Notes under the pieces: generated by a model | What the model saw: the letters and a program-made list of their open reading frames with translations, nothing else | Told to the model about the DNA's origin: nothing | The model's database searches: none | Program-made: the position numbers and the translations under genes | In this document: positions 1 through 64,000 of the stretch, one piece after another | Numbering within the stretch: the first letter of the stretch is position 1 | Layout: each line of letters starts with the position of its first letter | Assembly (NCBI GenBank): GCA_017991475.1 | Contig: JAGOQK010000003.1 | Coordinates: forward strand, 848 to 64,847 | Direction: 5' to 3' | Length of the DNA stretch: 64,000 nt | DNA from: Minisyncoccota bacterium | Lineage (GTDB): Bacteria; Patescibacteriota; Minisyncoccia; Phycocordibacterales; PALSA-1337

Positions 1-153
1 CAGAAATAGTGTGCTCGGCGACAAGATGCCTGCCTTGAATGACTCGCTCAAGAGATGCGGTGATGCGATGACGCATGTACCCATAAACCCCAAAAACGAC
101 AAGCACTGTCGAGCATGCGATTATGAACAATGCTGTATGACTATGATGATGCT

Positions 154-696
154 TCATGGGAGTACTCGAGTAAATCTGAGCGAAAATGGAATATCCTTAC
201 TCTTGGCAAGCTCTGATATGGGCAACTCGACCTTGTTGCCGACTGACATGTTCTCGAGACGTGTTTTAAATGAAACAAGTGACTCGCGCGTAGCTGCAAC
301 ACCCTGTATGACCATTACTGCGCTCGTCGTCGAAATGTCAGACACTACGATTGACTGGATCTTCACAGAACCACGCGCAGATACGACATCCTTGACGAGA
401 GTCGATGGTCGCTGACCCCCGAGAGTCCTCGACAGTTCTCGCATGAGCATCGTATCCTCCTGCAACTCTCGTGTCATCTCAGCGATTCCCCCACTTGCCT
501 GTCCACCCATATCACCCTGCAAGAGGGCAGCTTGCCCTCTCTCCTCGAACGAAACTTTCACATACGCCGGGAATAGGGATCCTATACCTATAACACCAAC
601 AACAGACAGCATGAAAAAAGCAACGATAGACGCGTGCAGGCGGTACCTTTTTTTAAGTAACTTCTGATCTTCGATTGGAAGGAAACTGTGTCTCAT
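154..696 (-). CDS. pilN: PilN-like type IV pilus assembly protein. N-terminal TM helix, about 180 aa, immediately downstream of PilM
   Basis: Size, single N-terminal hydrophobic segment and position directly after a PilM-like gene; no strong family motif seen, so the call is by context. Confidence 0.45.
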   Translation of the reverse strand: MRHSFLPIEDQKLLKKRYRLHASIVAFFMLSVVGVIGIGSLFPAYVKVSFEERGQAALLQGDMGGQASGGIAEMTRELQEDTMLMRELSRTLGGQRPSTLVKDVVSARGSVKIQSIVVSDISTTSAVMVIQGVAATRESLVSFKTRLENMSVGNKVELPISELAKSKDIPFSLRFTRVLP

Positions 697-699
697 TGG

Positions 700-1674
700 T
701 TATGATGATGACAATGCAAGACCTGCTGCAATAGCGTATTCGAAAGATTCTGATTTCGCTATGGGCGGCACGTACAAGTCCGTATTGAAAGCGTTGTGCC
801 ACACATCGGGCAGCACGGTGTGTGCAACTGTCTCTTCACTCTGATTGCGAATGAGAGATTCGCACGCTTCAGCCTTGGATCCAACGATGACTATTTCAGA
901 TATAGCTGCATGAACATCTGCGTGCGTCATCCAGTATGCGTGCACTCGAGCAATCTCAGCGATAAGTGCCTTACCTTGATCCGACGCTACCTCATCTAGA
1001 CTGTCACTTCCCCAAGCAATCGTCGAAGTGAAACACACAACTCCCTCGGAAACTACATAGAGACCGCTTTTTTTGTGCATAACATGAACAATGAGGTGTG
1101 TGCCTTGTGAATTGACTGGTTCATATGCAGTAACGATCGCCTTTGGAGCGACTTCATAGGCAACAATCGAGAGGCCCGCCTCGCGGAGCAAGGAAACATG
1201 ATGTTCTACATAGGTACGCGGTACTACTGAAACACTTGTGCGCAATGTATCACCAGTAACAATTTTCGGCATGAGATCGAATTGGAAGATCGCATCAGCA
1301 GCTGACAACGGAACATTCTGATCAAGTTTAAATTCGATGTTCTGTGCAATGGATCGGAAATCAGCGCTTGGCACATCAGTCTGGAATAGATATGCTTTCT
1401 CCTCGGGCAATGAGACCTTCACATACGAAAGATCATTATCCTGCGCAAACTTCTTGAGTATTTCCACGAATTTCTTCTCATCCTTGATGTCTCCTCCGTC
1501 AATGAGACCGGGGGGTAAAATTTGTGTTGCGTGCTTGGATATCACGAGACGTCCACCAGAACTTCGGTATTCAATACAACGAATAGCATCATCAGAAATA
1601 TCGAGTCCTGCGTGCGGCATAACGAGGAATGTGGGAGGCGGAAAAAGCTTGAAGAGGAGCGAGCGCGTATTCAT
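700..1674 (-). CDS. pilM: Type IV pilus assembly protein PilM (actin-like ATPase fold)
   Basis: About 320 aa with a GLDIS-type N-terminal motif typical of PilM/FtsA-like proteins; followed by a PilN-like gene on the same strand. True start may be the internal Met (MPHAGLDIS) around 1620. Confidence 0.6.
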   Translation of the reverse strand: MNTRSLLFKLFPPPTFLVMPHAGLDISDDAIRCIEYRSSGGRLVISKHATQILPPGLIDGGDIKDEKKFVEILKKFAQDNDLSYVKVSLPEEKAYLFQTDVPSADFRSIAQNIEFKLDQNVPLSAADAIFQFDLMPKIVTGDTLRTSVSVVPRTYVEHHVSLLREAGLSIVAYEVAPKAIVTAYEPVNSQGTHLIVHVMHKKSGLYVVSEGVVCFTSTIAWGSDSLDEVASDQGKALIAEIARVHAYWMTHADVHAAISEIVIVGSKAEACESLIRNQSEETVAHTVLPDVWHNAFNTDLYVPPIAKSESFEYAIAAGLALSSS

Positions 1675-1696
1675 ACCCTAAGTATACCGTATGTAC

Positions 1697-2317
1697 TTAC
1701 GACTTCCAACGGCGAATCCCCTCTTTGACGATTTCCTTTATTGCAGGCGCTGCAGAAACGAGAATGATAACAATGACAACAGGTATGACGTACTTGTCAG
1801 GGTTCGGTATGAGCGCTCCGAGTCCGTAGCCAAGCCAGAGCATGCCCCATGTCCAGATGAACGCGCCGATAATATTGAAGGTGATAAATGTGCGATATGG
1901 CATCGTACCAATTCCCGCCACAATCGGAGCAAACGTACGGATGATCGGCATGAACCGCGCAAGAATAATCGTCTTCTTACCATGCTTCTCATAGAATTGT
2001 TGTGCGCGGACAATGTGTTGTTTGTTAAATATCACCGAGTCCTCTCTCGAAAATAACGATGGGCCAATCTTCTTGCCAAAAGCGTATCCGATACTATCTC
2101 CAACAACGGCGGCGATGAATGTTCCGATGAGAAGCCATGCAAATGATACGTACCCCTGCGACGCGAGGAAGCCAGCAGTGAAAAGAAGCGAGTCGCCGGG
2201 CAGGAAAAAGCCGAAGAAGAGTCCCGTCTCGATAAAGATGACCGCGATCACGCCGAGCGTCCCGAGCGCCATGATCAGGGTCTTAGGCTCGAGGAATATG
2301 TTGAGAAATTCGGGCAT
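1697..2317 (-). CDS. DedA/VTT-domain (SNARE-associated) family membrane protein
   Basis: Polytopic membrane protein with the conserved DedA core (FxxxGLFFGFFLPGDSLLFTAGFLA ... KHGKKTIILARFMPIIRTFAPIVAGI). Confidence 0.8.
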   Translation of the reverse strand: MPEFLNIFLEPKTLIMALGTLGVIAVIFIETGLFFGFFLPGDSLLFTAGFLASQGYVSFAWLLIGTFIAAVVGDSIGYAFGKKIGPSLFSREDSVIFNKQHIVRAQQFYEKHGKKTIILARFMPIIRTFAPIVAGIGTMPYRTFITFNIIGAFIWTWGMLWLGYGLGALIPNPDKYVIPVVIVIILVSAAPAIKEIVKEGIRRWKS

Positions 2318-2339
2318 ATGGTTCTATTTAACTATTCTG

Positions 2340-2777
2340 CTACGCCGCCTTAGTTCCAGGCTGGATTGTCGTATTAGGCTCAAGAAGTGAAAAATTGCCA
2401 TTTGCATCTGATACTGCAAACAACATGCCATTACTCTCATACCCTTTTATTTTCCGCGGTTCCAGATTGGTGACGAACATACAGGTTTTGCCGACAAGCG
2501 TCGCAGGATCAGGGAAATACATAGATATGCCTGAGACGATCTGGCGAATATCAGGAATTATTTCTGGCGCAGGTTGAACTATTTCGGCCGATGGTACTTC
2601 TGGAGTCACAACTGTACCCGGTGCAGCAACTGGAGGAACCACGCTCTGAACTGGTTGTATTTTTGTCCCAAAATCAACCGAGAGCTTAAGGAGCTTATCG
2701 GTATCAGGAATCTTCTCAGCAGAAAGTATTTTTCCTGCACGGATCTCTACCTTTTTGAAATCATCATAGGTAATCAT
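2340..2777 (-). CDS. tRNA-binding domain protein (CsaA/YgjH/EMAP-like OB fold) with an inserted Pro/Val-rich linker
   Basis: N-terminal DFxKVEIRxGKIxxAEKIPDTDKLLKLSVDFG and C-terminal KTCMFVTNLEPRKIKGYESNGMLFA match the tRNA-binding (MetRS C-terminal-like) domain. Confidence 0.6.
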   Translation of the reverse strand: MITYDDFKKVEIRAGKILSAEKIPDTDKLLKLSVDFGTKIQPVQSVVPPVAAPGTVVTPEVPSAEIVQPAPEIIPDIRQIVSGISMYFPDPATLVGKTCMFVTNLEPRKIKGYESNGMLFAVSDANGNFSLLEPNTTIQPGTKAA

Positions 2778-2814
2778 GTGGCTATTTTAACAGATTAATT
2801 GTGTTAATAAACAA

Positions 2815-3225
2815 TCATTCCCCTATATCCCAATCATCCTTTTCCTGCCTATCGAGATAACTCTGAAGGATCAATGCTGCCGCACTCGCGTCAGTGAGAT
2901 CCGTCTTCCCCTGAAATCGTTCTGCCTGCATGCTTGTCATGAACTCGAGCTCGAGATAGACGGTAAGCCCGAGACCTTCGAGCTGTTTCTTGAATGCGTC
3001 GGCCTCCTCGAAGACTGCGTTGGGCTCCTGTTTGTAATTCCTGGACTCCCCCATCACGATCTCGGTGACTTCATGCTGACGTGCGATCTCCTCCACCTCT
3101 CTAATCGCAAGTTCTGTATTTTTGACCACCACCAGTGGCAACGCAAACTGACGCGCGGGGTCAGAAACCGCGATGCCGATGCGTTTCGTACCATAGTCGA
3201 TGCCGAGGATTCGATTTTCCATCAC
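2815..3225 (-). CDS. ruvX: Holliday junction resolvase-like nuclease YqgF/RuvX
   Basis: ILGIDYGTKRIGIAVSD N-terminal motif and about 136 aa length are characteristic of YqgF/RuvX. Confidence 0.85.
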   Translation of the reverse strand: MMENRILGIDYGTKRIGIAVSDPARQFALPLVVVKNTELAIREVEEIARQHEVTEIVMGESRNYKQEPNAVFEEADAFKKQLEGLGLTVYLELEFMTSMQAERFQGKTDLTDASAAALILQSYLDRQEKDDWDIGE

Positions 3226-3286
3226 TTACAACACTATCACAAAACCATTGCGAAACAACAGTTTTTGCATTATGATGGCGAGGCCT

Positions 3287-3373
3287 GGACGGGTGGCTGA
3301 GTGGTTTAAGGCAACAGTCTTGAAAACTGTCGTACTCGCAAGGGTACCGTGAGTTCGAATCTCACCCCGTCCG
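3287..3373 (+). tRNA. tRNA-Ser (anticodon TGA) with long variable arm
   Basis: Cloverleaf readable by eye: acceptor GGACGGG/CCCGTCC, anticodon stem-loop ACAGT-CTTGAAA-ACTGT (anticodon UGA), long variable arm, T-arm GAGTTCGAATCTC. Confidence 0.85.
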
Positions 3374-3420
3374 CACATGAATCGCCAATGCCCTATTTGG
3401 GCACTGGCGATATTTTGTTT

Positions 3421-3490
3421 TCCATTCGCAAGCTCATGGGTTGTCCTTCCAGAGGACTAGCTCCGTTCGCAAGCTCACGGGTTGTCACAC
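3421..3490. repeat. Two direct copies of a roughly 22-nt motif (TTCGCAAGCTCAYGGGTTGTC) about 40 nt downstream of tRNA-Ser
   Basis: Seen directly: tccaTTCGCAAGCTCATGGGTTGTCc ... ctccgTTCGCAAGCTCACGGGTTGTCac. Confidence 0.5.
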
Positions 3491-3517
3491 ATCCTCACTT
3501 GACGCTATAATTCAAGC

Positions 3518-3976
3518 ATGGATCCTCTCATCTCATGGAACGCGCCCGAGCACTACTATGTCGAAAAGAAACCCGACTGGTACTGGGCTGTCGGTATCGT
3601 CACACTCGCAATCGCAGCAGTCGCTTTCATCTTCGGCAACATCATCACCGGAATATTTGTGATCACAGCAGCAGTCGCGCTCGTCCTCCACGCGTCACGT
3701 CCACCACGTATCGTCACCTACAGCATCACTGACCGTGGCATCGTAGCGAATGATGTACTCTATCCTTTCTTGACCCTTGAATCATTCTGGATACCTCACG
3801 ACGAGTTCCCCCACAAACTCATCGTCAAATCTCGCAAAACATTCATGTCACTCATCGTCATCTATCTCGATGAAGTCGATCCCGAAAAGGTCCGTGAAGT
3901 CATGCTCACCTATATTGCAGAGACAGAGCACCGAGAGTCTGTACTTAAGCACATACTTGAGAGATTGGGTTTTTAA
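3518..3976 (+). CDS. Hypothetical small membrane protein (two adjacent TM helices)
   Basis: ORF with a hydrophobic hairpin (WYWAVGIVTLAIAAVAFIFGNIITGIFVITAAVALVL); no recognisable family. Confidence 0.45.
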   Translation: MDPLISWNAPEHYYVEKKPDWYWAVGIVTLAIAAVAFIFGNIITGIFVITAAVALVLHASRPPRIVTYSITDRGIVANDVLYPFLTLESFWIPHDEFPHKLIVKSRKTFMSLIVIYLDEVDPEKVREVMLTYIAETEHRESVLKHILERLGF

Positions 3977-4004
3977 TATATAATGCGCCTATTAACTCAA
4001 TTAA

Positions 4005-5303
<1,299 letters not shown>

Positions 5304-5343
5304 CTGATAAACAACTCAAACTAGACATTGCCCCTTTCATCCC

Positions 5344-6333
5344 ATGAGTTATACTTATGGGATGAAAACCTTATATACAAAAAAGTTCGTTTATTCGACG
5401 CTCGCACTCGCGCTATTCGCCATAGCACCATCCATAGCATCCGCAGAAGAGACTTGCACCTTCTCCTCTGACCTCTCAGTCGGTTCGATCAGCGAAGAGG
5501 TGCGCTGTCTGCAGAAATACCTCAATGCGAACGGATACATCATCTCCTCATCTGGCCCCGGATCTATCGGTGGAGAGACGTCTCTCTTCAGGGAGAAAAC
5601 TGCGGAGGCCGTGAAGAAATGGCAGACCGCAATGGGTATATATCCTGCCACGGGCACGTTTGGACCCCTATCGCGCGCGACCTATGAGACCAAAAAGAAG
5701 GTCATCGTTCCTTCCACGACAACAACCGTCAACTCTCCCAACACGACCACTTCCGGCTCGACCACGATCATATCCCCTCAGACAACTACCACCTCCACGA
5801 ATACAACCTCGAGCTCGTCATCTTCATCAGATTCGAGTATTAAGAAGCTCCTCAAGAGCGTCTCTGATGCTATCAAGGATGCCGAGGAGAAGATTGATGA
5901 CGCAGAAGATGACGAAGATGCAACTGCTGACGAAATTACCGACATGCGCGAGCAGCTCGACAAAGCCAAGCAAAGACTCGTTGATGCGGTCATGGCATAC
6001 ATTGACGGCGACTTCACCGAAGCAAATTCCCTCGCCAACAAGTCAAAAAACTATACCGAGAATGCTGTCGAAGACATAGACGAAGATGAGAACAAGCAGG
6101 ATGCAGAAGACGCTATTAGTGACGCAAAAGAAGCTATAAGCCAAGCTCGTGAAGACATATCGGAAGCTGAAGATGATGACGAAGATACAGACGAGGCGCG
6201 AGATCTCTATGACGAGGCGCGCGCCAAGTATGATGACGCCCGTGAAGCATTCGACGATGAGGATTATGAGGATGCTCTCGATCTTGCAAAAGAAGCTGAG
6301 GATCTCGCCGAGGAGTCATCAGATGCGCTCTAG
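5344..6333 (+). CDS. Secreted protein: signal peptide, PG_binding_1-like domain, Ser/Thr-rich linker and highly acidic repetitive C-terminus
   Basis: N-terminal signal peptide; the LQKYLNANGY...FREKTAEAVKKWQTAMGIYPATGTFGPLSRATYE block resembles the putative peptidoglycan-binding domain; C-terminus is D/E-rich. Confidence 0.55.
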   Translation: MSYTYGMKTLYTKKFVYSTLALALFAIAPSIASAEETCTFSSDLSVGSISEEVRCLQKYLNANGYIISSSGPGSIGGETSLFREKTAEAVKKWQTAMGIYPATGTFGPLSRATYETKKKVIVPSTTTTVNSPNTTTSGSTTIISPQTTTTSTNTTSSSSSSSDSSIKKLLKSVSDAIKDAEEKIDDAEDDEDATADEITDMREQLDKAKQRLVDAVMAYIDGDFTEANSLANKSKNYTENAVEDIDEDENKQDAEDAISDAKEAISQAREDISEAEDDDEDTDEARDLYDEARAKYDDAREAFDDEDYEDALDLAKEAEDLAEESSDAL

Positions 6334-6352
6334 AGTCGCTCCGACCTACAAA

Positions 6353-6604
6353 CTATACATCCACAGAATAGGCAGCATACTCGCTGCCTATTGTGTTATC
6401 TGCCCTACCCTCTATCAGACCCTTCAAAATTTTATTCTCAGCATTAAGTCTGTAGACAGCACCCAACAAAAAGGCGATATTTATCGCCACGAGGCCATAT
6501 ATGATGTGTTTGAGATACTTCCGGTGTTTATTCATGCTTCTGTGCCGATACTGACGGATGACCATCGGGTGCCTTACATTGCCAGATATGCCTGAATATT
6601 GCAA
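6353..6604 (-). CDS. Hypothetical small protein (one TM)
   Basis: ORF only; weak support. Confidence 0.2.
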   Translation of the reverse strand: MQYSGISGNVRHPMVIRQYRHRSMNKHRKYLKHIIYGLVAINIAFLLGAVYRLNAENKILKGLIEGRADNTIGSEYAAYSVDV

Positions 6605-6616
6605 GAAAAATCCGGA

Positions 6617-6643
6617 GCAGTCCGGATTTTTCTCTCATGTGCC
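6617..6643. terminator. Stem-loop AATCCGGAGCAGTCCGGATT flanked by A/T runs, a candidate bidirectional intrinsic terminator downstream of tRNA-Arg
   Basis: Perfect 8-bp stem with T-run on both strands. Confidence 0.4.
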
Positions 6644-6813
6644 CTCAGTACCCAGTAGGTCAATGTGCTCATTGAGGAATCTTTCCCTACGGGAACGGTA
6701 TAGGCTTCGTATCGTGCTCGCTTCGCTGCGCGCGATACACTCAGCCTTTTCGATTCCTACTCGCAACACGCTCAAGCGTGTTGCTTGAGGTCACATACTC
6801 ACTTCGTTCGTTG

Positions 6814-6885
6814 TGCCCTCAGTAGGAATCGAACCTACATTGCAAGATCCGCAATCTTGCGTCCTATCCATTGAACGATGAGGGC
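6814..6885 (-). tRNA. tRNA, anticodon read as GCG (Arg)
   Basis: Reverse complement folds as cloverleaf: acceptor GCCCTCA/TGAGGGC, anticodon arm CAAGA-TTGCGGA-TCTTG, T-arm GTAGG-TTCGATT-CCTAC. Confidence 0.7.
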
Positions 6886-6985
6886 GTTAGAAATTCAAAA
6901 TGCAAAAATCAAAATTTAAAATTGAATTACAACGTAAACAATTCTAGCATTTCGCAGCCAACTTTTGAATTTTGCCTTATGACTT

Positions 6986-7246
6986 TTAAATTCTCTTGAG
7001 TGCGGCCATAACACGAGACTTGGTACGACTTGCGGTGTTGGCCTTGATATAGCCAGTCTTAGAAGCCTTGTCGAGCGACTGATAGATGGACGGAATGAGT
7101 TTTTCTGCAGCTTTCTTATCTTTTGCAGCAACGAGCTTGCGGAACTCCTTCATTCCCTTCTCGATAGCAGACTTGCGACGGAGGTTGAAAACACGCTTCT
7201 TCTTCGATGCGCGGAGTGCTTTGTGAGCTGATGAGGTGATAGGCAT
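6986..7246 (-). CDS. rpsT: 30S ribosomal protein S20
   Basis: 86 aa basic protein with a SAHKALRASKKKRVFNLRRKS-type N-terminus typical of S20. Confidence 0.9.
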   Translation of the reverse strand: MPITSSAHKALRASKKKRVFNLRRKSAIEKGMKEFRKLVAAKDKKAAEKLIPSIYQSLDKASKTGYIKANTASRTKSRVMAALKRI

Positions 7247-7314
7247 AGGTTATATATTTTCGTATGTCAGGCCAAGATACCATGGCAGGCGAAGAAAGTA
7301 AAGCTTTAATCACT

Positions 7315-7420
7315 GTGAGGAAGACATGTGTGTTTCTGACGGTGCTTCGTTGTATTTGTACACTACACTTTAAAGAACCGTTCTGCGAAGCACCGTCAGA
7401 AACACACATGTCTTCCTCAC
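7315..7420. repeat. Long perfect inverted repeat (35-bp arms, about 36-nt loop) in the divergent rpsT/ruvA intergenic region
   Basis: GTGAGGAAGACATGTGTGTTTCTGACGGTGCTTCG ... CGAAGCACCGTCAGAAACACACATGTCTTCCTCAC, exact complement; shares the CATGTGTGTTTCTGA-like motif with hairpins at 12196, 31209 and 36972. Confidence 0.85.
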
Positions 7421-7445
7421 GGTGCCTTATTTGCTATACTAACCC

Positions 7446-8031
7446 CATGATCTCCTACCTTCGTGGCCCCATCATCGAACTCGGCACTCGCTATGCCGTT
7501 CTCGATATGAGCGGGCTCGGCTACAAGGTCTATACGACCGATGACACTATCCATACCCTCAAGGTCGGGCAGGAAGTCACCTTCTGGGCGCATACCATCG
7601 TCCGTGAGGATGCGCTCGATCTCTACGGCTTCACTTCACAGCGAGAACGCTCATTCTTCGAGCTCCTCATCGGCATTTCAGGAATAGGTCCCAAGAGTGC
7701 CCTCAATATCCTCTCACTCGTCTCAGCTGATACTCTCGCGAGCTCTATCCGCAGTGGCTCAGTCGCGCACCTAGTCAAAGTTTCTGGAATTGGTCGGAAG
7801 ACTGCAGAGAAGATCGTCCTCGAACTCAAAGACAAGCTCGCAGGTTCATCATTCCACTCAGACGACCCTACCCTCTCAGCTGGCATGTCGAGCGATATGG
7901 ATGCACTCGAAGCCCTCCGCGCACTGGGGTATGAAACTGATGAGGCGCGTGATGCATTGAAAAAGATTCCTACAGATATCACTGATACGGGCAAGAAGGT
8001 GAAGGCGGCTCTCAAGGAGTTGGGGAGGTAA
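7446..8031 (+). CDS. ruvA: Holliday junction DNA helicase subunit RuvA
   Basis: MISYLRGPIIEL... N-terminus, HhH motifs (GIGPKSALNIL, VSGIGRKTAEKIV) and C-terminal RuvB-interaction domain. The longer ORF in the track (from 7264) runs through the hairpin and is rejected. Confidence 0.9.
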
Positions 8032-8194
8032 CGAAATCAGTATGTGCAAATTATGCACATACAGCTACCAACATATTTTCAAATACAGTTGACGAATCTT
8101 TGTACGGTGATAAAATTACCGTACCAACTTTCCTCTCTTGTTCGAAAAAGCCGACAGATCTACCAAGAACTGGCGGTTTTTTGATTGAAAAGCA

Positions 8195-8213
8195 ATATGC
8201 ATTTTTTGCATAT
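8195..8213. promoter_or_regulatory. Palindrome ATATGCA-TTTTT-TGCATAT upstream of the RhuM-like gene, a possible operator or promoter element
   Basis: Perfect 7-bp inverted repeat 45 nt upstream of the chosen start codon. Confidence 0.3.
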
Positions 8214-8258
8214 TACAAACCAGGGAAAGAATTTTTACCAATTAACTACAAAACTATT

Positions 8259-8777
8259 ATGAAGAAAAAACCAATCAATAACTCCGGCGAGCTTATTATC
8301 TATTCAGGCAAGAACGGTGGCGTTGAGTTGCGTGCGGATTCCAAAAAAGAAACTATCTGGGCTACACAAGCACAAATTGCCGAACTATTTGAGGTAAACT
8401 CACAGGCAATCACAAAACACCTAGGAAACATATACTCCGAAGGTGAGTTATCCAGGCGGTCAACTTGTTCCAAAATGGAACAAGTTCAACATGAGGGAAA
8501 TCGACACGTCAGACGCAAAGTTGAATTTTATAACCTCGACGCCATTATCGCAGTCGGATATCGAGTCAACTCCAAACAAGCTACCCGATTCCGCATCTGG
8601 GCAACCCGAACTCTCCGCGAACACCTCATCAAAGGCTTCACTATCGATATGAAGAAGATCGAAGGTACAGCATCTGGATTCGCTGACCTCCGTAAAACCG
8701 TTGATTTCATCGAGTCGCGAGCTCAAGGTCGTGTACAAGGTACTGTCGTAGTGAAGCTCAAGAAGGAGTTGTTGTAA
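8259..8777 (+). CDS. RhuM-family (virulence-protein RhuM / Fic-associated DNA-binding) protein
   Basis: Conserved RhuM core: KNGGVELRADSKKETIWATQAQIAELFEVNSQAITKHLGNIYSEGEL ... VRRKVEFYNLDAIIAVGYRVNSKQATRFRIWATRTL. Start set at MKKKPINN; the upstream extension is likely untranslated. Confidence 0.7.
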   Translation: MKKKPINNSGELIIYSGKNGGVELRADSKKETIWATQAQIAELFEVNSQAITKHLGNIYSEGELSRRSTCSKMEQVQHEGNRHVRRKVEFYNLDAIIAVGYRVNSKQATRFRIWATRTLREHLIKGFTIDMKKIEGTASGFADLRKTVDFIESRAQGRVQGTVVVKLKKELL

Positions 8778-8784
8778 TAAAAAT

Positions 8785-8820
8785 GGCTCCCCAAAACTTC
8801 ATGCGAAGTTAGAGGGAGCC
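8785..8820. terminator. Bidirectional stem-loop (GGCTCCC...GGGAGCC) between convergent genes
   Basis: 7-bp GC-rich stem with inner palindrome AACTTCATGCGAAGTT. Confidence 0.5.
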
Positions 8821-8826
8821 AGTGAT

Positions 8827-9471
8827 TCAGCGGGAAAAGACTCGGGAGCCGGCACACCAGTAACCTAGGTCCCCGATAGAGCCGGATTTGATGTCCCAAC
8901 CAACTACACTCCAGTACACATTCATGGAGGAAAATTCACCATCCGCACCAACAATGTGGAAGATATTTGGGAGTCCATCAGTTAGAAGAATCCCCTCCTG
9001 TCCTTCACTTTGGAGTGTAAGGAGATGGTGAAGGTGAGCTAAACTAATCAGTTCCTTACCATCCTCGATCTGACGGAGAATCTGCAAGCCATTCGAATTC
9101 ATAAGAAGTTCGCGCGAACAAAGAATGGTCTCGTGGATATTAATCTCAACTTTTGAGGAAAACATCTGGGTAAAGTTGTTTCCGAGGCTACGGAACTTCA
9201 CACCGCCGACCACACCCCTGCCAAATTTACCTTTAGCTTCGAAGCGTTCGAATGCGGGACACTTGATAGTATCATGAGACTTGAGTCGATAAGGGAGTGA
9301 AGGTTCAGTAACAATCATCTGAAGCCGTTCCGCGACCATTTCAGGATCGCGCTTGCCGTCCATAATCAGCATGCTAATTTTGCCCCACAACTTGAACAAC
9401 CGTTCGAACACATTGATATTACTCATATCGTTTCCTATTCTATTTTGATGAACTACATACCCGTTACTCAC
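8827..9471 (-). CDS. Hypothetical protein, no recognisable family
   Basis: 214-aa ORF convergent with the RhuM-like gene; no motif recognised. Confidence 0.4.
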   Translation of the reverse strand: MSNGYVVHQNRIGNDMSNINVFERLFKLWGKISMLIMDGKRDPEMVAERLQMIVTEPSLPYRLKSHDTIKCPAFERFEAKGKFGRGVVGGVKFRSLGNNFTQMFSSKVEINIHETILCSRELLMNSNGLQILRQIEDGKELISLAHLHHLLTLQSEGQEGILLTDGLPNIFHIVGADGEFSSMNVYWSVVGWDIKSGSIGDLGYWCAGSRVFSR

Positions 9472-9656
9472 AGGTATTCCAGAATTCTGCTGGCCCAGTC
9501 GTAAGGTGATCTTACTGGCTGCATTATATCACTTTTTACACCCAAAGTCAACCTCCTCAAAACCCCTAAAATAAGCCATACTATGGGTGTGATTCTTGGG
9601 CTTTGACTGTCGACTTACGACTACTGACTGACAACTTACAACTGACCACTTCCCCA

Positions 9657-10925
9657 ATGCTAGATTTAACTCTCAACAAAATCCGCCGACTCATTCCTGC
9701 AAAGGCCTTCACGGCTCTCCAGGGACCCTACCATTGGACACTCTCTTTCCTCGCAGCACTCTGGTATCGATTCCCTTCTCGCAAGATCAAGGTCATCGCC
9801 GTGACTGGTACCAAAGGCAAGAGTTCGACCGTCGAGATCCTCAACGCAATCATGGAAGAAGCTGGATACAAAACCGCACTCTCGAATACTATTCGCTTCA
9901 AGGTCGGAGATATTTCTTCGGAGAATCTCTACAAGATGAGCATGCCCGGAAGATTCTTCGTACAAAAGATCATCAGGAAAGCCGTGAACAATGGTTGCCA
10001 ATACATGATCATGGAGATGACATCTCAGGGAGCACTTCTCCATCGTCACCGCTTCATCCAGATGGACGCATTCGTCTTCACCAACCTCTCCCCTGAACAT
10101 ATCGAGGCTCACGGATCATATGAGAATTATGCTCAGTCGAAACTCTCGATCGCGCGTCAGCTCGGCAAATCCAAGAAGCAGAATCGCATACTCATCGTCA
10201 ATGCTGATGACGCGGCGGCTGACCGATTCATGGAATGCGACGCTGATCGAAAAACAAGTTTCAGTATCCACGATGTCGAACCGTATGAAATCAAAAAGGA
10301 AGGTATAGAGTTTACTCTCGATGGAAGACGTGTCCGGTCGCACCTCTCTGGCCTCTTCAATCTCTACAACATCACTGCAGCCATCACTGCTGCACGGAGT
10401 CAAGATGTAGGCTTGAATGAGATCGTGCGCGCAATCGAGAATTTCAATGGCATACCAGGTCGTGTGCAGAGAATAGAATCGGGTCAAGACTTCACAGTCA
10501 TCGTCGACTATGCGCACACCGCAGACTCACTCGAGAAGCTCTACCAGGTGTTCCAATCATCGAGGAACATCTGTGTGCTTGGAGGTACTGGCGGCGGTCG
10601 CGACACGAGTAAGCGCGAAATTATGGGCAAAATTGCAGACACATACTGTGATGAGATTATTTTGACCGACGAAGATCCGTACGACGAAGATCCGAATAAG
10701 ATCGTTGCCGATGTCGCCAAGGGCATCTCAACTCAGAAACCGACCATCATCATGGATCGTCGCGAAGCCATCCGTGAGGCTATCAAGCGTGCGAAGACCG
10801 GAGATGCAATACTCATCACCGGCAAAGGGACGGATCCGTATATCATGGGTGCCAAAGGAACCAAGGTGCCGTGGAGTGATGCGAAGGTGGCGAGAGAAGA
10901 GATTGAGAAAAGAATTTCTATATAG
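9657..10925 (+). CDS. murE: Mur ligase family protein, most like MurE (UDP-MurNAc-L-Ala-D-Glu:diamino acid ligase)
   Basis: P-loop VIAVTGTKGKSST, central Mur-ligase domain and VDYAHTADSLEKL motif. Start is uncertain (9603 or 9657). Confidence 0.7.
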   Translation: MLDLTLNKIRRLIPAKAFTALQGPYHWTLSFLAALWYRFPSRKIKVIAVTGTKGKSSTVEILNAIMEEAGYKTALSNTIRFKVGDISSENLYKMSMPGRFFVQKIIRKAVNNGCQYMIMEMTSQGALLHRHRFIQMDAFVFTNLSPEHIEAHGSYENYAQSKLSIARQLGKSKKQNRILIVNADDAAADRFMECDADRKTSFSIHDVEPYEIKKEGIEFTLDGRRVRSHLSGLFNLYNITAAITAARSQDVGLNEIVRAIENFNGIPGRVQRIESGQDFTVIVDYAHTADSLEKLYQVFQSSRNICVLGGTGGGRDTSKREIMGKIADTYCDEIILTDEDPYDEDPNKIVADVAKGISTQKPTIIMDRREAIREAIKRAKTGDAILITGKGTDPYIMGAKGTKVPWSDAKVAREEIEKRISI

Positions 10926-12177
10926 ACTTCACTGAATACAATCCATTCAACTTCTCCACTGTCTTCGGTCCAATTATTCCCGTTCCTCCGAGACCATGTT
11001 TGTCTTGAAATGCCTTCACTGCCTCTCTGGTACACGGTCCGATCTTCCCTGTTCGTGGACAATCATTCTTGTTTCTACTTCCCGGAGGATATACCCCGTC
11101 GAGGAGAAGCGCGGTCTGGAGCGCATACACATCACGCACTGAAGCTGCTGTCTCACTGAACGAAGCTCCCCAGGTGTGTGGGAGCATCAGTGTATCGTAA
11201 CTTGCCGCAGCGACGGTTGTCTTGCCCTGATGGAAGAAATCCTCGAGACCGAGATAGGTTTGATACGCGAGATCCTTGATCGCAAGAGTGCGTGCCTCTG
11301 GATCTACTATCTGCGGCTCGTATATATAGGCATACTCGATGAGCAAACTCGCAGCATCGGCAGTATTGTTAGCGCCGATTGCGATAAGTTCGCGCTCGTC
11401 CACAATGCCACCTGATTCCCCTTGATGATCAGAGACTGCGTTGTACTTCGCGAGGCGCTTGAATACCGTCTGTGCAATAGCGCGCGTGGTCGTACTGTTC
11501 AAGTACTGCGCCTCCGGAACATATATGGAAAAACCGCTGTATTCACCCGGGGTCATCCATCCATGGCCAGGATAATCGTTGAAGTGAACATGGATCGCAA
11601 TGTCGACTGCGTTCTCATTGGACCACTTGGTGATGCCGTAGAGACGATATGCAACGTTACTCGGGGCAGTATTGTGATGCACTTTCGGAACGAAGTCTTG
11701 AGAACCGAACTGAGCGACACGACGGAGCGATTCTTCTTTGTGCGCCTTCTGCCACTCGATGATACTATCCCATGAATTCGTAAAATAATTCTGGAAAGTC
11801 GGGTTCCACGCTTTGCCATCACGAGGAATGATGACTTCATACTTGCTGTTTGAACCAAGAAATCCAGAAAGTTCCTGAGCGAGCTGTACGGTAAGGTCGC
11901 GCTCCTTGAGGTCACCATACTCAGCACCTCCATATCCTGGTTCATGTCCTGGCATGAGGAGTACGCGTATCTTGGCCTTACCTCGCTCGGCATCAACAGT
12001 ATATTTCTTTTGAAGTTCAGCGATGGTGCGCGGGTTGTGAGTGACAACTGCAGCGATCTGTCCGCCGAGATTCTCTATGTATGCCGCGAGACGGCCTGCC
12101 TGTTCTGGAAATTGCGTCGCCAGCCAGGGCGTAAGGAACAAGCTTATGAGTATGGCGAGTGCGATATAGTGACGCAT
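10918..12177 (-). CDS. N-acetylmuramoyl-L-alanine amidase (Amidase_3) with C-terminal PG_binding_1 domain
   Basis: LLMPGHEPGYGGAEY and IAIHVHFND Amidase_3 motifs; C-terminal TREAVKAFQDKHGLGGTGIIGPKTVEKL. Signal-peptide-like start MRHYIALAILISLFL. Confidence 0.8.
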   Translation of the reverse strand: MRHYIALAILISLFLTPWLATQFPEQAGRLAAYIENLGGQIAAVVTHNPRTIAELQKKYTVDAERGKAKIRVLLMPGHEPGYGGAEYGDLKERDLTVQLAQELSGFLGSNSKYEVIIPRDGKAWNPTFQNYFTNSWDSIIEWQKAHKEESLRRVAQFGSQDFVPKVHHNTAPSNVAYRLYGITKWSNENAVDIAIHVHFNDYPGHGWMTPGEYSGFSIYVPEAQYLNSTTTRAIAQTVFKRLAKYNAVSDHQGESGGIVDERELIAIGANNTADAASLLIEYAYIYEPQIVDPEARTLAIKDLAYQTYLGLEDFFHQGKTTVAAASYDTLMLPHTWGASFSETAASVRDVYALQTALLLDGVYPPGSRNKNDCPRTGKIGPCTREAVKAFQDKHGLGGTGIIGPKTVEKLNGLYSVKSI

Positions 12178-12195
12178 AATGTTGCACATAGTATA

Positions 12196-12320
12196 GCAGA
12201 CACCGCGCAGGTGGCGCATGTGTTTTCAGCATGTCATGCTTTGGCGGTCATATAAAGTCCGGATCTTCAATCCTAAACATGACATGCTGAAAACACATGC
12301 GCCACCTGCGCGGTGTCTGC
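12196..12320. repeat. Long perfect inverted repeat (43-bp arms, about 39-nt loop), hairpin family member B
   Basis: GCAGACACCGCGCAGGTGGCGCATGTGTTTTCAGCATGTCATG ... CATGACATGCTGAAAACACATGCGCCACCTGCGCGGTGTCTGC. Loop (as reverse complement) begins TTTAGGATTGAA, as in the copies at 31209 and 36972. Confidence 0.9.
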
Positions 12321-12363
12321 ATACCAACTTGCACTTTATACTCCTTTGCTCTTAACTATACTC

Positions 12364-13284
12364 ATGCCCGAACTCCCTGAAGTTCAAACGACCGTAAATG
12401 GTTTGAATGACCACGTCGTCGGTCTGACTATCACTGGTGTGTGGTCTGACTACAACAGTTCCCATTTCAAAGGATCAGATACCATCAAGGATCCGAGGTA
12501 TTTTGAGCTCCTCAAAAAAGAGATTACTGGCACGAGAATAGTTTCTGCTAAGCGACGTGCAAAAAACATACTGATCGAACTTTCGAGTGGTTCTACCCTG
12601 CTTGTCCACCTCAAGATGACCGGTCACCTACTCTATGGTTGCTACCTATTCAATACTGAGAGGAAAAAGGATCCCTGGGAAGCGATAAGTCCTGAACCAT
12701 TGAAGGATCCGAAGAATAGACATGTGCACTTCCTGATTTCATTCTCGAATAAAAAACACCTCGCCCTTTCTGATGTGCGAAAATTCGCCAAGGTTACTTT
12801 GCTCGACTCGAAGAAATTACACGACTCCGAGCACCTCAACGCAATCGGTCCAGAACCTCTAGATGAGTCATTCACATTCGAAAAGTTCACCTCAAGACTC
12901 AACCTTAAGGCAAGCGGAAAAATCAAGCAGGTTCTCATGGATCAGAGCATCATTGCGGGCGTCGGGAATATCTATGCTGACGAGTCACTTTGGCGTGCAG
13001 GAATACATCCAGCGCAAAAAGTATCTACAATTCCTGTGAAAGATATGAAATTACTTTTTACCGCGATGAAACAGACACTGTCGAAAGGAATACATTTTGG
13101 CGGTGACTCAACATCTGACTACCGAAATATTCATGGCGAGAAGGGTGAGTTCCATGAGACGCATCATGCATATCAACGAACAGGATCGAAATGTGACAAG
13201 AAGGGGTGTGGTGGGGCTATCGTGAGGATTGTGCTTGGTGGGAGAGGAACTCATTTCTGTGATAAGCATCAGCGATTGAGCTGA
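12364..13284 (+). CDS. mutM: Formamidopyrimidine-DNA glycosylase (Fpg/MutM, Fpg/Nei family) with insertions
   Basis: MPELPEVQTT N-terminus (catalytic Pro2), H2TH region, C-terminal zinc finger CDKKGCGGAIVRIVLGGRGTHFCDKHQ. Confidence 0.85.
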   Translation: MPELPEVQTTVNGLNDHVVGLTITGVWSDYNSSHFKGSDTIKDPRYFELLKKEITGTRIVSAKRRAKNILIELSSGSTLLVHLKMTGHLLYGCYLFNTERKKDPWEAISPEPLKDPKNRHVHFLISFSNKKHLALSDVRKFAKVTLLDSKKLHDSEHLNAIGPEPLDESFTFEKFTSRLNLKASGKIKQVLMDQSIIAGVGNIYADESLWRAGIHPAQKVSTIPVKDMKLLFTAMKQTLSKGIHFGGDSTSDYRNIHGEKGEFHETHHAYQRTGSKCDKKGCGGAIVRIVLGGRGTHFCDKHQRLS

Positions 13285-13775
13285 AACAACGCAACCCCAG
13301 CCGCCACCGACACATTCAAGGACTCCTTCTTCCCTGCCATAGGTATCTCCATAATATAATCAGCACTTTTTAAAAGTTCTTTCGACACTCCACCAACTTC
13401 ATTACCGAGAATGAGCGCGACACCAGCATTTTTCTTTGTTGCGCCGCTTTTTATTTTCTGCGAAATTTCACGATAATCAACCGATCGCTCATCCTGTTCG
13501 AGTGCAACAACAGTGAACCCCTCCTTTTTGATATCTTTGATGAGAGTTAAAGTCGCTTTCGTATCTGCAACATATTCCCAAGCAACCAAGTCTTCCGCAC
13601 CAAGAGAGACTTTTACGAGATCTTTCCTCTTCCTGCCAAAACGATCCACAGGTGAAGGAGTGGTGCCTACCAGATATATCTTCGACACACCCGCGGCATC
13701 TGCAGTACGGAAAATAGAGCCAACATTATGGATACTACGGATATTATCGAGGATGAGGCAGATACTGTTGGACAT
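13269..13775 (-). CDS. SpoU/TrmH-family RNA 2'-O-methyltransferase
   Basis: ICLILDNIRSIHNVGSIFRTADAAG, LILGNEVGGVS and EIPMAGKKESLNVSVAAGVALFQ SPOUT motifs. Confidence 0.8.
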   Translation of the reverse strand: MSNSICLILDNIRSIHNVGSIFRTADAAGVSKIYLVGTTPSPVDRFGRKRKDLVKVSLGAEDLVAWEYVADTKATLTLIKDIKKEGFTVVALEQDERSVDYREISQKIKSGATKKNAGVALILGNEVGGVSKELLKSADYIMEIPMAGKKESLNVSVAAGVALFQLNR

Positions 13776-13855
13776 TCCTTAGAAATTGAGTCAATTAGTA
13801 ATTAGGACTTAAATCTACTATACTACTCATATTACACAATAACCGCTCATCTACC

Positions 13856-14224
13856 ATGCTTTCTGTATTCCCCACCCTCCTCTCATACGAACAACTTGCG
13901 CCGTTCATCCTCCGTATGATGCTCGGTATCACTCTTGCATATTTCGGCTACCAGAAGATCCTCGGCAAAGGCGGCAGTTCTGGTAGTAACACCAAGATCT
14001 ATGGCGGCATCGAGGTGCTCATCTCCGTCTTTCTCATCATCGGTCTCTGGACCCAGGTCGCTGCTCTGGTGAATGCAGTTATCCTCGTAGTCAAAATCGG
14101 TTTCAAGATCCGCCACAAAGAGTTCCTCACAAATGGCGTCAACTACTACCTACTCCTCCTCGCCATGGCAGTCTCTGTCATGTTCCTTGGTGCTGGCTGG
14201 TTTGCGTTCGATATGCCGCTCTAA
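13856..14224 (+). CDS. DoxX-family membrane protein
   Basis: About 120 aa, 3-4 TM, with the RxxLGxxxxxxGxxK signature of DoxX. Confidence 0.7.
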   Translation: MLSVFPTLLSYEQLAPFILRMMLGITLAYFGYQKILGKGGSSGSNTKIYGGIEVLISVFLIIGLWTQVAALVNAVILVVKIGFKIRHKEFLTNGVNYYLLLLAMAVSVMFLGAGWFAFDMPL

Positions 14225-14251
14225 ATAAAATTTTAAGAACTTAAATAGCTG

Positions 14252-14324
14252 TGCGCCCAGTTGGAATCGAACCAACGACCCACTCCTTAAAAGGGAGTTG
14301 CTCTACCGACTGAGCTATGGGCGC
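14252..14324 (-). tRNA. tRNA-Lys (anticodon TTT)
   Basis: Reverse complement GCGCCCATAGCTCAGTCGGTAGAGCAACTCCCTTTTAAGGAGTGGGTCGTTGGTTCGATTCCAACTGGGCGCA; anticodon loop CTTTTAA. Confidence 0.85.
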
Positions 14325-14432
14325 AAATGAGAATCCAAAGAACAAATATACCCTGCATTCGTTCTGTTGGTTCGAATGCCGCGCCTATACGGATTTGGTA
14401 TGGGCGCAAGAACTACACATTACCACAAAAAC

Positions 14433-15170
14433 CTACTTCTTCAAGTCGAGCATCACCCTCTCCACCGCCAACTCTGCATCACAGACCCCTCGATGAGCAT
14501 CATGATACACCGTGATCAGCTTCTCAGTGAGCGTGTCCAACTCTCCTTCACTATAGTTCCCCGCGGCCTTTTTTGCCTTTGAAAATACGAAAGGGCTCAA
14601 GCCCGACTCACCAGCACTCTTTGCATTCGCCGCCAACTTCATGGATTTCACCTGCCAGAAAAGCGTGCCAATGATGCTCTCAGGCTCATTTCCTTGATCG
14701 ACCGCTTCACGATACACCGACCAAGCCTTGAATGGATCTCGAGCTCCGACCGCATCTGCGAGCGCAAAAATATTAAAATCGCCCGACTGTCGACTATCGA
14801 CTGCCGACTTTTGACTATCTCCACACTCCACCATCTTCTCCGCCGACTTCTCTAACGCCTTTTTCAATTCCGCATTGAGCTTCCCTTCCAACACAATGAA
14901 TATATTCGTCGACTCAGCCATCACGGGCACAAATCCTGCAAAAGATTCTTTCGCTTCTGCATTCTCGGTCACACGATCCAGATAGATGATGTATTTATTC
15001 GAAAACAAACCCTGACCACCAATGTGTTCCTCTATGATCGAAGGGTTCCACTGACCCGCCTCAACGCGTACATATGAGGCGTCGGGTCTCTTGGTACGCA
15101 GTGAAGACACCAGAGTTGTCGCTTTGGTGACTGCGGATGCGGTGTCTGTGCCATGGAAGACGTAGAGCAT
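14433..15170 (-). CDS. holA: DNA polymerase III delta subunit (HolA-like)
   Basis: Size, N-terminal MLYVFHGTD (clamp-loader delta start), helical C-terminal domain; lies directly downstream of polA. Confidence 0.65.
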   Translation of the reverse strand: MLYVFHGTDTASAVTKATTLVSSLRTKRPDASYVRVEAGQWNPSIIEEHIGGQGLFSNKYIIYLDRVTENAEAKESFAGFVPVMAESTNIFIVLEGKLNAELKKALEKSAEKMVECGDSQKSAVDSRQSGDFNIFALADAVGARDPFKAWSVYREAVDQGNEPESIIGTLFWQVKSMKLAANAKSAGESGLSPFVFSKAKKAAGNYSEGELDTLTEKLITVYHDAHRGVCDAELAVERVMLDLKK

Positions 15171-15239
15171 AATGAAAGTATACCTTTATTTAAACAAATA
15201 AAAAGACCGCCGAAACTATTTCCAGCGGTTGATTTACAG

Positions 15240-15539
15240 TCAGGATTGCTTGATCAAAGTCCCACGGATAATCCCGTATTGGGGCCAATTTGAAACACTA
15301 AACAGGTATTCACAACCATCAGGCAAAACGACTGTGCCGGTCACATATTCATCAATTCTGAGTTTGAAACTCTCTTTGCCCCAAAGAAAAGTAATCAGGG
15401 CCTTTACTCGGTCGGTAGTTAGATTTGTTTCATCGTGAGTAATTTCGAAATCAAAGCTATTTGGTGCCATATCCCATTTTTTCTGCTTCCCTCCAAGCAA
15501 CTGATTTACAATGAAATCCCCAAGTGACGTCGCGTTCAT
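15240..15539 (-). CDS. Hypothetical protein
   Basis: ORF between polA and holA; start chosen at MNATSLGDF. Confidence 0.35.
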   Translation of the reverse strand: MNATSLGDFIVNQLLGGKQKKWDMAPNSFDFEITHDETNLTTDRVKALITFLWGKESFKLRIDEYVTGTVVLPDGCEYLFSVSNWPQYGIIRGTLIKQS

Positions 15540-15629
15540 TATGCTGTTCCTTTCATTTTCGAGGAATAACCCTCTTTGTTTGGTACATAAAACTATCCGT
15601 ATATAATCATTGAAGATACAGTGTGTCAA

Positions 15630-18281
15630 CTACTTCAACTCCCCCCAACTCTCCCCTATCGCACCATCTGCTCTCAGTGCAATCCCTTTGGTATCTTCAA
15701 GACTCATGACACCCTCCATGATCTTCTCGATCTCCTTCGAGACCGCTTCTGCCTTTTCATTCTTGATCTCATAGACGAGCTCGTCGTGAACTTGGAGCAA
15801 CGCATGAACATCAGCCTCAAGACCATTCTTCTTGATATACTCATCCACTCGTACCATCGCGATCTTGATCACGTCAGCCTCCGTTCCTTGGATCGGTGCA
15901 TTGATAGCCATACGCTCTGCCTGAGCGCGAATATAGGGAATCTTAGACTTGATACCCTCGAAGTATCTGCGACGACCATAGAAGGTCTCTGTGTAGCCAC
16001 GACGCGCAGTCTCAGCCTTCACTTCATTGAGGTAGTTCGCGAGCATTGAGAATGTGTGGAAATAATCATCATAGAATTTCTGCGCAGTCGGACGATCGGT
16101 GCCAATACTCTTCTGGAGCGACGTCACGCCCATACCATAGAGCATGCCGAAGTTGATGGCCTTGGCTTGGCGGCGCATCTCAGAGGTCACCTGATCCTGT
16201 GGGACCTTGAATACAAACGCTGCAACTGATGCATGCACATCCTGTCCTCCTTTGAAGATCTCTATCATCTTCTCGTCGTTCGACAAGAAAGCTGCGATAC
16301 GGAGCTCGATCTGGGAATAGTCGAAGCTGCAGAGCTTGTATCCCCTCTCAGCGATGAATGCATATCTGATGGCTTTGCCGAGCTCGGTCTTGATCGGGAT
16401 ATTCTGGAGATTGGGATTGATAGACGCCATACGACCTGTCGCTGATCCTGCTGATACGAGATGTGAGTGCAGACGATTATTCTTGTCGAGAAGTGGCGGT
16501 ATCGCATCGATATAAGTCGAAAGAAGTTTGGTAAGTTCACGGTACTCGAAGATGAGCTTCACGATCGGGTGAAGGTCGACGAGCTTTTCGAGCTCTGATT
16601 CTTTGGTCGAGCGTGCACCACCCGCAGTTTTCTTCATACCCTTTGCCGTCAATCCGAGCTTGTCAAAAAGTACTTCACCGAGCTGCTTGGGTGAACTGAT
16701 ATTGAATTCCATATCCGCAAGCTTCCAGATCTCCTTTTGCAGTCGATCAGCCTCTGCGTGATACTTTTTGCCGAGATCTTCGAGCAGTATCTTGTCTACC
16801 TTGATACCGCGCTCCTCCATCTTGTCAGTGATCGGAATGAGTGGAAGTTCAATATCTTCATACACCTTTCGCAGATTCCTTTTATCGAGCTCCGCAAATA
16901 CTGTCTCGCGCGCTTTCCCAAACTCATCCGTATTGGCAAAATTGAGCAGATCTTCTAGTGTCGGATTCGTCAGGTTCGAGTTCACCACCCATAGCGCAAG
17001 TAATGTCTCTTTGAGAACCGTCGGATCAATGGCGCTATTAAAAAGAGAGGTTGATGTGGGTGCGGGTGAAGTAGTGGTTGGATTTACATCTGCTGTGCTG
17101 TCATTCCCGCGCAGGCGGGAATCCAGGGTTTTACCAGGAACTTTATTTTTGCTATCCGTCGCCCCTGCGTTCGAGTCAGTGGTATGACCCTGGATTCCCG
17201 CCTGCGCGGGAATGACAGCAGAAGCCGCTCCTACACCCGCCCCTCCACCCACCACCTTCTGCAAGCGCTGCACCAACGTTCGAAATTCGAGTTGCGTCCA
17301 AAGCGTCGTCACCTTCTTGATATCCAATCCTTCCTTGAATGTCTTCTCCGGCAACACAAACTCCACCGGCGCCTTCCTATTGATCGTCGCGAGCATCTTG
17401 CTGAATTCTGCCTCCTCTTTGTTATCTTTCAAGAGCTGCACAATTCTCGGCGTAATCCCTGCATCCAAGAATTTTTTCTCATGGCCTGCCTCGAGCTCCT
17501 TATACATATTCTCGATCGTCCCAAATGTCGTGATGAGAATGGTTGCCGTCTTTTCACCGATCCCTTTCACGCCGATAATATTGTCCGATGGATCTCCACG
17601 AAGTCCCTTGTAGTCAGGAATGAGTTCTGGCCCAAATCCAAATCGCTCACGCACCATATCTTCGTCATAGATGATCGTATCCTTGATTCCCTTTTTCAGA
17701 GTATAAACGCGCACAGTTGTCCCTTTAACCAACTGTAAGGTATCCATATCACCCGAGGCGATAACAATCTCAAGTCGATGGTCAGCAGTCGGCAGTCCTT
17801 GCGACTTTAGTTTCGAGCGGCTCTGACTGTCGACTGCTGACTGTCGACTAATCACTTGTTCTACTATGGTTCCCAACATATCATCTGCTTCATATCCTTC
17901 CTTGCTATACATCGGTATGTCGAGCGCCGTGAATATATCCGGAGACCGATTGATCTGGGTGATGAGGTCATCATCAGTCTCCTTGCGTTGTGCTTTGTAG
18001 CCCTTGTACGCTTCATGGCGGAATGTGAGACCCTTGAGATCATAGCAAGCTACTACATAGTCAGGCTTGAGTTGCTCAATGATGCTGATGAGCATGGTCG
18101 AGAGACCGTAGAGTGCACCCGTAGGCTCGCCACGCGCCGTCGAGAAGTCAGGCAGGGCGTGGTAGGCACGATGAAGTATTGCGTGAGTATCGAGGAGTAC
18201 CAGGCGCTTGGTTTCTACCTTCTCGGCTTTTGGGGATTTTGCAGGCTTTTTTGTGGCTGGTGACATAGGGGCATTGTACAC
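15630..18281 (-). CDS. polA: DNA polymerase I (5'-3' exonuclease + 3'-5' exonuclease-like + polymerase domains) carrying an in-frame palindromic-repeat insertion in the inter-domain linker
   Basis: 883 aa. 5'-nuclease N-terminus (LVLLDTHAILHRAYHA), polymerase motifs (DYSQIELRIAAFLS, motif B RRQAKAINFGMLYG, motif C LQVHDELVYE). Linker contains ...AVIPAQAGIQ...SRLRGNDS... encoded by the hairpin repeat at 17097-17219. Confidence 0.95.
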   Translation of the reverse strand: MYNAPMSPATKKPAKSPKAEKVETKRLVLLDTHAILHRAYHALPDFSTARGEPTGALYGLSTMLISIIEQLKPDYVVACYDLKGLTFRHEAYKGYKAQRKETDDDLITQINRSPDIFTALDIPMYSKEGYEADDMLGTIVEQVISRQSAVDSQSRSKLKSQGLPTADHRLEIVIASGDMDTLQLVKGTTVRVYTLKKGIKDTIIYDEDMVRERFGFGPELIPDYKGLRGDPSDNIIGVKGIGEKTATILITTFGTIENMYKELEAGHEKKFLDAGITPRIVQLLKDNKEEAEFSKMLATINRKAPVEFVLPEKTFKEGLDIKKVTTLWTQLEFRTLVQRLQKVVGGGAGVGAASAVIPAQAGIQGHTTDSNAGATDSKNKVPGKTLDSRLRGNDSTADVNPTTTSPAPTSTSLFNSAIDPTVLKETLLALWVVNSNLTNPTLEDLLNFANTDEFGKARETVFAELDKRNLRKVYEDIELPLIPITDKMEERGIKVDKILLEDLGKKYHAEADRLQKEIWKLADMEFNISSPKQLGEVLFDKLGLTAKGMKKTAGGARSTKESELEKLVDLHPIVKLIFEYRELTKLLSTYIDAIPPLLDKNNRLHSHLVSAGSATGRMASINPNLQNIPIKTELGKAIRYAFIAERGYKLCSFDYSQIELRIAAFLSNDEKMIEIFKGGQDVHASVAAFVFKVPQDQVTSEMRRQAKAINFGMLYGMGVTSLQKSIGTDRPTAQKFYDDYFHTFSMLANYLNEVKAETARRGYTETFYGRRRYFEGIKSKIPYIRAQAERMAINAPIQGTEADVIKIAMVRVDEYIKKNGLEADVHALLQVHDELVYEIKNEKAEAVSKEIEKIMEGVMSLEDTKGIALRADGAIGESWGELK
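17097..17219. repeat. 123-bp palindromic element (33-bp perfect arms with a nested TTCCCGCGCAGGCGGGAA mini-palindrome) embedded in-frame in polA
   Basis: GCTGTCATTCCCGCGCAGGCGGGAATCCAGGGT ... ACCCTGGATTCCCGCCTGCGCGGGAATGACAGC. Length is a multiple of 3 and the polA ORF reads through it. Confidence 0.85.
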
Positions 18282-18319
18282 CAGAATGAGGTGCCTTCGT
18301 AGAGGTTACTCCAACTGCC

Positions 18320-18850
18320 TTATTCAGCTTTCTTCACCATCTCCATATCAATGATAATCGCTCCGCTTTTTAGTCGACCAGATTCCTGCGCCGTTCTTTT
18401 TCCTGTATCGGTAAAACCCAATTTTTTATAAAAGTTTATTGCGTTTTCTGTATATTCTGCAACCTGAACATATGTATCTTTTCTAGGGTCAAGAAATTCC
18501 ATCGCCTTATTCCAAAGTTTCGTTCCAATTCCCTTGTTCTGAAATTCGGGCAAAATGTACAGGGTTCTTAAATGATTATTATTCTCATTTCTAATAACTG
18601 TACAAGCACCGACGACCATATTCCCTCTTTTTGCAACCAGTCTTTTTTTATTTTCTGGTAAATTTCTTATTAATTCCTTTAAGTTATCAATCTTTTCATC
18701 AGAAAAATCATCCTTATAGCTATCTTCAATATCATCTATTGTCACTCCCTTCTCTTTATTCGGGTATGTCGAAAGCCATGCTTTATAGAATACATTTGTA
18801 ATTCCTAACGCATCATCAGGAACAGCATCAAGAATATTGATATCTTCCAT
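18320..18850 (-). CDS. GNAT-family N-acetyltransferase
   Basis: Acetyl-CoA binding motif region (VAKRGNMVVGACTV...QNKGIGTKLWNKAMEF). Confidence 0.8.
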   Translation of the reverse strand: MEDINILDAVPDDALGITNVFYKAWLSTYPNKEKGVTIDDIEDSYKDDFSDEKIDNLKELIRNLPENKKRLVAKRGNMVVGACTVIRNENNNHLRTLYILPEFQNKGIGTKLWNKAMEFLDPRKDTYVQVAEYTENAINFYKKLGFTDTGKRTAQESGRLKSGAIIIDMEMVKKAE

Positions 18851-18862
18851 ATTATTTAAAAA

Positions 18863-19408
18863 CTAATACTCCACCACCCTCTCATTCTCGCCCTCCCCGA
18901 CACTAAAGTTAATCTGAGAATACCCCTCAAGTTTCTCCACCGCCCCCTTCACATTTTCCGGCCACTCAATGAGGATGAGGTTATCTGGATCAGCAGCATA
19001 CTTCGCAAAATTGATCGCTTCCAATTCCTGGGCACGCTCGAGACGATATGCGTCGATGTGCACGAGACGCTTCCACGGAAAATTCGCTGCTCCGTTCTCT
19101 GTCAGATCCGCTACCACCTTCGTCGGATCAATATCATATATCTTCATAATCACAAATGTCGGACTCGTCACATCCTCTGTGATACCGAGATCCTTCGCCA
19201 CACATTTCGTAAAAGCAGTCTTCCCTGCACCGAGGTGACCTGAGAGACCGATAATTGTTGCTGTGTCTGTGTCATTCCCGCGAAGGCGAATTAGCAAATT
19301 CGTGCCTGGCCGGGAATCCATGCGATTCTTATTTTCAGAAATACCTCGCAGCCATTCATGGGCAATTTGGGCTGTTTCTTCTAGAGAATGTGATACTTGC
19401 TTAATCAT
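18863..19408 (-). CDS. tsaE: tRNA threonylcarbamoyladenosine biosynthesis ATPase TsaE (YjeE) with an in-frame repeat-derived insertion near the N-terminus
   Basis: P-loop LSGHLGAGKTAFTKCVAKDLG typical of TsaE; the preceding NKNRMDSRPGTNLLIRLRGNDTDT segment is encoded by the GTCATTCCCGCG...CCGGGAATCC repeat. Confidence 0.8.
   Translation of the reverse strand: MIKQVSHSLEETAQIAHEWLRGISENKNRMDSRPGTNLLIRLRGNDTDTATIIGLSGHLGAGKTAFTKCVAKDLGITEDVTSPTFVIMKIYDIDPTKVVADLTENGAANFPWKRLVHIDAYRLERAQELEAINFAKYAADPDNLILIEWPENVKGAVEKLEGYSQINFSVGEGENERVVEY
19271..19320. repeat. Palindromic element of the same family as 17097-17219 (GTCATTCCCGCGAAGGCG ... GGCCGGGAATCC) inside tsaE
   Basis: Shares the CATTCCCGCG / CGGGAATCC arms and encodes the same RLRGND peptide motif found in polA. 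Confidence 0.65.
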
Positions 19409-19458
19409 GAGGTAATACTACACGCCTTATGCTTATGCCTCAAGGCAGGAATGAAAAA

Positions 19459-19497
19459 ACCGCATCCCTTCCCTGTTGGAAAAGATGCGGTTACTGA
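19459..19497 (-). terminator. Rho-independent terminator (AACCGCATC...GATGCGGTT followed by TTTTTTC on the minus strand)
   Basis: 9-bp stem plus T-run, located just after the stop of the 19582..20160 gene. Confidence 0.65.
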
Positions 19498-19581
19498 TGC
19501 AAGACTACTTACCTGTGCCCACGACCGACTGCGGTGGTGGAGGTGTATCTCGCGGAATTGTTTACGGCATTTGAAGAACTG

Positions 19582-20160
19582 TTAACGACGACGTCCGCCA
19601 TGATTGAACATTTCTCCAACTGAAGGTACCGAACCGTACGGGTTGTTGTTGTAGTTCTGCCCATAGGATCGATGCCCTCCGAATGCATTCCGATACCCCG
19701 CCTGATTGGCGTGGATGCGGGCACGCTCGCCATACGCCGAATCGTTCACCCAATACGTTCCCGTGTGGTAGTAACTCGGATATGAGCTGATGCTCACCCC
19801 GGCTGACGCAACGAACGGGAGGTTGACGATGCCGACTCTGCTGGGAGTGTGGTACTGCCGCTCAACATATACCGGTTGCGGCGCAACAACAACTTCTCGA
19901 ATTACGACTGGCTGGATTGCGATCGTCTCACGAATGAAATTTGTCGTGATACTCGGTGTAGCGGAAGCGACTACGACATTGCTCCGCGGCGGAATCTCGG
20001 ATATCGGCGTCCACTTGATGACGAACTGTTTAGCCACTCGATTGGTGACGCCATTTGTGCACACCGCGGGTGACGAGCACCCGCACTCACACGCCCGAGC
20101 TTCAACAGCCCAGAATGTTGCGGCAACTGCCGCGATGATACTGACAATGATCTGTTTCAT
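19582..20160 (-). CDS. Secreted hypothetical protein (signal peptide, Cys-rich N-terminus, Tyr/Asn/Gly-rich C-terminus)
   Basis: Clear signal peptide MKQIIVSIIAAVAATFWAVEARA; own terminator; the overlapping plus-strand ORF 19790..20437 is rejected. Confidence 0.5.
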   Translation of the reverse strand: MKQIIVSIIAAVAATFWAVEARACECGCSSPAVCTNGVTNRVAKQFVIKWTPISEIPPRSNVVVASATPSITTNFIRETIAIQPVVIREVVVAPQPVYVERQYHTPSRVGIVNLPFVASAGVSISSYPSYYHTGTYWVNDSAYGERARIHANQAGYRNAFGGHRSYGQNYNNNPYGSVPSVGEMFNHGGRRR

Positions 20161-20393
20161 AAAACCTTTCGTTGTGTTCCGCGACAGTGCGGAACACCTT
20201 CTAACCTGGTATATATTATATCACCTTTCAATGCCAAAGTCAATGCCCACCTTGTGGCTCTACTTAGCCCTGTCACCCGCACCGCACCGCTCCCTTTTTT
20301 ACGATATATTCGCCATGTTCATGTATCGTCTACGCTCGGATCTTGCGAAAACAAGCTTTCACAAACCCTCACTTGACGATATAATAAGCACCA

Positions 20394-22067
20394 ATGACCA
20401 TCGTATTCGACGAAGACAAACAGAAAAGAAGGCTTGACCAGCTCCTCCACAAAGAAGAAGAGGATCTCGTGCAGATCCTTTCGGGCAAGTACGGCATCGA
20501 GTATGTAAATTTACTTGGTACCCCCGTGAACTCAGACGCCCTACGCCTCATCAAGGAAGAGGATGCTCGCAGGACACAGACCGCTGGATTTGCACTCATA
20601 GACAAGCGTATCAAGATCGCTGCACGCAACCCGCAAGACGAGAAGGTTACTACCCTACTCACCGACCTCACCGCCAAAGGATATCGACCTGAGCTTTATA
20701 TCGCTTCTACCCAAAGTCTCGAGAAAGCATGGAAGATGTACAAAGATCTTTCTTTCGCGTACGAAAGCAAGGCAGGATCACTCGAGATATCGAACGACGA
20801 AATCGCCGCTATCGTCAAAGAGGCGAAGAGTCTCCCTGTCATTGTGTCTATTTTGGAGAATACCTTGGCGGGCAAAAAGAGCTATCGCGTCTCTCGCATC
20901 CTCGAAACGGCTGTCGCGGGAGCACTCGCTATCGACGCATCCGATATTCACTTAGAGCCTGAGGAGACCTATGTCCAGCTCCGCTACCGTCTCGACGGTG
21001 TTTTGCAGGAAGTGACCCGCTTCGATACTGAGACCTACGGACTCATCCTCTCTCGCATCAAACTCATCTCGGGCATGAAACTTAATATCAAGAAGGATTC
21101 GCAGGACGGACGTTTCAGCATCCGCCTCCCTATCGGTGATATAGAGGTCCGCGTCTCGATACTGCCGGGCGCGTACAATGAATCCGTCGTGATGCGTCTC
21201 CTCAATCCGAAATCTATCGACGTACCGCTCGAATCACTCGGCATCAACGAGAAACTACTCAACATCCTCCTCAAGGAGATTGATCGTCCTGACGGTATGA
21301 TACTCACGACAGGTCCGACTGGATCAGGTAAGACGACGACACTTTATTCATTTTTGAAGAAAGTCCATAACCCCCAGATCAAGATCGTCACCATCGAGGA
21401 TCCGATCGAGTATCACCTCCCTGGCATCGTGCAAACACAGGTTAACGACAAAGGGTACAACTTCCTTGAAGGCCTCCGTGCTGCTGTCCGCCAGGACCCT
21501 GACATCATTATGGTCGGTGAAATCCGCGACAATGAGACGGCTGATATTGCAGTAAATTCCGCACTCACGGGTCACCTCGTATTTTCAACACTCCATACCA
21601 ACGATGCTGCAGGCACCTACCCCCGCCTCATCGACCTCGGTGTAAATTCGAAAGTGCTCACCTCAGCTATCCGCGTCGCCATGGCTCAGCGTCTCGTCCG
21701 TAAGCTCTGTGAATTTTGCAAGAAAGAAATGCCTGTCGACGGCGATGTGCAGCAAAATATTGAGACGACCATCCAGACTATCGAGGACAAGTCTCTCATT
21801 CCTGCAGACCGTTCCAGGATGTGGGTATCGGTCGGGTGCGAGAAGTGCAATGGCACCGGCTACAAAGGTCGCATCGGTATCTACGAGGCCATTCTCACTG
21901 ACAAGAAGATCGAGGACGCAGTGGAGATGAACCCGAGCGAGCGCGAGATTTGGGCGGCTGCCGCCGGACAAGGTATCCTGACCATGAGGCAGGATGGTAC
22001 GCTCAAAATCCTTCAGGGAATGACGTCGATGAGTGAACTCGAGCGAGTGATCGCATTGACTGATTAG
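20394..22067 (+). CDS. pilB: GspE/PilB-family secretion ATPase (type IV pilus assembly ATPase)
   Basis: N-terminal GSPII_E_N-like domain, Walker A LTTGPTGSGKTTTL, Asp/His boxes, tetracysteine motif CEFCKKE...CEKCNGTGYKGRIGIYE. Confidence 0.85.
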   Translation: MTIVFDEDKQKRRLDQLLHKEEEDLVQILSGKYGIEYVNLLGTPVNSDALRLIKEEDARRTQTAGFALIDKRIKIAARNPQDEKVTTLLTDLTAKGYRPELYIASTQSLEKAWKMYKDLSFAYESKAGSLEISNDEIAAIVKEAKSLPVIVSILENTLAGKKSYRVSRILETAVAGALAIDASDIHLEPEETYVQLRYRLDGVLQEVTRFDTETYGLILSRIKLISGMKLNIKKDSQDGRFSIRLPIGDIEVRVSILPGAYNESVVMRLLNPKSIDVPLESLGINEKLLNILLKEIDRPDGMILTTGPTGSGKTTTLYSFLKKVHNPQIKIVTIEDPIEYHLPGIVQTQVNDKGYNFLEGLRAAVRQDPDIIMVGEIRDNETADIAVNSALTGHLVFSTLHTNDAAGTYPRLIDLGVNSKVLTSAIRVAMAQRLVRKLCEFCKKEMPVDGDVQQNIETTIQTIEDKSLIPADRSRMWVSVGCEKCNGTGYKGRIGIYEAILTDKKIEDAVEMNPSEREIWAAAAGQGILTMRQDGTLKILQGMTSMSELERVIALTD

Positions 22068-22087
22068 TAAGATAAAACGAAAATACC

Positions 22088-22498
22088 ATGAATAATACAG
22101 CAAACGTATCGCAGATGATACAAAAATTGAATGAGGAAATCAAAAAAGAAGCACAGGAATTGACCTCGACTATGGAGGAATTGCACGCAACTGAAACAAG
22201 GGTTGCGCATCTAAAGGCAGACGCCCCTCAAAAACAGAAAGAACTTGATGCACTAAAACTTGAGATACCGAGAAAACAGAAGGAGCTTGATGCACTAAAA
22301 CTTGAGATACCGAAAATACAGAAAGAACTTGACGCACTAAAACTCGAATTGCGAAATGATGAAAGTGATATTCCAAAGCTTCGCGCGCACCAGCAAGGAC
22401 TTCTGCACGCAAAACAAAAAGCACAAATGGATCTGACTAATGCGCAAAAATTGCTTCAAAGTAATGTTCAGAAGATAAATATGCGTCCCACAAGATAA
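22088..22498 (+). CDS. Coiled-coil protein with three tandem 13-aa repeats (KQKELDALKLEIP)
   Basis: Repeats visible in protein and as about 39-bp tandem DNA repeats around 22230-22350; followed by a stem-loop at 22506-22535. Confidence 0.5.
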   Translation: MNNTANVSQMIQKLNEEIKKEAQELTSTMEELHATETRVAHLKADAPQKQKELDALKLEIPRKQKELDALKLEIPKIQKELDALKLELRNDESDIPKLRAHQQGLLHAKQKAQMDLTNAQKLLQSNVQKINMRPTR

Positions 22499-22903
22499 TG
22501 CAACGAAAACGCCTTTGACTTTCCTGTCAAAGGCGTGCGATGAAACTTTTCCCCATTGATTTCTAGGCGGGACGAGGGGTAGGATATCAGCAGATGAATA
22601 TCTCTGGTGAAGATCGATTCAAACTAGAGAATCTCTAAGCAATATCTCGGCGCGTGATGCGCCAAGCGAGGTAGAGTCCCGAGGATAATTTCAGTACGCA
22701 ATGCAAGCATTGCAACCAAAATGTCCTTAGCACTATACCCAAACCTGGGAAGGCCATTGCTTAGAGGTTCACGAGTTTGAAATGAGCGTGTCTATACAGT
22801 GATTAAGCATAGAAAAATGCGACACCTGTCGTTCGCATTCCTGATATGTATATTATACACTACCTATATGACTTCAAGAGTATCTTAGCATACCCTGATT
22901 AAA

Positions 22904-23914
22904 ATGTCAATACCCCCTCAAAATACCCTAGAAAACGAGAAGGATGCGGGATTCCTGGACCAAACACTGCGTCCGGCTCGCTGGGATGAATACATCGGTC
23001 AGAAAAACATCAAAGATAACCTCCACATCCTCCTGACGGCGGCACAAGAGCGCAAACACCCCCCTGAACACATCCTTTTCTATGGTCCACCAGGTCTCGG
23101 CAAGACTACCTTGGCGCACCTGATCGCCAAAGAGACGGGTTCGCAGATGAAAGTGACCTCTGGTCCTGCAATTTTGAAGGTCGGCGACCTCGCTTCTATC
23201 GTCACCAACCTTTCTTCGGGTGACATTTTATTCATCGACGAAATTCACCGTTTGAATAAAGCTATCGAAGAAGTCCTCTACCCTGCCATGGAGTCTGGAA
23301 CGCTCGATATTATCATCGGCAAAGGACCATCGGCACGAACAATCCAGCTCGACCTTCCCCCATTCACACTCATAGCTGCGACTACGAGAATTGCCATGAT
23401 ATCCTCCCCGCTCCGATCTCGATTTTCCGGAGGAGTGTTTAAGCTCGAGTTCTACACTGACGATGAAATCGCCAAAATTATCAAAAGGTCGGCGAAGATT
23501 CTAGATATTGAAATCCATGATGATGCCGTCACAGAGATTGCCATCCGCTCGCGCTTCACACCGCGTACTGCCAATTATCACCTCAAGAGATGTCGTGACT
23601 ACGCGCAAATCCACAAAACCTCTCTTACAAAAGAAGTGGTCGAGAAGGCTCTCACGATGCTCGGCGTCGATACGCTCGGTCTTACTGCTGCAGATCGTGA
23701 GATATTGAAAGTTATCATCAATAAATTTGGTGGTGGTCCTGTCGGTCTCGGCACTATTGCTGCTGCCCTCTCTGAAGAACAAGCGACTGTTGAGGAAGTG
23801 TACGAGCCGTATCTAATCCAGCTTGGTTTATTGGAACGAACACCGAGGGGCCGCATCGCGACAGATAAGGCGTATGCACACCTAGGTGAGAAGGGTGCGG
23901 CGAGGTTGATCTAA
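22904..23914 (+). CDS. ruvB: Holliday junction branch-migration ATPase RuvB
   Basis: Walker A GPPGLGKTTLA, DEIHRL Walker B, sensor and winged-helix C-terminus; full length 336 aa. Confidence 0.95.
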   Translation: MSIPPQNTLENEKDAGFLDQTLRPARWDEYIGQKNIKDNLHILLTAAQERKHPPEHILFYGPPGLGKTTLAHLIAKETGSQMKVTSGPAILKVGDLASIVTNLSSGDILFIDEIHRLNKAIEEVLYPAMESGTLDIIIGKGPSARTIQLDLPPFTLIAATTRIAMISSPLRSRFSGGVFKLEFYTDDEIAKIIKRSAKILDIEIHDDAVTEIAIRSRFTPRTANYHLKRCRDYAQIHKTSLTKEVVEKALTMLGVDTLGLTAADREILKVIINKFGGGPVGLGTIAAALSEEQATVEEVYEPYLIQLGLLERTPRGRIATDKAYAHLGEKGAARLI

Positions 23915-23974
23915 TTAACCTAATTAGAAATTTAAGCCATTTGCACTTTTTAATCCAAAGAGTAAACTACCACC

Positions 23975-24505
23975 ATGTCCGGCCATAACAAATATTCAAA
24001 AATTAAGCACGTCAAAGCGAAGAATGATGCTCAGAAGAGCAAGAATTTCGGTAAGCTCGTACGCCTCATCACAGTGGAAGCAAAGAAAGCCAAAGGAGTC
24101 CTCACTTCCCCAGGCCTTGCTGCCGCCATTGAGAAAGCTCGTGGCGAGAACATGCCCAATGATACGATAGACCGTGCTATCAAGAAGGCTACTACTGATA
24201 ACAGTGCCGATATGGAGTCCATCATCTATGAGTCATACGGCCCGGGCGGTGTTGCCATCCTCATTGAAGCCCTCACTGACAATAGGAATAAAGCTGCTCA
24301 GGAGATCAAGCATATCCTTTCCAAGAATGGCTTCGAGCTCGCCTCTCCCGGTAGCGCATCGTGGGCATTCAAAAAAGAAAATAATGTCTGGAATGCAACC
24401 ACCACCATGCCACTCGAAGATGCAGATATTGAAGTACTCACCAAGCTCGTTGAAGAACTTGAAGAAAATGATGAGGTTCAGGAAGTGTTCACGAATGCGG
24501 AGTAG
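23975..24505 (+). CDS. yebC: YebC/PmpR-family transcriptional regulator (short form, 176 aa)
   Basis: MSGHNKYSKIKHVKAKNDAQKSKNFGKLVRLI matches the YebC N-terminus; lies just upstream of ruvC as in the canonical yebC-ruvCAB arrangement. Confidence 0.75.
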   Translation: MSGHNKYSKIKHVKAKNDAQKSKNFGKLVRLITVEAKKAKGVLTSPGLAAAIEKARGENMPNDTIDRAIKKATTDNSADMESIIYESYGPGGVAILIEALTDNRNKAAQEIKHILSKNGFELASPGSASWAFKKENNVWNATTTMPLEDADIEVLTKLVEELEENDEVQEVFTNAE

Positions 24506-24508
24506 TTA

Positions 24509-24675
24509 AAGCGCACTGCCAAGAATGATACTTACGGCGTCGAGGACTTGTCCAAGTGAGCTGAAATTATTAAACATTCTGGCATGGGCTGCGTATGTCC
24601 CGTATGCCAGAATGTTTTGTAATTTCGCGAAACGAGTCCCGCAGACGCCGTAAGTATCATTCTTGGCAGTGCGCT
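24509..24675. repeat. Nested hairpin: outer 32-bp perfect inverted repeat enclosing an inner 14-bp inverted repeat, between yebC and ruvC
   Basis: AGCGCACTGCCAAGAATGATACTTACGGCGTC ... GACGCCGTAAGTATCATTCTTGGCAGTGCGCT; inner AACATTCTGGCAT...ATGCCAGAATGTT. Confidence 0.85.
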
Positions 24676-24687
24676 ATACTTATAACT

Positions 24688-25161
24688 ATGATTATCCTCG
24701 GCATAGACCCTGGCTATGACCGTCTCGGAGTAGCCATCATAGAGAAAAACGGCAGGAATAAGGAGAAGCTCCTCTATTCTGGCTGTCTACAAACATCAGC
24801 CGAAGATGACATCTATACTCGTTTCGGGAAGATCGGTGCTGAGGTTGCACGAGTTATCAGTGAATACTCCCCTGCCGCACTAGCAATCGAAACACTTTTT
24901 ATAACCAAGAATCAGAAAACTGCGATGCGCGTCGCCGAGGCGCGCGGCATCATCATTTACGAGGCAGTTCGGGCCGGCATACCAGTTCATGAATACAGTC
25001 CAATGCAAATCAAGTCAGCTATAACAAGCGACGGCAAGAGTGACAAGGAGCGAATTATAAAAATGGTCCATATCCTCATAGATATTCCAGCGAAGAAAAC
25101 CGTTGATGATGAATATGATGCAATAGCTGTTGCACTGACGCATTCCGCACATGCGAGGTAA
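24688..25161 (+). CDS. ruvC: Crossover junction endodeoxyribonuclease RuvC
   Basis: MIILGIDPGYDRLGVAIIE N-terminus (catalytic Asp) and RuvC-length body. Start placed after the hairpin; the longer ORF from 24595 is rejected. Confidence 0.85.
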   Translation: MIILGIDPGYDRLGVAIIEKNGRNKEKLLYSGCLQTSAEDDIYTRFGKIGAEVARVISEYSPAALAIETLFITKNQKTAMRVAEARGIIIYEAVRAGIPVHEYSPMQIKSAITSDGKSDKERIIKMVHILIDIPAKKTVDDEYDAIAVALTHSAHAR

Positions 25162-25219
25162 CGCACCTCGGGATATCCTGCCAGAGGATTGCTCCGAGGT
25201 AACGCACCTCGGGATATCC
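25155..25219. repeat. Direct repeat: two copies of GAGGTAACGCACCTCGGGATATCC 17 nt apart, overlapping the ruvC stop codon
   Basis: Seen directly in sequence. Confidence 0.6.
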
Positions 25220-25297
25220 ACAGGGGGGATTGATTGCCAAAATAGGAGGACTTTGTTACAACTATCGCACAAGAAGTTATCAGGTTAATTTATAGGT

Positions 25298-25561
25298 ATG
25301 CCAACGGCCAAAAAAACAAAAAAGACTGCTCCTGCGGTAGAGGAGCACGATGAGGTGGAAGAGCATCATGAAGATACTCTCCCCGTCAAAGCAAAGAAAC
25401 CCGTGGAGATCGACGAGCCCGAACCCGTTCTCGCGGTTGTAGACGAAAAGCTCGAAGAGGATCCTCTTGCTGCGCCAGCAGAAGATGATGAGCTTGCCGG
25501 AGAAGAGCTTTCACTTGACGGTGAAGAGCTCAATCCCTTCGGAGATCGCTGGGAGGAATAG
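25298..25561 (+). CDS. Small highly acidic hypothetical protein
   Basis: ORF only; extreme D/E content. Confidence 0.3.
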   Translation: MPTAKKTKKTAPAVEEHDEVEEHHEDTLPVKAKKPVEIDEPEPVLAVVDEKLEEDPLAAPAEDDELAGEELSLDGEELNPFGDRWEE

Positions 25562-25580
25562 TATGCAGTAGCTTCCGTCA

Positions 25581-28139
25581 TTGGGGGCTATTTGCTACTA
25601 TTACCATATGTCCCACCACAAAAAAAAGATTCATCGTCATGTAAAGGCGATTGTTGTGCTAGCTATTTCTGGGGTTTTCATTGTGACTGGTCTCGTGGCA
25701 CTCTGGGTGGCTACGCTCGAGATGCCGGACCTCGACTCATTCCAGAACAGGAAGATTATAGAGTCTACCAAGATATACGACCGTACGGGTACCATACTGC
25801 TCTATGATACCGGCAGAGACGCGAAGCGCACCGCACTTCCCCTCTCTGCGATTTCTTCATTCATACAAGAAGCCACTATCGCCATCGAGGACTCGGATTT
25901 TTATACCAACATCGGCATCGAGCCGACTTCCATCATCCGTGCAGTACTCGCAAACCTAGCAACAGGGGGATATGGGCAGGGTGCGTCCACGATCACTCAA
26001 CAAGTCGTCAAAAACTCACTTCTCACCAAAGACAAGACCATTACACGCAAAATCAAAGAGTGGGTCATTGCAGTCAGACTTACGCGTATAATGAGCAAGG
26101 ATCAAATCCTTGAAACGTACCTCAACGACACCTCATATGGAGGTACTATTTTCGGCGTTGAGGAAGCGAGTCGTGCATTCTTCGGTAGGTCAGCCAAGGA
26201 TGTAACACTTGCACAAGCTGCATATCTTGCCGCAATACCCCAGGCACCAACGTACTATTCACCGTACGGAACACATCGTGATGATCTTACTGCACGCCAA
26301 AGACTCGTGTTGAAACGAATGCTCGATCTCGACCTGATATCCCAAAGCGAGCACGATGAAGCTGTAGCCGAGGAGGTAGTATTCCTTTCTAAGAACGATT
26401 CAAGTATTCGTGCCCCTCATTTCGTCATGTTTGTGAAGGATTACGTAACACAGAAATATGGTGAAGAGCTTACGAGTAGTGGCGGCCTGCGCATCATCAC
26501 GACGCTCGACTATGGCATGCAAGAAAAAGCTGAGGATGTCGTGGTCAAGTTTACCCCATCCTTGGAAAGCAACTTCAACGCGAGCAACACCGCGATGGTA
26601 GCAATCGATCCGAAGACAGGTGACATACTCACCATGGTCGGTTCACGAGATTACTTCGACCCGACAATAGACGGAAATTTCAATATCGCTCTCGCACAAC
26701 GACAACCAGGATCCACATTCAAGCCATTCGTGTACGCAACTGCATTCGAGAGGGGGTATACGCCCGAAACTGTGCTGTTCGATGTAGAAACGGAGTTCTC
26801 TACGGAATGTACAGTCGAAGGCAAGCCAAAGAAAGCTGGCGAGGATCCGACGAAGGTTTGTTACTCCCCCGATGAGTACGATCACACATTCCCTGGTCCC
26901 ATGAGCATCCGAGAGGCCCTTGCTCACTCGAGAAACATACCGGCTGTGAAGGCGTTGTACCTTGCCGGCATCAATCGATCCATTCAGACCGCTGAGAACA
27001 TGGGTATCACCAGCCTCACCGATCCTGCCCGTTATGGACTCACCTTGGTCCTTGGAGGTGGCGAGATATCACTTCTTGAGCTCACGAGTGCCTATGGCGT
27101 ATTCGCCAACGACGGCATGCGCAACCCGTATCGATCTGTGTTGCGCGTCGAGGATAGCAAAGGAACTATTCTTGAAAGTGCAGAAGTGTCTCCTGTAGCA
27201 ACAGAGGCTTTGAAACCGGAGATCGCTCGTCAGATATCAGATATACTGTCTGATGAAAGCGTACGTATGGAAAGCCTCAAACCTATCGGTGAAAGTGTCG
27301 GGCGCAAAGTTGCCATCAAGACAGGTACGACCAACGACTATCGAGATGTCTGGGCTGTCGGGTATACTCCCAATCTTGTTGTTGGGGCCTGGGCAGGAAA
27401 GAATGACAACACGCCCATGAAACAGAATATCGCTGGTCTTATTATTGCACCTGTCTGGGGAGCATTCATGTCGCAGGTCGAAGAAACGTTCCCTCCAGAA
27501 AACTTCCAGGAGCCTCCGGCACCCCTTTCTGACAACAAGCCGGTGCTGCGTGGAATATGGCAGGGTGGTATTTCATACTGGAAAGACTCTATCTCGGGCA
27601 AGATTGCTACTGAATACACCCCCTCTGAAACCAAGAAGGAAGTTGCCTTCAATAATGTTCACTCTATACTTCACTGGGTCAACAAGAGTGACCCTCGTGG
27701 CGAAGCTCCCAAGAACCCCAACGACGACTCACAGTATGAGTACTGGGAGTACGCGGTTAGAAAATGGTTCGATAAATACCAGGAGGAGCACCCTGATTTC
27801 AAAGAAGCAACCTCAATCGAGATTCCCACTGCTGTAGATGATATTCACCTACCTGAGAAGGCTCCTCGTGTATCGTTTGTTACACCTACATACGGTGCAT
27901 CATTAAACTCAAAGGAAAGTTTGAACATAAAACTTCAAGCAACCGGAGCTTACCCCGCACAAAAAACAGAAGTGTACATCAATGGTAAGTATATTCTTAC
28001 CTCTGAAAAAGATCCTCTCAACATTTCTTTCTTCCCCTCTGACGTTGGCAACCTGTCTGGAAATACTACTCTTTCTGTAGTTCTCTACGATTCCGTCTTC
28101 AATAAAGGGATGGCTTCAACGACATTCTCTATTAATTAA
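25581..28139 (+). CDS. Class A penicillin-binding protein (transglycosylase + transpeptidase, PBP1A-type) with C-terminal extension
   Basis: N-terminal TM, GT51 motifs (EDSDFYTNIGIEPTSIIRA, GASTITQQ), transpeptidase SxxK (STFKPF), SxN and KTGT motifs. Start could be 25608. Confidence 0.9.
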   Translation: MGAICYYYHMSHHKKKIHRHVKAIVVLAISGVFIVTGLVALWVATLEMPDLDSFQNRKIIESTKIYDRTGTILLYDTGRDAKRTALPLSAISSFIQEATIAIEDSDFYTNIGIEPTSIIRAVLANLATGGYGQGASTITQQVVKNSLLTKDKTITRKIKEWVIAVRLTRIMSKDQILETYLNDTSYGGTIFGVEEASRAFFGRSAKDVTLAQAAYLAAIPQAPTYYSPYGTHRDDLTARQRLVLKRMLDLDLISQSEHDEAVAEEVVFLSKNDSSIRAPHFVMFVKDYVTQKYGEELTSSGGLRIITTLDYGMQEKAEDVVVKFTPSLESNFNASNTAMVAIDPKTGDILTMVGSRDYFDPTIDGNFNIALAQRQPGSTFKPFVYATAFERGYTPETVLFDVETEFSTECTVEGKPKKAGEDPTKVCYSPDEYDHTFPGPMSIREALAHSRNIPAVKALYLAGINRSIQTAENMGITSLTDPARYGLTLVLGGGEISLLELTSAYGVFANDGMRNPYRSVLRVEDSKGTILESAEVSPVATEALKPEIARQISDILSDESVRMESLKPIGESVGRKVAIKTGTTNDYRDVWAVGYTPNLVVGAWAGKNDNTPMKQNIAGLIIAPVWGAFMSQVEETFPPENFQEPPAPLSDNKPVLRGIWQGGISYWKDSISGKIATEYTPSETKKEVAFNNVHSILHWVNKSDPRGEAPKNPNDDSQYEYWEYAVRKWFDKYQEEHPDFKEATSIEIPTAVDDIHLPEKAPRVSFVTPTYGASLNSKESLNIKLQATGAYPAQKTEVYINGKYILTSEKDPLNISFFPSDVGNLSGNTTLSVVLYDSVFNKGMASTTFSIN

Positions 28140-28181
28140 ATAGATAAACAAAATGACACACTGCGCAGTGTGTCATTTTGT

Positions 28182-28442
28182 TTATCTGATATCTCCTATT
28201 TTACGAATAGATTGCTGTGAATTCGCCTCAATGAGAATAGCGTGTTTCTTGATAAAGATTTGAGACTTCTGCATTGCAGTAAGACCTTCGAGTACTGCAG
28301 TATCTGAGTTGAAATTGACCCTCTCTATCGGAATATCAAAACCTGCGTGTTTACGAATAGCATCACAAACTGACATGCGAACAACGACTTCTTGCGCATG
28401 TTTACCCTGAACTCGCTTGAAAAATTCGGATATATTAAGCAT
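28182..28442 (-). CDS. Small DUF721/DciA-like protein downstream of dnaN
   Basis: 86 aa, conserved position after dnaN; weak sequence-level support. Confidence 0.4.
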   Translation of the reverse strand: MLNISEFFKRVQGKHAQEVVVRMSVCDAIRKHAGFDIPIERVNFNSDTAVLEGLTAMQKSQIFIKKHAILIEANSQQSIRKIGDIR

Positions 28443-29549
28443 TTACCTATTCATCGGCATCACGAGGTAGAGAAATGTTTGATCTCCTGAAACTGGCTTG
28501 ATAACAACAGGACGATTGAGACCGTTGAGCTGAAGGGATACACTGTCTGCATCAATCGATTGGAATCCATCGATAAGATATCGATAATTGAAATTAATCT
28601 CCATCTTATCACCTGTTAGAGCTGCATCCACGAGTGTTTGGTTCTCTCCAATATCGCTATTTTTAGTCTGTATTTCAAACATTTTTCCTTTTGGATCGAT
28701 GGTGAGATGAACTTGATTGAACTTATCAGAGAAAATGTTTGATATTTTCAAGGAATTGAGAATGTCTTGTTTGAGTGCAACTACTTCCGTTGTGAATGTT
28801 TTAGGAATAATCTGTCTATAATCAGGAAAAACTCCATCTATTACGCGTGATACGATATACACACCATCATGCTCAAATGAAATAAGATTTTTGTTTGCCG
28901 TAACAGTTACCGAACCATTCATGCTTTGAAGGATTCTAATGATATCTTGGGTATTCTTGAATGGAATCAGAGTATCAACAACTTTTGATCCTCCGTCGCT
29001 TTTAACTTTCTTCTCAGCAAGACGAAATGAGTCCGTTGCTGCAAATGTGAGGTATTCCCCATCCTTATATACATAAATGCTTGAAAGCTCTGGTTTAACG
29101 CTCGATATTGAAGCACTATATGCCACAGCGCTCAATCCTTGAACAAACACTTCTGGTGATATTGAATACTCTTGACCATCTGAAACCTTCGGTATTGGGG
29201 GAAAATCCTCAGCAGGAAGGGTTTTTATTACTCCTTTGGACTTATTGGTCTTTATATGGGCATTACCAGATATAACCTCAATTGATATAACCTGATTTTG
29301 ATCATTAGCCTGAGATATAAATGAAGAAAGAGTATGTGCAGGTACTGCAATAGTACCTATTCCATCTGATTTTACTGGAACAGCAACCTCTACACCCACA
29401 TCGAGATTTGTGGCTTTGAATAGTGCAGTATTCTTATCAACTTCAATAAGAATACATGAGAGTACAGGTAATGTCTGGTGCTTTCCTGCTACCCTCTCTA
29501 TGAGTTGGATCGTTTCTCTCAGTTTTTTGAATCCTATGTCTATCTTCAT
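28443..29549 (-). CDS. dnaN: DNA polymerase III beta sliding clamp
   Basis: 368 aa three-domain clamp; N-terminus MKIDIGFKKLRETIQLIERVAGKHQTLPVLSCILIE; located next to dnaA. Confidence 0.9.
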   Translation of the reverse strand: MKIDIGFKKLRETIQLIERVAGKHQTLPVLSCILIEVDKNTALFKATNLDVGVEVAVPVKSDGIGTIAVPAHTLSSFISQANDQNQVISIEVISGNAHIKTNKSKGVIKTLPAEDFPPIPKVSDGQEYSISPEVFVQGLSAVAYSASISSVKPELSSIYVYKDGEYLTFAATDSFRLAEKKVKSDGGSKVVDTLIPFKNTQDIIRILQSMNGSVTVTANKNLISFEHDGVYIVSRVIDGVFPDYRQIIPKTFTTEVVALKQDILNSLKISNIFSDKFNQVHLTIDPKGKMFEIQTKNSDIGENQTLVDAALTGDKMEINFNYRYLIDGFQSIDADSVSLQLNGLNRPVVIKPVSGDQTFLYLVMPMNR

Positions 29550-29776
29550 AGTAGTTTTTAATTTAATTTATCACAGTATGTTATTAGTCCTGTGGGTATG
29601 TGAATAAAGTTATTTAATGGCTCTAAATATGGATACTATAGGAATTATTTATTACACAGCATGTTGAAGAATTTTTTCTCTATATCCCTTTGAATAACTT
29701 CTGTGTATTACTCACCTATTTACCCACACACTTTTCCTATCCTATATACAACCTATTCACATACTTTTCCCCAGTT
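29550..29776. other. Candidate oriC: AT-rich dnaN-dnaA intergenic region with several near-consensus DnaA boxes
   Basis: TGTGGGTAT (29591), TGTGAATAA (29599), TTACCCACA (29719) and TATTCACAT (about 29755) are each within 1-2 mismatches of TTATCCACA; region is AT-rich and sits between dnaN and dnaA. Confidence 0.4.
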
Positions 29777-31123
29777 TTATAACATCGTACGAACCTGGGT
29801 AATTTCTTGGGAAAGCAACTGATCAGTCTTCATCTCTTCACGCATCTTTTCATATGAGTGAATAACAGTAGTGTGATCTCTTCCTCCAAGCTTTTCTCCA
29901 ATTGAGGGGAATGATATGCCAAAATCCTCTCTCAATATATACATAACCACCTGGCGTGGTCTCACCACCTCCTTGCGTCTCGTTTTGTTGTAGATACTAT
30001 CCTCGTCGATGTTGTAGAATTCCGATACAATCTTCACTACATCCTTCACAGACATCATTTTCTTCGGTTTTACGTTGTTTTTGAGTATATTTTTGATTTC
30101 ATTGATACTCAATTCCCTGTTTTTTAGTTGAGTTTGGCATGCAATCACGTTGATAATACCCTCTATTTCGCGGATATTATCCTCAATAGATGATGCTATG
30201 TGGTCGATAACCTCATCAGAGAGAGTGATATTGTGTGGTGCACACTTGCTACGTACGATCATGGTACGAGATTCCTGGTCGGGCTCAGGTATGTCTATGA
30301 TCATTCCTGCATTGAATCTACCCTTGAGGCGATCTTCAAGTCCAGGAATTACATTTGGGTGTTTATCTGACGAGAATACGAGCTGACGAGCGGAATCATA
30401 GAATGTATTGAAAAAGTGGAAGAGTTCTTCTTGGAACTTCTCTTTACCCGCGAAGAATTGTACATCGTCCATGATGATAACATCATATTTTCTGTACTTA
30501 TCTTTGAATAGCTGCACCTTTGCTTCTTGAATAGCGGCAAAAAGCTCAGAACCGAATCTTTCTGAGGTCAGGTAAAACACCTTTTTATCTGGAAATAGCT
30601 TCTTGATCTGGTTCCCTACAGCTTGGATCATGTGTGTCTTACCGCGACCCGTCTGTCCATATATGAACAATGGGTTGTATGACTGCCCAGGAGCCTTCAC
30701 AACACTCTGAGAGGCTGCGTGAGCGACTTCGTTGAAGGGTCCAACCACAAGAGACTCAAATGTATATCGTGGATTGAGGTTATCCTCCTTGTTGATATAG
30801 AAATCTTGTAGGGGCATGGCTAGTGTAGGCATGTTTAGAGCATCCTTTTTGGCTTGATGACCTCCCTTTCCCTCTTCTTTTATGATCACATACTCGAGGG
30901 CACGGACACGCTCGTTCATTTGGCGCAAAATACGCAAGATTGAGTTGTGAAACTTCTTTTGGAGCCATTCATGGGTAAATGAGTTTGGAACTCCGAGGTA
31001 GACTACCCCCTCATCTTCACGGAGTATCTTGATATCTTTGAACCAGGTCGAGAAGTTTGCTTGAGAGACGGCAGTCTCTATCTCTATGAGCGCAGTTTGC
31101 CACATTTTCGTAAAGTCATTCAT
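29777..31123 (-). CDS. dnaA: Chromosomal replication initiator DnaA
   Basis: AAA+ motifs (GQTGRGKTHMIQAVGN, IIMDDVQF), C-terminal DNA-binding domain (YHNITLSDEV..., GGRDHTTVIHSYEKM). Confidence 0.95.
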   Translation of the reverse strand: MNDFTKMWQTALIEIETAVSQANFSTWFKDIKILREDEGVVYLGVPNSFTHEWLQKKFHNSILRILRQMNERVRALEYVIIKEEGKGGHQAKKDALNMPTLAMPLQDFYINKEDNLNPRYTFESLVVGPFNEVAHAASQSVVKAPGQSYNPLFIYGQTGRGKTHMIQAVGNQIKKLFPDKKVFYLTSERFGSELFAAIQEAKVQLFKDKYRKYDVIIMDDVQFFAGKEKFQEELFHFFNTFYDSARQLVFSSDKHPNVIPGLEDRLKGRFNAGMIIDIPEPDQESRTMIVRSKCAPHNITLSDEVIDHIASSIEDNIREIEGIINVIACQTQLKNRELSINEIKNILKNNVKPKKMMSVKDVVKIVSEFYNIDEDSIYNKTRRKEVVRPRQVVMYILREDFGISFPSIGEKLGGRDHTTVIHSYEKMREEMKTDQLLSQEITQVRTML

Positions 31124-31208
31124 AGGATTTGGTGCCTATAAGTATATACCTGTTTATAGATTTGCAAACTTGTGGAGAATCAAAATTTATGTTGATAAGT
31201 TGGGGACA

Positions 31209-31328
31209 ACTGAAACACAGTGGTGTGCGTGTGTTTTCTCAGTGTCATGTTTATGATTGAGCACTAAGCTTAAAAAGACTGATAAAGCATGACACTGAGA
31301 AAACACACGCACACCACTGTGTTTCAGT
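31209..31328. repeat. Long perfect inverted repeat (41-bp arms, 38-nt loop), hairpin family member C, in the dnaA-rpmH intergenic region
   Basis: ACTGAAACACAGTGGTGTGCGTGTGTTTTCTCAGTGTCATG ... CATGACACTGAGAAAACACACGCACACCACTGTGTTTCAGT; loop TTTATGATTGAGCACTAAGC... Confidence 0.9.
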
Positions 31329-31383
31329 AGCAATAGTAGTAACAACTTGCGAAATTATGAGTTTTGATTTATAGTATGCACCT

Positions 31384-31518
31384 ATGTCATTCACCTATAA
31401 CCCAAACAAGCGCAAACGCGCAAAGTCGCACGGATTTCGCGTCCGCATGAAGACCGCTCCTGGCCGCAAGGTTCTTGCACGCCGTCGTGCAAAGGGTCGT
31501 TCACGCGTCGCCGTATAA
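31384..31518 (+). CDS. rpmH: 50S ribosomal protein L34
   Basis: 44-aa [47 protein letters not shown] (not in the 60-aa ORF track); canonical L34; followed by rnpA. Confidence 0.9.
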
Positions 31519-31521
31519 GCT

Positions 31522-31857
31522 ATGCTTTCTCGTTCTCAGAGAATCTCTGTTGAACAATTCAACTCCATCATGGAAAAAGGAAGGGTCTCCCACTCTTCCC
31601 TTTTTCTCATACGAGCAGTCTCAGGAAGAGACGACATTCGTATTGCTGCAGTGACACCCCAGAAAGTATTCAAAACCGCCGTTCTCCGCAATAGAGTGCG
31701 TCGCAGAATGTATGAAGCTATTCGATTTATAGCGATGAATATAAAACCCGGCACACAGGTCATCGTTTTTGCCAAGGCGGCAGCATCTGATAAGAAGCCG
31801 ATTGAGCTCGGGGCTGACATGAAAAATCTCTTTGTGAAAGCGGGTATTTTGGTGTAG
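31522..31857 (+). CDS. rnpA: RNase P protein component
   Basis: 111 aa basic protein directly after rpmH; FLIRAV...RNRVRRRMYEA motif. Confidence 0.85.
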   Translation: MLSRSQRISVEQFNSIMEKGRVSHSSLFLIRAVSGRDDIRIAAVTPQKVFKTAVLRNRVRRRMYEAIRFIAMNIKPGTQVIVFAKAAASDKKPIELGADMKNLFVKAGILV

Positions 31858-31858
31858 T

Positions 31859-32596
31859 ATGAGCTTTATGTACAATGAACTTATTTTTCGCCCCCTTTAT
31901 AACGGCCTTGTGGGTATCATGGACCTCGTGCCCTGGATCGATGTGGGCATCGCAGTTATCATATTTACGGTGATAGTTAAGCTCATACTCTACCCTCTTT
32001 CAAAATCCTCCCTTCTTACTCAAGTGAAAATGAAGGAGGTTGAGCCTGATGCCGCGAAGATTCGTGCTCAATATAGCTCTGATAAGCAGACCCAGGCACT
32101 CAAGATTATGGAGCTCTACAAGTCGCGAGGAGTCAAGCCTTTTGCGGGAATATTACTCGTGCTCATACAACTCCCTATCCTTTTTGCGATCATCTCCGTT
32201 TTCTATAAGATCATTCCAGAGATTCGTCCAGAATATCTCTATAGCTTCGTCTCCATTCCTGTGGTTAAGACACACTTCCTTGGTCTCATAGATCTCACAC
32301 AAAAGAGTCTTATATTGTCGTTGATTACCGCAGGAATCCAGTATTTTCAACTCAAGTATTCACTCGCTTCGCGCCCTACCGCTCCTTCAGATGCAAGTGA
32401 TACTGCAAGCCAGATATCGAACTCCATGAACAAGCAGATGAAATATTTGCTCCCTATTCTCGCCTTCGCGTCGACATATTGGCTCATCCCTGCCCAGTTC
32501 CCTCAGGCAGCAGCTATCATCGCGGTGTACTGGTCAGTAAGCACTCTGTTTACTCTCGGACAAGAGCTTTATATTCGCAAGAAACACATCAAGTAA
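31859..32596 (+). CDS. yidC: YidC/Oxa1-family membrane protein insertase (short form)
   Basis: 245 aa, 5 TM; conserved ...MELYKSRGVKPFAGILLVLIQLPILFAI... region; canonical position after rnpA. Confidence 0.85.
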   Translation: MSFMYNELIFRPLYNGLVGIMDLVPWIDVGIAVIIFTVIVKLILYPLSKSSLLTQVKMKEVEPDAAKIRAQYSSDKQTQALKIMELYKSRGVKPFAGILLVLIQLPILFAIISVFYKIIPEIRPEYLYSFVSIPVVKTHFLGLIDLTQKSLILSLITAGIQYFQLKYSLASRPTAPSDASDTASQISNSMNKQMKYLLPILAFASTYWLIPAQFPQAAAIIAVYWSVSTLFTLGQELYIRKKHIK

Positions 32597-32632
32597 AATT
32601 CTAAACCCTAAGATTAGATCTTAGGGTTTTAT

Positions 32633-33958
32633 CTAATTACTTGAAATCAAATCCAGAGACCATAACGATAAGTCATTCTTGTTCATGAAGAACAGAAAGT
32701 CGTCTTTTTGATCGAGTCCGAGGTTGAAGGCGTCAATGATGCGATTTGAAGTATCTATGATGGAAGATAGGAGTTTGATCTCTCCTGTCACACCATTGAT
32801 CTGCCATATCTTGTCGACCGTAGAAACAGTTCCCGCATACCAATCATCAGGATACACTCCATCTACCGGCTGTGCGGGCGTCGCACAGTAGACCATCTCC
32901 TTGTAGAAATTACCCCAAACGCACTTATCTGCAAGTGTCCTCACGATAGCATCTATCCCCTTTTTGTCAGCGACTGTATATACGCTGGTGAGCACATTCT
33001 TGTTACTGCCCGTGGTGGAGACGATGACACGCTTAGCATCAGAACTTACGCGCGTGCTTATACCTGCGAGTGGCCCGAGTATTTTGTTCCAGACGCCAGT
33101 CTTTGCATTGACGAAATAGAGGTATCCACCCTCAGTGGCAGTCCCCCTGGTAGTGAGAGCTATTGTATTCTCCTCTGGCCACTCGGCATTGAGTTGAGTG
33201 AGGGGTGTACTGAATATCTGAGTCACTGATTTACCGTCGAATGTAGAAACATACCCCGTACCCATCCCGTTCTCATTTACAAGCATGAAAAGTTTATCTT
33301 TCTTTGGCGATGCCGCGTAGGTGATGATGTTTTCAGGAAGATTCTTGCCCTTGAGCTCATATGGGGTGATTGTTTGACCATCGGCCCCTACACCGAGGCT
33401 TTGCGGAGGGGTGCTGCTTGCTGAGGTGCTCGTGGCGACTTTGGGAAGTATGCGAGCCTTGATATCTGCATAAACCGAGCTTATCGAGGTTTCCGCTTCG
33501 TCGAGGCTCGAGGCTATGAATGCGCTCGCATCCTTGTTCCACACACTCTGATATATCCTCGGTACGACGGTGTTCGATAGTGTCGTGACAGCGAGAGTGT
33601 CTCCCTTGGTTTCGTAGATATTGCCACGCCCACGATCCACCCAGCGGATGACTGTGGTACTAGCGGTCGTACTTGCAGCATATCCACCGACGGGGGTGGC
33701 GCTTAGGAGGCGAAGTGCAGGTATCTTGGCTGGAGTTGTGGTATCGGTAGTTGTTGAAGTCACAGGAGTAGTTCCACCACCGGCATTCTGCTGACCCCCA
33801 CCAGTTGGCGGTCTACCAAAAGGCTGAAATCCTCCCTGCTGGTCACCCGAATTCGACCCCTGCCCTGTCGTATCAGCCGGCATGCGCATGAAGAAATACC
33901 AATACGCCGCGCCAGCGATTATCAGAAGTATGAGGAGTATGGGGAGGATTTTTTTCAT
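32633..33958 (-). CDS. Secreted or anchored hypothetical protein (N-terminal TM, Thr/Gly-rich linker, large C-terminal domain)
   Basis: Last gene of the minus-strand block that contains the VirB4/VirB6-like genes. Confidence 0.45.
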   Translation of the reverse strand: MKKILPILLILLIIAGAAYWYFFMRMPADTTGQGSNSGDQQGGFQPFGRPPTGGGQQNAGGGTTPVTSTTTDTTTPAKIPALRLLSATPVGGYAASTTASTTVIRWVDRGRGNIYETKGDTLAVTTLSNTVVPRIYQSVWNKDASAFIASSLDEAETSISSVYADIKARILPKVATSTSASSTPPQSLGVGADGQTITPYELKGKNLPENIITYAASPKKDKLFMLVNENGMGTGYVSTFDGKSVTQIFSTPLTQLNAEWPEENTIALTTRGTATEGGYLYFVNAKTGVWNKILGPLAGISTRVSSDAKRVIVSTTGSNKNVLTSVYTVADKKGIDAIVRTLADKCVWGNFYKEMVYCATPAQPVDGVYPDDWYAGTVSTVDKIWQINGVTGEIKLLSSIIDTSNRIIDAFNLGLDQKDDFLFFMNKNDLSLWSLDLISSN

Positions 33959-33960
33959 AC

Positions 33961-35394
33961 TTAAAGAGTTAAACTTCCTGAGGGGGTGTCATACACGTTG
34001 GGAATAGGCTGAATTATTTTATCAGTACCATCTCCTTTGCCACCAAAAGCTTTTATTATTTCGTAGGCTTGCTCTTTGAACTTTGCTCGTGAATCAGGAT
34101 CCTTGATCGTTTTGTTTGCTTCAACTCTATTTATTTCCTCCTGTATATCAGATATTGCCCGGTTTGCGCTTTCTTGATTTACATCACGAGCAATACCTTT
34201 CCCGACGACAGAAGCAACGGCGGTGCCGGCAATATATCCTACACCCGCCCCAACTCCACCTCCAGTTCCCGCCCCAACAATAACAGCCCCACTCGCTATC
34301 GTGGCTTGCAGGGTCTCGATGGTGGCTATGCCATAAGGATTCCACGAAGTCGCATGTCCAATTGTTGAATAAATTTTAGACATTGACTTTGAATATGCAG
34401 CAAAATCCTGTAGTTCAGCTATAGATTGCGTCTGGCCATTTTCCTGCAATAGCCTCGTATATTTGGCGAGATGCTCATCGATTTTTTGTGCGCATTCAGC
34501 GGGCGACATCTTTGATTGGCCGCCGACTACATTGCCACAATCCTGCATTGCGATATTCATCATACCGACCCCTGTGTTCAACTCGATAGTTCCAGTAAGT
34601 TCCAATTCTTGGTTTTTATTATCAGTGATTTGAACACACAAATCCTCCTCCTCCGAGGTCAAATCAGTATCTGAACATCGATCCAAAATCTGCGCTTCAG
34701 ATGATACGCCAAGTATACCCTCGGCTTCTGAAATGAGAATAGCCCGTTCACTCCTCAAGGATTTAATAGATTCACCGAGTGCATTATTTGCGCGCCTCAG
34801 ATTGGTTACCCTATCTTTCAATGTTGCCATATCGCTCGCGAGCGTATCTGCGGCAGTCTTGGATAATTGACTGAAAAAACTAACTGTCGCACCCTTCTCA
34901 TATTTAATATCAAGCGGCTTTACAAGCGTCGAAGGGATATCAACAAGACGAGGATCTATGGTTCTCAGGATCAAATACGAACAGAGCACCAACAAAAGTC
35001 CCTGGAGTGCTTGGAAAATCATCTTTTTACCTTCATTTTTTCCCAGGAATGAGTCAGTGGTTACATACTTGAATCCTCCGGCGACAATAACGAGTACTGC
35101 GGCGACTGCAGAGAGGGCGATGATAAGGTTGAAGATGTAGCGCACATAGTCACCAAAATTCACCTTCTCTACCAGCGTGTTTTCTGCACATTTTTGAGTT
35201 CCGTCATTGAGACAAGGCAGGGGCTCTAGAAGCGTATAGGTTGCAACAGGATTGTCTTGAGGGTTGCTTGAAGTATTTGCGGCAGTGTCAGCATGAGTGA
35301 TCGAGGGGGTGACGAGCATGCCGACAGCGATGAAGATTGTAAAGACGGATCCTGCGATGGTTAATAATATGTTTTTGTTCATAGATGTATTCAT
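33961..35394 (-). CDS. VirB2/TrbC-like (signal peptide + two-TM hairpin) protein fused to a long coiled-coil/Gly-zipper C-terminal region
   Basis: Signal peptide, then TM pair (YIFNLIIALSAVAAVLVIVAGGF ... MIFQALQGLLLVLCSYLILRTI) as in T4SS pilins, then about 330 extra residues including GAGTGGGVGAGVGYIAGTAVASVVG. Confidence 0.4.
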   Translation of the reverse strand: MNTSMNKNILLTIAGSVFTIFIAVGMLVTPSITHADTAANTSSNPQDNPVATYTLLEPLPCLNDGTQKCAENTLVEKVNFGDYVRYIFNLIIALSAVAAVLVIVAGGFKYVTTDSFLGKNEGKKMIFQALQGLLLVLCSYLILRTIDPRLVDIPSTLVKPLDIKYEKGATVSFFSQLSKTAADTLASDMATLKDRVTNLRRANNALGESIKSLRSERAILISEAEGILGVSSEAQILDRCSDTDLTSEEEDLCVQITDNKNQELELTGTIELNTGVGMMNIAMQDCGNVVGGQSKMSPAECAQKIDEHLAKYTRLLQENGQTQSIAELQDFAAYSKSMSKIYSTIGHATSWNPYGIATIETLQATIASGAVIVGAGTGGGVGAGVGYIAGTAVASVVGKGIARDVNQESANRAISDIQEEINRVEANKTIKDPDSRAKFKEQAYEIIKAFGGKGDGTDKIIQPIPNVYDTPSGSLTL

Positions 35395-35401
35395 GGCTAT
35401 A

Positions 35402-36463
35402 TTAGAATGTTACTTCATTCTCTGTTGCTGTATCACCGCTGAATGATGCTGAAAATCCCCCGCTCGCACCTTGTAGAATCTTGTCAGTGTTTCTGATATC
35501 GAGGCGTATGTTGGATGTACCTGCAGATCCCTCGGGTGCGCGTAATACTACTGACTGACTTGATGAAAGCTCGGTACGCTTCACGCTGTTGATGAGCCAT
35601 GTCAGCGCGAGATTTCCGATACCATCTGCTGGTTTATTGAAGCCAAATGGTACCGCGAGCACAGAGGTCTCCTTTTCAGAACCAATGCGCACCGTATTTT
35701 TTACTGCTTTGTTAAAGAAAGTGCCATAGAGCGGGTCGGTAACATAGAAGCCTATTGAAGGACTTGTTGCAGCTATGGATATGCTCCCTTGGCCCTGTGC
35801 TGCACTATCGCGCGCAGCTACAGACACAGTCACATCGTAGGGTCGTGGGACGATATCTCCAGCGAGATAGATGGATTGTTTACCGTATCCTGACTGGTTT
35901 TGGAGCACTGTACTCCCTTTCTTCCACGTGTATACGAGTGTTTTCGGATCGTACTCTGTGCCACTCGCTGTGGCGAGATGTGGAACAGCGATTATTTTGA
36001 CTATATTCTGATAACGCGGCGATATCTTGCCCAAGAAAAGTGGATGAACATAACCATCAGATTCGACGAGCATGTCTATAGAGCTGGCTGTTATAGTGAT
36101 CGAATCAGACATACTCGTGCCGATAGTTGGACGAGCAGTTATCGAAACTACAAGCGACTTTCCGAGCTCAGGCGCAATGACTTTAACCGTTTTCAAACCG
36201 ACACCGCTCTGGACAGCTTTACCATTTATAGACCACGATACGGTAGACGAATCGATATCGATTGAATAACTCTTGAGGGTGATAGTTACTTCCTGTCCTG
36301 GGTATGGGTTGGGCGAAGATGTTTCGATGACGAGCCCGCTTATACCGGCTGGTATCGCTTGGGCGAATAGGTATGAGGTATGAGGTGTGAGGCATGAAGC
36401 AAAAAACACAAAACAAAATAGCAGTACTACTATGGATGAGAAATGAGAAAAACGAGAGTTCAT
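35402..36463 (-). CDS. Secreted hypothetical protein (signal peptide; beta-rich, Ig-like repeats likely)
   Basis: Start placed at MNSRFSHFSSIVVLLFCFVFFAS signal peptide; within the T4SS-like block. Confidence 0.5.
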   Translation of the reverse strand: MNSRFSHFSSIVVLLFCFVFFASCLTPHTSYLFAQAIPAGISGLVIETSSPNPYPGQEVTITLKSYSIDIDSSTVSWSINGKAVQSGVGLKTVKVIAPELGKSLVVSITARPTIGTSMSDSITITASSIDMLVESDGYVHPLFLGKISPRYQNIVKIIAVPHLATASGTEYDPKTLVYTWKKGSTVLQNQSGYGKQSIYLAGDIVPRPYDVTVSVAARDSAAQGQGSISIAATSPSIGFYVTDPLYGTFFNKAVKNTVRIGSEKETSVLAVPFGFNKPADGIGNLALTWLINSVKRTELSSSQSVVLRAPEGSAGTSNIRLDIRNTDKILQGASGGFSASFSGDTATENEVTF

Positions 36464-36518
36464 TGACTCTATTTTAGCAATATTATGAGCTATATGCGAT
36501 GAAAAATGTGTATAGGTA

Positions 36519-36953
36519 TCAGTTTTTGAGGCCCCCATTTGGAGGTCGAGTACCGCCCTGGTTCAAAGGTTGCTGTTTTTGGGCTGCTCTGCGCACACCT
36601 CCACTATTGAGGTGTGGTCCGCTAGATAGTGATCCCACAGAGATACCAGTTTTATCCTCGATACGAGTAGTGACCACTATGATAATCATAGCCAAAGTGA
36701 TGGTGGGAAGTGCTTGGATGGCAGGAATGATTTCAGCGATAGCGGAGACACCGCTTGCCGCCAGCCTTTTGCCATTCATGAATCCGAATCCAGACTTGAA
36801 CAAGTATATATTAATGAGGACCCAATAGGTTGGCCCCACAATGATGCCAACAATAGGTATGAGGGTCAGAAGGTCAGCAATGATAGCGGAACCTATAAGC
36901 AGAGCTGCTGCTTTGTTGCTGATACGATTTTTCTTGCCAGATTCTTGTTCCAT
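36519..36953 (-). CDS. Small polytopic membrane protein (3 TM) with Gly-rich C-terminus
   Basis: ORF in the T4SS-like block, directly downstream of hairpin D. Confidence 0.45.
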   Translation of the reverse strand: MEQESGKKNRISNKAAALLIGSAIIADLLTLIPIVGIIVGPTYWVLINIYLFKSGFGFMNGKRLAASGVSAIAEIIPAIQALPTITLAMIIIVVTTRIEDKTGISVGSLSSGPHLNSGGVRRAAQKQQPLNQGGTRPPNGGLKN

Positions 36954-36971
36954 AAGTTCATTATAGCAGAA

Positions 36972-37093
36972 GAGCCCTCATGTACGCGGTACGCATGTTT
37001 TGTGCATGTCATGTTTAGGATTGAACACTAGAAATAATGTTACCTACTAAGCATGACATGCACAAAACATGCGTACCGCGTACATGAGGGCTC
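36972..37093. repeat. Long perfect inverted repeat (42-bp arms, 38-nt loop), hairpin family member D, inside the T4SS-like gene block between the VirB4-like gene and the next gene
   Basis: GAGCCCTCATGTACGCGGTACGCATGTTTTGTGCATGTCATG ... CATGACATGCACAAAACATGCGTACCGCGTACATGAGGGCTC; loop TTTAGGATTGAACACTAGAAATAATGTTACCTACTAAG. Confidence 0.9.
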
Positions 37094-37104
37094 GTACCTC
37101 AATA

Positions 37105-38916
37105 TTACCCAGCCTGTTCCAGATCCTTCTTCGCCTGTTGAATACTCAAAACTTGAGCAGGATTGGTCGTGATGATCTGATCCTCGGTATATGATGCAAC
37201 GATCTTGATGGCGACGTGCTTGAGACCCACGAAGAATATACCCTCCCCCACATCTGATTCGAGCAAGAGGTACTTCTCTTCATCAGTCAGGTTAAATGTT
37301 TTCTGGATATGGTCGATGACTGTAGGAGACTGTTTGAGGAGTATTTGGATCGATGAGTTGGTTACGATAGGCAATCCATATGGTGAATTCAAGAAATCAT
37401 CCACGTCCTGGGTGATGGTAGCAAGTCCAAGGAAGTACTTGCGGCCGCGCTTGGCAAGGCTGAACAAGAATGAAGCTGTATCTTCAGACTTCATCATCCA
37501 CCACGCCTCGTCGATGACGAGCAGGCGCTTCTTGAGATTCTTGCGGATAGCATTCCAGATATAGTGAGTGACGATATACATAGCCACTGGCTTGAGTTCA
37601 TCTTCCATATCACGGAGCGAGAACACGGCAAATTTCTTGTTGATGTCGATGTTGGATGGCCTGTTGATGAAGCCTGACCATGTTCCTTTGGTGTACTTTG
37701 AGAGCCTCTGCACAAGCGATTCGCCGCCCTCCATTCCTGCAAGCACCAGCTCGAAGTCGGATAGGAGCGGTGGCTCAACGGTGCGGAAATCAGCCTCGGG
37801 CGTGATGTCTTTCAAGGCATAGGTCTCAGTGATGGCGCGATCGATGATAGCGTCTTCTTCTTGTGTGAGGCCTCCGAGCATGATGCGGAATAGTCCGACG
37901 AGGTTGATGATGTTCGAACGGAGTACATCAGCGCCAGATTCGTCCTCGCGTGGTATCGGGAGATCAAATGGGTTGATGTGGTGCTCAGAGTTGAGTGAGA
38001 TATTGAAGTACTTCCCTCCCGTAGCTTCTGCCATGTATTCGTACTCCTTCTCTGGATCGATGACGATAACATCCACATCGAACATGAGTGTTCGGAGGAT
38101 CTCAAGCTTAGTGTTGTAGGACTTTCCAGCACCGGCCACTGCGAATGTCACTGAGTTGTAGTTTTCAAGCGAGTAGCGATCAAAGAGAACAAGTGATGAG
38201 TTGTGACGATTGATACCGTAGAGGATACCCTTGTCTGAGGTGAGATCAAATGAAACGAATGGGAAAAGTGACGAGAGTGGCGAAGAGTTGAGCTTGGAGT
38301 GCACTGCGAGCTGGTCATCCGCGATAGGAATAACAGATTTGAATCCCTGCTCCTGCTGGAAGAGAGCTGGCTTCACATAGATGAGTTTGGATTCGAGGAT
38401 AGACTTGATCTCTGATTCGAGCTTATCGAGCTCGCCTTCGTTATCAGCGAATAGGGTGATATAAACACCGACGTCGAAGAGATGTTCCTGTGCCTGCATG
38501 AGTTGGTCGCGGAGCTGCTCGAGATCTTGGTATGCGGTATCGAGCGCTGGATCACGGACAAGGCCTTTCTCTTCCCTGTGTGAAATCTGACTTTGAACCT
38601 CAGCAACCTTCTTCTGGAAATGCCTCAAAATTTTTGCAGTATCGACGGGGTGTATGAATATCGAAATATTGAATATTTTGTCGAGATTGATGATCGGTGC
38701 AAACCAGCTCTCGTCAAGGAAGCGAGGGTATGAGATCACGAAAAGTGTGCGACCGACTTTCTCACCAAGATTGATCTCCTTTGGGCTTACCTTGAGTGCA
38801 GACGGCGAAATGACATCCTTGAGTTCTAGGACACCAGCCTGATAGATCTCTTCTGGCAGGATAGAGACAATAGGAGATGATTCTTTTTTGCCGAATAGTT
38901 TGTTGAGGAATGACAT
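37105..38916 (-). CDS. virB4: VirB4/TraC/CagE-family type IV secretion ATPase (Gram-positive-type, about 600 aa)
   Basis: Walker A SVTFAVAGAGKSYNTK, VIDPEKEYEYMAEATGGKYFNI, Walker B LLVIDEAWWMM, C-terminal LATITQDVDDF. Confidence 0.8.
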   Translation of the reverse strand: MSFLNKLFGKKESSPIVSILPEEIYQAGVLELKDVISPSALKVSPKEINLGEKVGRTLFVISYPRFLDESWFAPIINLDKIFNISIFIHPVDTAKILRHFQKKVAEVQSQISHREEKGLVRDPALDTAYQDLEQLRDQLMQAQEHLFDVGVYITLFADNEGELDKLESEIKSILESKLIYVKPALFQQEQGFKSVIPIADDQLAVHSKLNSSPLSSLFPFVSFDLTSDKGILYGINRHNSSLVLFDRYSLENYNSVTFAVAGAGKSYNTKLEILRTLMFDVDVIVIDPEKEYEYMAEATGGKYFNISLNSEHHINPFDLPIPREDESGADVLRSNIINLVGLFRIMLGGLTQEEDAIIDRAITETYALKDITPEADFRTVEPPLLSDFELVLAGMEGGESLVQRLSKYTKGTWSGFINRPSNIDINKKFAVFSLRDMEDELKPVAMYIVTHYIWNAIRKNLKKRLLVIDEAWWMMKSEDTASFLFSLAKRGRKYFLGLATITQDVDDFLNSPYGLPIVTNSSIQILLKQSPTVIDHIQKTFNLTDEEKYLLLESDVGEGIFFVGLKHVAIKIVASYTEDQIITTNPAQVLSIQQAKKDLEQAG

Positions 38917-38920
38917 AGTC

Positions 38921-39562
38921 TTATGTTATCTGTATCGGCTTCTCCGTTTCGCCTGGGTTAAACAGTTTATAGAACAATTCTACCACCTCTTCTGTCCCAA
39001 GCTCCGCTGCGCGGACACCACAACGTACGAGCCCTTGCTCTACCACGGCGACGCGCTGTTCGAGCTGGCTGCGGTATTCTTGGAACTTCGCATCAGTACT
39101 TTCCGCAGTCGCCTTACCTGCTCCCTTCCCCGGGAACATGCCTGCCAGAGGATTCTTGCCCCCACTCACGATCGGTGGATCGTACGGTATGACGACGAAG
39201 AAACTCTTGGACATGATGTTTGTGCTCTCGACGAAGGTTTTGATAAATTCGATGTACTCACGAACTTGGATCTTCATGAGCTCGGTGATCTGTTCCTTGT
39301 AGCGATCTTCGAGGAGGGCTATATACGGTCTGATGTCGAGTTTTTTTGATTGAACGAATATCTGTATAGAAAAATCGAGCGAGTTCACAAAATTCTGGAA
39401 TTGCATGAGGATAGAGCTCTGTTCATCCTGTGATTTGAGGGCGAAGTTGAGAGATGAGGCGAGCACGACCGCGCGCATGCCGCCATTTTTGAGAATAACG
39501 ACCCCGTCCCGAATCTCTTGAATCGGTATGAATCCTTGGGTTGTCGATTGTTTAGGAGCCAT
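38921..39562 (-). CDS. Hypothetical protein resembling the N-terminal domain of Gram-positive VirB4-like ATPases; a possible split VirB4 N-domain or accessory protein
   Basis: FIPIQEIRDGVVILKNGGMRAVVLASSLNFALKSQDEQSSILMQFQNFVNSL resembles N-termini of Tn916 Orf16 / PrgJ-type proteins as recalled; separated from virB4 by only 4 nt. Confidence 0.4.
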   Translation of the reverse strand: MAPKQSTTQGFIPIQEIRDGVVILKNGGMRAVVLASSLNFALKSQDEQSSILMQFQNFVNSLDFSIQIFVQSKKLDIRPYIALLEDRYKEQITELMKIQVREYIEFIKTFVESTNIMSKSFFVVIPYDPPIVSGGKNPLAGMFPGKGAGKATAESTDAKFQEYRSQLEQRVAVVEQGLVRCGVRAAELGTEEVVELFYKLFNPGETEKPIQIT

Positions 39563-39993
39563 TACTTTTGGTTTTTATTTGAATACATGCTCTCCTTGAT
39601 ATCGAGGCTCCAACTCAAGTCCTTGAGTTTGCTATCGGAAATTTTAGGAACCATAATCGAGGCGTAATTTTTGATATCAGCGACAGGAGACTTCTCGGTT
39701 TGTGCGACCTTGTCCTCCTTCTTCCAGATATAGAGCTTGCCCCCGAGCCAGTATTTGAATGCAGCTTCGACAATAGCGACGAATGGCTTGTTATTGATCC
39801 TGTAGAATGCGAGTGCCGCAGATATTGCCATGACGATAATGATAGGAACGATCGCCAACGTGAAGCTGCCCAAGAGCACATACAGCAAAAATGATAAGCC
39901 TCCCCCACCAGCGAGATATATGAACTGTTTCAGGGTGAGAGGACCAAAGATTTTGTCCTCAACCTCGATGAATTGGGGAACTTGATAGCGCAT
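39562..39993 (-). CDS. PrgI/VirB3-like small membrane protein
   Basis: 143 aa, N-terminal IEVEDKIFGPLTLKQFIYLAGGGG then two TM helices; sits immediately upstream of the VirB4-like genes as PrgI-family proteins do. Confidence 0.55.
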   Translation of the reverse strand: MRYQVPQFIEVEDKIFGPLTLKQFIYLAGGGGLSFLLYVLLGSFTLAIVPIIIVMAISAALAFYRINNKPFVAIVEAAFKYWLGGKLYIWKKEDKVAQTEKSPVADIKNYASIMVPKISDSKLKDLSWSLDIKESMYSNKNQK

Positions 39994-40049
39994 TACAGTA
40001 TATTATAACCCAATTACGCACATTTATATATGTGCAAATAGAATTCGTT

Positions 40050-40781
40050 TTAACTTACCATTTCCCTATAGGGGTCAGGTCCAGCTTTCTTGGGTTGTGG
40101 AGGTGGTGTCTTCGGGGTTTCTGGGGCTGTAGGTGTTTGTATGGGGCTTTGAGTAGTTCTTTGGGGAGCTGATGGTCGGGTCGGCACTGACTGTACAGGC
40201 GTCTCCAAGGGCGTTTCCTCGACTACAGGCAAATTGCTTGGAGCAGGCGCCTCATGATGAGGTTTGGGTGCGAGTTGCCCGACTGAATTCTGGAGAAGAT
40301 GATCAACGAGCGGCTCAGTGTGATTGTCTGAAGACGATTTTGAGTAGGCACCCTTCGGAACAGGTGGATTCTCTAGGTGTTCAAGTATCTGACTTCTATC
40401 TGCTGCACTTACCTTGGATTCAGTTGCAACCCTCTCTTTCTCAATACTGAAACCACCGACCTTTTCAATGTTTGCAACTGAGGCAGCATTCTCTTCTACT
40501 GTAGTTTGCGCCTGGATTTGTTCCTTGAGCGTCTGGAATACAGCCGCATTGACCTCGGCGACGATCTTCTCCGCGAGTCCCCGGTCGATCTCGAGGCGTT
40601 GCATGATGTGCTTGATGAAGTCTCCCGACTCGCTGACGCCATTGAGTATGTCGCGTATCTCAGCATCAAGTTCCCCTACTTGGTCGATGAGGAGGCCGAA
40701 TTTCGCGCCGATAGCTTCCGAACGGTCGTAGAGTTCGGCTGAGTCAGCGAGCTTTTTGAATTCTGGGGGTGTTTGGTGCAT
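40050..40781 (-). CDS. Hypothetical protein with Pro/Thr-rich C-terminal tail
   Basis: ORF only; in the T4SS-like block. Confidence 0.45.
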   Translation of the reverse strand: MHQTPPEFKKLADSAELYDRSEAIGAKFGLLIDQVGELDAEIRDILNGVSESGDFIKHIMQRLEIDRGLAEKIVAEVNAAVFQTLKEQIQAQTTVEENAASVANIEKVGGFSIEKERVATESKVSAADRSQILEHLENPPVPKGAYSKSSSDNHTEPLVDHLLQNSVGQLAPKPHHEAPAPSNLPVVEETPLETPVQSVPTRPSAPQRTTQSPIQTPTAPETPKTPPPQPKKAGPDPYREMVS

Positions 40782-40795
40782 GTGAGTAATAATAA

Positions 40796-42712
40796 TTAAG
40801 CAGGGTTATATGTTACTCCGTTTAAGGTTATACTTGCCTTGAGCCAATCACCATGGTTCTTAGGTTTACTCATCCAACCGAAGGCGCTGTGCTCACTGCC
40901 ACCAGAAGTCGTTTTCCAATCGAGAATACTTCTTGCAATAGCATCTTTTGTTTCCTTAGATACTTTACTGTCACCAATTTTCTTAAGACGATCGATGGAA
41001 AGATGTTCAAGTAGCCCTGGGTTTGCCAGCAATGATTCATCTTCGACAATACTGTCAATATCCATATCCTTTACCATCTGCTTGACGACCTCCTTGTCGC
41101 CCGTAGTCACTGCGCTTGAGAACGCATCCTTACGCGCGGTCTTGAGTGTGCTTATATCCTCAGGTTTGAAATCTTCCGATTTCTCAATAGCTTCAATGTC
41201 TGATTTTTGGAGATGCTTCATAACCTGAGGATTTTTCAAGACATCCTTCCCAAGAGCAAGCTTCTCGTCTTTGCTCATAAGTTTAATAATAGCCTTGTAT
41301 TCATCAGATGATTTAGAGTCGGAAGCGATAAGATTTTTGATTTGAGTTACCCTATCCATCTGTGTTTGCTTCTTTGCAACATCCTTCAGCTCCTTTCTGG
41401 TCTCATCATAACTTCGTGGACCCCCAAACTTACTCTTTGCAACTTGTCCTATTGTTGCAGAGCGAATATCTCTACCGAGCAGACTGTTGCCGATGCGAGT
41501 ATTGGAGAGGTATTTATCTGTTTTTGATGCCGCCATTCCAAAAGTTTTGCCACCTGCCCAACCGCTAACACCCTTCCAGATTGCTCCCGCCCCTACACCC
41601 TCTGCCCACTTTGGCATCATTGCTCCCACACTGATAGCCGCAAGAAGTGGCGCGTTGAGCATGATAATAACAATCGAGGCATTGATACCGAGGATCATGT
41701 AGTTCGCCCACCAGTACTCGCCTGCCGACTGATTCGTGGCAAATCCGGCTTGGAACAAGTTGCTTGAGGTCAGGATGCTCAACGCGAAATACATGAGCAA
41801 CAAATACACTGGCATGAAGAGGAGCTGACTCTTGTAGGTATCAGTCCATTTATTGGCGTATGTTTTTAGGTCAGGCACTGCGAATGACGCGAACCATATC
41901 GGGGAGAATCCAAGCAAGAGAAGCAACACAACGAAGCGTACGATGAAGGCAAGCGCTGCGAGGAAGAAGCTTGCTGCAGCGGTGAGCATGACGACGATGC
42001 CAAATACACCACCAAGGATAATCTGTGTGGATGCGTGAAAAGTTCCTGGTGTTCCCCCTGCCCCCGACGGATTGAGGGCCGCAGTTTTGGCATCATAGAA
42101 ATTGCTGATCTTGAGCGATTTCATGAATATGTCGGAGAGTCCGCCGTCTGCAAATCGTGTTTCGAGATTCGCACCATTCCCCACAAGCTGATCATAGTTG
42201 AGGTTACTTGCAGGCGCAATAGTGTTGTAGAGCTGCATCGATACTACATTTGAGACGTCGATACCGAGTCCTGCAGCGAAGAAACTGAAGTTTATGAGCA
42301 CTCCAGCGACTACGACCGTCTTGATGAGGTTTCCTGCGCTCGGTCCGGGGACGCCGATCGGTGCCAAGATCATCTTGAGTGCTGCGAAGACGAGGGTGAA
42401 TATGAGGAACATGCCGGATATGTCTCGTATCGATTTCCAAACCGCGTATATCGCTGGAGTACCTTCAAGGAACTCTTTGATGTTGAGTGTCAGGTTTATC
42501 GACATATTGAGCAGCGATCCGGCAAGCGCGAGGATCCAGGCGGATATGGTCAGAAGGTTGTTGACGATTTCGGCGAAGAATCCAGTGACGAAGTCATGGA
42601 AGGTATATCCGAAGAGTGGTGCGTCTGCTGCCTGCGCCACATGCCCAAATCCTCCCACGAGTATCGTGATGAGGATGAGAGTTGCTGTTATGTGAGGCAA
42701 GTAGCGTTTCAT
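40796..42712 (-). CDS. VirB6/TrbL-like polytopic inner-membrane protein with C-terminal charged cytoplasmic extension
   Basis: Signal peptide plus about 8 TM helices across the first 400 aa, then a long K/D/E-rich tail; size and topology match T4SS VirB6-like channel proteins; adjacent to PrgI and VirB4. Confidence 0.55.
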   Translation of the reverse strand: MKRYLPHITATLILITILVGGFGHVAQAADAPLFGYTFHDFVTGFFAEIVNNLLTISAWILALAGSLLNMSINLTLNIKEFLEGTPAIYAVWKSIRDISGMFLIFTLVFAALKMILAPIGVPGPSAGNLIKTVVVAGVLINFSFFAAGLGIDVSNVVSMQLYNTIAPASNLNYDQLVGNGANLETRFADGGLSDIFMKSLKISNFYDAKTAALNPSGAGGTPGTFHASTQIILGGVFGIVVMLTAAASFFLAALAFIVRFVVLLLLLGFSPIWFASFAVPDLKTYANKWTDTYKSQLLFMPVYLLLMYFALSILTSSNLFQAGFATNQSAGEYWWANYMILGINASIVIIMLNAPLLAAISVGAMMPKWAEGVGAGAIWKGVSGWAGGKTFGMAASKTDKYLSNTRIGNSLLGRDIRSATIGQVAKSKFGGPRSYDETRKELKDVAKKQTQMDRVTQIKNLIASDSKSSDEYKAIIKLMSKDEKLALGKDVLKNPQVMKHLQKSDIEAIEKSEDFKPEDISTLKTARKDAFSSAVTTGDKEVVKQMVKDMDIDSIVEDESLLANPGLLEHLSIDRLKKIGDSKVSKETKDAIARSILDWKTTSGGSEHSAFGWMSKPKNHGDWLKASITLNGVTYNPA

Positions 42713-42733
42713 GAATCTATAGGGGTTGAATGA

Positions 42734-44344
42734 TTATCGTGAGGATGAGTTGGCAGAGCTTTTGAGCGAGCGGCAGATATTCATGTATTGTTCAGCGCTT
42801 GTGTTGAACTGAGCTGCCTTCGCCTGTGCCTCAGCGAGATCGGTTGCGCCATTATCCCTCCCCTGCTGTATTCCCGGCAGGTTGGAAGCGATGAATTCCT
42901 GAAGCTGGTTCGATGCTTCTTGGGCGCTCTGCGCGTCCGAGATATTCTGGGCAGATCGGATGCGAGATCCGATCAGGCTGATAGTTGTATTGGCAGCATC
43001 GCGCTTGGTGCTGTATACCAGCGCAGCGGGCGCGACTTGGTTGATGAGGATCACCTGAATTGCATCGGCGTTACGCTGGGCTTCGCTTATCGCCGAAGAT
43101 CGTGTTCCTGTGACGGTGATATCCTGGAAACACCCTTGTGCGATAGAGAAATTGCTGCGGGCTGTGTCGAACGCGCTGACTGCTTGCTGATAAGTAGCAG
43201 CGACTGATTGGGCCTCGCTCAGGTAAGTAGCATAGCTCGACTGGACGTTCTGCGCAGAGTTCGAGTATGCACCCGCTCCTCTTGACTGCGCATTGAGCTG
43301 ATCAATATATGACTGTGTCTGCCCTCCTGTTCTTCGGGTGGTTCCTCCGAGACCCTGTGTGAAGACTTGCGATATGAGCTGCGCGAACAGGGCGCTCGAG
43401 ATCTCGTTGATAGAGTCTGCGAGGTTGAGTTGGTCGACACTCGAACCCAAACTCTTATTGAGACCTGCACCAATGACTGAACCAGGAGTCTGCACTGAAC
43501 AAGTTTTGTATTCCATGTATCCCGTTTCCTCGTCTCTGACCGCTTTGTATTTCGATCCATTCGCGGAGGTTACGCTGCCGGTATTGTTGAGCTGTACGAG
43601 ATCTCTCTGATCGAGGCCGAGACTTGCTCCACCTGTTCCATTGGCGTCGACTACTGCGGTAGTACAGTTTTCCCACGACAAGAATCCTTGCCCCCTATTG
43701 AGATCATTGTTAACTTTTTGTTCCTTTCCGAATATCTGTGCTTCGAGATCACTCTTGGCTTGAAGGTATGATCCGTATGGATTGTTCTGCGGTTCGCTGG
43801 TCATAGCTATGAATGCTGGCCACCCTCCTTGTGAAAAGTCGCCCGAGGTGAATCCCTCGATGCTGTAGCCGTTGATGCTCGCATTCTGCGCGTTGCCGAT
43901 GATTGTTTCGAGTGTACAGCGGTACCGTTCGCTCATAGAGCTCGTTTGGCCGAGGGCAAGGGAGAGTCTAAGGTCGATATTCCAGGGCGAACAGAGATTT
44001 TGAAGCGGGCCCACATTTGCGATGAAGTTGCCCGTGATCTCATCACCAAGGTCGAGGAAGAATGCCTCCGGGTTGTCGATGAATGCAGGACTTCCCTCGA
44101 ATCCCGTGTTGATCCAGTTGACGATGCTCGTTGTGAGTTGCTGGAGAGTCATTTTAGCGACATTCCATGCGAGCGAGTTGAGCACGAAGTCCTTGGTTTG
44201 CTGCTGGATGCTATGCCAGTTGAAAAGTGTGTCTATCGGCACCGCCCCAACAGCATGGGCTCTCGACGGCGCAAGAGTCGCCCCGGAAATAGCGAAGATG
44301 CCAACAATGAGTGCGAGAGTGGTTTTTGAAATTCGAGTATTCAT
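42734..44344 (-). CDS. Large secreted hypothetical protein (signal peptide, Gln/Ser/Ala-rich C-terminal half)
   Basis: Signal peptide MNTRISKTTLALIVGIFAISGATLAPSRAHA; no known domain recognised. Confidence 0.5.
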   Translation of the reverse strand: MNTRISKTTLALIVGIFAISGATLAPSRAHAVGAVPIDTLFNWHSIQQQTKDFVLNSLAWNVAKMTLQQLTTSIVNWINTGFEGSPAFIDNPEAFFLDLGDEITGNFIANVGPLQNLCSPWNIDLRLSLALGQTSSMSERYRCTLETIIGNAQNASINGYSIEGFTSGDFSQGGWPAFIAMTSEPQNNPYGSYLQAKSDLEAQIFGKEQKVNNDLNRGQGFLSWENCTTAVVDANGTGGASLGLDQRDLVQLNNTGSVTSANGSKYKAVRDEETGYMEYKTCSVQTPGSVIGAGLNKSLGSSVDQLNLADSINEISSALFAQLISQVFTQGLGGTTRRTGGQTQSYIDQLNAQSRGAGAYSNSAQNVQSSYATYLSEAQSVAATYQQAVSAFDTARSNFSIAQGCFQDITVTGTRSSAISEAQRNADAIQVILINQVAPAALVYSTKRDAANTTISLIGSRIRSAQNISDAQSAQEASNQLQEFIASNLPGIQQGRDNGATDLAEAQAKAAQFNTSAEQYMNICRSLKSSANSSSR

Positions 44345-44349
44345 AGTTT

Positions 44350-45273
44350 TTATTGTAATTGTGAAAAGAGTGATCCAGGCTCTGTTGACGCAAAGGCGAT
44401 TCCCGCTAAGGCGAAGTATGACTTTATGCTCTTGAGCGAAGTTAGAAGATTGCTTTGGATGGCAGTATATGCGCTTACTGATACCATCGTCTGCATCGGA
44501 TCATGTTCGACGCCCCGAATATCACGAGAAATTTTTGCCATACCAGATACTGCATTTAGAAGATCTACATGATAGGGAGCGAGAGGTTGTGGGACAGGCG
44601 TACCCTTGAGCTGGGTCGCTATCGTCTCGTATGAAGATACTACAGGGTCAATCTGCATGAGAAGCTTCATGTCCCCCTTTTCCAATGCGTCATTTGCGAT
44701 GACGGCTGGATCGGCGTCGACTCCGTATGTCGAAAATGTAAATCCGACAGCATTTCCATACTCCTTGACGTTGGTCGCGGTAGCTTCTGCGATGATTGAA
44801 ATATCAGCCACGGTAAATGCCTTGGGTTGTTCTGCTGCGCGCGCAGCGTTGTATATCGATTGATTCAATGTGTCTGTAACGAACGGCTGGTTCTCGATGA
44901 GATTGCTCTGCTTGAGCTGTATATAGCGAGCGAAGAAATCCCTGCCGAATTGATCAGTGAGGGTCAAATCTTCTAACGATGTTGATGGTACGGCAGTGCG
45001 GGTAGGTGCGGCTGGCTTCTCAAGAAAACTCAACCTCCAATCAGTCGTAGATGCTGAGGTCTCGTTTGTTTTTTGCGTAGAAACAACATCGATGGAACTC
45101 GCTGGGATCGATCCGGACGATGCTTTCTCGGTGGGTTGACCTGACTTTGCGTATATAAATACGCCTCCAACGGCCAGGACGCACAGTATCGCAATCAAGG
45201 CAGTCTGTTTGTGAGGGTAATAGCTCGCCATATCACTACAAGTATAGCAGAAAATCAATAGATTCTCGGCCAT
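44350..45273 (-). CDS. Membrane-anchored hypothetical protein
   Basis: Single N-terminal TM (ALIAILCVLAVGGVFIY), extracellular remainder. Confidence 0.45.
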   Translation of the reverse strand: MAENLLIFCYTCSDMASYYPHKQTALIAILCVLAVGGVFIYAKSGQPTEKASSGSIPASSIDVVSTQKTNETSASTTDWRLSFLEKPAAPTRTAVPSTSLEDLTLTDQFGRDFFARYIQLKQSNLIENQPFVTDTLNQSIYNAARAAEQPKAFTVADISIIAEATATNVKEYGNAVGFTFSTYGVDADPAVIANDALEKGDMKLLMQIDPVVSSYETIATQLKGTPVPQPLAPYHVDLLNAVSGMAKISRDIRGVEHDPMQTMVSVSAYTAIQSNLLTSLKSIKSYFALAGIAFASTEPGSLFSQLQ

Positions 45274-45297
45274 ATCTGTGGACAGGCAGCATTATTT

Positions 45298-46269
45298 CTA
45301 CTTCGATGTTCCGATCTGGGTGATGGTTCCGCTCGGACTACCTTCCGCAGTACAGTCTTCACCATGATATACCAGACATGTCCCCCCTGAAGTGTAGTTT
45401 CCGAGTACATTTTGACCAACACCGTTGATATTCGCTTCTCGATAAAGCATGCTAGCACCGGGTTGGAAGATGAGAGAGATCGGCTGTCCGCGGACATCCT
45501 CGATATCGAGCATGCTCGATGCGCTGCAGGTACATTGGGTCACGCGGCTTACACGACCGCCGAACTCCATGAGCGCTCCTCCACCCCCTCCACCAAATCC
45601 AGGGATACCACCTCCGCCGCTACTTCCGCCCGCTCCAGGCAGGAAGTTTCCGAGCGTAGCCCCTGTTGTTCCGTTAGGGCTCATACCATAGAGGATGTCA
45701 TATACTTGCTGGCCGACATCGCCGAGGAGTTGTGTCCAACCAAGACCACTTATATAACCGAAAACTTCCTTGTCGAGCTCTCGAAATGTCATGTCATCAC
45801 CCTGTGCCGAAGGTTGAGTTGTGGTGCGAGTACTCGTCGAATAGGTGTATACGGGCTGATAGTACGCACCATTTGAATAAATAGGAACCGAAACACCTCC
45901 TGAATCTATGCTATAAGTTGTTGGTGTAGTTCGCTCAGGAACCGACGGTATATTGAAAGTTTGAGTCGGCGTGTTTGTATAGAATGATGACTGGACGGCG
46001 GGGGCTGAGTTGATAATCTCAGGTTCCCTGGGTTTTTCAATGGGGGTTTCGAGTGTTGGAATATAAGTGTAAGGATCTTCGGGCGCGCGCGTATCGACCA
46101 CGCGATCTACAGGGCGGTCAAATGGAGAGAATGTTGCATCGTCGAGCGCGATTTGGGGGGTGGTTTCTTGTGGTCTGAGCCAGTAGAGGAGGAATGCAGC
46201 AGTGAGCAGGATCAAGAGAAGGATGAGTATGGTGGCAATAAGTTTTTTGTGTCCTTCTTCTTGATTCAT
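45298..46269 (-). CDS. Membrane-anchored hypothetical protein with Thr/Pro-rich region and Gly-rich stretch
   Basis: N-terminal TM (LIATILILLLILLTAAFLLY); first gene of the minus-strand block. Confidence 0.45.
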   Translation of the reverse strand: MNQEEGHKKLIATILILLLILLTAAFLLYWLRPQETTPQIALDDATFSPFDRPVDRVVDTRAPEDPYTYIPTLETPIEKPREPEIINSAPAVQSSFYTNTPTQTFNIPSVPERTTPTTYSIDSGGVSVPIYSNGAYYQPVYTYSTSTRTTTQPSAQGDDMTFRELDKEVFGYISGLGWTQLLGDVGQQVYDILYGMSPNGTTGATLGNFLPGAGGSSGGGGIPGFGGGGGGALMEFGGRVSRVTQCTCSASSMLDIEDVRGQPISLIFQPGASMLYREANINGVGQNVLGNYTSGGTCLVYHGEDCTAEGSPSGTITQIGTSK

Positions 46270-46290
46270 ACTCTAATATTCTATCATGAA

Positions 46291-47112
46291 TTAAGGCTTA
46301 GCTTTAAGCTGTGCGGTGATATCTATCCAATTTTCTATAGTCATATCCTCAGCACGAATCTTGGGGTTGAGACTGATTGCGGCCCAAACAGCTGTGGCTT
46401 CTTCTGGTGTAAGCACAGCCTCGATGTTCCTGAGTGCAAATTTCCTCTTATGTGCAAATCCTGCTTTAACTATCGAGAAAAATCTTGATATCTCGACATG
46501 TTTCTCAGAGAAAAGACGATCAGAAATATTTGTGATTGAAAGTATTGCCGAGTCAACCGTTGGTGGAGGAGTAAATGCTCCCGGTGGGACTTTGGCGACA
46601 AGTTTTGGTGTACCAAAGGCTTTTACTGATACCGACAAGATACTCTCCTTTCCATCACGAGTAACGATTCGTTCAGCGACTTCTTTTTGCACAAGTAGCA
46701 CCATTTTGTCAGGTCGTGGACCATGTTCGAGGAACTTCTCGAGGATTGCACCGGTGATGTAATACGGAATGTTCGCTATGATGGAAAAAGAATTCGGCAA
46801 CAGCGAATATGGCGCGGCCGCAAGCATTTCAGGTTCCATCTCGAGAATATCCCCCTCGACCAGATTTAATTTCCCCGCGGATATTTTTTCTATGAATGTT
46901 TCTTTGAGGAGTGCGATCGCACGAGTATCTTTTTCGACCGCCACTACATTCACGCCGACAGCTAATAGTGCACGTGTCAGAACACCAGTACCAGGGCCAA
47001 TCTCAAGTACAGTATCCCCTTCTTTGAGGTTTGCCGCAGCGATAATCTGCTCAAGTACATGAGCAGAATTGAGAAAGTGTTGGCCGAGAGATTTTTTTGC
47101 GAATAATTTCAT
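46291..47112 (-). CDS. rsmA: 16S rRNA (adenine1518/1519-N6)-dimethyltransferase RsmA/KsgA
   Basis: LGQHFL, VLEIGPGTGVLT SAM motif, NIPYYIT motif. Confidence 0.9.
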   Translation of the reverse strand: MKLFAKKSLGQHFLNSAHVLEQIIAAANLKEGDTVLEIGPGTGVLTRALLAVGVNVVAVEKDTRAIALLKETFIEKISAGKLNLVEGDILEMEPEMLAAAPYSLLPNSFSIIANIPYYITGAILEKFLEHGPRPDKMVLLVQKEVAERIVTRDGKESILSVSVKAFGTPKLVAKVPPGAFTPPPTVDSAILSITNISDRLFSEKHVEISRFFSIVKAGFAHKRKFALRNIEAVLTPEEATAVWAAISLNPKIRAEDMTIENWIDITAQLKAKP

Positions 47113-49247
47113 TAGAAATCAATAAATAATGCTTTTGCACCACTTGGTTTCTCGGGGGGAGCTTGGTCCTCTATTAGTGACGCTTCAATATCTCCGATGA
47201 ATTCGGACGGTGTATTCACTCTCTGTGCACCATAGACGGTGCGAATAAGAGTATGACTCAAATGTACCCTTTTGCGCGCGCGCGTCAATGCCACATAGAA
47301 CAGACGGCGCTCCTCCTCGCTTTCTGACTCACTCATGCCAGTATCGTCCATATGCTTGAATGGAAAAAGGTCTTGCTCTAGCCCCGCGATGAATACATGG
47401 TCGAATTCAAGCCCTTTTGATGCATGAACAGTCATCAGTCGCACAGCATCATGATCTTTCTCTAGGTCGTCCTGGTCGCTCGCGAGTGCTGCGTTGGTGA
47501 GGAAGGCTTCCATTCCTGCGGGGATAGTATCGAATACGGTCGGCACATTCGAAGGTGCAACAAATGAGGTTTCTGAACCCTCTTCGGAGCGTTGCTGGCT
47601 TGGGGTTTGTGTAACCTCGAACGGCAACGCGAGAAAAGAAGGCTTTGCGAGCTCTTCCTGTGTGCGAGCAAAGCCTATCGTGGGTGAAGAAACTTCATTT
47701 GTGGAACCTGAGGATGTGTCCGCGGAGTACTCGTCATACTGTGCCGCCACGGTAACCAATTCTTGGATGTTGAGGAGTCGTTCTTCGTCCTCAGCATCAC
47801 CTGAACGGAGCATACGCTCGAGGCCAGTTTCCTGGATGACGAAACGCACGGCTTCAGAAGGCTTCTTTTCATAGATTTCATGGCGAATATCGTCGAGCAG
47901 TTTCCAGAACGACCTCAATTTTTCCTGCATCGCACTTGGCAAGAGATCCGACCTTCCCGACATGATCTTTGCAATCGATACCTTCCCTATTCCGCGCGTC
48001 GGTGTGTTGATAACCCTTCCGATATCTGCCCACGATTCCTTGTTGAGTGCTGCGCGAATGTACGATAGCACATCTTTGACCTCTTTTCTCTCGAAGAAGC
48101 GCACACCAAGGAGTTGATAAGGAATATTTTTCTTGATGAATGCCTCTTCTAGGGCGCGTGATTGGAAGTTGGCACGATATAGGACCGCGATGTCGCGCGC
48201 GGAAGTTCCCTTCTCGATCAATACACGCGCCGTGTCGGCGATATTTCGGGCCTCGTCTACTTCCGTATACGACGCATTCAAGGATATTTTCTCGCCCGCA
48301 TCGTTGTCGGTATATAATGTCTTCTTTTTTCTTAGGTGATTCTTCTCGATAACGTTATTTGCTGCAGCGAGAATTGTTTTCGTTGAGCGGTAGTTCTTCT
48401 CGAGTGCGATGACGGTCGTTTCGGGGTAGTCTTTTTCGAAATTTAGGATATTCTCGATAGTCGCACCTCTCCAGCTATAGATATTCTGGTCCGCATCTCC
48501 CACGACGCAAATATTGTGGTGCCCTTCTGCCAGATACTGCGCGATCTTATACTGCACCTTGTTGGTATCTTGGTACTCATCGATATGAATGTATTTCCAC
48601 AGCGACTGATACTTTGCACGTACCTCGGGTCTTTTGGCGAGAAGCTGCATTGTTTTGAGCAAGAGATCGTCAAAATCCAAGGATTTGTCTTTGTGCAAGG
48701 CTGCATCGTATTTTTCCCAAACTTGAGCAACCATTTCTTGCATGTGGTCTCGAGCTGCATCTGCGTATTCGAGACGACTCATACCGTCTCCTTTTGCGCG
48801 AGAGATCATATTGAGCATAGTTCCTGGATCGAATTGCTTCGGATCAATTGAACTCTGCTCCATAGCTTCTTTGACCGCGCGCTTGGAGTCTCCACGATCA
48901 CAGATGGTGAAGTGGCGAGTAAGTCCGAGTAAGGCAGCATTCTCACGGATGATATGGACACCGAGTGCATGAAATGTGCTTAGAAATGGACGTTCATGGA
49001 ACGAGATGGGCACGTTCAAGGTCTTGTCATGCGCGATGAGGTCGTTGACACGCTCGCGCATCTCCTTTGCTGCCTTGTTGGTGAAGGTGATAGCGAGAAT
49101 ATTGTGCGGAGCGACGCCTTTTTTGATCAGGTTGAGGATGCGCTGTGTGATCACGCGCGTCTTGCCTGAGCCGGCTCCGGCTATGATGAGAACTGGACCG
49201 TCGGAGGTATCGACGGCGCGCTGTTGAGCATCATTGAGGGTGGACAT
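47112..49247 (-). CDS. pcrA: UvrD/PcrA/Rep-family ATP-dependent DNA helicase
   Basis: LNDAQQRAVD...GPVLIIAGAGSGKTRVITQRI, DEYQDTN, and C-terminal helicase motifs (VTRARKRVHLS). Confidence 0.9.
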   Translation of the reverse strand: MSTLNDAQQRAVDTSDGPVLIIAGAGSGKTRVITQRILNLIKKGVAPHNILAITFTNKAAKEMRERVNDLIAHDKTLNVPISFHERPFLSTFHALGVHIIRENAALLGLTRHFTICDRGDSKRAVKEAMEQSSIDPKQFDPGTMLNMISRAKGDGMSRLEYADAARDHMQEMVAQVWEKYDAALHKDKSLDFDDLLLKTMQLLAKRPEVRAKYQSLWKYIHIDEYQDTNKVQYKIAQYLAEGHHNICVVGDADQNIYSWRGATIENILNFEKDYPETTVIALEKNYRSTKTILAAANNVIEKNHLRKKKTLYTDNDAGEKISLNASYTEVDEARNIADTARVLIEKGTSARDIAVLYRANFQSRALEEAFIKKNIPYQLLGVRFFERKEVKDVLSYIRAALNKESWADIGRVINTPTRGIGKVSIAKIMSGRSDLLPSAMQEKLRSFWKLLDDIRHEIYEKKPSEAVRFVIQETGLERMLRSGDAEDEERLLNIQELVTVAAQYDEYSADTSSGSTNEVSSPTIGFARTQEELAKPSFLALPFEVTQTPSQQRSEEGSETSFVAPSNVPTVFDTIPAGMEAFLTNAALASDQDDLEKDHDAVRLMTVHASKGLEFDHVFIAGLEQDLFPFKHMDDTGMSESESEEERRLFYVALTRARKRVHLSHTLIRTVYGAQRVNTPSEFIGDIEASLIEDQAPPEKPSGAKALFIDF

Positions 49248-49545
49248 GGGGCAAGTTTACCATACACAGGTTCACCTGTACTGTACTATGTCAGCGAATC
49301 AGTACAATTATTACCCAACAGATGTTTTTTGTAATTTAACTACGCATCATTTATTGACATTTTGTCCAATAAAATGACTGTTTATATCTTTCATTGACAA
49401 TACTTGAACACCTGCTACTCTGGATGAATACCCTCCTCTATAGAGGAAATTATATGGCTTAACAGAGCCATTTATTTATGAAGGGATCTGTATCATCGTC
49501 CGGTCTGCTGTCATCGAAACGACTTGCTGAAATGATACAAATGTT

Positions 49546-50616
49546 ATGAAATACAACTCACAAAATACGACACAGAATATAAGCTTTGCCAAGCGAGCCA
49601 CCATGTGGTCTGCCCTTATCTGTATCTTGGCTCTAGTAGTATTTACCTTTTCGGAGACCGCGCACGCTGGTCTTCTTTCGTATGTGAATTCACTCTTTGG
49701 AAGCGAACAAGTTTCAGCTAAGGTTGGGGGTTTCTCAGGGGGCAATTCTCAGACCATTGCGCTCTTGCAGGCGGCCAATTCTCTTGATCCAAATCCTGAG
49801 AAGCCGATCGGGGTTGTTCCGGTGGTTGGAAATACGCTCGTGGCAGATGTTGCGCTCGCAGATTCATTCGTTAGTAGTACTGCCAACACCCAAATCAGTC
49901 TCTATACGGTCCATGAGGGAGATACACTGTCTGGGATTGCTGATATGTTCGATGTTTCAGTCAATACCATCATGTGGGCCAATGATATCGGCAAATCCAC
50001 TTCCCTACGCGCAGGCCAAACGCTCGTTATTTTGCCAGTTACTGGTATCAATTATGCCGTCAAGAAGAATGATACTATCAAAGGCATTGCTCTTAAGTAC
50101 AAGGCCGATGTGGGTGAAATACTGCAGTACAATGACCTCACGCTCGCATCAACCCTGTCGGTCGGACAAGTCATCATTATTCCCGATGCTGAGCAGCCCT
50201 TTGTTCAAACTACATATGTGGCTTCTGGCAACACGGCGCACGATACGAATGGACCAAGTTATGCGGGATACTACATTCGTCCGGTATCAGGTGGCATCAA
50301 GACACAAGGGCTTCATGGGTATAATGGTATTGATATTGCATCATATGCTGGTGCCCCGATTGTTGCCGCCGCCGCGGGCAAGGTAATCGTAAGCTCGGGT
50401 AGTGGTTGGAATGGTGGATACGGCAATCTCATCATCATCTCTCATGATAATGGAACCCAGACAGTGTACAGTCATCTTTCGAAGAATCTTGTTGTAGCAG
50501 GTCAGCATGTCGAACAGGGTCAGAGGATAGGGCTTATGGGTGCGACCGGAAAAGTGCAAGGTGTAACGGGCGTGCATCTTCATTTTGAGATTCGTGGAGC
50601 GAAAAATCCTTTCTAG
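49546..50616 (+). CDS. LysM-repeat M23-family metallopeptidase (cell-wall endopeptidase)
   Basis: Three LysM-like repeats (YTVHEGDTLSGIADMF..., YAVKKNDTIKGIALKY...) and M23 catalytic motifs HGYNGIDIA ... HLHFEI. Confidence 0.85.
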   Translation: MKYNSQNTTQNISFAKRATMWSALICILALVVFTFSETAHAGLLSYVNSLFGSEQVSAKVGGFSGGNSQTIALLQAANSLDPNPEKPIGVVPVVGNTLVADVALADSFVSSTANTQISLYTVHEGDTLSGIADMFDVSVNTIMWANDIGKSTSLRAGQTLVILPVTGINYAVKKNDTIKGIALKYKADVGEILQYNDLTLASTLSVGQVIIIPDAEQPFVQTTYVASGNTAHDTNGPSYAGYYIRPVSGGIKTQGLHGYNGIDIASYAGAPIVAAAAGKVIVSSGSGWNGGYGNLIIISHDNGTQTVYSHLSKNLVVAGQHVEQGQRIGLMGATGKVQGVTGVHLHFEIRGAKNPF

Positions 50617-50628
50617 GAGAGGTAATTT

Positions 50629-52161
50629 CTACAATCTTTCACGATACTGAAGCGCCTCGAGGATGTGTTCCCTCTCAATAGTCTCTGATGATGCAAGATC
50701 GGCTATGGTTTGAGCAACTTTTATTATTCTATGGAATGCTCGGCCGGATATGCCGAGCTTTGTTGCGGATTGCCTTAGTAATTCTCGGGCAGTATCGGCA
50801 AGGATTACAACTTTTTCGAGTTCGTTGGCCCCCATTTCACTGTTGTAGCTGATTGATAGGTTATGTCCTTCGAAACGTTTTTTCTGACGGTCTCGCGCAC
50901 AAATCACGCGGTCACGAATAGTGTGTGAGTCCTCAGATGCTCCTGTGGGTGCAGCCAGCTTGTCATAGTCAATTTTGTCGACGGTTGCCCAGACATCAAT
51001 ACGATCAACGATTGGTCCCGAAAGCCTCCGACGATATGATCGAAATAGGTGCTCTGGACAGGTGCATCCGCGCTCTTTGCCGAGTCCACAAGGACAGGGG
51101 TTCATGGTTGCGATGAGAATACATTGTGCGGGGAATGTGAACGCGCCGCGAGCACGAGATATCGTTATTGACCTGTCCTCTAGTGGCTGTCGAAGGGCCT
51201 CTATGACGGATCGGTCAAATTCTGGGAATTCATCAAGAAATAAGATTCCGCGATGAGCAAGAGTTACCTCTCCGGGGCGTGGAATACTTCCACCCCCAAC
51301 AATTGCAGGGTATGAAGCTGTGTGATGTGGTGCGCGGAATGGTGGATTTGTAATCAGTTTTCCATTTTTGAGTTCGCCTGCTGCTGAGTATATGCTCGTT
51401 ACTTCGAGCGAGTGTTCATATGAGAGGGGTGGTACTATCGATCTGAAGCAATGTGCAAGCATCGCCTTACCTGTTCCTGGAGGTCCGCACAGGATGAGAT
51501 TGTGAGCTCCTGCAGCGGCAATTTCAAGGCATCTCTTTGCGGCCTCATTCCCACGAATTAGGTTCATATTAGGAATCGAGTGGTCACCTTCGGGTACGTC
51601 TTGGCTTGTCGATGAAGTACAGATGATCGGCATCAGACGACACTTTCCTGTCATATGATCAATAATCTCTGTAATGTGTGAAACCGCATAGATAGTTAAG
51701 TTCTGTGCAAGTGATGCCTCATGAGCATCCTCCTCAGGTATAAACGCAGTAGTATACCCGTGCACTGGCGCTTGGCACAGTATCGGGAGTACGCCACCTA
51801 TCTTTCTGATTCTGCCGTCCAGTGATAGTTCCCCCAGAAAAAGCTTGTTATCTGCATCAAGCTCAATGTCTCCTGATGCATTGAGGTATGCGAGAGCCAT
51901 GGCAAGATCAAAAGATGGTCCTTCCTTACGAACATGAGCTGGTGCGAGAGATATGATAACCTTCTGATTTTTCTGTTTTGGGGACGTAAATCCTATATTC
52001 TTGATAGCGGCAGATATACGGTCCTTTGACTCCTCGACAGCCCGGTCACCAAGCCCGACCACGGAAAAACTGTGAAGACCGTTGGATATATCAACCTCTA
52101 TTGTTACTATTTCGATGTGTAATCCACTAAGTTGCGCACTGTATGATGTTGATATTCCCAT
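50629..52161 (-). CDS. comM: YifB/ComM-family Mg-chelatase-like AAA+ ATPase (competence protein ComM homolog)
   Basis: Lon-like N-terminal domain, Walker A LILCGPPGTGKAMLA, GILFLDEFPEF Walker B, C-terminal ChlI-type domain. Confidence 0.85.
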   Translation of the reverse strand: MGISTSYSAQLSGLHIEIVTIEVDISNGLHSFSVVGLGDRAVEESKDRISAAIKNIGFTSPKQKNQKVIISLAPAHVRKEGPSFDLAMALAYLNASGDIELDADNKLFLGELSLDGRIRKIGGVLPILCQAPVHGYTTAFIPEEDAHEASLAQNLTIYAVSHITEIIDHMTGKCRLMPIICTSSTSQDVPEGDHSIPNMNLIRGNEAAKRCLEIAAAGAHNLILCGPPGTGKAMLAHCFRSIVPPLSYEHSLEVTSIYSAAGELKNGKLITNPPFRAPHHTASYPAIVGGGSIPRPGEVTLAHRGILFLDEFPEFDRSVIEALRQPLEDRSITISRARGAFTFPAQCILIATMNPCPCGLGKERGCTCPEHLFRSYRRRLSGPIVDRIDVWATVDKIDYDKLAAPTGASEDSHTIRDRVICARDRQKKRFEGHNLSISYNSEMGANELEKVVILADTARELLRQSATKLGISGRAFHRIIKVAQTIADLASSETIEREHILEALQYRERL

Positions 52162-52259
52162 GGAGCAATCATATCAATTTGATATGAAGGAATAATGAAG
52201 AAGTGATAGAGAAATCATGATGGAGCACTTTGATCAGTGCCTAAACACAAAAACACTCC

Positions 52260-52622
52260 CTAGTGGGAGTGTTTGATTGAAATTCGTGCGGAAGGGTTTG
52301 CTTCAAGGCGCTCTATTTCTATAGGCTTGCCGCAGGTCTCACATAGACCGAAGGTACCCTTTTCTATACGGTCGAGAGCGGCATCGATTTCTCCTAACTG
52401 CTTGTCGAGCTGGCTTACAATGCCGGTGTTTTCTTCAAGTTCTTCAAGTTTGTCGGCAACCTCGTTTTCATCTGCGGTATCAACCTGCATATCCCCTGGA
52501 GTAGCCTCCCATCCGCTTGCAGTACTAGTCGAACGGCGTCCGATGCCACCAAGTTCCTTCTCGAGCTCTGTTTTCTCTGCGAGTAGTTTGTTCTTGAATT
52601 GTTCGATATCTTTCTTATTCAT
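52260..52622 (-). CDS. DksA/TraR-family protein (coiled-coil + degenerate C4 zinc finger)
   Basis: Coiled-coil N-terminus and C-terminal GLCETCGKPIEIERLEANPSAR region typical of DksA/TraR; only two Cys retained. Confidence 0.6.
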   Translation of the reverse strand: MNKKDIEQFKNKLLAEKTELEKELGGIGRRSTSTASGWEATPGDMQVDTADENEVADKLEELEENTGIVSQLDKQLGEIDAALDRIEKGTFGLCETCGKPIEIERLEANPSARISIKHSH

Positions 52623-52631
52623 AGTCCTATA

Positions 52632-54725
52632 TTACCGTATTTGTGCCTGTCTTTCAAGGCGTGTTAGTACCTCAATAAGAGTAGCTTCATCGCTCGCCAG
52701 AGCAAGATGAGTATTGTCTATAAATGAATAGAGGAATAGAATGGTGCCGTTTTCAATACGAAATGCCCGTACGTCCTTGTTCTTGATGATACGATCTTCG
52801 AATGTGCCACGCAGCGTAAAATATGGTCGAAGCGGTGCTACAACCTCAACGATGGTAGATGAAGCGGTCGATGTTGCACCAGAAGGTGTTGTGGTTGAGT
52901 TGAGTGTGATGGTGGTTGTCGACGATGGTACAAGTGATGGCAGGAGTGAATCGAGATTAATGGTTGGACTTGAGGTAGTCGCCACGGTAGCTACGCGCGT
53001 ATTGGCAATGCCAGTAGAATCAGATGGATATATGAACTGTTTAAGGTCATCAGCTATAGTTGCTTCCCACTGAAGCATTCCTGCAAAAGCATTCTGGAAG
53101 AAATTGGTAGTGACTATAGCGAATACCCCCTTTTCTTGTGCGGAATTTGTGTATACGCCGAGCATCCAATCAGCGGTAATCGTACGATTCAATATGTCAG
53201 GCACCGAAATGTCCAACCCTGAAATTGCTTCGGGAGCGCCTATCTGCGTGAATGTTGCAGTGTTTGAGGATGCTGTCTTACGTGCAAGAATAATCTCTTT
53301 GATCGTACCAGGTGTTTGCGCTTTCGCTACCTCTGCCTGGATACGTGAAAGTAATGTGGCAGGAAGTTGATTGTCGATAGGGATCACTGCATAGCTATCC
53401 GCGCGTACAATCCCTGGTCTACCCTGTTGTTGGACTGGTGTATTGGATATGCTGGTTGCCAAAGGACTCTTGCTATAAAGATAGTATCCCGCGAACACTC
53501 CTCCCCCGAGGAGTATGATAATCAGAAGTGTCATAACGATCTTCAGTAGGGTACGAGAATCTTTCTTGGGTCCAGAATCGTCTGATATTCGCTCCTCACC
53601 CTGCACCTTCTTCGTTTCTGCGATTGCGATAGATGCAGTCGATATTCTGCGGTGCGACATTGCTTCAGCAACATCTCCTTCGTAAGTACGCATCGGCTTG
53701 AAAGGCCCGTTTTGATTCTGAAATGGTTTTGGAGCATCAGGTTTGTCACCAGGGAGTACAGAACCGACAGCGTCTTGTAGACTTGTTGGTTTCGGTTGGA
53801 CGACAGGGTCAGCAGTATAGTCTGACAATCGAGCTCCTATAACCTTTGATGGAGGATTGAAAGGAGTGGTGCGGGGTTTTGCAACAGATGATGGTATGTT
53901 GACAGGAGGAGGTGTGCCGAGCGATGTGGCCGATGTTGTTGTAGGGGGCACAGAAGGGGTGGGATTGGAAGTCACTGTCGGTGTTGCAAATGGTGTTGCC
54001 TGAAGGCTTCCAATGTTCTTGTCGAGCAAATTTTCTTTGATGGTTGGCGGAGCAGCTTGTGTTTGGCTATGAACTTTCCTGAGTATTGCTTGGAGTGCCG
54101 CTGCAGAAGCAGGACTTTCAGGAACTTTCTGAGTTGAAGGAATTGCTGGTTGTACAGGCAGCTTTGGTGTCGAAGATGCTTCCGTGACGAATTTTGTTGG
54201 CTGCTGTGAAGTGCCTGAGGGTTTGTATGATGAGGGTATTGATTGTGCTGAAGTGGTGGTGGGTGGTGGGGTTTGCACAGAAGCGGTAGACGCAGGGGCC
54301 TGTGTCGGTGCGTGTGGCACCTGCGAGTACACCTTCACTGCTGGTGCCTGCATCGCAGGATCTATCGGGGGGTGAGGTATCGGTTTTGGAGTTGATGATA
54401 CAGGTGGTGTAGGAATTGGTTCAAGTTTGTTGATTGGTGCGCGAGTCGGTGTCGGAGTTTGAATAGGGCGCGGCACAGCTACGGGAGTGCCCGTTTTCAT
54501 GCTGTTCATAATTGCGCCTGGATTCCTTAACGCTTCGGCAATCTCGAGGTTGACCTTGTGAGTGACTGGTCCATCGAGGTCACTTACTGGCTTGATATCT
54601 CCATCAGTGAAATCATAGACACGGTCGCTGACGGTGTCCTGTTCCTCGGTATCATTGGGTGCAGGCGTAGTATTAGGCTCGACAGGAATGGGTTGTGACT
54701 TCGGTGTGAGAAGATCGTCGTTCAT
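52632..54725 (-). CDS. Bitopic hypothetical protein: long Pro/Thr/Ser-rich cytoplasmic N-terminal region, one TM, about 290-aa extracytoplasmic C-terminal domain
   Basis: Composition and single TM (LLKIVMTLLIIILLGGGVFAGYYLY) seen in translation. Confidence 0.45.
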   Translation of the reverse strand: MNDDLLTPKSQPIPVEPNTTPAPNDTEEQDTVSDRVYDFTDGDIKPVSDLDGPVTHKVNLEIAEALRNPGAIMNSMKTGTPVAVPRPIQTPTPTRAPINKLEPIPTPPVSSTPKPIPHPPIDPAMQAPAVKVYSQVPHAPTQAPASTASVQTPPPTTTSAQSIPSSYKPSGTSQQPTKFVTEASSTPKLPVQPAIPSTQKVPESPASAAALQAILRKVHSQTQAAPPTIKENLLDKNIGSLQATPFATPTVTSNPTPSVPPTTTSATSLGTPPPVNIPSSVAKPRTTPFNPPSKVIGARLSDYTADPVVQPKPTSLQDAVGSVLPGDKPDAPKPFQNQNGPFKPMRTYEGDVAEAMSHRRISTASIAIAETKKVQGEERISDDSGPKKDSRTLLKIVMTLLIIILLGGGVFAGYYLYSKSPLATSISNTPVQQQGRPGIVRADSYAVIPIDNQLPATLLSRIQAEVAKAQTPGTIKEIILARKTASSNTATFTQIGAPEAISGLDISVPDILNRTITADWMLGVYTNSAQEKGVFAIVTTNFFQNAFAGMLQWEATIADDLKQFIYPSDSTGIANTRVATVATTSSPTINLDSLLPSLVPSSTTTITLNSTTTPSGATSTASSTIVEVVAPLRPYFTLRGTFEDRIIKNKDVRAFRIENGTILFLYSFIDNTHLALASDEATLIEVLTRLERQAQIR

Positions 54726-54752
54726 TCACTATATTATAACAGGAATTAAAAA

Positions 54753-56954
54753 TTATCTCCTGTGCCCCATCGGCGGGCGTGGCGGCCTTGGAGTCTCCTC
54801 TTTCTTTGTGAAGAAGTCCGGATTTGCACCCTTGATAGAGAGATTGAGGCGACCCTTCTCGTCGACTTCCTTCACGACGACAGGAACCTTGTCCCCTTCT
54901 TTCACATATGTCTCTGGTCTCTCGACGCGGAATCCTGCCATTTCTGAGACGTGCACGAGTCCTTCAGCGTTGGGACCTATCTTCACGAATGCGCCAAAGT
55001 CCATGAGGCGTACCACTTCCCCTTCAAATCTTTCACCAGGCATATATTCACGAGTCATGTTGTAGATGATCTCCTTCGCTTTTGCGGCGGTCTCATTCTT
55101 GCCTGTGATGAATATAGAACCATCATCCTCAATAGTGATGTCCTCTACATGTGTCACATCGCGGATCTCATTGATCGTCTTGCCTCCAGAGCCGATGACG
55201 AGACCGATCTGATCAGGCTTGATCTTCATGACGATGATCTCTGGTGCGTTCGGTGATATCTTGGCACGCGGAGCAGCTATCGCCTTTTCGATAACATCGA
55301 GGATCCTGTAGCGTGCAGCTTGCGCCTTGGTGAAAGCTTCAGCGAGTATCTTGAGCGGAATACCACCCACCTTCACATCCATCTGCACAGCAGTGATACC
55401 TGCACGAGTTCCCGCAACTTTGAAATCCATATCTCCATGATGATCTTCTGGTCCTTGAATATCAGTGAGTACTTTGTATTGCGCAGGCCTACCCTGCGCA
55501 TCAACACGCATCATGAGGCCGCTCGCTATTCCTGCTACTGGTGCCTTGATCGGAACTCCCCCATCCATGAGTGCGAGTGTTGATCCGCAGACAGATCCCA
55601 TCGAGGTTGATCCATTCGATGCCATCGCTTCAGATACGAGACGGATTGTGTACGGGAAAATATCTTTTGCAGGAATGACGGGAACGAGAGCTTTCTCTGC
55701 GAGTGCACCGTGTCCGATCATGCGGCGATTGGTGCCACCAACTCTCCCGGTCTCACCTGTCGAAAATGGCGGGAAGTTGTAGTGGTGCATGAAACGCTTG
55801 TCCTCATGTTCGATGAGTGCATCCATGACCTGCGCATCTCCGGGACTTCCGAGAGTGAGCGTCGAGAGGATGTGTGTTCCTCCGCGGTAGAAGATACCTG
55901 AGCCATGAAGGATCGGTGAAACACCACCAGCTTGTGCATAGAGTGGTCTGACCTCATCCATTCCGCGGCCATCTGCACGCTTGCCGTTGTCGATAGCTTC
56001 TGTGTGGAGGAGTTCATTCACTGCTTCCTCGAATACCTCTTGCGCCATCGCAGCATCTCCCTTCTCAGCCTCACTCTTACCGGTGATCATTTTCGCCTCG
56101 AATAGATCGGTCCAGATCTTGTTGATCTCATTGATCTTGTCATGTCCTGGCTTTGCACTCATGACGAAGCTTGCCAACTTCGGTGCAATCTCAGCGTGAA
56201 ACAGTTCCTTTGTGCCTGGTGTCGGCTCTGGAAGTTCAACCTCAGTCTTAGGTTTACCAATCTCTGCGATGATCTTCTTCTGCCATGCTTGCACCTTCTC
56301 GATTTCGGCAGATGCCAGTGCAAGACCTTCATTCATAGTATCTTCGCCAACTTCTTTCGAAGCGACCTCGATCATGTTGATGGTGTCATCTTTTCCGCAA
56401 GCGACCATCTCGAGTACGACACCCGCTTCTTCGCGTGCTTTGAAATCAGGATTGACGAGCCACCCCCGGTCGTGGCCGAGGGCATGCTTTCCATCGCGTG
56501 CCATGCGTACCGCAGAGACAGGACCATTCCAGGGAATGTTCGAAGTGCCGAGTGCGAGTGACGCTGCAATCACTGAGACTACATCAGGATCATCTTGATC
56601 GATAGAGAGTGTGGTGATGATGACCTGCACCTCATTGCGCATGCGCTGATTGAAAAGTGGGCGGATAGTGCGATCAACAATTCTTCCTGACAAAATCGCC
56701 TCAGTCGAAGGTCTCCCTTCCCTGCGGACGTATCGTGACCCGAGAATTTTCCCAGTTGCATAAAAACGCTCCTCGTAATCTACGGTGAGTGGGAAGAAAT
56801 CACCTTCCTTCATCTTGCCCATGACTGCAGTGGCGAGTACAACTGTGTTGCCGTAGCGGACCATGACGGAACCATCAGCATTCTCTGCAAGGTCGTTGAA
56901 TTCGGCCGTGAGAGTCTTGCCACCGATCTCGATCGAGTATTCTTTTTTGTTCAT
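54753..56954 (-). CDS. pnp: Polyribonucleotide nucleotidyltransferase (PNPase)
   Basis: Two RNase PH domains, KH (QIGLVIGSGGKTINEIR) and S1 domains; 733 aa. Confidence 0.95.
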   Translation of the reverse strand: MNKKEYSIEIGGKTLTAEFNDLAENADGSVMVRYGNTVVLATAVMGKMKEGDFFPLTVDYEERFYATGKILGSRYVRREGRPSTEAILSGRIVDRTIRPLFNQRMRNEVQVIITTLSIDQDDPDVVSVIAASLALGTSNIPWNGPVSAVRMARDGKHALGHDRGWLVNPDFKAREEAGVVLEMVACGKDDTINMIEVASKEVGEDTMNEGLALASAEIEKVQAWQKKIIAEIGKPKTEVELPEPTPGTKELFHAEIAPKLASFVMSAKPGHDKINEINKIWTDLFEAKMITGKSEAEKGDAAMAQEVFEEAVNELLHTEAIDNGKRADGRGMDEVRPLYAQAGGVSPILHGSGIFYRGGTHILSTLTLGSPGDAQVMDALIEHEDKRFMHHYNFPPFSTGETGRVGGTNRRMIGHGALAEKALVPVIPAKDIFPYTIRLVSEAMASNGSTSMGSVCGSTLALMDGGVPIKAPVAGIASGLMMRVDAQGRPAQYKVLTDIQGPEDHHGDMDFKVAGTRAGITAVQMDVKVGGIPLKILAEAFTKAQAARYRILDVIEKAIAAPRAKISPNAPEIIVMKIKPDQIGLVIGSGGKTINEIRDVTHVEDITIEDDGSIFITGKNETAAKAKEIIYNMTREYMPGERFEGEVVRLMDFGAFVKIGPNAEGLVHVSEMAGFRVERPETYVKEGDKVPVVVKEVDEKGRLNLSIKGANPDFFTKKEETPRPPRPPMGHRR

Positions 56955-56989
56955 AGTGGCTTAACTGTAGCAAATAATATTTTTCATTA

Positions 56990-57829
56990 CTATTCCTTTA
57001 CAAGGCTGGATTTCCATGACAATTCGAAGATCATCTTCATCATGTTGTAGATAGTTTCATCTTCGATGATGGTTCCAGTCAGGAATTCTTTGTTCAGGTT
57101 CACTATTGCGATCTTGTTTGTTCCATAGATCGTTATCTCGCCCTTGAATGGGAATTTTTCCGCAGGAATGTGTCGGAGCTCCGGTACTACCTCCTTTTTG
57201 TATCCTGTAAAGAATTTTTCTCCGTACTCACGATCTTCAGTGGTATCTGGAACTATTCCACGTGTAGTGATTCCCACTCGTTCCTTTGTGCGTCTGAATC
57301 TTTCAAAGAATTTCTCTGGAAACACATTTTCGAGCTCTTTCGCATTCGACCAGGCGAGCATCTCATATTTTTTTTCTGTCGCTATCATATCCTCGTATAT
57401 AGCAACGATACCTTCGATATTCTCAAAGTAGGTCACCTTCGGTCTTGTACCAAGAATTCCATATAGCCCCTCAATATCAGGAACTACTGATTTCATCTGC
57501 TCTACCTCCTCCTGTGCCCTTCGCACTCTACCCTCCGCATAACGAACTACCTTCTCAGGTTTCTCGATCTGATAGAAGATCTTGCTTCGCTTCTCGATCT
57601 CACTCACAAGTCCACGAATAGAAAGCGCAGTAAGTATGTGATAGGTGGTACTTCTGTTGATTTCGGCATATTCGGAGATCTTGGAGGGGTATGCCCCACC
57701 CAATTCCAGCACAGAAACGTATATTTTGGCCTCTTTGTCAGTGAAACCTGATTTTATGAGCTTCTCTACCAGGCTATAGTTCTTGATTTTCATAGCTATA
57801 ATAGTACTCTTTTGCCCTATATTTGTCAA
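56990..57829 (-). CDS. TrmB-family transcriptional regulator (N-terminal wHTH, C-terminal ligand-binding domain)
   Basis: LIKSGFTDKEAKIYVSVLELGGAYPSKISEYAEINRSTTYHILTALSIRGLV matches the TrmB HTH. Confidence 0.6.
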   Translation of the reverse strand: MTNIGQKSTIIAMKIKNYSLVEKLIKSGFTDKEAKIYVSVLELGGAYPSKISEYAEINRSTTYHILTALSIRGLVSEIEKRSKIFYQIEKPEKVVRYAEGRVRRAQEEVEQMKSVVPDIEGLYGILGTRPKVTYFENIEGIVAIYEDMIATEKKYEMLAWSNAKELENVFPEKFFERFRRTKERVGITTRGIVPDTTEDREYGEKFFTGYKKEVVPELRHIPAEKFPFKGEITIYGTNKIAIVNLNKEFLTGTIIEDETIYNMMKMIFELSWKSSLVKE

Positions 57830-58028
57830 TCTATACGCACAAAATATAGCAATATATCAGAATATGGCTATAAATATAGTTATTCTACACCCATATCTAT
57901 CATCTTCACGCACAATGTTTGACAGGCATGCTATAATATTGTCAGATAGGATGAGTTCTTTGAAACGACCATGTTTATAGCTACCTCTACTGGTGGCGCA
58001 TGGAAGGCAAGGAATTCTTTGAAAATTT

Positions 58029-58277
58029 ATGTATACACTAGAAAAAGGCCGTAATACCCGAGTATCTCATTATAGTCCGTTTGGCGGTGGCAAGTGTTTC
58101 TGTAACAGTTTTGTTTGGGAGGTTTTTTCTTCCCATGAGACTGAGGCTGAAGCAAATGATGCTTACCAATGCCAAATAAAGAAGAGTGGTGGTTCCTGTT
58201 GGAGACTTAAAGGACCCAGCGGACAAATAATGAAACAATACGATTTCATTCCAACATCTTCTGGATTAGGGATATGA
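58029..58277 (+). CDS. Hypothetical small Cys-containing protein
   Basis: ORF only, followed about 90 nt later by a stem-loop + T-run (58368-58395). Confidence 0.25.
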   Translation: MYTLEKGRNTRVSHYSPFGGGKCFCNSFVWEVFSSHETEAEANDAYQCQIKKSGGSCWRLKGPSGQIMKQYDFIPTSSGLGI

Positions 58278-58445
58278 CCCAATGAAGGACGGAGCTAACC
58301 TTCACCACAGAAGCTCCAATCGTTGTCACCTTTCTAAAAGCGTGAGTGTCGTGTGCAGCACGAATCAAACCCCGACTTACCTCGGGGTTTTCTTATACAT
58401 CTTGATGTCACAAATTGTGACTTCAAGTTCACGCTTCCTTGTTCG

Positions 58446-58679
58446 TCAGTATGTATTCTCACCCCTCCTCCCCATATCGAGTATATAAGCCGCCCCATTT
58501 TCGATATGAAAAATAATTCTCACATCACCTTTTCTCACACGATAGACCTCATTCACGCCCTTCAATTTCTTCACATCCAAACCATTCAGATCCAGTCGAA
58601 GTATTCTCTCGATGATAGGTAGTAGAGAAGCTCGTTCTTTTGCAACAAGCTTGGATAGGAATTTCTCGAGTTTCGTCAT
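58446..58679 (-). CDS. RelE/ParE-superfamily type II toxin
   Basis: C-terminal VYRVRKGDVRIIFHIENGAAYILDMGRRGENTY is the characteristic RelE/ParE core; 4-nt overlap with upstream antitoxin-like gene. Confidence 0.65.
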   Translation of the reverse strand: MTKLEKFLSKLVAKERASLLPIIERILRLDLNGLDVKKLKGVNEVYRVRKGDVRIIFHIENGAAYILDMGRRGENTY

Positions 58680-58930
58680 GCCATCTTCCGTAGAGCTGCA
58701 AGTACATCCTTTGCGGGGACTCCACCTTTCTTAATCTGTGTAAAATCGACGACAGTCTCCCACATACCATCATCACCCCATGCATCGACAGGCTCGAGCT
58801 TGAAAATAGGACTGGATTTACGGACAACTACAAACGAAGACCCCTTCTGAAGCATGCGAACATACTTCTCCATATTGAGTCGTAATTCCTTGAGGCCGAT
58901 TATTTTTGATTTTGTAGTGATAGTAGTCAT
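58676..58930 (-). CDS. Phd/YefM-like antitoxin (putative)
   Basis: 84 aa; IIGLKELRLNMEKYVRMLQKGSSFVVVRKSSPIFKLEPVD resembles Phd/YefM N-terminal fold; translationally coupled to the toxin. Confidence 0.55.
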   Translation of the reverse strand: MTTITTKSKIIGLKELRLNMEKYVRMLQKGSSFVVVRKSSPIFKLEPVDAWGDDGMWETVVDFTQIKKGGVPAKDVLAALRKMA

Positions 58931-59007
58931 ATATACAAGTTTATCTTAAGGTAATCTTGTAGTCAATAGTTCAAGGTCACAACTTGTGACCTTGAAATAC
59001 TGCACTC

Positions 59008-59526
59008 CTACCTCTTCCCCGCCCTCAAGAGATACTTACCTGACCCATCATCGAGATCCATGAAGTGATCGGAGACTTCTATGAGCTTCGCAGATGTAGA
59101 CTTGCCGAATGAGACGACCTCAACCTGACAACCCTGATTCATCTGGAGATATTCGACGAGTGGGCAGAAGTCGCCGTCACCAGTGATGAGGATGACCGCA
59201 TCGAGCTTGGGTGAGAGTTTGACTGCATCGATAGCCATACCGACGTCCCAGTCTGCCTTCTTGGCACCTGAGCTGAAGATCTGGAGGTCCTTGACCTTGG
59301 TTTCGATACCCATCTTTTCGAGCGCCTCGAAGAAGCCGGTCTCTTCACCTGATTCGGTGGCGATGACGTAGGCGACTGCGCGGACGAGCTTGCGACCATC
59401 GAGAGCTTCTTTGACGATAGCGCCAAAGTTGACCTTCGAATGATAGAGGTTACGACCGCTGTGATAGAGATTCTGTGCATCGATGAATATACCGACGCGC
59501 TGTTCTTTGTGTTTTATGACTGACAT
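59008..59526 (-). CDS. NYN-domain (LabA/DUF88-like) protein, a putative RNase
   Basis: VGIFIDAQNLYHS...AVILITGDGDFCPLVEYLQ are the conserved NYN/LabA acidic motifs. Confidence 0.8.
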   Translation of the reverse strand: MSVIKHKEQRVGIFIDAQNLYHSGRNLYHSKVNFGAIVKEALDGRKLVRAVAYVIATESGEETGFFEALEKMGIETKVKDLQIFSSGAKKADWDVGMAIDAVKLSPKLDAVILITGDGDFCPLVEYLQMNQGCQVEVVSFGKSTSAKLIEVSDHFMDLDDGSGKYLLRAGKR

Positions 59527-59805
59527 GAAAAAAAGTTTAAAGTTTAAAGTTAAAAGTGCAAAGTTAAACTCAAAACAGGATTAACTAAATATTAAAATGT
59601 GTAACTACTGACAAGTATACCCTACTTTGAGAATTCGGTCAGAGCACGCATGAGTGGTACTCCAAGAGAAATCGCAAGTAATGAGAGGCTCGCTGCCCAA
59701 CCATAGGAACAACTACCAGAAGCATTTGCTACTGTGAAACCAGTTATTACTATCGATGCTGCCCAGACTAAGAGTAAAATCTTTCGGCGGGTCATGAATG
59801 TGAAA

Positions 59806-60072
59806 CTATTTCTTGAGATCCAACTTCTTCAAAACTGCAGAGTAGCGTCTTGGGTGATTCTTCTTGAGATAGACGAGATGAGTCTGACGATCAGCGACCA
59901 TACCGAGGAGGCCACGGCGAGAATGGTTGTCCTTCTTGTGTTTCTTGAGGTGATCGGTGAGTTCTGCGATCCTCTTGCTCAAAAGAGCGACCTGAACCTC
60001 CGCAGAGCCAGTATCCTTGTCATGGACAGCGATATCCTTGATAATCTTGGTCTTTTGTCGTGTAGTTAACAT
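59806..60072 (-). CDS. rpsO: 30S ribosomal protein S15
   Basis: 88 aa; TGSAEVQVALLSKRIAELTDHLKKHKKDNHSRRGLLGMV matches S15. Confidence 0.9.
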   Translation of the reverse strand: MLTTRQKTKIIKDIAVHDKDTGSAEVQVALLSKRIAELTDHLKKHKKDNHSRRGLLGMVADRQTHLVYLKKNHPRRYSAVLKKLDLKK

Positions 60073-60129
60073 TGCCTATATATAGTAGCATGAATGGGGT
60101 CGGAGTGCAACTTTTTGGGTATTATAAAA

Positions 60130-60169
60130 CCCGCAATTAGGAAGTCGAACTTCTCTATCTAATTGCGGG
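60130..60169 (-). promoter_or_regulatory. Stable stem-loop in the rpsO 5' leader, a candidate S15 autoregulatory element
   Basis: CCCGCAATTAG-GAAGTCGAACTTC-TCTAT-CTAATTGCGGG, 58 nt upstream of the rpsO start; S15 leaders in many bacteria carry the S15 autoregulatory structure. Confidence 0.3.
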
Positions 60170-60596
60170 TCGATCCAGCCGGTTAAGGAAGGATCTGGCT
60201 TTATCGATGTGGTCGCCGGGGCTGCTGGCTACGGATTGGAATAATCTGAGCCGCCGTGCTGGCCGTTGTCGATCGCGCCGGTGAGGGTGAATTTATTTTT
60301 TGTGCCGAAATCAATGTTGCTGGTGCTCGGAGGACTGTTCATACGGGCGATAACCTTTCTTGGTTCAGTGTTTTGGGCCGCCATTTTCGCGTTGTACATG
60401 CCACACGGCACATACATTGAATGATCTCGAACACCCCTTTAGGGGGAAACATCTCTATGTAAAGATCATCCAATTCGTTATATAGTATAGCATACCTATC
60501 TTTTTTGTCAAGTACCTTGTATGGTATCTCCATTTTGTCATTATTTATAGCCATATATTCGGGTTATGCGCAGGCCTACCCTGCGCAAGCACATAA

Positions 60597-61583
60597 ATGC
60601 GCTATACTATACCCATGTCGCATAATATCAAGGATCTCAAACAGCAATTCCTGGAATATATCGAGATCGAGAAGGGTCGATCTGTGAAAACTGTGCGAAA
60701 CTATGACTTTTTCATCACCAAATTCCTTCTCCAGGCCAAGATCAAGTACCCCGAAGACATTACAGCGGAAAAAGTCCGAGAATTCCGCCTCTGGCTCAAC
60801 CGCCAACCAGGTCAGAAGAGCCGAGGTAGGATCGAATCAAACACACTCAAGAAGAATACGCAGAATTATCATCTCATCGCCCTACGCACATTCCTGAAAT
60901 ATATGGCCAGGAGAGGGATCAAAACCCTCTCTCCAGAGATGATCGAGCTCGCCAAGGTGGGTCATCGCCAGATAGATCTCATTACGTCGTCCGAGCTGCG
61001 ACGCCTCCTCGATGCTCCTGATGGCGACTCCCCTGCTTCTTTGCGCGATCGCGCCATCCTCGAGCTCCTCTTCTCCACCGGTCTCCGTGTCGCTGAGCTC
61101 TGTTCCCTCAATCGTGATATTGATCTAACAGCAGACGAGTTCCCTATCAGAGGCAAGGGTGACAAAGTCCGCCCTGTATTCCTGTCCCCTGATGCAAAAT
61201 CAGCTCTCAAAAAGTATCTCGACGCTCGCCAAGACATGGGAGAAGCCCTCTTTGTCGAAATGAGTGAACGCAGCATGAAATCTGCCACCAAGATGGGTAC
61301 CAAAGGCAAAAAAGATGAATATCCGGGTGACAAACCACTCACCACTCGTTCTGTGGAGCGCATCGTGAAACGGTATGCCATCAAGGCAGGTATCTCAAAG
61401 AGAGTCACACCGCACGTCATCCGGCACTGCTTTGCCACTGATCTCCTCAGCAATGGCGCCGATATCCGCTCAGTCCAGATGCTTCTCGGTCACTCTGATA
61501 TCAGTACGACTCAGGTCTATACGCACGTGACAGATAGTGAGCTTCTCAGGGTGCACAAACAGTTTCACGGCAAGAGGAAGTAG
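60597..61583 (+). CDS. Tyrosine site-specific recombinase, XerC/XerD-like
   Basis: Catalytic residues in R...HxxR...Y context (VTPHVIRHCFATDLLSNGADIRSVQMLLGHSDISTTQVYTHV); SAM-like N-terminal domain. Confidence 0.85.
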   Translation: MRYTIPMSHNIKDLKQQFLEYIEIEKGRSVKTVRNYDFFITKFLLQAKIKYPEDITAEKVREFRLWLNRQPGQKSRGRIESNTLKKNTQNYHLIALRTFLKYMARRGIKTLSPEMIELAKVGHRQIDLITSSELRRLLDAPDGDSPASLRDRAILELLFSTGLRVAELCSLNRDIDLTADEFPIRGKGDKVRPVFLSPDAKSALKKYLDARQDMGEALFVEMSERSMKSATKMGTKGKKDEYPGDKPLTTRSVERIVKRYAIKAGISKRVTPHVIRHCFATDLLSNGADIRSVQMLLGHSDISTTQVYTHVTDSELLRVHKQFHGKRK

Positions 61584-61610
61584 TGTGGTGAGTTATGAAA
61601 CAATAAAAAT

Positions 61611-61634
61611 CGGCACCCCATCTCTGAGGTGCCG
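61611..61634 (+). terminator. Stem-loop CGGCACC-CCATCTCTGA-GGTGCCG after the recombinase gene
   Basis: 7-bp GC-rich stem about 28 nt after the stop codon; no strong T-run, so weak. Confidence 0.4.
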
Positions 61635-61738
61635 AAGTGGGCGCTGCTGCCCTGGCCTCGGTACTTTATTGCTTAGCTTTGAGGGGCTTTTTCATACCGA
61701 TAAAATAGTAGCATTTTGTCACTAAGAGAGTAAAGACC

Positions 61739-62314
61739 TTAGGCGCGAGCAGTCCTTAACAATTGCGACACATCCCACGATGGATTGTTCATGATACTCC
61801 TATAGAACCAAGGTGCCAGAAGTGCAAAGAATAGATTGCCGGCGAGATGGCGCAGAGTGAATGGTATCTGACCGACAGCAGCTCCCATGAGTGATTGCTC
61901 GAACAAGAGCGGACCCATGATAACTCCGGTCACGAGATCAAAGAACAATGTCCCTACGATACTCGCCACAACGAAGTTTCTTGTCGTCGCAGAACGATGT
62001 CGCAGGAAGTATCCGCCCGCTATGCCGACAATTCCATACGTGAGCGCGGTGAGGAGTGTCCATGAACCAACTTTGCCCATGAGGGCATCGAGGAGGATCA
62101 TGCTCAGTGCTCCATATACTCCCCCGACGAGTGGTCCGTACGCTTTGCCTCCTGCAAACTCAGTCGCCATGAGCGGTGAGATATTGGAGAGGCCTACGAG
62201 CGGTGTTACGAGGCGGAATACGAGCGTGAATACGAAGCCGGCGAGATATTTCACTGCGCCGTCGAACGAATGGATGATGTTTTTCATAATGGTGCGGATT
62301 GTGATAATCCACAC
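61739..62314 (-). CDS. ECF-transporter S component-like membrane protein (RibU-like by context)
   Basis: 191 aa, about 5-6 TM, no partner ATPase genes adjacent (a common arrangement for ECF S components); preceded by an FMN-riboswitch-like leader. Confidence 0.45.
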   Translation of the reverse strand: MWIITIRTIMKNIIHSFDGAVKYLAGFVFTLVFRLVTPLVGLSNISPLMATEFAGGKAYGPLVGGVYGALSMILLDALMGKVGSWTLLTALTYGIVGIAGGYFLRHRSATTRNFVVASIVGTLFFDLVTGVIMGPLLFEQSLMGAAVGQIPFTLRHLAGNLFFALLAPWFYRSIMNNPSWDVSQLLRTARA

Positions 62315-62339
62315 AGCGTGCCTTTTGAGGTTTCAGATA

Positions 62340-62495
62340 GATGCTGGTGGCATCATCTGGCCTTACGCGGGCGATCCGATTCCTGCTAATGAATCGGGGT
62401 GCATGAGATCGGACTCGCTCTATTCCCCTACCCGATGGCAGGTTCATTTCGCTTACCGTTGCGCGACAGTGGGGAGTTTCACCCCGTTCATCATG
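62340..62495 (-). promoter_or_regulatory. Candidate FMN (RFN-element) riboswitch in the leader of the ECF S-component gene
   Basis: Minus-strand transcript contains GGGGTGAAACTCCCCAC...CGGTAAGCG...GCCCGCGTAAGGCCAGATGATGCC, close to the RFN core GGGGCGAAATTCCCCACCGGCGGTA...GCCCGCG...GTCCGGATGG. Confidence 0.4.
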
Positions 62496-62559
62496 CACGC
62501 TGTATGTTGAGTCAAGTGTAACATAGGCAAACTTTATTAAGAAAGTATATAATACCCTC

Positions 62560-63129
62560 ATGAAAAGACTCATAATTGTTCACGGATGGAGTGATAATCC
62601 CAAGGAGCCTATTATTTCCTGGCTCGGAAAGATCGGCACAGACGCAGGATTTGAGACAACTGTTCTCGATATGCCGAACCCTAGTGTGCCGACTATCGAC
62701 GCATGGACCAAGCATTTGGAAGATAACGTATATTATGTTGACCAGGATACATATTTCATAGGTCACAGCATGGGATGTCAGGCCATCCTTAGGTATTTGG
62801 AGATGAATAAGGGGTCAAAATTTGGAGGTGCGATCCTGATAGCCCCGTGGCTCAAAATTACCGGATTGGAGACTCGGGAAGATGAAGACATTGCTCGTCC
62901 ATGGGCAGAAAGGCCGATCGACTTTGCAGGCATTCGTGCTATGGGTGGAAAGTTCGTGACTATTTTTTCTGATAATGACAAATTTGTTCCGTTCGAAGCC
63001 AATAAGGAAGCGTTCGAAAAAGCTTTGAATCCAACAGTTATCGTTGAACATGCGAAAGGACATTTTTCAGAGGAAGATGGGGTGGGAGAGCTACTTTCTG
63101 CAAGTGAGGCGTTGAGTGGTTTTAAATAA
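62560..63129 (+). CDS. Alpha/beta-hydrolase-fold serine hydrolase (YdeN/RBBP9-like)
   Basis: MKRLIIVHGWSDNP N-terminus, nucleophile elbow GHSMG, C-terminal His region. Confidence 0.7.
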   Translation: MKRLIIVHGWSDNPKEPIISWLGKIGTDAGFETTVLDMPNPSVPTIDAWTKHLEDNVYYVDQDTYFIGHSMGCQAILRYLEMNKGSKFGGAILIAPWLKITGLETREDEDIARPWAERPIDFAGIRAMGGKFVTIFSDNDKFVPFEANKEAFEKALNPTVIVEHAKGHFSEEDGVGELLSASEALSGFK

Positions 63130-63152
63130 GATAATAGTTGAGGTAATAAAAA

Positions 63153-63170
63153 AGCGCTGGTCAGGCGCTT
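63153..63170. terminator. Stem-loop AAGCGC-TGGTCAG-GCGCTT between convergent genes
   Basis: Perfect 6-bp stem flanked by A-run upstream and T-rich downstream. Confidence 0.4.
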
Positions 63171-63197
63171 TGTAGTGCAAAATCGTAAACCATTGGT

Positions 63198-63467
63198 TTA
63201 TTTGTAATCCTCTGGAAACTGACCATGGCACCATTCAATAATGTTCTTCAGCTTTTCCATTGGGACGGTCAGTGTCACTGGCTTTTTGTCGCCATCGTCA
63301 CCAATATCCAAAACAAATGAGTCATTGGTGATTTCCTTGGCAAGGCCGTAGTGTTCGTCTCCATTGGTTAAAATTACACATAAGCAAACACGCGGACCGC
63401 CTTTACGGGTAGCCTCCCCCATGTTCCTTTTGAATGTTTCAATCAGGGTATCTTTGAATGTTTTCAT
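63198..63467 (-). CDS. Hypothetical small protein
   Basis: ORF only. Confidence 0.35.
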   Translation of the reverse strand: MKTFKDTLIETFKRNMGEATRKGGPRVCLCVILTNGDEHYGLAKEITNDSFVLDIGDDGDKKPVTLTVPMEKLKNIIEWCHGQFPEDYK

Positions 63468-64000
63468 TTTTTAAAAGAACCATTTTTACTCAATGAATCA
63501 ACGACTTCAGTCGCAGACTCAATAAAGTGCAGATTTTGATGGAATCTGCGGAAACCATGTTCCCCTAGCAATAACACTCGCATTCAAGTGTATTGAAGGG
63601 GTAGACCCAGCGTCCGTCACCGACATACCTCTGACGATGCCACTTTCGTGACTGTGTCAAAAGCTGGCTACGCTCCCTCTTGGAAAGCCGACGACGAGAG
63701 CCGTCAGTGAATTCAAGCGAGCGTGGTCTCCTTCTATGGGAGATATCGAGTACACCATCGGTGGTGCTCGATCTTACAGGCTTGAAGCCAGGAAACTGCA
63801 CCGTCGCACCGCCGTATGTTGTGCTCATGATATTTCCTTTCGGTTGGGATTGTTGGTTTTGAAATTAATCGCAGCCGGAATCACCATGAAGATCCTTGCC
63901 AGGTACTCATTCATAGCTATCCGGTGATAATCAAAAGATCCAGGTTGTCACCCGTGAGGCGTTTTTGAGCCTCGAATCTTCTGTTTACCTTGTTCTCTCC

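Follow-up and report, generated by a model that had tools for sequence, protein, structure and literature searches.

Long hairpins with perfect arms as probable MITE/REPIN-like palindromic elements in intergenic DNA of a Paceibacteria clade

Introduction

Hairpins whose long arms differ from copy to copy, yet pair exactly within each copy, raise the question of whether their pairing is selected or is written by a process that makes one arm from the other. The question is posed here by positions 12196 to 12320 of a 64,000-nucleotide stretch of DNA from Minisyncoccota bacterium (GCA_017991475.1, JAGOQK010000003.1:848-64847), referred to below as the window. A first-pass annotation of the window had proposed either a selected RNA or DNA hairpin or a templated fold-back mechanism. 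The DnaA and Fpg homologs are labeled as Patescibacteria, Paceibacteria/Paceibacterota, or "Candidatus Pacebacteria" metagenome-assembled genomes (MAGs). Repeat elements and mutational processes in the Patescibacteria (CPR) are almost unstudied, and a literature search for such repeats in CPR/Patescibacteria returned nothing specific. With a probability that we put at about 0.6, the hairpins are dispersed, non-autonomous, MITE/REPIN-like palindromic DNA elements of a Paceibacteria clade, with arms homogenized by template switching.

Structure of the hairpins

Four members of the family lie in the window. Copy A, on the plus strand at 7311 to 7424, has 39-bp arms (7311 to 7349 and 7386 to 7424) with one T·G mismatch and a 36-nt loop of type II (7350 to 7385; TTGTATTTGTACAC...CCGTTCTG). 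Copy B, on the minus strand at 12196 to 12320, has 43-bp arms (12196 to 12238 and 12278 to 12320) and a 39-nt loop (12239 to 12277) whose canonical orientation (TTTAGGATTGAAG...AAAG) is read on the minus strand. Copies C (31209 to 31328) and D (36972 to 37093), both on the plus strand, have arms of 41 bp (31209 to 31249 and 31288 to 31328) and 42 bp (36972 to 37013 and 37052 to 37093), respectively, and loops of 38 nt (31250 to 31287 and 37014 to 37051). The arms of B, C, and D contain 0 mismatches. These three had been annotated as hairpins with exact arms of 41 to 43 bp and loops of 38 to 39 nt, and both sequence reading and a repeat finder agree; the family of three is real, but its fourth member, A, had been missed.

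When folded as single-stranded DNA, B, C, and D have energies of −55 to −63 kcal/mol (z = −15 to −20 relative to shuffles). The loops are AT-rich and the arms GC-richer, as read from the sequence. As had been noted, the loops of B, C, and D share their ends, starting with TTTAGGATTGA (one mismatch in C) and finishing with AAG, with B on the opposite strand, and the inner arms are semi-conserved. Aligned against one another, these three loops match with p ≤ 0.001; the loop of A matches copies in the related contig L072. The core pattern TGTCATG-N30-45-CATGACA occurs 3 times in the window, against 0.00 expected. A covariance model was built from seven members, taken from the window and relatives, and run with filters off. 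It matched exactly four places in the window, copies A to D, at 101 to 119 bits. Copy A scored 101 bits on the plus strand versus 67 bits on the minus strand, and copy B scored 116.9 bits on the minus strand. The next-best match, at 47 bits, belongs to a different hairpin family; the window therefore contains no degenerate copies.

Neither the window nor the relatives contain a second match to the outer arms. The earlier statement that the outer 20 bp differ completely was too strong, as paralogous arms are 61 to 68% identical overall in gapped alignment; among orthologs, the outer arms at the B site are well conserved.

Orthologous sites

The relatives sampled comprise approximately 1.2 Mb of syntenic DNA with DnaA identities of 60 to 97%. 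The coding DNA of L076 is only 77 to 82% identical to that of the window, so neutral sites are far diverged. At the A site, the hairpin is absent from L156 and L159, and the −10 motif of ruvA is still there. At the B site, L159 has a hairpin (9836 to 9954) with 43-bp perfect arms and a 33-nt loop, and L161 and L163 have hairpins with 46-bp perfect arms and a 14-nt loop that corresponds to the window loop minus about 25 nt. The arms of these B-site hairpins are 74 to 80% identical to those of window copy B, with different inner stems. Only a stub with a 10-bp stem is found in L156 and L158, which would be explicable by a deletion between two CCGC repeats, and the more distant L164 has nothing at this site. 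At the C site, L076 has a hairpin (1585 to 1686) with 45-bp perfect arms and a 12-nt loop, L074 has one (9794 to 9909) with 38-bp perfect arms, and L072 has a clean empty site. At the D site, the hairpin of L072 (4336 to 4455) has 42-bp perfect arms with 56% identity to those of window copy D; in L074 the two genes are 9 nt apart, with no hairpin, and the hairpins of other relatives are short.

The comparison of orthologous intergenic regions, which the first-pass annotation had proposed, thus finds each of the four sites polymorphic for hairpin presence. Judged from these alignments, the hairpins at the B, C, and D sites are evidently old residents.

Evolution of the arms

Orthologous arms are 46 to 80% identical, with 7 to 15 substitutions and 2 to 7 gap columns per pair, and substitutions and indels together number 7 to 21. 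Because every orthologous copy at the B, C, and D sites has 0 mismatches, each of these changes, indels included, has been mirrored in the other arm. Across the family alignment, 33 of 36 pairs carry double-sided changes (83 pair-cells two-sided versus 1 one-sided). The sole one-sided change is the T·G of copy A. Among about 250 pair-cells, only one is of the G·U type, and bulges are absent. A relaxed scan that allowed up to seven mismatches in 40-bp arms recovered 31 distinct long hairpins from the approximately 1.2 Mb of relatives and window, versus 0 from shuffled sequence. None of the 31 has more than 3 mismatches, and together they have 15 mismatches in 1047 arm bp.

Pairing is therefore kept through change, as had been claimed. 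Of the accounts on offer, a templated fold-back that makes one arm from the other fits better, given the mirrored indels, the near absence of G·T intermediates, and the flipped loops described below. Elements in related genomes have perfectly matched arms too, which indicates that the arms are not left to decay independently. Mirrored indels and missing mismatch or wobble intermediates point to a copying process and make selection on pairing implausible. Template switching between the arms of inverted repeats homogenizes the arms and inverts the spacer (PMC8604942) and, by one proposal, both generates perfect hairpins and keeps them so (PMC8794818). Since arm homogenization and spacer inversion are its known footprint, we take templated arm copying as the mechanism; that the copying proceeds by template switching is what the expected footprints, read from alignments, suggest. 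Standard structure-conservation screens would misread such hairpins as RNA covariation.

Loop orientation and loop types

Relative to the flanking genes, the loop is inverted at the D site (window versus L072) and at the C site (window versus L076); at the B site, its orientation is the same between orthologs. Type I loops are common to window copies B, C, and D, and type II loops are common to the D-site copy of L072 and the L072 hairpin at 8496. The same short loop variant occurs in the JACCDJ contigs L163 (B site) and L076 (C site), which come from the same metagenome and presumably belong to one organism. The C-site loop of L076 is closer to B-type loops than to its ortholog in window copy C, and loop types agree better within a genome than between orthologs. 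The outer arms of the B site match the flanks in conservation, while the inner stem and loop have turned over. The agreement of loops within genomes and the turnover of the B-site interior suggest that a central cassette is exchanged between copies, which could occur by ectopic conversion or by re-invasion of hairpin tips.

Mobility

Homologous loops and inner stems in all four copies imply dispersal from a common source. A sister hairpin family has transposed with an 8-bp target-site duplication (TSD). Its element, with 35-bp arms and a 63-nt loop, lies at 15917 to 16049 in L079 and at 15875 to 16005 in L136, which are 98% identical, and the two positions are 48 bp apart. The 8-bp direct repeats flanking the element (AACATTTC, GATAATTC) are single-copy at the other genome's empty site. 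Between L079 and L136, the 3-nt termini of the element are inverted and the loop is not.

Immediately next to copies A, C, and D there is no direct repeat of ≥6 bp, and the TSD candidates of the family are weak (6/8 at A; at B, a 6-mer 8 nt from each end). No transposase, HUH/RAYT (Y1_Tnp) enzyme, or reverse transcriptase was found in the window (Pfam, 30 proteins) or in the annotated loci of relatives. A search of about 1.2 Mb for inverted repeats up to 4 kb apart yielded no IS-like parent and no transposon with terminal repeats matching the arms. The only tyrosine recombinase in the window (60597 to 61583) is Xer-like and distant from the hairpins. No TSD survives around A to D, whose past transposition is thus inferred. 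The earlier opinion that the hairpins fit no IS or MITE class was, however, too strong: multiple copies and presence/absence polymorphism resemble non-autonomous palindromic mobile DNA, and the TSDs of the sister family are further evidence.

Scanning a contig collection with GTCATGTTTAKGATTGA gave 70 single chance matches in unrelated taxa, none within a hairpin. The full loop pattern and the C and D outer arms had 0 matches in viral contigs, leaving a phage origin or spacer-like arms unsupported. Insertion into an existing palindrome, or fold-back copying of a flank, was considered and rejected, because the empty C site of L072 and the hairpin-free A sites have neither a palindrome nor an arm-like flank; for the B-site stub of L158, a deletion between CCGC repeats is an explanation of at least equal merit.

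Proposed origin and maintenance

We propose that copies dispersed among several intergenic positions of an ancestral genome and were then inherited vertically, with occasional loss of a copy through central or complete deletion. After mutation of an arm, template switching across the folded hairpin would copy one arm onto the other, by quasipalindrome correction or intra-element gene conversion, and the stem would stay perfect. The loop would flip through the same process or through recombination between the perfect arms, and the central part (inner arms plus loop) would be exchanged between copies within a genome. Copies would survive only at harmless sites, mostly directly upstream of −35-independent extended −10 promoters. 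The hairpins are probably selfish elements acting at the DNA level rather than RNA genes, and A to D appear to have no host function. The family is an unusually clean natural record, in which repeats of about 40 bp have stayed perfect through dozens of mirrored changes and loop flips. It would extend the template-switch account of "compensatory" hairpin evolution from single events to the long-term upkeep of a repeat family.

Comparison with known systems

Copies A to D are a variant of hairpin-forming miniature repeats. By defining features, they are not REPINs, classical MITEs, attC sites, terminators, or Rfam families. Their unusual features are the long-term, exact, concerted evolution of the arms, the flipping of the loop, and the exchange of the center within a genome.

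REPINs are extragenic elements of roughly 100 nt with two inverted arms and a spacer that are predicted to form single-stranded DNA hairpins and are mobilized by RAYTs (PMC3116915). Copies A to D are likewise non-autonomous, multi-copy, and long-lived in lineages. In REPINs, however, the arms (REP motifs of 20 to 25 nt) are conserved and recognized by the enzyme, and the spacer is free, whereas in A to D the loop and inner stem are common and the outer arms diverge, the arms being 61 to 68% identical between copies. The family's arms are also longer (39 to 47 bp) and perfect, and no RAYT/Y1 transposase was found in the window or in the annotated loci of relatives.

Bacterial MITEs (Correia/NEMIS, ERIC, RUP) resemble A to D in being small, non-coding, and intergenic, with inverted-repeat ends; the role of terminal inverted repeats is filled in A to D by whole arms of 39 to 43 bp. 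Insertion polymorphism, four copies in 64 kb, and a sister family with an 8-bp TSD add to the likeness. MITE copies, however, are alike and pair imperfectly inside, whereas A to D are perfect within a copy and divergent between copies; A to D also have no visible TSD, and no parent IS was found in the window or in about 1.2 Mb of relatives' loci.

Quasipalindrome correction and template switching lead to arm homogenization, one-step "compensatory" changes, spacer inversion, and stem extension (PMC8604942, PMC8794818, PMC13100816), and the family likewise shows mirrored substitutions and indels and flipped loops. Known cases are mostly single events in arms of about 5 to 20 bp, whereas here the process would have been continuous, in 40-bp arms of a repeat family and over long divergence. 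Hairpin repeats of organelle genomes also colonize intergenic regions in genomes that are small and reduced (PMC2800124). The hosts and sequences of these elements and of the Rickettsia palindromic elements (RPEs) are unrelated to ours, and A to D are only intergenic. Integron attC sites are hairpins with structure more conserved than sequence, but they have imperfect stems with extrahelical bases and lie in cassette arrays beside IntI, whereas A to D are perfect and dispersed among core genes with no integron context.

Promoters and the case for host function

The gene contexts given in the first-pass annotation for B, C, and D stand, by Pfam. Copy A lies between divergent rpsT (S20; 6986 to 7246, minus strand) and ruvA (ATG at 7447), and copy B lies between a divergent Amidase_3 gene (start at 12177, minus strand) and fpg (ATG at 12364). 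Copy C lies between divergent dnaA and rpmH (L34), where it is flanked by two promoter-like sites and adjoins a conserved DnaA-box block. Copy D lies between a TraG-like ATPase gene (37105 to 38916, minus strand), 11 nt past its stop codon, and the next gene of a PrgI/TraC/TraG T4SS-like cluster.

Promoters of the clade resemble extended −10 boxes (TGNTATAMT) with an ATG 6 to 7 nt downstream (window 7432 to 7449, 12177 to 12198, and 36951 to 36968, and relatives), a pattern that suggests widespread leaderless transcripts and −35-independent promoters. The ruvA box (7432 to 7440, plus strand; TGCTATACT) is 7 nt from the base of copy A; its ATG follows 6 nt on, which makes a leaderless transcript probable. 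The box of the amidase gene (12190 to 12198, minus strand; TGCTATACT) has its TGC within the outer arm of copy B, and that of the gene at 36519 to 36953 (36960 to 36968, minus strand; TGCTATAAT) is 3 nt from the base of copy D, with the ATG 6 nt on. Distances of A, B, and D from these boxes are thus 0 to 7 nt. Relatives lacking the hairpins keep the same boxes, so the promoters are native rather than parts of the elements. A candidate promoter in the loop of copy D (TTGAAC-18-TACTAA) was rejected, as copies B and A do not conserve it and it is unlike the extended −10 consensus of these genomes.

This adjacency may reflect tolerance (the only free space, with −35-independent promoters), targeting, or regulation. 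If it is regulation, the hairpins would be host-functional DNA, namely, cruciforms upstream of extended −10 promoters or the origin that act as insulators, regulators, or protein sites, with arms selected for extrusion. Of 50 hairpin ends, 7 have an outward-facing extended −10 motif no more than 10 nt away, where the genome-wide density predicts 0.07; A, B, and C sit between divergent promoters. Upstream of dnaA, six lineages have hairpins of at least four sequence families. The B-, C-, and D-site hairpins have been retained across deep divergence, and AT-rich loops with GC-richer arms favor extrusion. Persistence at three sites in streamlined genomes, together with the recurrent hairpins upstream of dnaA, could mean a host function, and if the hairpins affect the adjacent promoters or the origin, they would constitute a novel means of regulation in minimal genomes. 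However, every one of the four sites lacks the hairpin in some relatives that have the same promoters, which favors tolerance over targeting or regulation, and adjacency to −10 boxes is expected anyway where intergenic DNA spans only tens of bases. Mirrored indels and missing single-mismatch intermediates are hard to obtain by selection, and another, selfish-looking hairpin family lies in frame within polA. We therefore consider a host function unlikely.

A related idea, which we regard as quite unlikely, is that the hairpins are not passive junk but belong to a structure-directed system peculiar to these reduced genomes. In one version, the loop and inner stem could be a very small mobile unit that targets the tips of hairpins already in place, which would explain loop variants that are common within a genome and different between orthologs. 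In another, flippable cruciforms near leaderless promoters or oriC could serve as invertible or supercoil-sensing regulators. Either the mobile tip module or the cruciform regulator would, if true, be a mechanism undescribed in bacteria.

RNA, terminator, and artifact readings

Structured RNA genes or cis-regulatory RNAs (RNase III substrates, REP-type 3′-end stabilizers, or small RNAs), with pairing selected in the transcript, would account for the very stable folds and the strong apparent covariation. Protection of mRNA ends would be conceivable for copy D, in the 3′ region of the TraG-like gene, and for the L072 hairpin at 8496, between convergent genes. This reading, the selected RNA hairpin of the first-pass annotation, is very unlikely to hold. 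A single G·U-type pair among the pair-cells and an absence of bulges contrast with the structured element at 22618 to 22781 of the same genomes, which is about 95% conserved and has G-U pairs and bulges, as a real structured RNA should. Sequence conservation between orthologous hairpins is poor, and the loops flip relative to the flanking genes. Copies A, B, and C lie upstream of both neighboring promoters, where transcription is not required. Rfam returned nothing at gathering thresholds and only eukaryotic miRNA-precursor models below them, generic matches that signify a long hairpin.

Long intrinsic (bidirectional) transcription terminators are highly improbable. Hairpins L072 8496 and L079 8360 do replace canonical bidirectional terminators of the window and L074, and copy D comes after a stop codon. 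The copies have no T/A tracts, however, and their loops are 36 to 39 nt; a terminator scan called none of them, the genes on either side of A, B, and C are transcribed divergently, and the canonical terminators of these genomes look quite different.

An assembly or library artifact (chimeric fold-back reads leaving false palindromes in a MAG) has a next to negligible chance of being correct, even though the window comes from a metagenome-assembled contig and short-read Logan contigs break at the hairpins: the hairpins are base-for-base the same in independent assemblies (L072/L077, L161/L163, L079/L136, L145-147, and L156/L157), diverged yet perfect arms occur at orthologous sites in different studies, and real inverted repeats that exceed the k-mer in length should break contigs. 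The hairpins thus break short-read assemblies of these genomes.

Other hairpins and structured elements

Other hairpin families of the clade have the same architecture, with perfect, copy-specific arms of 30 to 46 bp and a family-specific loop (L105 9783 to 9900 and 15875 to 15985; L079 8360; L106 791; L145 9770; L094 21099; L148 16492; and L164 6935). One widespread loop type among them contains two small covarying hairpins, GGATATTTTTCTGCTGAAAAATTCC and GCTCGCGCCGTCGCGC.

A different family has a 129-bp member inside polA (15630 to 18281, minus strand), at window 17094 to 17222, where it is read in frame as part of the DNA polymerase I linker. This hairpin encodes amino acids 354 to 396 of 883, and the PolA proteins of relatives have 845 to 846 amino acids. 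Each of its arms itself has the palindrome ATTCCCGCGCAGGCGGGAAT. Related sequence occurs at about 19262 to 19320 in the window, at 1971 to 2086 in L095, and at the D site in L088 and L142. We take this in-frame insertion to resemble RPEs.

A structured element of approximately 165 nt lies upstream of ruvB (22618 to 22781), with orthologs at 19046 to 19209 in L072, 18382 to 18551 in L074, and 18880 to 19025 in L159. It is about 95% identical where coding DNA is only about 78 to 82% identical, has imperfect stems with G-U pairs, and has no Rfam match; it is a candidate for an undescribed non-coding RNA. A nested hairpin with 35-bp outer and 23-bp inner arms (24507 to 24678) follows a TACO1/YebC-like gene, and a perfect, terminator-like 46-bp palindrome with A/T tracts (28142 to 28187) lies between convergent genes. 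The convergent site next to yidC has canonical bidirectional terminators in the window (32603 to 32629) and L074 (approximately 8490 to 8520) and long hairpins of two different families in L072 (8496 to 8603) and L079 (8360 to 8489). Divergence between L079 and L136 is mosaic, with long, near-identical stretches alternating with patches of 10 to 17% divergence, a pattern suggesting that populations of related Patescibacteria often undergo homologous recombination with one another.

Follow-up and report, generated by a model that had tools for sequence, protein, structure and literature searches.

The DNA polymerase I gene (polA) of a Minisyncoccota bacterium contains a palindromic element which, judged from its sequence, is an inverted pair of a repeat already known under the names dRS3/NTS, 'Ssn-related motif', CGTC-1 REP and RPE-6. 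What is new about the polA case is the host in which a known element resides, and it does not represent a new mechanism. The element was analyzed within a window of 64,000 nt (assembly GCA_017991475.1, contig JAGOQK010000003.1, positions 848 to 64,847 of the forward strand), and all positions given below are those of the window.

The palindrome and its reading frame

The polA gene lies on the minus strand at 15630-18281 as an 883 amino acid ORF (878 amino acids in the NCBI call), and its product is 100% identical to a protein from a Candidatus Pacebacteria MAG. Pfam matches to PF02739, PF01367 and PF00476 identified the 5'-3' exonuclease and family A polymerase domains, while no Pfam match to a 3'-5' exonuclease domain was found in the product. 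The palindrome as a whole occupies 17096-17220 and consists of two hairpin units, inverted with their tags outward, and a spacer. In the repeat search its arms were 17096-17136 and 17180-17220, 41 nt each and 95% complementary, with a gap of 43 nt, and in both arms the initial 34 bp paired without mismatch. A 28-nt stretch of the arm occurred twice in the window and in none of 100 shuffled sequences. The predicted folds of the palindrome were very stable, both as single-stranded DNA (-57.3 kcal/mol, z = -14) and as RNA (-90.7 kcal/mol, z = -13).

The polA frame runs uninterrupted across the palindrome, as an earlier reading of the sequence alone had proposed. Taken from GTC to GAC, the insert spans 17100-17216, giving 39 codons (V356-D394) in 117 nt, and its translation, AVIPAQAGIQ...LDSRLRGNDS, contains the two peptides, AVIPAQAGIQ and SRLRGNDS, that the arms had been said to add. 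No empty site was found, so the length of the insert is given as 117, 120 or 123 nt without further narrowing; the 123 bp proposed at 17097-17219 is compatible with these options. Hairpin unit A (17099-17126, plus strand) consists of a TGTC tag, an 8-bp stem (ATTCCCGC/GCGGGAAT) with the loop GCAG, and the tail CCAG, and codes for LDSRLRGND on the coding (minus) strand. Unit B (17190-17217, minus strand) is an inverted unit identical in sequence to unit A, read as AVIPAQAGIQ on the coding strand. The 63-nt spacer between them (17127-17189) is a unique sequence coding for GHTTDSNAGATDSKNKVPGKT; its ends lengthen the palindrome by a few bases, and nothing resembling it was found in any fetched locus.

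The insertion site falls between the Pfam 5_3_exonuc (amino acids 218-313) and DNA_pol_A (amino acids 500-881) domains. Amino acids 346-415, which span the insert, were predicted with low confidence (pLDDT 23-29), and the insert is thus predicted to sit in a disordered inter-domain linker.

Family identity of the hairpin unit

The polA arm agrees at 27 of 28 positions with the published Neisseria Transformation Sequence (NTS) consensus, CGTCATTCCCGCGMAVGCGGGAATCYRG, and contains the Neisseria REP master 21-mer, ATTCCCGCGCAGGCGGGAATC, exactly. The published SRM pattern matched in the window only at 17099-17126 (+) and 17190-17217 (-), compared to a mean of 0.29 matches in shuffled sequence. As in the CGTC-1 REPs, whose unpaired tag is CGTC, TGTC or CCTC, the polA units carry an unpaired TGTC (17099-17102, with the inverted copy at 17214-17217) followed by an 8-bp stem beginning with AT, a 4-nt loop and the tail CCA (ATTCCCGC-GCAG-GCGGGAAT-CCA). 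Compensatory changes in the stem numbered 77 where 13.9 were expected, with at most 23 in any of 500 shuffles, which indicates that the hairpin stem is maintained. Membership in an RNA family was considered and rejected; Rfam gave only sub-threshold chance matches to microRNA hairpin models. There was also a weak Rfam match to Francisella FtrB, whose consensus includes the same hairpin as the polA unit.

According to Di Nocera et al. 2013 (PMC3733652), the CGTC-1 REPs are the same as dRS3 of Neisseria and RPE-6 of R. conorii, they occur mostly as inverted dimers with spacers of 20-100 bp, and REP dimers within genes add 20-30 residues to the products of DNA polymerase I, UvrABCD, RecBCD and DnaE genes. 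The novelty attributed to the polA palindrome has to be revised: the repeat family is already described and very widespread, and REPs in the DNA polymerase I genes of other bacteria are known (PMC3733652). That survey covered five phyla with no CPR or DPANN genome among them, and the copies described so far are mostly intergenic, whereas both copies in our window are intragenic.

The likeness to Rickettsia palindromic elements (RPEs), which the sequence-only reading had offered as a parallel, is closer than was claimed, as the polA arms fit CGTC-1 and CGTC-1 corresponds to RPE-6; this kinship is taken from the statement in PMC3733652. Of the RPEs, the CGTC super-family includes RPE-6 and RPE-4 and no others (PMC3733652). 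RPE-1 and its relatives resemble the polA element in being inserted in frame into essential genes, where they add a surface or linker peptide and leave the protein intact, but RPE-1 is longer and unrelated in sequence.

PolA orthologues with and without the element

Alignment with orthologues upheld the interpretation of the segment as an insertion. The element is absent from the closest PolA orthologues (84-81% identical): the proteins P0003, P0004 and P0005 lack the insert peptides, and the DNA encoding P0004 (L121) contains no hairpin unit. A vertically inherited linker was ruled out, the segment being missing from these close relatives. Other orthologues carry the same DNA element, in keeping with a palindrome of a mobile type. 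In L122 a diverged pair lies at the same polA linker site; in L123 a pair lies within the 5'-3' exonuclease loop of polA; and in L124, a related Paceibacteria contig with five perfect units in 22 kb, a perfect 90-bp pair lies in the polA linker and a second pair in the next intergenic gap. Its occurrence in the independent assemblies L122, L123, L124 and L035 rules out an assembly artefact.

Eight of the 120 closest PolA proteins, along with the degenerate P0002, bear the peptides, which are confined to two hot spots, the linker and a loop of the 5'-3' exonuclease domain, and appear in one frame throughout. The same linker position is occupied in several Paceibacteria, and P0105 has a single unit, in frame, in the 5'-3' exonuclease loop. 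A linker peptide conserved at the protein level in the absence of the DNA palindrome was not encountered; all three orthologues for which DNA was examined had hairpin DNA wherever the peptide occurred, the remaining orthologues being inspected as protein only. No direct repeats flanked the six CPR copies inspected for them, and a metagenome contig collection yielded neither an empty nor an occupied polA allele, so that this search carries no weight on the existence of an empty site.

A relic in tsaE

The window holds one dimer and one relic in 64 kb. The relic lies within tsaE (18863-19408, minus strand; Pfam PF02367), which encodes the t6A biosynthesis ATPase, and consists of a degenerate single unit, TGTCATTCCCGCGAAGGCG...CGGGAATCCA, at 19270-19322 on the plus strand, split by approximately 25 nt. 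Its in-frame translation, RMDSRPGTNLLIRLRGNDTD, directly precedes the Walker A motif; two orthologous TsaE proteins lack the unit, which adds approximately 17 residues compared with them. A related element in tsaE had been noted from the sequence alone, and this is borne out by the shared TGTCATTCCCGCGAAGGCG/CGGGAATCCA and the added residues, but only as the remains of one unit: there is no second palindrome, and the SRM pattern did not match at this site.

Distribution beyond this genome

A search of species-representative genomes located the exact 25-nt core of the unit in at least 120 stretches from more than 20 phyla, including Paceibacteria, Parcubacteria, Saccharibacteria and one Nanoarchaeota MAG; the core was also present in at least 120 viral contigs. 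In 120 genome loci we counted 223 units, 151 with a CGTC tag and 64 with a TGTC tag, and 181 with the CCA tail. The pairs in these loci were predominantly arranged with their tags outward (55 pairs of 63-155 bp) versus 8 inward and 4 direct; two more tags-outward pairs, of 26 and 200 bp, were outliers. In-frame copies also exist in unrelated ORFs, including a tgt-like and a methylase-like one. A search of a 5.8-billion protein set with the 44 amino acid insert peptide returned 29 candidates with one 35 amino acid match, and was uninformative on host proteins. No spacer was shared among copies, even inside one genome. Since all spacers differ, the pair may not travel as one unit, and two single-unit insertions could give rise to it.

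Search for a partner enzyme

The SsnA nuclease has been demonstrated to cut DNA and to limit transformation and is not known to transpose anything (Nat Commun 2025;16:2388, PMC11893778); its gene, ssnA, is a single-domain GIY-YIG gene of the cd10448 type that the motif typically flanks. Using a scan for the GIY-YIG motif to locate ssnA-like genes, we found seven single-domain GIY-YIG (Ssn-type) ORFs in approximately 2 Mb of motif-bearing loci. The repeat motif adjoins all seven, and five or six of them have it on both sides with tags outward, in the manner of an NTS-ssnA-NTS cassette. An HMM built from the seven homologues matched neither the 64-kb window nor any of the CPR loci that were fetched. 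For RAYT, phmmer with E. coli RayT found no match in the window or in the approximately 2 Mb of motif-bearing loci, a result obtained with a single query that distant RAYTs may have escaped. No transposase was present in the window, and clustering of ORFs of at least 90 amino acids near the motif showed no recurrent neighbor.

The polA pair shares its tags-outward geometry with the NTS-ssnA-NTS cassettes of the seven loci, but there is no ssnA gene in the 64-kb window, and just 2% of the NTS of N. meningitidis are intragenic. The function demonstrated for the Ssn system is to limit transformation by NTS-bearing DNA, a role that would be putative in CPR bacteria. REPINs, the doublets associated with RAYTs, are likewise built of two inverted REPs and a spacer that form one long hairpin, and the Neisseria REP master 21-mer is the core of the polA arm. 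The polA-type copies differ from them in that no RAYT was found nearby, in their CGTC-type tag and in spacers that are not conserved; moreover, the literature presents REPINs as extragenic elements passed on vertically, whereas the polA motif is common to many phyla.

Origin of the polA element

We consider it probable that the polA element is an inverted pair of a non-autonomous hairpin repeat of 27-28 nt that spreads within genomes by means of an enzyme acting in trans, and that its insertion into PolA is tolerated. The unit would form a hairpin in single-stranded DNA; a single-strand nuclease specific for hairpins, provided in trans, would recognize it, and new copies would arise elsewhere without target-site duplication. 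The most likely partner would be an Ssn-type GIY-YIG enzyme, with a RAYT less likely. The geometry of the element is that of a miniature of the IS-like NTS-ssnA-NTS cassette, in which a short spacer has taken the place of the small GIY-YIG nuclease gene. The copy probably survives in the essential polA gene because its landing site is a disordered inter-domain linker, because its length is a multiple of three, and because the pair of frames in which it is read yields the small, polar peptides VIPAQAGIQ and DSRLRGND and not peptides rich in W, C or M, or a stop. The peptide gained by PolA is most likely not a functional module but a by-product that the protein tolerates.

Two other routes to the same doublet can be compared with this one. 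A strict REPIN reading, under which a single-copy RAYT (an IS200/IS605-like HUH tyrosine transposase) copies the REP doublet, seems unlikely for the element. Its doublet layout and long hairpin satisfy the REPIN definition, the lack of target-site duplications agrees with HUH chemistry, and Bertels and Rainey treat ATTCCCGCGCAGGCGGGAATC, present 241 times in N. meningitidis 2594, as the REP of REPINs that the Group 2 RAYT NMAA_0235 serves. Yet the one RAYT query matched nothing in the same approximately 2 Mb that hold seven motif-flanked Ssn-type genes, the tag is CGTC/TGTC and not the GTAG of RAYT-associated REPs, CGTC REPs have no dedicated transposase according to Di Nocera et al. (PMC3733652), and the spacers vary between copies. 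The variable spacers would be expected if two single units of 27 nt had inserted independently into a pre-existing linker, the spacer being old polA sequence, and we regard this as slightly less probable still. Every copy does have its own unique spacer, a single unit from TGTC to CCA is nine codons long and hence preserves the frame, and in-frame single units exist, in P0105 and at the 3' end of a Mur ligase gene in L124. Against independent insertion, the complementarity continues beyond the unit into the ends of the spacer (the 41-nt arms), tags-outward pairs number 55 versus 12 in other arrangements, and no similarity could be detected between the polA spacer and the linker sequences of the nearest orthologues.

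It is improbable that the segment was selected, either because it adds a function to PolA or because, as an RNA or DNA hairpin, it regulates polA expression or recombination. The extreme predicted stability of the mRNA hairpin, the over-representation of REPs inserted into genes of replication and repair, polA among them (Di Nocera et al., PMC3733652), and the occupation of the same linker spot in several Paceibacteria might suggest such a role, but the same peptides occur in the unrelated TsaE and in the tgt-like and methylase-like ORFs, the closest orthologues manage without the segment, the region is predicted to be disordered, and older copies are decaying (L122, P0018 and P0079). If the element were a classical MITE, bounded by terminal inverted repeats and dependent on a DDE transposase, its small size, its inverted ends and its lack of coding capacity of its own would be accounted for, but the six CPR copies without target-site duplication led us to reject this reading, which we consider highly improbable; each arm is also a self-contained hairpin maintained by covariation, and the window is devoid of any transposase.

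Significance for Patescibacteria

These data extend to Patescibacteria the repeat family dRS3/NTS/CGTC-1 REP/RPE-6, recently tied to Ssn nucleases; in the literature searched we found no earlier report of it from this group. Where intergenic space is scarce, the repeat persists in essential genes, occupying disordered loops and keeping to a single reading frame. In annotating CPR proteins, peptides like VIPAxAGIQ and DSRLRGND are to be read as marks of repeat insertion and not as conserved protein motifs. A more speculative proposition, which we put forward tentatively and think rather doubtful, is that in CPR bacteria, whose ultra-small genomes are gene-dense, and perhaps also in DPANN archaea, the repeat resides mainly inside essential genes and not between them, and repeatedly colonizes two particular disordered sites of PolA in one preferred frame. 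If this is true, the repeat would be a regular source of linker peptides in CPR bacteria, and cleavage sites of the Ssn type within genes of replication and repair could modulate recombination there.

The polA palindrome and its repeat family

The window belongs to a MAG of Candidatus Pacebacteria (Patescibacteria/CPR), and its PolA matches an NCBI protein (locus tag KBC33_01730) at 100% identity. The 883-aa polA ORF lies on the minus strand at 15630-18281, and a domain scan placed the 5'-3' exonuclease domain at aa 26-313 and the family A polymerase domain at aa 500-881. An inverted-repeat search identified arms of 41 nt each at 17096-17136 and 17180-17220, 95% complementary, with 43 nt between them and perfect pairing over the outer 34 bp. 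This palindrome is predicted to fold as a single hairpin in single-stranded DNA (-57.3 kcal/mol, z = -14), and the predicted RNA fold has -90.7 kcal/mol (z = -13). The sequence-only reading had placed the palindrome inside polA with the frame open throughout, and this proved correct: the 117 nt from the GTC at 17216 (coding strand) to the GAC at 17100 are read within the 883-aa ORF as 39 codons (V356-D394), giving the peptide AVIPAQAGIQ...LDSRLRGNDS.

Each arm contains a 28-nt hairpin unit, TGTC-ATTCCCGC-GCAG-GCGGGAAT-CCAG, at 17099-17126 on the plus strand and inverted at 17190-17217; its two copies in the window compare with none in 100 shuffles. The core of the arm is identical to the 21-mer ATTCCCGCGCAGGCGGGAATC, the commonest REP of N. 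meningitidis, with 241 copies (Bertels and Rainey). Four features define a CGTC-1 REP (Di Nocera et al. 2013, PMC3733652), namely a tag of CGTC or TGTC, a stem of 8 bp beginning with AT, a loop of 4 nt and a tail of CCA, and the polA element has all four. Most CGTC-1 units are inverted dimers, and the family has been equated with Neisseria dRS3 and R. conorii RPE-6 (PMC3733652). A 2025 paper on the nuclease Ssn gives the Neisseria Transformation Sequence (NTS) as CGTCATTCCCGCGMAVGCGGGAATCYRG and also defines a degenerate Ssn-related motif, SRM (PMC11893778). Compared with the NTS, the polA arm agrees at 27 of 28 positions, and the SRM pattern matched both polA arms and no other site in the window (shuffled mean 0.29). 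By its sequence, the polA element is a member of the CGTC-1 REP/dRS3/NTS/SRM family. The Rfam consensus of FtrB (Francisella sRNA B, RF02748) includes the polA-arm hairpin, CAUUCCCGCGUAGGCGGGAAUC, and its match in an Rfam scan of window 16500-19800 was weak (23.7 bits versus a gathering score of 66); the consensus suggests that this described sRNA includes a copy of the repeat.

Distribution and conservation of the hairpin

An exact search for the 25-nt core GTCATTCCCGCGNNNGCGGGAATCC, using one genome per species, returned at least 120 stretches. Among the matches listed were Alpha-, Beta-, Gamma- and Deltaproteobacteria, Bacteroidota, Chloroflexota, Planctomycetota, Nitrospirota, Acidobacteriota, Gemmatimonadota, Spirochaetota, Elusimicrobiota, Cloacimonadota, Vampirovibrionales, Saccharibacteria, Paceibacteria and Parcubacteria, as well as one Nanoarchaeota MAG. 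The same sequence was found exactly in at least 120 IMG/VR viral or prophage contigs (L128-L247).

The 120 listed genome loci held 223 units, with the tag CGTC in 151 and TGTC in 64, and a CCA tail in 181. Pairs were arranged as inverted dimers with tags outward in 55 cases, compared with 8 inward and 4 direct, and 53 of the 55 span 63-155 bp. The polA element, with tags outward and 117 bp long, is a typical family member. Across 129 distinct units the 8-bp stem showed 77 compensatory double changes, where 13.9 were expected and the maximum in 500 shuffles was 23; therefore the hairpin itself is conserved, beyond mere sequence.

Insertion into PolA and other proteins

In an alignment of 22 PolA orthologues the inter-domain linker is hypervariable. 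The insertion proposed from the sequence alone was upheld by this comparison: the element-derived peptides are absent from the nearest relatives P0003, P0004 and P0005 (84-81% identity), and the DNA encoding P0004 (L121) has no hairpin unit. At the same linker site P0002 (86% identity; contig L122) has a diverged pair whose stems have changed compensatorily to CCCGAC/GTCGGG. On the contig encoding P0023 (L124), the polA linker holds a perfect 90-bp pair, the intergenic gap between polA and holA holds another perfect pair, and a Mur ligase gene has one unit at its 3' end. In P0007 (L123) a 90-bp pair, again with compensatory stem changes, lies elsewhere, in a loop of the 5'-3' exonuclease domain. 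No flanking direct repeats were present at six CPR copies. An empty-site polA allele was not found; in the metagenome collection both the empty and the occupied junction were missing.

Two hot spots, one in the exonuclease loop (aa 135-165) and one in the linker, account for the element-derived peptides, which occur in 8 of the 120 closest PolA proteins besides the degenerate copy in P0002. The only frame used among these 120 proteins is VIPAxAGIQ/DSRLRGND; SFPRRRES, WIPACAGMT and HSRAGGNP were all searched for and none was seen. One of the six possible readings of a unit runs into a stop (GFPPARE*) and two others yield peptides rich in W/C/M or in R, while the frame in use gives small and polar residues. 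An AlphaFold2 model from a 22-sequence alignment gave pLDDT 23-29 for aa 346-415, which include the insert and lie between predicted helices 334-344 and 420-433; pLDDT was likewise <50 at the second hot spot (aa 157-166). As modeled, a low-confidence segment and a frame of small, polar residues would make the insert tolerated in PolA.

Copies read in frame are present in unrelated ORFs too, one tgt-like on a Parcubacteria contig and one DNA methylase-like on the Nanoarchaeota MAG contig JAHIPG010000372.1 (L076). On the latter a tags-inward pair (1510-1583) reads MDSCFRRND...VIPAQAGIQ within a 584-aa ORF with the DNA methyltransferase-like motif FFLGSGTT. The related element that had been proposed for tsaE (18863-19408) holds in part: a unit at 19270-19322 adds about 17 residues in frame directly before the Walker A motif, relative to two orthologues, but it is degenerate, consists of one unit interrupted by about 25 nt, and is not matched by the SRM pattern.

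In other lineages of the alignment (P0030, P0006, P0012, P0013, P0017 and P0019), different repeat-like peptides were seen at the two PolA hot spots: PLFQRGTLQRDSLVKGGE occurs twice in P0030, and SSQASRN...ATPRKDGFASD in five orthologues. From their sequences these look like further in-frame repeat families.

A candidate mobilizing enzyme

Pfam scans of 20 ORFs, and synteny for most others, revealed no transposase-like gene in the window; the Pfam matches include DnaA, DnaN, YidC, UvrD, PNPase and a Xer-type recombinase. With E. coli RayT as the phmmer query, neither the window nor about 2 Mb of motif-bearing loci gave a match. Scanning for a GIY-YIG motif and then running phmmer and hmmsearch yielded seven single-domain GIY-YIG ORFs, in two genomes (L034, L083) and in five IMG/VR contigs that bear the 25-nt core and in which the motif flanks an ssnA-like gene (L130, L159, L208, L244, L245). 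PF01541 was present in all four checked against Pfam. The motif adjoins all seven, with tags-outward flanks on both sides of five, or six if a degenerate unit is counted. These loci reproduce the NTS-ssnA-NTS cassette of the Ssn system, and the polA pair has the same geometry with the gene removed. What has been shown for SsnA is limited to cleavage of ssDNA near the motif and lower transformation by motif-bearing DNA (PMC11893778). Because GIY-YIG genes of this kind were absent from the 64-kb window and the fetched CPR loci, we can only infer that an Ssn-type enzyme mobilizes the polA-type repeat.

A single unit is 27 nt, or nine codons. The pairs might arise from two single-unit insertions, which would be in keeping with a spacer that is unique in every copy, even among those of L124, or pairs might move as units.

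Other repeats and the neighborhood

A second, unrelated palindrome (17773-17849; 25-nt arms, 88% complementary) lies in the polA 5'-3' exonuclease loop. Its sequence repeats GACTGYC with a 7-nt period, and the encoded peptide is QSAVDSQSRSKLKSQGLPTADHRLE; an analogous palindrome occupies the same loop in L122 (7653-7722). Similar heptamer arrays occur in holA (14785-14815; peptide KSAVDSRQS) and at 9605-9628, and the window has 8 matches where 0.15 were expected. A separate family of intergenic palindromes of about 120 bp (12196-12320, 31209-31328, 36972-37093 and perhaps 7311-7424) has the inner motif GCATGTGTTTTC...CATGTCATG in common, and one lies directly upstream of dnaA. The adjacent dnaN and dnaA genes (28443-31123) and a cumulative GC skew minimum at 34-36 kb indicate that the window probably covers the region of the replication origin. 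L125, assembled independently (Logan) from the same organism, stops at approximately the 36972-37093 palindrome and corresponds to 37105-48600, a type IV secretion/conjugation-like cluster with PrgI, TraC-like and TraG-type P-loop ATPase genes and several large ORFs without a Pfam match. L122, the contig of the closest relative, has an rve-type (DDE) integrase/IS gene (4855-5916) between a T2SSE ATPase gene and tsaE, which is absent from the window and L121.

Relation to known repeats

REP dimers within genes, adding 20-30 residues, have been reported, with genes for DNA polymerase I and for other replication and repair proteins among the hosts (PMC3733652). Full-text literature searches found no paper tying REPs, REPINs or RPEs to CPR or Patescibacteria, and this group appears to be a new host for the repeat. 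Judged from the sequences compared, recurrence at two PolA hot spots across Paceibacteria and the use of a single reading frame also appear to be new. Whereas only 2% of NTS copies in N. meningitidis are genic (PMC11893778), both copies in the window are, which appears to be a further new feature. Viral and prophage contigs are a possible route for the spread of the hairpin repeat between phyla, and this repeat would extend across domains if the Nanoarchaeota contig is genuinely archaeal.

What the first reader, a model, noticed from the sequence alone, without database searches (positions are those of the whole stretch)
19262..19320. Same palindromic element family inserted in-frame near the N-terminus of TsaE
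The tsaE ORF contains GTCATTCCCGCGAAGGCG...GGCCGGGAATCC with a nested GAATT...AATTC mini-hairpin. It encodes LLIRLRGNDTDT directly before the P-loop, the same RLRGND peptide produced by the polA insertion. Two independent in-frame insertions in essential genes argue for a phase-biased or selectively filtered mobile palindrome.
Basis: seen in the sequence. Interest (0 to 1): 0.6.

Follow-up and report, generated by a model that had tools for sequence, protein, structure and literature searches.

The report
Selfish palindromic repeat inside tsaE
A 51-base copy of a widespread, already described bacterial palindromic repeat (the CGTC-1 REP / dRS3 / RPE-6 family) sits in frame in a floppy surface loop of the tRNA-modification protein TsaE; this is a new example of a known phenomenon, not a new kind of element.

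Summary
The tsaE gene (18863-19408, minus strand) carries a 51-nt element (19270-19320) that its closest syntenic orthologue lacks. It encodes MDSRPGTNLLIRLRGND in a low-confidence coil between helix 1 and strand 1 of the AlphaFold model.

Removing 24 nt (19289-19312) leaves TGTCATTCCCGCGAAGGCGGGAATCCA. That is a canonical 27-nt CGTC-1 REP as defined by Di Nocera 2013: TGTC head, 8-bp stem, 4-nt loop, CCA tail. This family equals Neisseria dRS3 and Rickettsia RPE-6. So the "nested mini-hairpin" is a secondary in-frame insertion into a standard REP.

polA holds an inverted doublet (REPIN) of the same unit. The 26-mer occurs in many phyla, and in-frame copies in real genes, DNA polymerase I included, are already published.

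The unit is 9 codons long and open in 5 of 6 frames, so keeping the frame needs only ordinary selection. Related genomes show REPIN duplication within one genome, compensatory stem changes, and repeated occupation of the same permissive loops.

No transposase was found in the window. The mobilising enzyme remains unknown. Verdict: new member of a known kind, modest interest.

The parts
18863..19408 (-). tsaE coding sequence (181 aa), intact, all family-invariant residues present
   Evidence: ORF list. Pfam TsaE E = 1.1e-26. PDB TsaE/YjeE hits. AlphaFold2 model with mean pLDDT 89.5. Synteny PilB - hypothetical - tsaE - polA is shared with L001 and L126.
19270..19320 (+). REP-derived element, 51 nt, written head to tail on the + strand (TGTC...CCA). 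On the coding strand it encodes M30-D46, MDSRPGTNLLIRLRGND (codons 19271-19321).
   Evidence: Sequence. Absent from orthologues. Lies in the coil 31-50 with pLDDT 54-63.
19270..19288 (+). 5' part of the canonical REP: head TGTC (19270-19273), 5' stem ATTCCCGC (19274-19281), loop GAAG (19282-19285), and the first 3 nt of the 3' stem, GCG (19286-19288)
   Evidence: Layout matches the CGTC-1 definition in PMC3733652.
19289..19312 (+). Secondary 24-nt (8-codon, RPGTNLLI) insertion inside the 3' stem, AATTAGCAAATTCGTGCCTGGCCG. Its boundary is ambiguous by 2 nt.
   Evidence: Deleting it restores TGTCATTCCCGCGAAGGCGGGAATCCA exactly. The 24-mer is unique in the window. Outside the window it was found only in the same-genome assembly L003.
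19287..19302 (+). Nested mini-hairpin CGAATT-AGCA-AATTCG, formed by the secondary insertion together with 2 nt of the REP stem
   Evidence: Sequence; predicted folds.
19313..19320 (+). 3' end of the canonical REP: rest of the 3' stem GGAAT (19313-19317) and tail CCA (19318-19320)
15630..18281 (-). polA (883 aa: 5'-3' exonuclease plus family A polymerase), host of the comparison element
   Evidence: Pfam PF02739, PF01367 and PF00476.
17097..17219 (.). REPIN-type doublet in the polA inter-domain linker: two identical 27-nt REPs in inverted orientation (17099-17125 on +, 17191-17217 on -) around a 65-nt spacer. It encodes AVIPAQAGIQ...LDSRLRGNDS.
   Evidence: Fold energy -57 kcal/mol, z = -14. 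The same protein site holds REPINs in L001, L126 and L128.

Best explanation
The tsaE element is a single copy of the CGTC-1 family of repetitive palindromes (REPs), the family also known as dRS3 in Neisseria and RPE-6 in Rickettsia. It is a 27-nt hairpin unit with a TGTC head, an 8-bp stem ATTCCCGC/GCGGGAAT, a 4-nt loop and a CCA tail. It sits in frame in the loop between helix alpha-1 and strand beta-1 of TsaE. Its 3' stem was later split by a second, 24-nt in-frame insertion, which created the mini-hairpin.

It behaves as non-coding selfish DNA that happens to be translated. The unit is 9 codons long and has no stop codon in 5 of its 6 frames. Any copy that lands in a structurally permissive, solvent-exposed loop therefore just adds a short hydrophilic peptide (DSRLRGND) and escapes purifying selection. 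Copies landing elsewhere in an important gene are lost. That filter, together with the very short intergenic space of this small genome, explains why both copies of the family seen in the window lie inside housekeeping genes.

Shown here: family identity, insertion status, location in a disordered loop, the secondary insertion, duplication of related REPINs within one genome, and maintenance of the hairpin stems.

Inferred, not shown: that spread occurs through single-stranded hairpin DNA acted on in trans by a Y1 HUH transposase (RAYT-like) or another enzyme. No such gene is in the window, and the literature disagrees on whether this family has a dedicated transposase.
For: Insertion status:
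- The closest syntenic orthologue lacks the segment.
- Only 4 of the 120 closest homologues, plus 1 of 100 cluster representatives, carry a REP-type peptide in that loop.
- None of 80 further TsaE loci carries one.

Family identity:
- Deleting 19289-19312 restores TGTCATTCCCGCGAAGGCGGGAATCCA. This is the commonest variant in the genome scan (50 of 149).
- It fits the published CGTC-1 description of head, 8-bp stem, 4-nt loop and CCA tail, with TGTC noted as a frequent head variant (PMC3733652).
- The polA arms contain the exact Neisseria REP 21-mer ATTCCCGCGCAGGCGGGAATC (bioRxiv 10.1101/2021.07.10.451892).

Tolerance:
- The AlphaFold2 model puts residues 31-50 in coil with pLDDT 54-63, between helix 9-30 and strand 51-56. 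The rest of the protein is above 85.
- 5 of 6 frames are open.
- In-frame copies sit in bona fide genes of other phyla. By my reading of the translations (no domain search was run), these are Tgt, IleRS, TruB, a DNA methyltransferase and PrmC.

Mobility and hairpin constraint in relatives:
- L001 has two copies of a ~150-nt REPIN, about 85% identical including the spacer, at two sites in polA.
- Stems differ between lineages by compensatory changes: 98% of cells paired, 4 of 8 pairs changed on both sides, 0 of 500 shuffles reaching the observed value.

Permissive-loop filtering:
- The TsaE loop and two PolA sites hold different palindromic inserts in different lineages.
Against: - No empty-site/filled-site pair at near-identical sequence is available, so the insertion event itself, its exact boundaries and any target duplication are not seen. 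The nearest empty site is in a genome whose TsaE is only 73% identical.
- All four closest TsaE cases share the ATG-GAT-TCC start (M-D-S) and one frame. That fits either common descent or some site or frame preference better than fully random independent hits.
- The 27 REP nucleotides carry no substitution relative to the consensus, although the flanking codons are diverged. This needs either a recent arrival or some homogenising force.
Confidence: 0.8

Rival explanations
1. Functional, selected hairpin. The REP hairpins inside tsaE and polA are kept by selection at the DNA or RNA level, for example as a binding site for a conserved host factor, a replication or transcription pause site, or an mRNA stability element. 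On this view they are domesticated, not passengers.
For: - Stems change by compensatory substitutions while the encoded peptide changes freely: VIPAKAGIQ becomes VTPSKDGVQ, and LDSRLRGND becomes LDPDLRRGD.
- The two arms of one REPIN can differ from each other, yet each stays self-complementary.
- The same 26-mer is conserved across many phyla.
- The tsaE copy has no substitutions in its 27 REP nucleotides.
Against: - The closest relative has no element in tsaE and most TsaE orthologues lack it, so it is dispensable for TsaE.
- The tsaE hairpin has been broken by a 24-nt insertion and is barely more stable than shuffled sequence.
- Perfect stems can also be produced without selection, by template-switch correction of quasi-palindromes (established mutational mechanism; my knowledge), or by turnover of copies from a lineage-specific master sequence.
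- Di Nocera et al. argue that insertion into many unrelated proteins speaks against functional constraint.
Confidence: 0.1
2. Ancient single insertion inherited vertically. One REP entered the TsaE loop in a common ancestor of this Patescibacteria-like clade. It has since been lost, precisely or nearly so, in most lineages and reshaped in the few that keep it (window, P0009, P0060, and a remnant in P0042). On this view the tsaE copy is not a separate recent event.
For: - The window, L004 and L126 share the flank AAnAAT-NNC-ATGG(A/C)TTCC and the frame M-D-S...N-D-T.
- P0042, the sister of P0060 in the tree, has a mini-palindrome ATGGCTTCCAGGGAAGCCACA at the same place. It looks like a trimmed REP.
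- 4 of 4 cases have the CCAT tail, whereas CCAG is commoner genome-wide.
Against: - On the NJ tree, ancestral presence needs about 13 losses against 3-5 gains (my count from the tree; the tree is rough, built on about 140 residues).
- The REP core is unmutated although the flanks are strongly diverged.
- The stem variants match lineage-specific REP populations: ATTCCGGC in L004, ATTCCCGC in the window.
- The same loop also holds unrelated palindromic inserts in other lineages (QGRPAG repeats, EVRPPRSDL-type), as expected for a permissive loop hit repeatedly.
Confidence: 0.2
3. Local origin without transposition. The palindrome arose in place by replication slippage or template switching that turned a short quasi-palindrome in the loop-coding DNA into a longer hairpin.
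For: The 24-nt secondary insertion creates its own hairpin using 2 nt of the REP stem. It has no other copy, so that part may well have arisen locally.
Against: The outer 27 nt are identical to a repeat found in the neighbouring polA gene and in many phyla. Independent local origin of that exact sequence is not credible.
Confidence: 0.03
4. Assembly or binning artefact: a repeat-induced chimeric join placed a REP inside tsaE.
For: The source is a metagenome-assembled genome, and repeats can cause misjoins.
Against: - The reading frame is kept and the protein models well.
- An independent Logan assembly of SRR11088367 gives the identical protein and inner hairpin.
- Other genomes carry related elements at the same codon position.
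Confidence: 0.01

Closest known systems
CGTC-1 REP family (Di Nocera, De Gregorio & Rocco 2013, BMC Genomics 14:522; PMC3733652), which includes Neisseria dRS3 repeats
   Same: - Head CGTC/TGTC, 8-bp stem starting with AT, 4-nt loop and CCA tail.
- Frequent head-to-head dimers.
- Intragenic in-frame copies occur, DNA polymerase I among the hosts.
- No adjacent transposase.
- The polA arms contain the exact Neisseria 21-mer ATTCCCGCGCAGGCGGGAATC.
   Different: - The tsaE copy carries a 24-nt insertion in its 3' stem, so its present loop is 28 nt. Expanded loops were about 3% of copies in the scan.
- By inference the host is a Patescibacteria/CPR-type genome, a group not in that survey, which reported 5 phyla.
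- Copy number is low in the 64 kb seen (3 units).
Rickettsia palindromic elements (RPE; RPE-6 = CGTC-1 according to PMC3733652)
   Same: - Palindromic repeats inserted in frame into genes for functional, often housekeeping proteins of a small genome, adding short peptide segments.
- A Rickettsia endosymbiont locus (L072) has the identical 26-mer as a doublet, apparently inside the isoleucyl-tRNA synthetase gene by my reading of the translation.
   Different: - Different host phylum.
- The classic RPE-1 is about 100-150 bp, whereas this is a 27-nt singlet plus a secondary insertion.
- Structural placement of RPEs on protein surfaces was argued from modelling in the original work (my recollection, not checked here). 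Here it rests on an AlphaFold2 model.
REPIN-RAYT systems (Bertels & Rainey; Neisseria REPINs with a Group 2 RAYT)
   Same: - The REP sequence is the same as the Neisseria REPIN arms.
- The polA element has the REPIN architecture of two inverted REPs with a spacer.
- Related genomes show duplicated REPINs with a conserved spacer and lineage-specific arm variants.
   Different: - The tsaE element is a singlet, not a doublet.
- No RAYT was found in the window or next to any of 156 copies.
- The elements here are intragenic rather than extragenic.
- Population size in this genome is unknown.
Bacterial MITEs (e.g. Correia/NEMIS, RUP)
   Same: Small non-autonomous palindromic repeats that can lie within transcription units.
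   Different: - No terminal inverted repeats of IS type.
- No target-site duplication is detectable.
- The unit is far shorter (27 nt against 70-300 bp).

Membership tests
CGTC-1 REP (Di Nocera 2013) | Unpaired 5' head CGTC (TGTC accepted variant) | tested here: met
   TGTC at 19270-19273. The paper states the head is changed to TGTC in many repeats.
CGTC-1 REP (Di Nocera 2013) | 8-bp stem beginning with A-T, T-A pairs | tested here: met
   ATTCCCGC at 19274-19281 pairs with GCG (19286-19288) plus GGAAT (19313-19317) once the 24-nt insertion is removed. In the present sequence 7 outer pairs still form.
CGTC-1 REP (Di Nocera 2013) | 4-nt loop | tested here: inconclusive
   Loop GAAG is present (19282-19285), but the hairpin is interrupted. 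The distance between the outer arms is now 28 nt. The canonical loop is met only after conceptual deletion of 19289-19312.
CGTC-1 REP (Di Nocera 2013) | Short unpaired 3' tail, consensus CCA | tested here: met
   CCA at 19318-19320.
CGTC-1 REP (Di Nocera 2013) | Repeated in the genome, often as head-to-head dimers | tested here: met
   Two more units form an inverted dimer in polA. The genome-wide count was not testable, because only 64 kb is available.
REPIN-RAYT system | Two REPs in inverted orientation separated by a short spacer | tested here: not met
   The tsaE element is a singlet. No second arm lies within 150 nt. The polA element does meet this feature.
REPIN-RAYT system | A cognate RAYT (Y1 HUH transposase) gene in the same genome, flanked by the REP | tested here: inconclusive
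None lies next to 156 copies in 120 loci. The rest of the genome is not available.
REPIN-RAYT system | Population of near-identical copies around a master sequence | not testable with these tools
   This needs the whole genome. In relatives, lineage-specific variants recur: ACCCCGTC occurs twice, plus the one-pair variant ACCCCGAC, in 8 kb of L001.
Rickettsia palindromic elements (RPE) | Palindromic repeat inserted in frame within a gene for a recognisable protein that stays intact | tested here: met
   The tsaE ORF is intact, all invariant residues are present, and the model is confident outside the insert.
Rickettsia palindromic elements (RPE) | Sequence family shared with Rickettsia repeats (RPE-6) | tested here: met
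   The identical 26-mer is present 6 times in 8 kb of a Rickettsia endosymbiont chromosome (L072). The equation of RPE-6 with CGTC-1 is taken from PMC3733652. No RPE-6 reference sequence was aligned directly.
MITE | IS-like terminal inverted repeats and a target-site duplication | tested here: not met
   No direct repeat flanks the element. The flanks differ (CGCAT versus ACAGAC). The boundaries are blurred by divergence from the nearest empty site.

The most novel reading that the evidence does not exclude
The hairpins may not be mere passengers. In these reduced genomes, CGTC-1 REPs inside housekeeping genes could be held under a nucleic-acid-level constraint that acts independently of the encoded peptide, with stems kept by compensatory change over deep divergence. 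They may also reach the same codon positions repeatedly: the TsaE alpha1-beta1 loop in at least 5 lineages, always in the DS..ND frame, and two PolA sites. That would imply either a site- or structure-directed insertion mechanism, or a function for the hairpin (a host-factor binding site, a pause site or an mRNA element) embedded in coding sequence. It would also fit the near-universal conservation of the 26-mer across bacterial phyla and a DPANN archaeon.
Probability: 0.15. Interest if true: 0.65.

Novelty: new member of a known kind. Interest (0 to 1): 0.3.

Why it matters
On its own this is one more case of a selfish palindromic repeat tolerated inside a housekeeping gene. That matters mainly for annotation: REP-encoded peptides such as DSRLRGND, VIPAKAGIQ and HSREGGN should not be read as protein motifs, and insert-bearing TsaE or PolA sequences should not be treated as novel variants.

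It does extend the published CGTC-1/dRS3/RPE-6 family to Patescibacteria-type genomes. It also provides clean material for two open questions: what mobilises CGTC-type REPs, and why their hairpins stay perfect. The material is paralogous REPINs within one gene, compensatory stem variants at orthologous sites, and a REP split by a secondary insertion.

TsaE's alpha1-beta1 loop and two PolA sites emerge as natural permissive sites, which could be useful for protein engineering.

Tried and rejected
- Conserved TsaE sequence: rejected by alignments with orthologues and PDB chains.
- Known RNA family: Rfam gave only three tRNAs in the window at gathering threshold. At the relaxed threshold nothing matched the tsaE element, and the polA hits were sub-threshold long-hairpin artefacts.
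- Cognate transposase in the window or beside other copies: no hits. The regex for HUH...Y..NP found nothing in the window and two false positives in 120 loci. This is weak negative evidence only.
- Is the 24-nt inner segment itself a repeat? It has no other copy in the window (up to 3 mismatches). Among the 206 fetched loci, its 16-nt hairpin core was found only in the same-genome contig L003 (exact match).
- Census of TsaE proteins with a REP in the loop:
  - The profile search of cluster representatives added only one case, P0131.
  - The same profile in the search for homologous proteins returned 16 short fragments and not even the query proteins, so it was uninformative.
  - 80 metagenome tsaE loci had none.
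- DNA for P0009 could not be fetched because the sample file is too large.
- Strict phase bias: rejected. Other frames are used in other genes (VIPAKAGI 4, HSREGGN 6, IPAFAGM 1, against DSRLRGND 9 in a crude stop-free-stretch count).
- Spacer homology between the L001 and L126 polA-linker REPINs was first read as proof of orthology. This was withdrawn after a paralogous copy with the same spacer turned up elsewhere in L001 polA.
- The weak match at 44399 was judged probably chance.

Full report
**1. The observation**

The + strand of the window reads TGTCATTCCCGCGAAGGCGAATTAGCAAATTCGTGCCTGGCCGGGAATCCA at 19270-19320. The minus-strand ORF 18863-19408 (181 aa) is TsaE (Pfam PF02367, E = 1.1e-26; PDB TsaE/YjeE hits). 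It reads ...ENKNRMDSRPGTNLLIRLRGNDTDTATIIGLSGHLGAGKT....

PolA (15630-18281, minus strand) contains ...AVIPAQAGIQGHTTDSNAGATDSKNKVPGKTLDSRLRGNDS.... This is encoded by an inverted doublet of GTCATTCCCGCGCAGGCGGGAATCC at 17099-17125 and 17191-17217.

The shared motif is far above chance: 3 matches to ATTCCCG-N(4-34)-CGGGAAT against 0.00 expected, and 4 matches against 0.11 for the 15-mer. The nested CGAATT/AATTCG hairpin is real.

The present tsaE hairpin is only weakly more stable than shuffled sequence (z about -1.8 to -2.3). The polA doublet has z = -14. An independent assembly (L003, Logan, SRR11088367) encodes the identical TsaE and contains the inner hairpin.

**2. It is an insertion**

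The closest orthologue is P0002 (73% identity), in a syntenic locus PilB - hypothetical - tsaE - polA (L001/L002). It lacks the segment. The DNA alignment shows a net 45-nt gap.

Most of the 120 closest homologues have a short loop at this point. HMMER alignments to solved TsaE structures begin after the segment or run across it without real similarity.

An AlphaFold2 model built on 116 homologues (mean pLDDT 89.5) shows helix 9-30, coil 31-50 with pLDDT 54-63, then strand 51-56 leading into the P-loop. The REP-encoded residues 30-46 therefore form a low-confidence loop at the end of strand beta-1 opposite to the P-loop. That placement relative to the nucleotide site follows from general P-loop NTPase topology and is inference.

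**3. Anatomy**

Deleting the 24 nt at 19289-19312 (AATTAGCAAATTCGTGCCTGGCCG, boundary ambiguous by 2 nt) leaves exactly TGTCATTCCCGCGAAGGCGGGAATCCA. This comprises:
- head TGTC
- stem ATTCCCGC
- loop GAAG
- stem GCGGGAAT
- tail CCA

On the coding strand this reads D-S-[RPGTNLLI]-R-L-R-G-N-D. In other words, the canonical DSRLRGND is interrupted by eight extra codons. The 24-mer is unique in the window. Among the fetched loci its hairpin core is seen only in the same-genome contig.

Expanded loops are rare in the family: about 5 of 156 copies in the genome scan.

**4. What the family is**

The 21-mer ATTCCCGCGCAGGCGGGAATC in the polA arms is, letter for letter, the Neisseria REP. It occurs 241 times in N. 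meningitidis 2594, and Bertels & Rainey link it to a Group 2 RAYT (bioRxiv 10.1101/2021.07.10.451892). It is also the RS3 primer sequence in PMC2527323.

Di Nocera et al. 2013 (PMC3733652) define the CGTC-1 family as follows:
- head CGTC, often TGTC
- 8-bp stem starting with AT
- 4-nt loop
- tail CCA
- mostly head-to-head dimers

They equate it with Neisseria dRS3 and Rickettsia conorii RPE-6. They report copies entirely within ORFs, many in DNA synthesis and repair genes including DNA polymerase I, and also in tRNA synthetases and truB. They suggest such inserts may be neutral because they lie in flexible linkers or loops. [quoted passage not shown] The tsaE element fits this family on every feature except the interrupted loop.

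**5. Distribution**

Record titles named many phyla:
- Bacteroidota, Planctomycetota, Chloroflexota, Nitrospirota and all proteobacterial classes
- Parcubacteria, Saccharibacteria and other Patescibacteria
- a Rickettsia endosymbiont
- a Nanoarchaeota MAG

. Flanks are unrelated. Many copies have an inverted partner 30-110 nt away.

A crude test for long stop-free stretches found about 18 intragenic cases. Reading the translations, I take the hosts to include tRNA-guanine transglycosylase (Parcubacteria, L017), isoleucyl-tRNA synthetase (Rickettsia endosymbiont, L072), TruB (L035), a DNA methyltransferase (L032) and PrmC (L086). No domain search was run on them.

**6. Frame**

The unit is 27 nt, which is 9 codons. 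Five of its six frames are open:
- VIPAKAGI
- SFPRRRES
- HSREGGN
- DSRLRGND
- IPAFAGM

Only GFPPSRE* carries a stop. Intragenic copies elsewhere use DSRLRGND (9), HSREGGN (6), VIPAKAGI (4) and IPAFAGM (1).

Frame preservation therefore needs no special mechanism. A mild preference for the hydrophilic frames is compatible with selection for tolerated surface loops.

**7. Relatives: mobility, stem maintenance and permissive loops**

*The TsaE loop.* Four of the 120 closest TsaE proteins carry a REP-type peptide at the same loop and in the same frame:
- the window: NRMDSRPG..RLRGNDT
- P0009: NRMDSGMHWNDT
- P0060: NHMDSGLRRNDTVMHGND
- P0103: DMDSRRSLPSTPIVGGND

A fifth case, P0131 (LDSRLCGND..MDSCLRG..RGND), came from the search of cluster representatives.

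The DNA shows lineage-specific stems: ATTCCGGC in L004, and ATTCCCGCC with a 26-nt inner segment in L005. On a rough NJ tree the carriers are scattered, and the window's sister lacks the element. P0042, the sister of P0060, has a mini-palindrome ATGGCTTCCAGGGAAGCCACA at the spot. The same loop carries unrelated palindromic inserts in other lineages.

*The PolA linker.* This site holds REPINs in the window, L001, L126 and L128, with arm stems ATTCCCGC, ACCCCGTC/ACCCCGAC, ATCCCCGC and ATTCCCGC respectively.

*Stem maintenance.* Across seven such units, 98% of cells pair and 4 of 8 pairs show double-sided changes, with 0 of 500 shuffles reaching the observed value.

*Duplication.* L001 has a second REPIN at another PolA site (GTIVEQV...EIVIASGD). 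It is about 85% identical to its linker REPIN over 158 nt, spacer included. That is direct evidence of duplication within a genome. It also means spacer similarity cannot be used as proof of orthology.

*A second permissive PolA site.* That same PolA site holds a different 77-nt palindrome in the window (17773-17849) and another insert in L126, but nothing in L128.

Together these results point to repeated hits into permissive loops. A shared old insertion for part of the TsaE clade cannot be excluded, because of the shared flank AAnAAT-NNC-ATGG and the shared CCAT tail.

**8. Transposase**

No Y1/HUH-like ORF was found in the window, nor near the 156 copies.

This agrees with Di Nocera et al. 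It does not contradict Bertels & Rainey, because only 64 kb of this genome is visible. Quentin et al. (PMC6006769) note that Alphaproteobacteria, Rickettsiales included, have few or no Y1 genes.

**9. Verdict**

The element is a CGTC-1 REP singlet with a secondary 24-nt insertion, translated as a disordered loop of TsaE and retained because it is harmless there.

The kind of element and its in-frame occurrence in housekeeping genes are published. What is new is the host group, the TsaE site, the split REP, and the comparative evidence for hairpin maintenance and repeated use of the same loops.

The taxon assignment (Patescibacteria/CPR-like) is inferred from the names attached to homologues and related loci. 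It was not tested directly.

Noticed in passing
window 17773-17849: A different 77-nt palindrome (GTCAGCAGTCGGCAGTC... / ...GACTGTCGACTGCTGAC) lies in frame in the 5'-3' exonuclease domain of polA, between GTIVEQV and EIVIASGD. The same protein site holds a CGTC-type REPIN in L001 and another insert in L126, but nothing in L128. It looks like a second permissive-loop hotspot.
   Followed up: partly
L001 7338-7495 and 8048-8205: There are two paralogous ~150-nt REPINs inside one polA gene, about 85% identical including the spacer. Each REP arm carries its own perfectly self-complementary stem variant (ATACCGGC, ACCCCGTC, ACCCCGAC). This is evidence of duplication within a genome followed by compensatory stem change.
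   Followed up: yes
L001/L002 about 7798-7815: An 11-nt net insertion containing the perfect palindrome TCCGCCAGCTGGCGGA shifts the polA frame, so the gene is called in two pieces in L001. L002 shows similar gene calls here, but its sequence at this point was not compared. It is either a real disruption or a shared assembly error.
   Followed up: partly
window 36972-37093, 12196-12320, 31209-31328, 7311-7424: A second, unrelated family of ~120-nt near-perfect palindromes shares CATGTGTTTTC...CATGTCATG. The copies lie mostly between genes.
   Followed up: no
L006-L125 (genome-contig scan): The exact hairpin TGTCATTCCCGCG-NNNN-CGGGAATCC occurs in many bacterial phyla and in a Nanoarchaeota MAG. 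The published survey reported the family in 5 phyla.
   Followed up: partly
L126 2090-2112: The TsaE loop of this relative (P0042) holds a mini-palindrome ATGGCTTCCAGGGAAGCCACA exactly where other lineages have a full REP. It may be a trimmed remnant.
   Followed up: partly
window 44397-44425: A weak REP-like string (GATTCCCGCTAAGGCGAAGTATGAC) lies near the C-terminus of ORF 44350-45273. It forms a poor hairpin and is probably chance or a very decayed copy.
   Followed up: partly
window 18320-18850: A GNAT-type acetyltransferase gene sits between tsaE and polA here (and in the same-genome contig L003), but not in the syntenic loci L001 and L126.
   Followed up: no
window, cumulative GC skew: Cumulative GC skew falls until about 34-36 kb and then rises, so a replication origin or terminus may lie near there.
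   Followed up: no
P0195: A 221-aa predicted protein consists largely of six tandem PWMDSRLRGNDTQNATIA units. This is an array of the same REP read through as a spurious ORF, and shows how the repeat contaminates protein databases.
   Followed up: no

Follow-up and report, generated by a model that had tools for sequence, protein, structure and literature searches.

The T4SS of Patescibacteria has been the subject of several recent publications. Wang (2023) reported that the T4SS is essential in Saccharibacteria and that the cluster of Southlakia epibionticum, which is without a relaxase and a coupling protein, is needed for epibiotic growth; essentiality is established for one Saccharimonadia species only, and the accessory genes of that cluster differ from those of the present locus (PMC10633639). 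The phylum-wide survey of Quinonero-Coronel (2025) described a non-conjugative system with VirB2-like pilins and no relaxase, counted 109 relaxases in 3,035 genomes, placed the T4SS of Paceibacteria near dnaA, dnaN, rnpA and ksgA, and found VirD4-like proteins in most Patescibacteria genomes, mostly distant from virB4 (PMC12102498). A 2025 review covers the same system (PMC12857230), and tubular structures that may be T4SS pili have been reported from a parasite-host interface in a 2026 preprint (10.64898/2026.06.21.733656). The present locus encodes a T4SS of this kind, and as the kind was already published in 2023-2025, the call is correct and it is not new. The novelty and interest implied by a preliminary description of this DNA were therefore overstated, as the same conclusions had been reached in PMC10633639, PMC12102498 and PMC12857230.

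We propose that the block described here is probably a Patescibacteria-clade T4SS, located on the chromosome and passed on vertically, in a genome of Paceibacteria (Parcubacteria) type, and that it derives from the monoderm MPF_FATA conjugation machinery. As part of the same reading, the DNA-processing half of that machinery was probably lost or never possessed by this derivative.

Gene layout and inheritance

The block consists of twelve tightly packed ORFs at 32633-46269 of the window, i.e. the whole 64-kb stretch of DNA that was analysed (Table 1). Both its extent and its co-directional arrangement are as first described. It sits between yidC and ksgA, beside dnaA, and the dnaN-dnaA-rnpA-yidC neighbourhood together with a change of sign of the GC skew at about 28-36 kb bears out the proposed proximity to the origin. 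Intergenic spacing within the block is -1 to 56 nt, with the exception of 151 nt between g8 and g9. The block is convergent with yidC across a 36-nt gap, whilst at the other end ksgA is separated from g1 by 21 nt and is preceded by uvrD, the two overlapping by 1 nt; ksgA and uvrD lie upstream, are co-directional and are possibly co-transcribed with the block. The GC content of the block is that of the flanking DNA.

Table 1. Genes of the block (g1-g12) and of its flanks in the 64-kb window.
Feature	Positions	Strand	Product and basis
g1	45298-46269	-	323 aa; TM anchor, Pro/Thr-rich linker, Gly-rich and Cys-containing C-domain
g2	44350-45273	-	307 aa; bitopic, N-terminal TM anchor and predicted extracytoplasmic domain without family
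g3	42734-44344	-	536 aa; signal/anchor, Cys/Trp/Gly-rich N-domain, modelled three-helix bundle
g4	40796-42712	-	638 aa; polytopic, VirB6-like candidate
g5	40050-40781	-	243 aa; soluble, no TM segment
g6	39562-39993	-	143 aa; PrgI/VirB3 family, two-TM
g7	38921-39562	-	213 aa; detached VirB4 N-terminal domain, TrsD-like
g8	37105-38916	-	603 aa; VirB4 ATPase, middle and C-terminal motor domains
g9	36519-36953	-	144 aa; small membrane protein, 2-3 TM segments
g10	35402-36538	-	378 aa (longest ORF); anchor and probable Ig-like beta domains
g11	33961-35394	-	477 aa; signal peptide, VirB2-type pilin domain, C-terminal extension
g12	32633-33958	-	441 aa; TM anchor, disordered linker, predicted seven-bladed beta-propeller
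ksgA/rsmA, uvrD/pcrA	46291-49247	-	Pfam RrnaAD 1e-52, UvrD-helicase 1e-87
dnaN, dnaA, rnpA, yidC	28443-32596	-, -, +, +	translations and Pfam

We compared the locus with 80 related genomes (about 10 kb around virB4) and with 42 full-length related loci. The block is conserved in every one of the latter, and the order uvrD-ksgA-[block]-yidC-rnpA-dnaA-dnaN is identical in all 42, which span Taylor-, Zambryski-, Campbell- and Nomurabacteria and others. The identity of VirB4 surpasses that of DnaA in each of these loci (42/42; medians of 81% vs 59%). The fixed gene order and a VirB4 that outconserves DnaA indicate a core machine that is vertically inherited, and not a mobile element.

The preliminary description had seen no relaxase or coupling protein, and our searches agree. 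Pfam detected neither VirD4 nor a relaxase among the large ORFs of the window, clostridial VirD4, relaxase and MobC used as phmmer queries matched none of its ORFs of at least 40 aa, and the 80 related genomes, searched to some 10 kb from virB4, likewise yielded no coupling protein, relaxase or MobC. A VirD4-like protein may be encoded elsewhere in the genome, beyond the 64 kb inspected.

Protein components of the block

The protein described as a VirB4/TraC ATPase with clear Walker motifs is g8, and the assignment stands: it scores 365.8 bits against NCBIfam conju_CD1110 (cut-off 325; profile positions 180-733 of 752) and matches P-loop_TraG (9e-25) and AAA_10 in Pfam, and VirB4 4AG5 (9e-39) as well as TrwK in the PDB. 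Its Walker A (259-AVAGAGKS) and Walker B (465-LLVIDE) motifs are kept in 41 of 41 g8 sequences, and identity across 80 species is 77-99%. A grouping of g8 with FtsK/HerA is ruled out, as it groups with VirB4. The adjoining g7, previously listed as unknown, matches the NCBIfam families VirB4 Mbov_0397 (profile positions 100-233, 3.5e-10), CD1110 VirB4 (2-105, 8e-5) and TrsD (13-142, 2.3e-5, at 24 bits far below the cut-off of 200); it was found in 42/42 loci with a median identity of 63%. On a full-length, 783-aa clostridial VirB4, the g7 family profile covers residues 21-193 and g8 covers residues 208-755. The two proteins thus tile a full-length VirB4, so that VirB4 is split here, a feature that had been overlooked; g7 is its detached, TrsD-like N-terminal domain.

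The call of a two-TM PrgI-like protein is upheld by the match of g6 to PF12666 (E 4.3e-13; 50 bits, cut-off 27). Its family profile also matches the PrgI of a clostridial plasmid (4e-4) and the equivalent protein of Pontibacillus (2e-9); its stop overlaps the start of g7 by 1 nt, and it was found in 42/42 loci with a median identity of 56%. The proposal of a VirB6-like polytopic protein fared less clearly. In its favour, g4 has eight hydrophobic segments, lies upstream of PrgI like a 779-aa polytopic protein of Pontibacillus, with which hhalign aligned it over 50 columns (probability 37%, E 3.5e-4), and TrbL/VirB6 (PF04610) is the sole Pfam family to recur among its orthologues (2/32 and 6/71, best E 1e-5). 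The last ~250 aa of g4 form a hydrophilic tail. However, these Pfam matches, in 8 of 103 orthologues, fall under Pfam's threshold, and g4 has no match in the PDB. Present in 42/42 loci, and matched by 7476 cluster representatives at E<=1e-3, g4 may tentatively be considered a VirB6-like candidate.

The VirB2-like fusion protein of the preliminary description, g11, is borne out at the family level, PF18895 matching 34 of 36 orthologues (best 2.6e-9), with the g11 of the window itself under the cut-off (17 bits, cut-off 26.6). The pilin domain, with two TM helices, occupies about residues 50-150, and the rest of the protein, some 330 aa, is a variable C-terminal extension; orthologues are 106 to 628 aa long. 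No other ORF in the window has a pilin domain, and 60 of 63 related loci carry only one. The g11 family profile matches two pilin-like proteins of Pontibacillus (3e-10 and 2e-9), one annotated as Mbov_0395 family, its neighbour unannotated. PrgI, the TrsD-like VirB4 N-domain and the pilin are thus recognised as T4SS parts beside the ATPase; VirB8-, VirB5- and VirB1-like proteins were not recognised inside the block.

The accessory proteins g1, g2, g3, g10 and g12 are membrane-anchored or secreted, extracytoplasmic and conserved within the lineage. As had been suggested, they are lineage-specific and belong to no recognised family. Those called 'very large' measure 536 and 441 aa. The first, g3, has a conserved N-domain and, in its model, a long bundle of three helices that takes up about 175 residues at the C-terminus. 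For the second, g12, the AF2 model (mean pLDDT 84) comprises a helix (4-24), a disordered Gly/Gln/Thr-rich linker (29-74) and a beta domain (82-436), for which Foldseek returned generic propellers in the PDB (E about 1e-10, TM-score 0.4-0.5), i.e. oligogalacturonate lyase 3pe7, TolB 7mx5, tricorn and WD40. Found in 42/42 loci and without a Pfam domain across 120 homologues, g12 is predicted by its model to be a membrane-tethered, extracytoplasmic seven-bladed beta-propeller. The true start of g10 is probably at 36463, giving 353 aa; orthologues of about 344 aa are present in 42/42 full loci, and among 43 of them weak Ig-type Pfam matches occur (BiPBP_C 5, Ig_3 5, PKD_3 2). No PDB match was obtained by sequence, and g10 probably comprises an N-terminal anchor and extracytoplasmic Ig-like beta domains.

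In g1, a TM segment (10-28) precedes a C-terminal domain of about 100 aa; neither Pfam nor NCBIfam gave a match, and jackhmmer detected the domain in 28 related loci, where it mostly occurs as small proteins (about 110-180 aa) that are often encoded on the opposite strand and, in loci with mapped gene order, are located at the end of the block nearest to ksgA. The TM segment of g2 is at 24-42; no Pfam or PDB sequence match was found for g2 itself, bacterial TSP3 Ca-binding repeats occur in 14/42 orthologues, and tblastn detected it in 29/42 full loci. Two further proteins are poorly conserved in sequence and match no family: g5, with a helical N-part, a Pro-rich C-terminal tail and no TM segment, is soluble and probably cytoplasmic (detected in 14/42 full loci by tblastn), and g9 has TM segments at 17-35 and 75-93, the pilin-domain profile not matching it either. 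No effector domain (toxin, enzyme) was recognised among the twelve proteins.

Relation to described systems

The core order of the present locus is also that of S. epibionticum SEML1_0005-0019, which encodes a large polytopic VirB6-like protein, PrgI, a TrsD-like protein and a short VirB4, and both carry, distally, a gene for an exported Ig-like protein. Like the Patescibacteria-clade T4SS of Southlakia and of the phylum-wide survey, the locus is chromosomal beside dnaA, with VirB2-type pilin in the cluster and neither relaxase nor coupling protein adjacent. In contrast to Southlakia, where six small pilins are arrayed, there is one pilin gene with a 330-aa extension; PrgI has 143 instead of 300 aa; the block is without a lysozyme-like or peptidase gene, the nearest wall hydrolase (LysM-M23) being 3.3 kb off; and the accessory set is the propeller g12, the helical-bundle g3, and g1/g2.

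The closest non-CPR VirB4 found, with 34% identity (E 4e-125), is encoded by the megaplasmid of Pontibacillus sp. ALD_SL1, a cluster that we grouped with the Mycoplasma ICE Mbov_0395/0397 family as a comparator. It shares the core order of pilin-like protein(s), polytopic protein, PrgI-like protein, TrsD-like protein (30% identical to g7, 2e-28) and short VirB4. However, its two small pilins have no extensions, counterparts of g1-g3, g10 and g12 are absent, and the cluster is followed by a 1050-aa M23 wall hydrolase, with flagellar genes adjoining. A separate TrsD encoded beside the VirB4 homologue is also found in the Trs system (TrsC-TrsD-TrsE) of pGO1/pSK41, whose TrsD is related to the VirB4 N-terminus (PMC12102498), although Trs is plasmid-borne and conjugative, with relaxase and coupling protein.

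The CD1110-family VirB4 with a PrgI family protein directly upstream is shared with the MPF_FATA systems of Firmicutes (comparators: CD1110/CD1115 type, C. perfringens plasmid pSXP-169_2; Prg/Pcf of pCF10), and the preliminary view of a Gram-positive-type T4SS holds in this sense. Outer-membrane components are absent from both, which fits a monoderm architecture. In the conjugative MPF_FATA system a full-length VirB4 of 783 aa has VirD4, a relaxase, MobC and an SLT hydrolase next to it, and a pilin is missing, whereas the present locus combines a split VirB4 with a VirB2-type pilin and has no DNA-processing genes. Bordetella Ptl and Brucella VirB likewise work without a VirD4-type coupling protein (PMC12857230), which is a functional analogy; they are diderm MPF_T systems with VirB7, VirB9, VirB10 and VirB11, related in sequence only via VirB4.

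Proposed role

The housekeeping flanks and the lack of relaxase and T4CP in 80 loci suggest that the non-conjugative role favoured earlier is probably correct. It is hardly credible that the block serves as the transfer part of an integrated conjugative element with its relaxase and coupling protein encoded beyond the window. Although the VirB4 family is defined on conjugative elements and a gene for a tyrosine recombinase is present at 60597-61583, such an element is contradicted by the synteny (the same flanks in 42/42 genomes of several orders), and also by a VirB4 that diverges more slowly than DnaA, the absence of a compositional break, the 80 loci devoid of relaxase, T4CP and MobC, the small number of relaxases in the published survey (109 in 3,035 genomes), and the canonical comparator, where these genes adjoin a full-length VirB4. 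A machine for DNA uptake or competence like ComB (Helicobacter) or Ced (Sulfolobales), suggested earlier, is very unlikely. The window does encode two ATPases of this sort, one ComM-like (50629-52161) and one PilB (20394-22067), and in ABY1-class genomes the T4SS adjoins comF, recG and radA (PMC12102498); but CedB and ComB show no specific similarity, and competence in Southlakia relies on ComEC and type IV pili: a comEC deletion there ends transformation and leaves the cells viable, in contrast to the T4SS, which is essential (PMC12857230).

It is unlikely that the system is a T4CP-independent exporter in the style of Bordetella Ptl or Brucella VirB, by which effectors or toxins, once exported by Sec, would reach the host cell or the medium. 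The missing coupling protein nearby, the several Sec-type secreted proteins of the operon, the T4CP-less precedents (summarised in PMC12857230) and the naming of protein export as an option by Wang 2023 (PMC10633639) speak for it, yet the twelve proteins lack a recognised toxin or enzyme domain, and the co-encoded secreted proteins are syntenic and structural-looking (propeller, Ig-like, helical bundle), unlike variable cargo. Rather doubtful, too, is a pilus or channel for uptake instead of secretion, importing host macromolecules (RNA, nucleotides, lipids, proteins). Patescibacteria are without nucleotide, amino-acid and lipid synthesis (PMC10633639), the 2026 preprint reports host-RNA acquisition, tubes reaching the host envelope, and VirB4 and PNPase monophyletic in the phylum (10.64898/2026.06.21.733656), a PNPase gene lies 8.5 kb off inside the window, and the extreme conservation of VirB4 suits a core physiological role. 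However, the sequence gives no hint of transport direction, neither ComB nor Ced, the known importing relatives, shows specific similarity (the match to the CedB profile spans only ~80 residues, far under cut-off), and the preprint itself leaves the uptake mechanism unresolved (10.64898/2026.06.21.733656).

We consider T4CP-independent pilus assembly serving host contact the most likely role of this Patescibacteria-clade T4SS. The membrane core is encoded in the order VirB6-like g4, PrgI g6, g7 and g8, with near-zero spacing. PrgI would dock the VirB4 hexamer onto the VirB6-like platform, and ATP hydrolysis by VirB4 would pull the g11 pilin domain out of the membrane for polymerisation into a short tube or fibre. 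Extraction and polymerisation of the pilin would need no coupling protein; assembly of the Agrobacterium T-pilus, which is VirD4-independent, is a precedent for such a step. The propeller g12, the Ig-like g10 and the helical-bundle g3 may form the wall-spanning or host-contact part, the roles of g1-g3, g10 and g12 being suggested by topology and fold class only. The machine would thereby mediate a contact-dependent interaction with the host cell on which this reduced-genome bacterium depends.

Core components of the secretion system

The preliminary description had proposed a block of twelve co-directional genes resembling a Gram-positive-type type IV secretion system (T4SS) with a non-conjugative role. 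Its coordinates and gene count are correct; the identification of VirB4, PrgI and a pilin in the block, with no relaxase or VirD4-type coupling protein (T4CP) found in the window, confirms the observation and supports the interpretation. The genes, termed g1 to g12 from the ksgA end, are spaced by -1 to 56 nt, with the exception of 151 nt after VirB4, and g1 lies 21 nt from the end of ksgA.

Features of the T4SS block and its surroundings, with window coordinates
Feature	Position	Strand	Remarks
T4SS block	32633-46269	-	g1 to g12
g1	45298-46269	-	first gene of the block
VirB4 motor (g8)	37105-38916	-	
g12	32633-33958	-	last gene of the block
uvrD-ksgA-T4SS unit	32633-49247	-	16.6 kb
dnaA	29777-31123	-	
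PilB/T2SSE-type ATPase	20394-22067	+	type IV pilus or type II secretion; 12 kb from the block
LysM-M23 secreted protein	49546-50616	+	two LysM and Peptidase_M23 domains; 3.3 kb from the block, immediately on the far side of uvrD
ComM-like Mg-chelatase ATPase	50629-52161		flanks the 697-aa ORF
697-aa ORF	52632-54725	-	no Pfam match at E<=0.001
PNPase	54753-56954		flanks the 697-aa ORF
Tyrosine recombinase	60597-61583	+	Phage_integrase and SAM-like N domain; probably XerC/D-like; 14 kb from the block

The motor ATPase, g8 (603 aa), is matched by the NCBIfam model of the CD1110-family VirB4-like conjugal transfer ATPases at 365.8 bits against a cut-off of 325, by other VirB4/TraC models, and by Pfam P-loop_TraG and AAA_10; its PDB matches include TrwK and, at 9e-39, the solved C-terminal domain of VirB4 (4AG5). 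The defining residues (A..G.GKS; LLV.DE) of its Walker A (AVAGAGKS at 259) and Walker B (LLVIDE at 465) motifs are kept in 41 of 41 aligned sequences. A grouping with FtsK/HerA, which the preliminary description had named as an outcome that would overturn its reading, is ruled out, as the match to the HerA central domain (DUF87) is short and weak (residues 258-320, 2e-6) against that to VirB4 CD1110 (4.5e-109), and no FtsK or T4CP models are listed among the g8 matches. The best 120 clusters listed for g8 are 91-100% identical to it, and all those with a named source belong to Patescibacteria, Paceibacterota or Parcubacteria. The best plasmid matches (27-37% identity) are from Bacillota and Actinomycetota and are mostly annotated as CD1110 family or DUF87; ranked by identity rather than placed in a tree, g8 appears nearest to the VirB4s of Patescibacteria and then to monoderm VirB4s of the MPF_FATA class.

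The CD1110 profile aligns to g8 from position 180 onward only. The adjacent g7 (213 aa), which had been counted among the unknown proteins, matches VirB4 profiles in their N-terminal parts as well as TrsD, in every case under the whole-family cut-offs, and is the TrsD-like protein beside virB4. On a full-length clostridial VirB4 of 783 aa the two family profiles tile, with g7 covering residues 21-193 and g8 residues 208-755, and therefore VirB4 consists of two polypeptides here. VirB4 is likewise split in each of the 79 related loci that have a g7 orthologue, as well as in Southlakia and Pontibacillus, so that both a frameshifted pseudogene and a sequencing frameshift are rejected.

PrgI (g6) scores 50 bits against PF12666 (cut-off 27); its gene is the second one upstream of virB4 and has a 1-nt overlap with g7. 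The pilin gene, g11, encodes a signal peptide, two hydrophobic helices and, over the remaining ~330 aa, an extension that varies, with orthologues of 106 to 628 aa. The window copy scores 17 bits against PF18895 (T4SS_pilin), under the cut-off of 26.6; the same family matches 34 of 36 g11 orthologues (best 2.6e-9), and the g11 family profile matches two Pontibacillus pilin-like proteins (3e-10 and 2e-9). These matches point to a VirB2-like pilin near virB4, a trait that distinguishes patescibacterial systems. It is the sole pilin-domain ORF in the window, and exactly one is present in 60 of 63 related loci. The small membrane protein g9 was rejected as a second pilin, the pilin-domain HMM matching g11 alone in the window.

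The identity of g4 as the VirB6-like component is probable rather than demonstrated. Its topology (eight hydrophobic segments and a hydrophilic tail) and its position, where the related Pontibacillus and Southlakia clusters encode a polytopic protein, agree with the earlier assignment, but the sequence similarity is weak. PF04610 (TrbL/VirB6) leaves the window copy unmatched and is the sole recurrent family for g4, found in 8 of 103 orthologues (2/32 and 6/71 in the two sets scanned; best E 1e-5); the g4 profile has no match in the PDB, and the Pontibacillus polytopic protein aligns weakly by hhalign (probability 37%) and gives no hmmsearch match.

Position and conservation of the locus

The window derives from the chromosome of a Paceibacteria/Parcubacteria-type member of the Patescibacteria, and g8 is 100% identical to VirB4 from a 'Candidatus Pacebacteria bacterium' MAG. 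PBP1A (+), dnaN (-), dnaA (-), rnpA (+) and yidC (+) precede the block in the window, while ksgA and uvrD, on the minus strand like it, lie upstream of its genes. When each GTDB species was represented by one genome, 80 related loci were found (VirB4 77-99% identical), with Taylorbacteria, Zambryskibacteria, Campbellbacteria, Nomurabacteria and other Paceibacteria among the names in their record titles. All 42 loci whose flanks are complete show the order uvrD-ksgA-[g1...g12]-yidC-rnpA-dnaA-dnaN, and the window and these loci thus share a chromosomal, origin-proximal position near dnaA, dnaN, rnpA and ksgA. Using tblastn, g3, g4, g6, g7, g8, g10 and g12 were detected in 41-42 of these loci, g11 in 36 and g2 in 29; g1, g5 and g9 evolve too quickly for detection by this means. 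VirB4 identity exceeded that of DnaA in 42 of 42 genome comparisons, with medians of 81% for VirB4, 63% for g7 and 56% for PrgI, against 59% for DnaA and 49% for DnaN, and the extracytoplasmic proteins of the block showed identity near 30%. Judged by these values, the core ATPase is more constrained than DnaA.

The signs of a mobile element, i.e. patchy distribution, a variable insertion site and a compositional break, are not seen: the block has the same flanks in 42 of 42 genomes, and GC content, at 0.45-0.52 within it against 0.37-0.51 on either side, shows no step at its borders. On this evidence the block is not a mobile element. There is nothing to link the tyrosine recombinase of the window with the T4SS.

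GC skew is negative left of ~28 kb and positive at 36-56 kb, and this change of sign places oriC near dnaA/rnpA. A DnaA-box scan gave 12 matches against 14.6 expected, no enrichment, and the placement therefore comes from GC skew and gene order only. The uvrD-ksgA-T4SS unit would then lie on the lagging-strand template, head-on to replication; its orientation relative to dnaA is identical in 42 of 42 related loci, and a published gene-dosage idea leaves the head-on orientation unaddressed. Promoter and terminator scans gave counts at or under shuffle expectation and were uninformative, and the Rfam scan of the window found three tRNAs only, none inside the block.

Accessory proteins and relatives outside the phylum

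Five accessory proteins (g1, g2, g3, g10 and g12) are predicted extracytoplasmic proteins, each with a single hydrophobic segment at the N-terminus. In the confident model of g12 (pLDDT 84), a disordered Gly/Gln/Thr linker joins a TM helix to a seven-bladed beta-propeller, for which a fold search returned generic propellers only (TolB, oligogalacturonate lyase, tricorn, WD40) and no functional family. Scattered weak Ig-type matches are found among g10 orthologues, and TSP3 calcium-binding repeats are frequent among those of g2. A Cys-containing C-terminal domain of ~100 aa in g1 recurs in 28 related loci, mostly as small proteins of about 110-180 aa, frequently on the opposite strand (e.g. 3035-3469 in locus L054 and 2520-2882 in L036) and, in loci with mapped gene order, at the ksgA-proximal end of the block; this domain family has no name. 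The helical-bundle protein g3 is a candidate VirB5-type pilus tip/base protein, a type judged by a secreted three-helix bundle with a globular appendage and specific similarity to TraC/VirB5. The remaining two, the soluble g5 with its Pro-rich tail and the small membrane protein g9, have no family match. The accessory families have no Pfam or PDB sequence match: Pfam searches of the g1, g5 and g9 orthologue sets gave nothing recurrent, and PDB sequence searches with profiles of g2, g3, g10 and g12 gave no meaningful match.

No SLT hydrolase was found in the window or the 80 related loci; the LysM-M23 protein is a candidate VirB1-type wall hydrolase. The window also encodes an ATPase of the PilB/T2SSE type; alongside the T4SS, type IV pili are the other envelope machine with known essentiality in Saccharibacteria.

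The best VirB4 from outside the CPR (34% identity) is encoded on the Pontibacillus sp. ALD_SL1 megaplasmid NZ_CP062975.1, in a cluster (L081, 7489-17042) of two pilin-like proteins, a 779-aa polytopic protein, a PrgI-like protein, a TrsD-like protein 30% identical to g7 (2e-28), a short VirB4 and an M23 hydrolase, with the same core gene order as the block. The architecture of split VirB4 plus pilin is therefore not unique to Patescibacteria. The Pontibacillus cluster adjoins flagellar genes, and the annotation within 12 kb of it shows no relaxase or T4CP; it may represent a second monoderm T4SS that carries pilins and is non-conjugative.

Proposed role and significance

The gene set supplies counterparts of VirB2, VirB3, a split VirB4 and, probably, VirB6, and includes no T4CP, relaxase or outer-membrane component. 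In well-studied T4SSs a subset of the VirB2/VirB3/VirB4/VirB6 type builds the pilus, with VirB4 acting as pilin dislocase and VirD4 being dispensable. Because the gene set corresponds to this subset, we propose that the machine would primarily be a T4CP-independent system for assembling a pilus or channel, of which the fast-evolving, membrane-tethered propeller, Ig-like and helical-bundle proteins may form the wall-spanning and host-contact part.

As to what may pass through such a machine, and in which direction, import of host macromolecules is conceivable but rather doubtful, and export of effectors is unlikely. Uptake of DNA by the T4SS is very improbable: the CedB model aligns to residues 431-508 of g8 only (33.6 bits against a cut-off of 700), and g8 does not qualify as a CedB/ComB4-type VirB4 of DNA-import systems. 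Conjugation is effectively excluded. Whereas a canonical CD1110-type conjugative plasmid encodes MobC, a relaxase and VirD4 immediately upstream of PrgI and a full-length VirB4, no relaxase domain was found among the scanned window ORFs, phmmer searches with a clostridial relaxase and MobC found none in the window or the 80 related loci, and neither the window nor the ±10 kb flanks of those loci yielded a VirD4/TcpA-type T4CP. A more specific proposal is that the Paceibacteria-specific set of g12, g10, g3, g1 and g2, together with the extended single pilin, form an undescribed host-piercing module on a T4CP-less, split-VirB4 motor, reversed as a feeding tube that imports host RNA or cytoplasmic material; we regard this as improbable, although, if true, such a role would account for the slower evolution of VirB4 compared with DnaA.

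The interpretation of the block as a non-conjugative T4SS is right, yet a rediscovery, since this kind of system has been described before. Wang et al. 2023 (PMC10633639) described a homologous cluster in Southlakia epibionticum that is essential for epibiotic growth and resembles Gram-positive conjugative T4SSs, with pilins and without recognisable coupling or relaxase proteins. Quinonero-Coronel et al. 2025 (PMC12102498) surveyed 3,035 genomes and reported a monophyletic Patescibacteria VirB4 clade nested in MPF_FATA, with TrsD, PrgI, VirB6 and VirB2-like proteins near virB4, relaxases almost absent, and the Paceibacteria system located near dnaA, dnaN, rnpA, ksgA and rpmH. A 2025 review treats these systems as a new T4SS branch, and a 2026 preprint reports tubular structures at the parasite-host interface, which may be T4SS pili, as well as acquisition of host RNA.

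Patescibacteria account for a large part of bacterial diversity. Few envelope machines are known to be essential for the lifestyle by which they exploit their hosts; the T4SS is one of them, as shown in one cultivated species. The present locus is no new kind of system, but a clean Paceibacteria example of it, with the useful details of a split VirB4, a single fusion pilin gene, an ATPase under greater constraint than DnaA and five extracytoplasmic proteins without a family, which are conserved and are the obvious candidates for the host-contact part.
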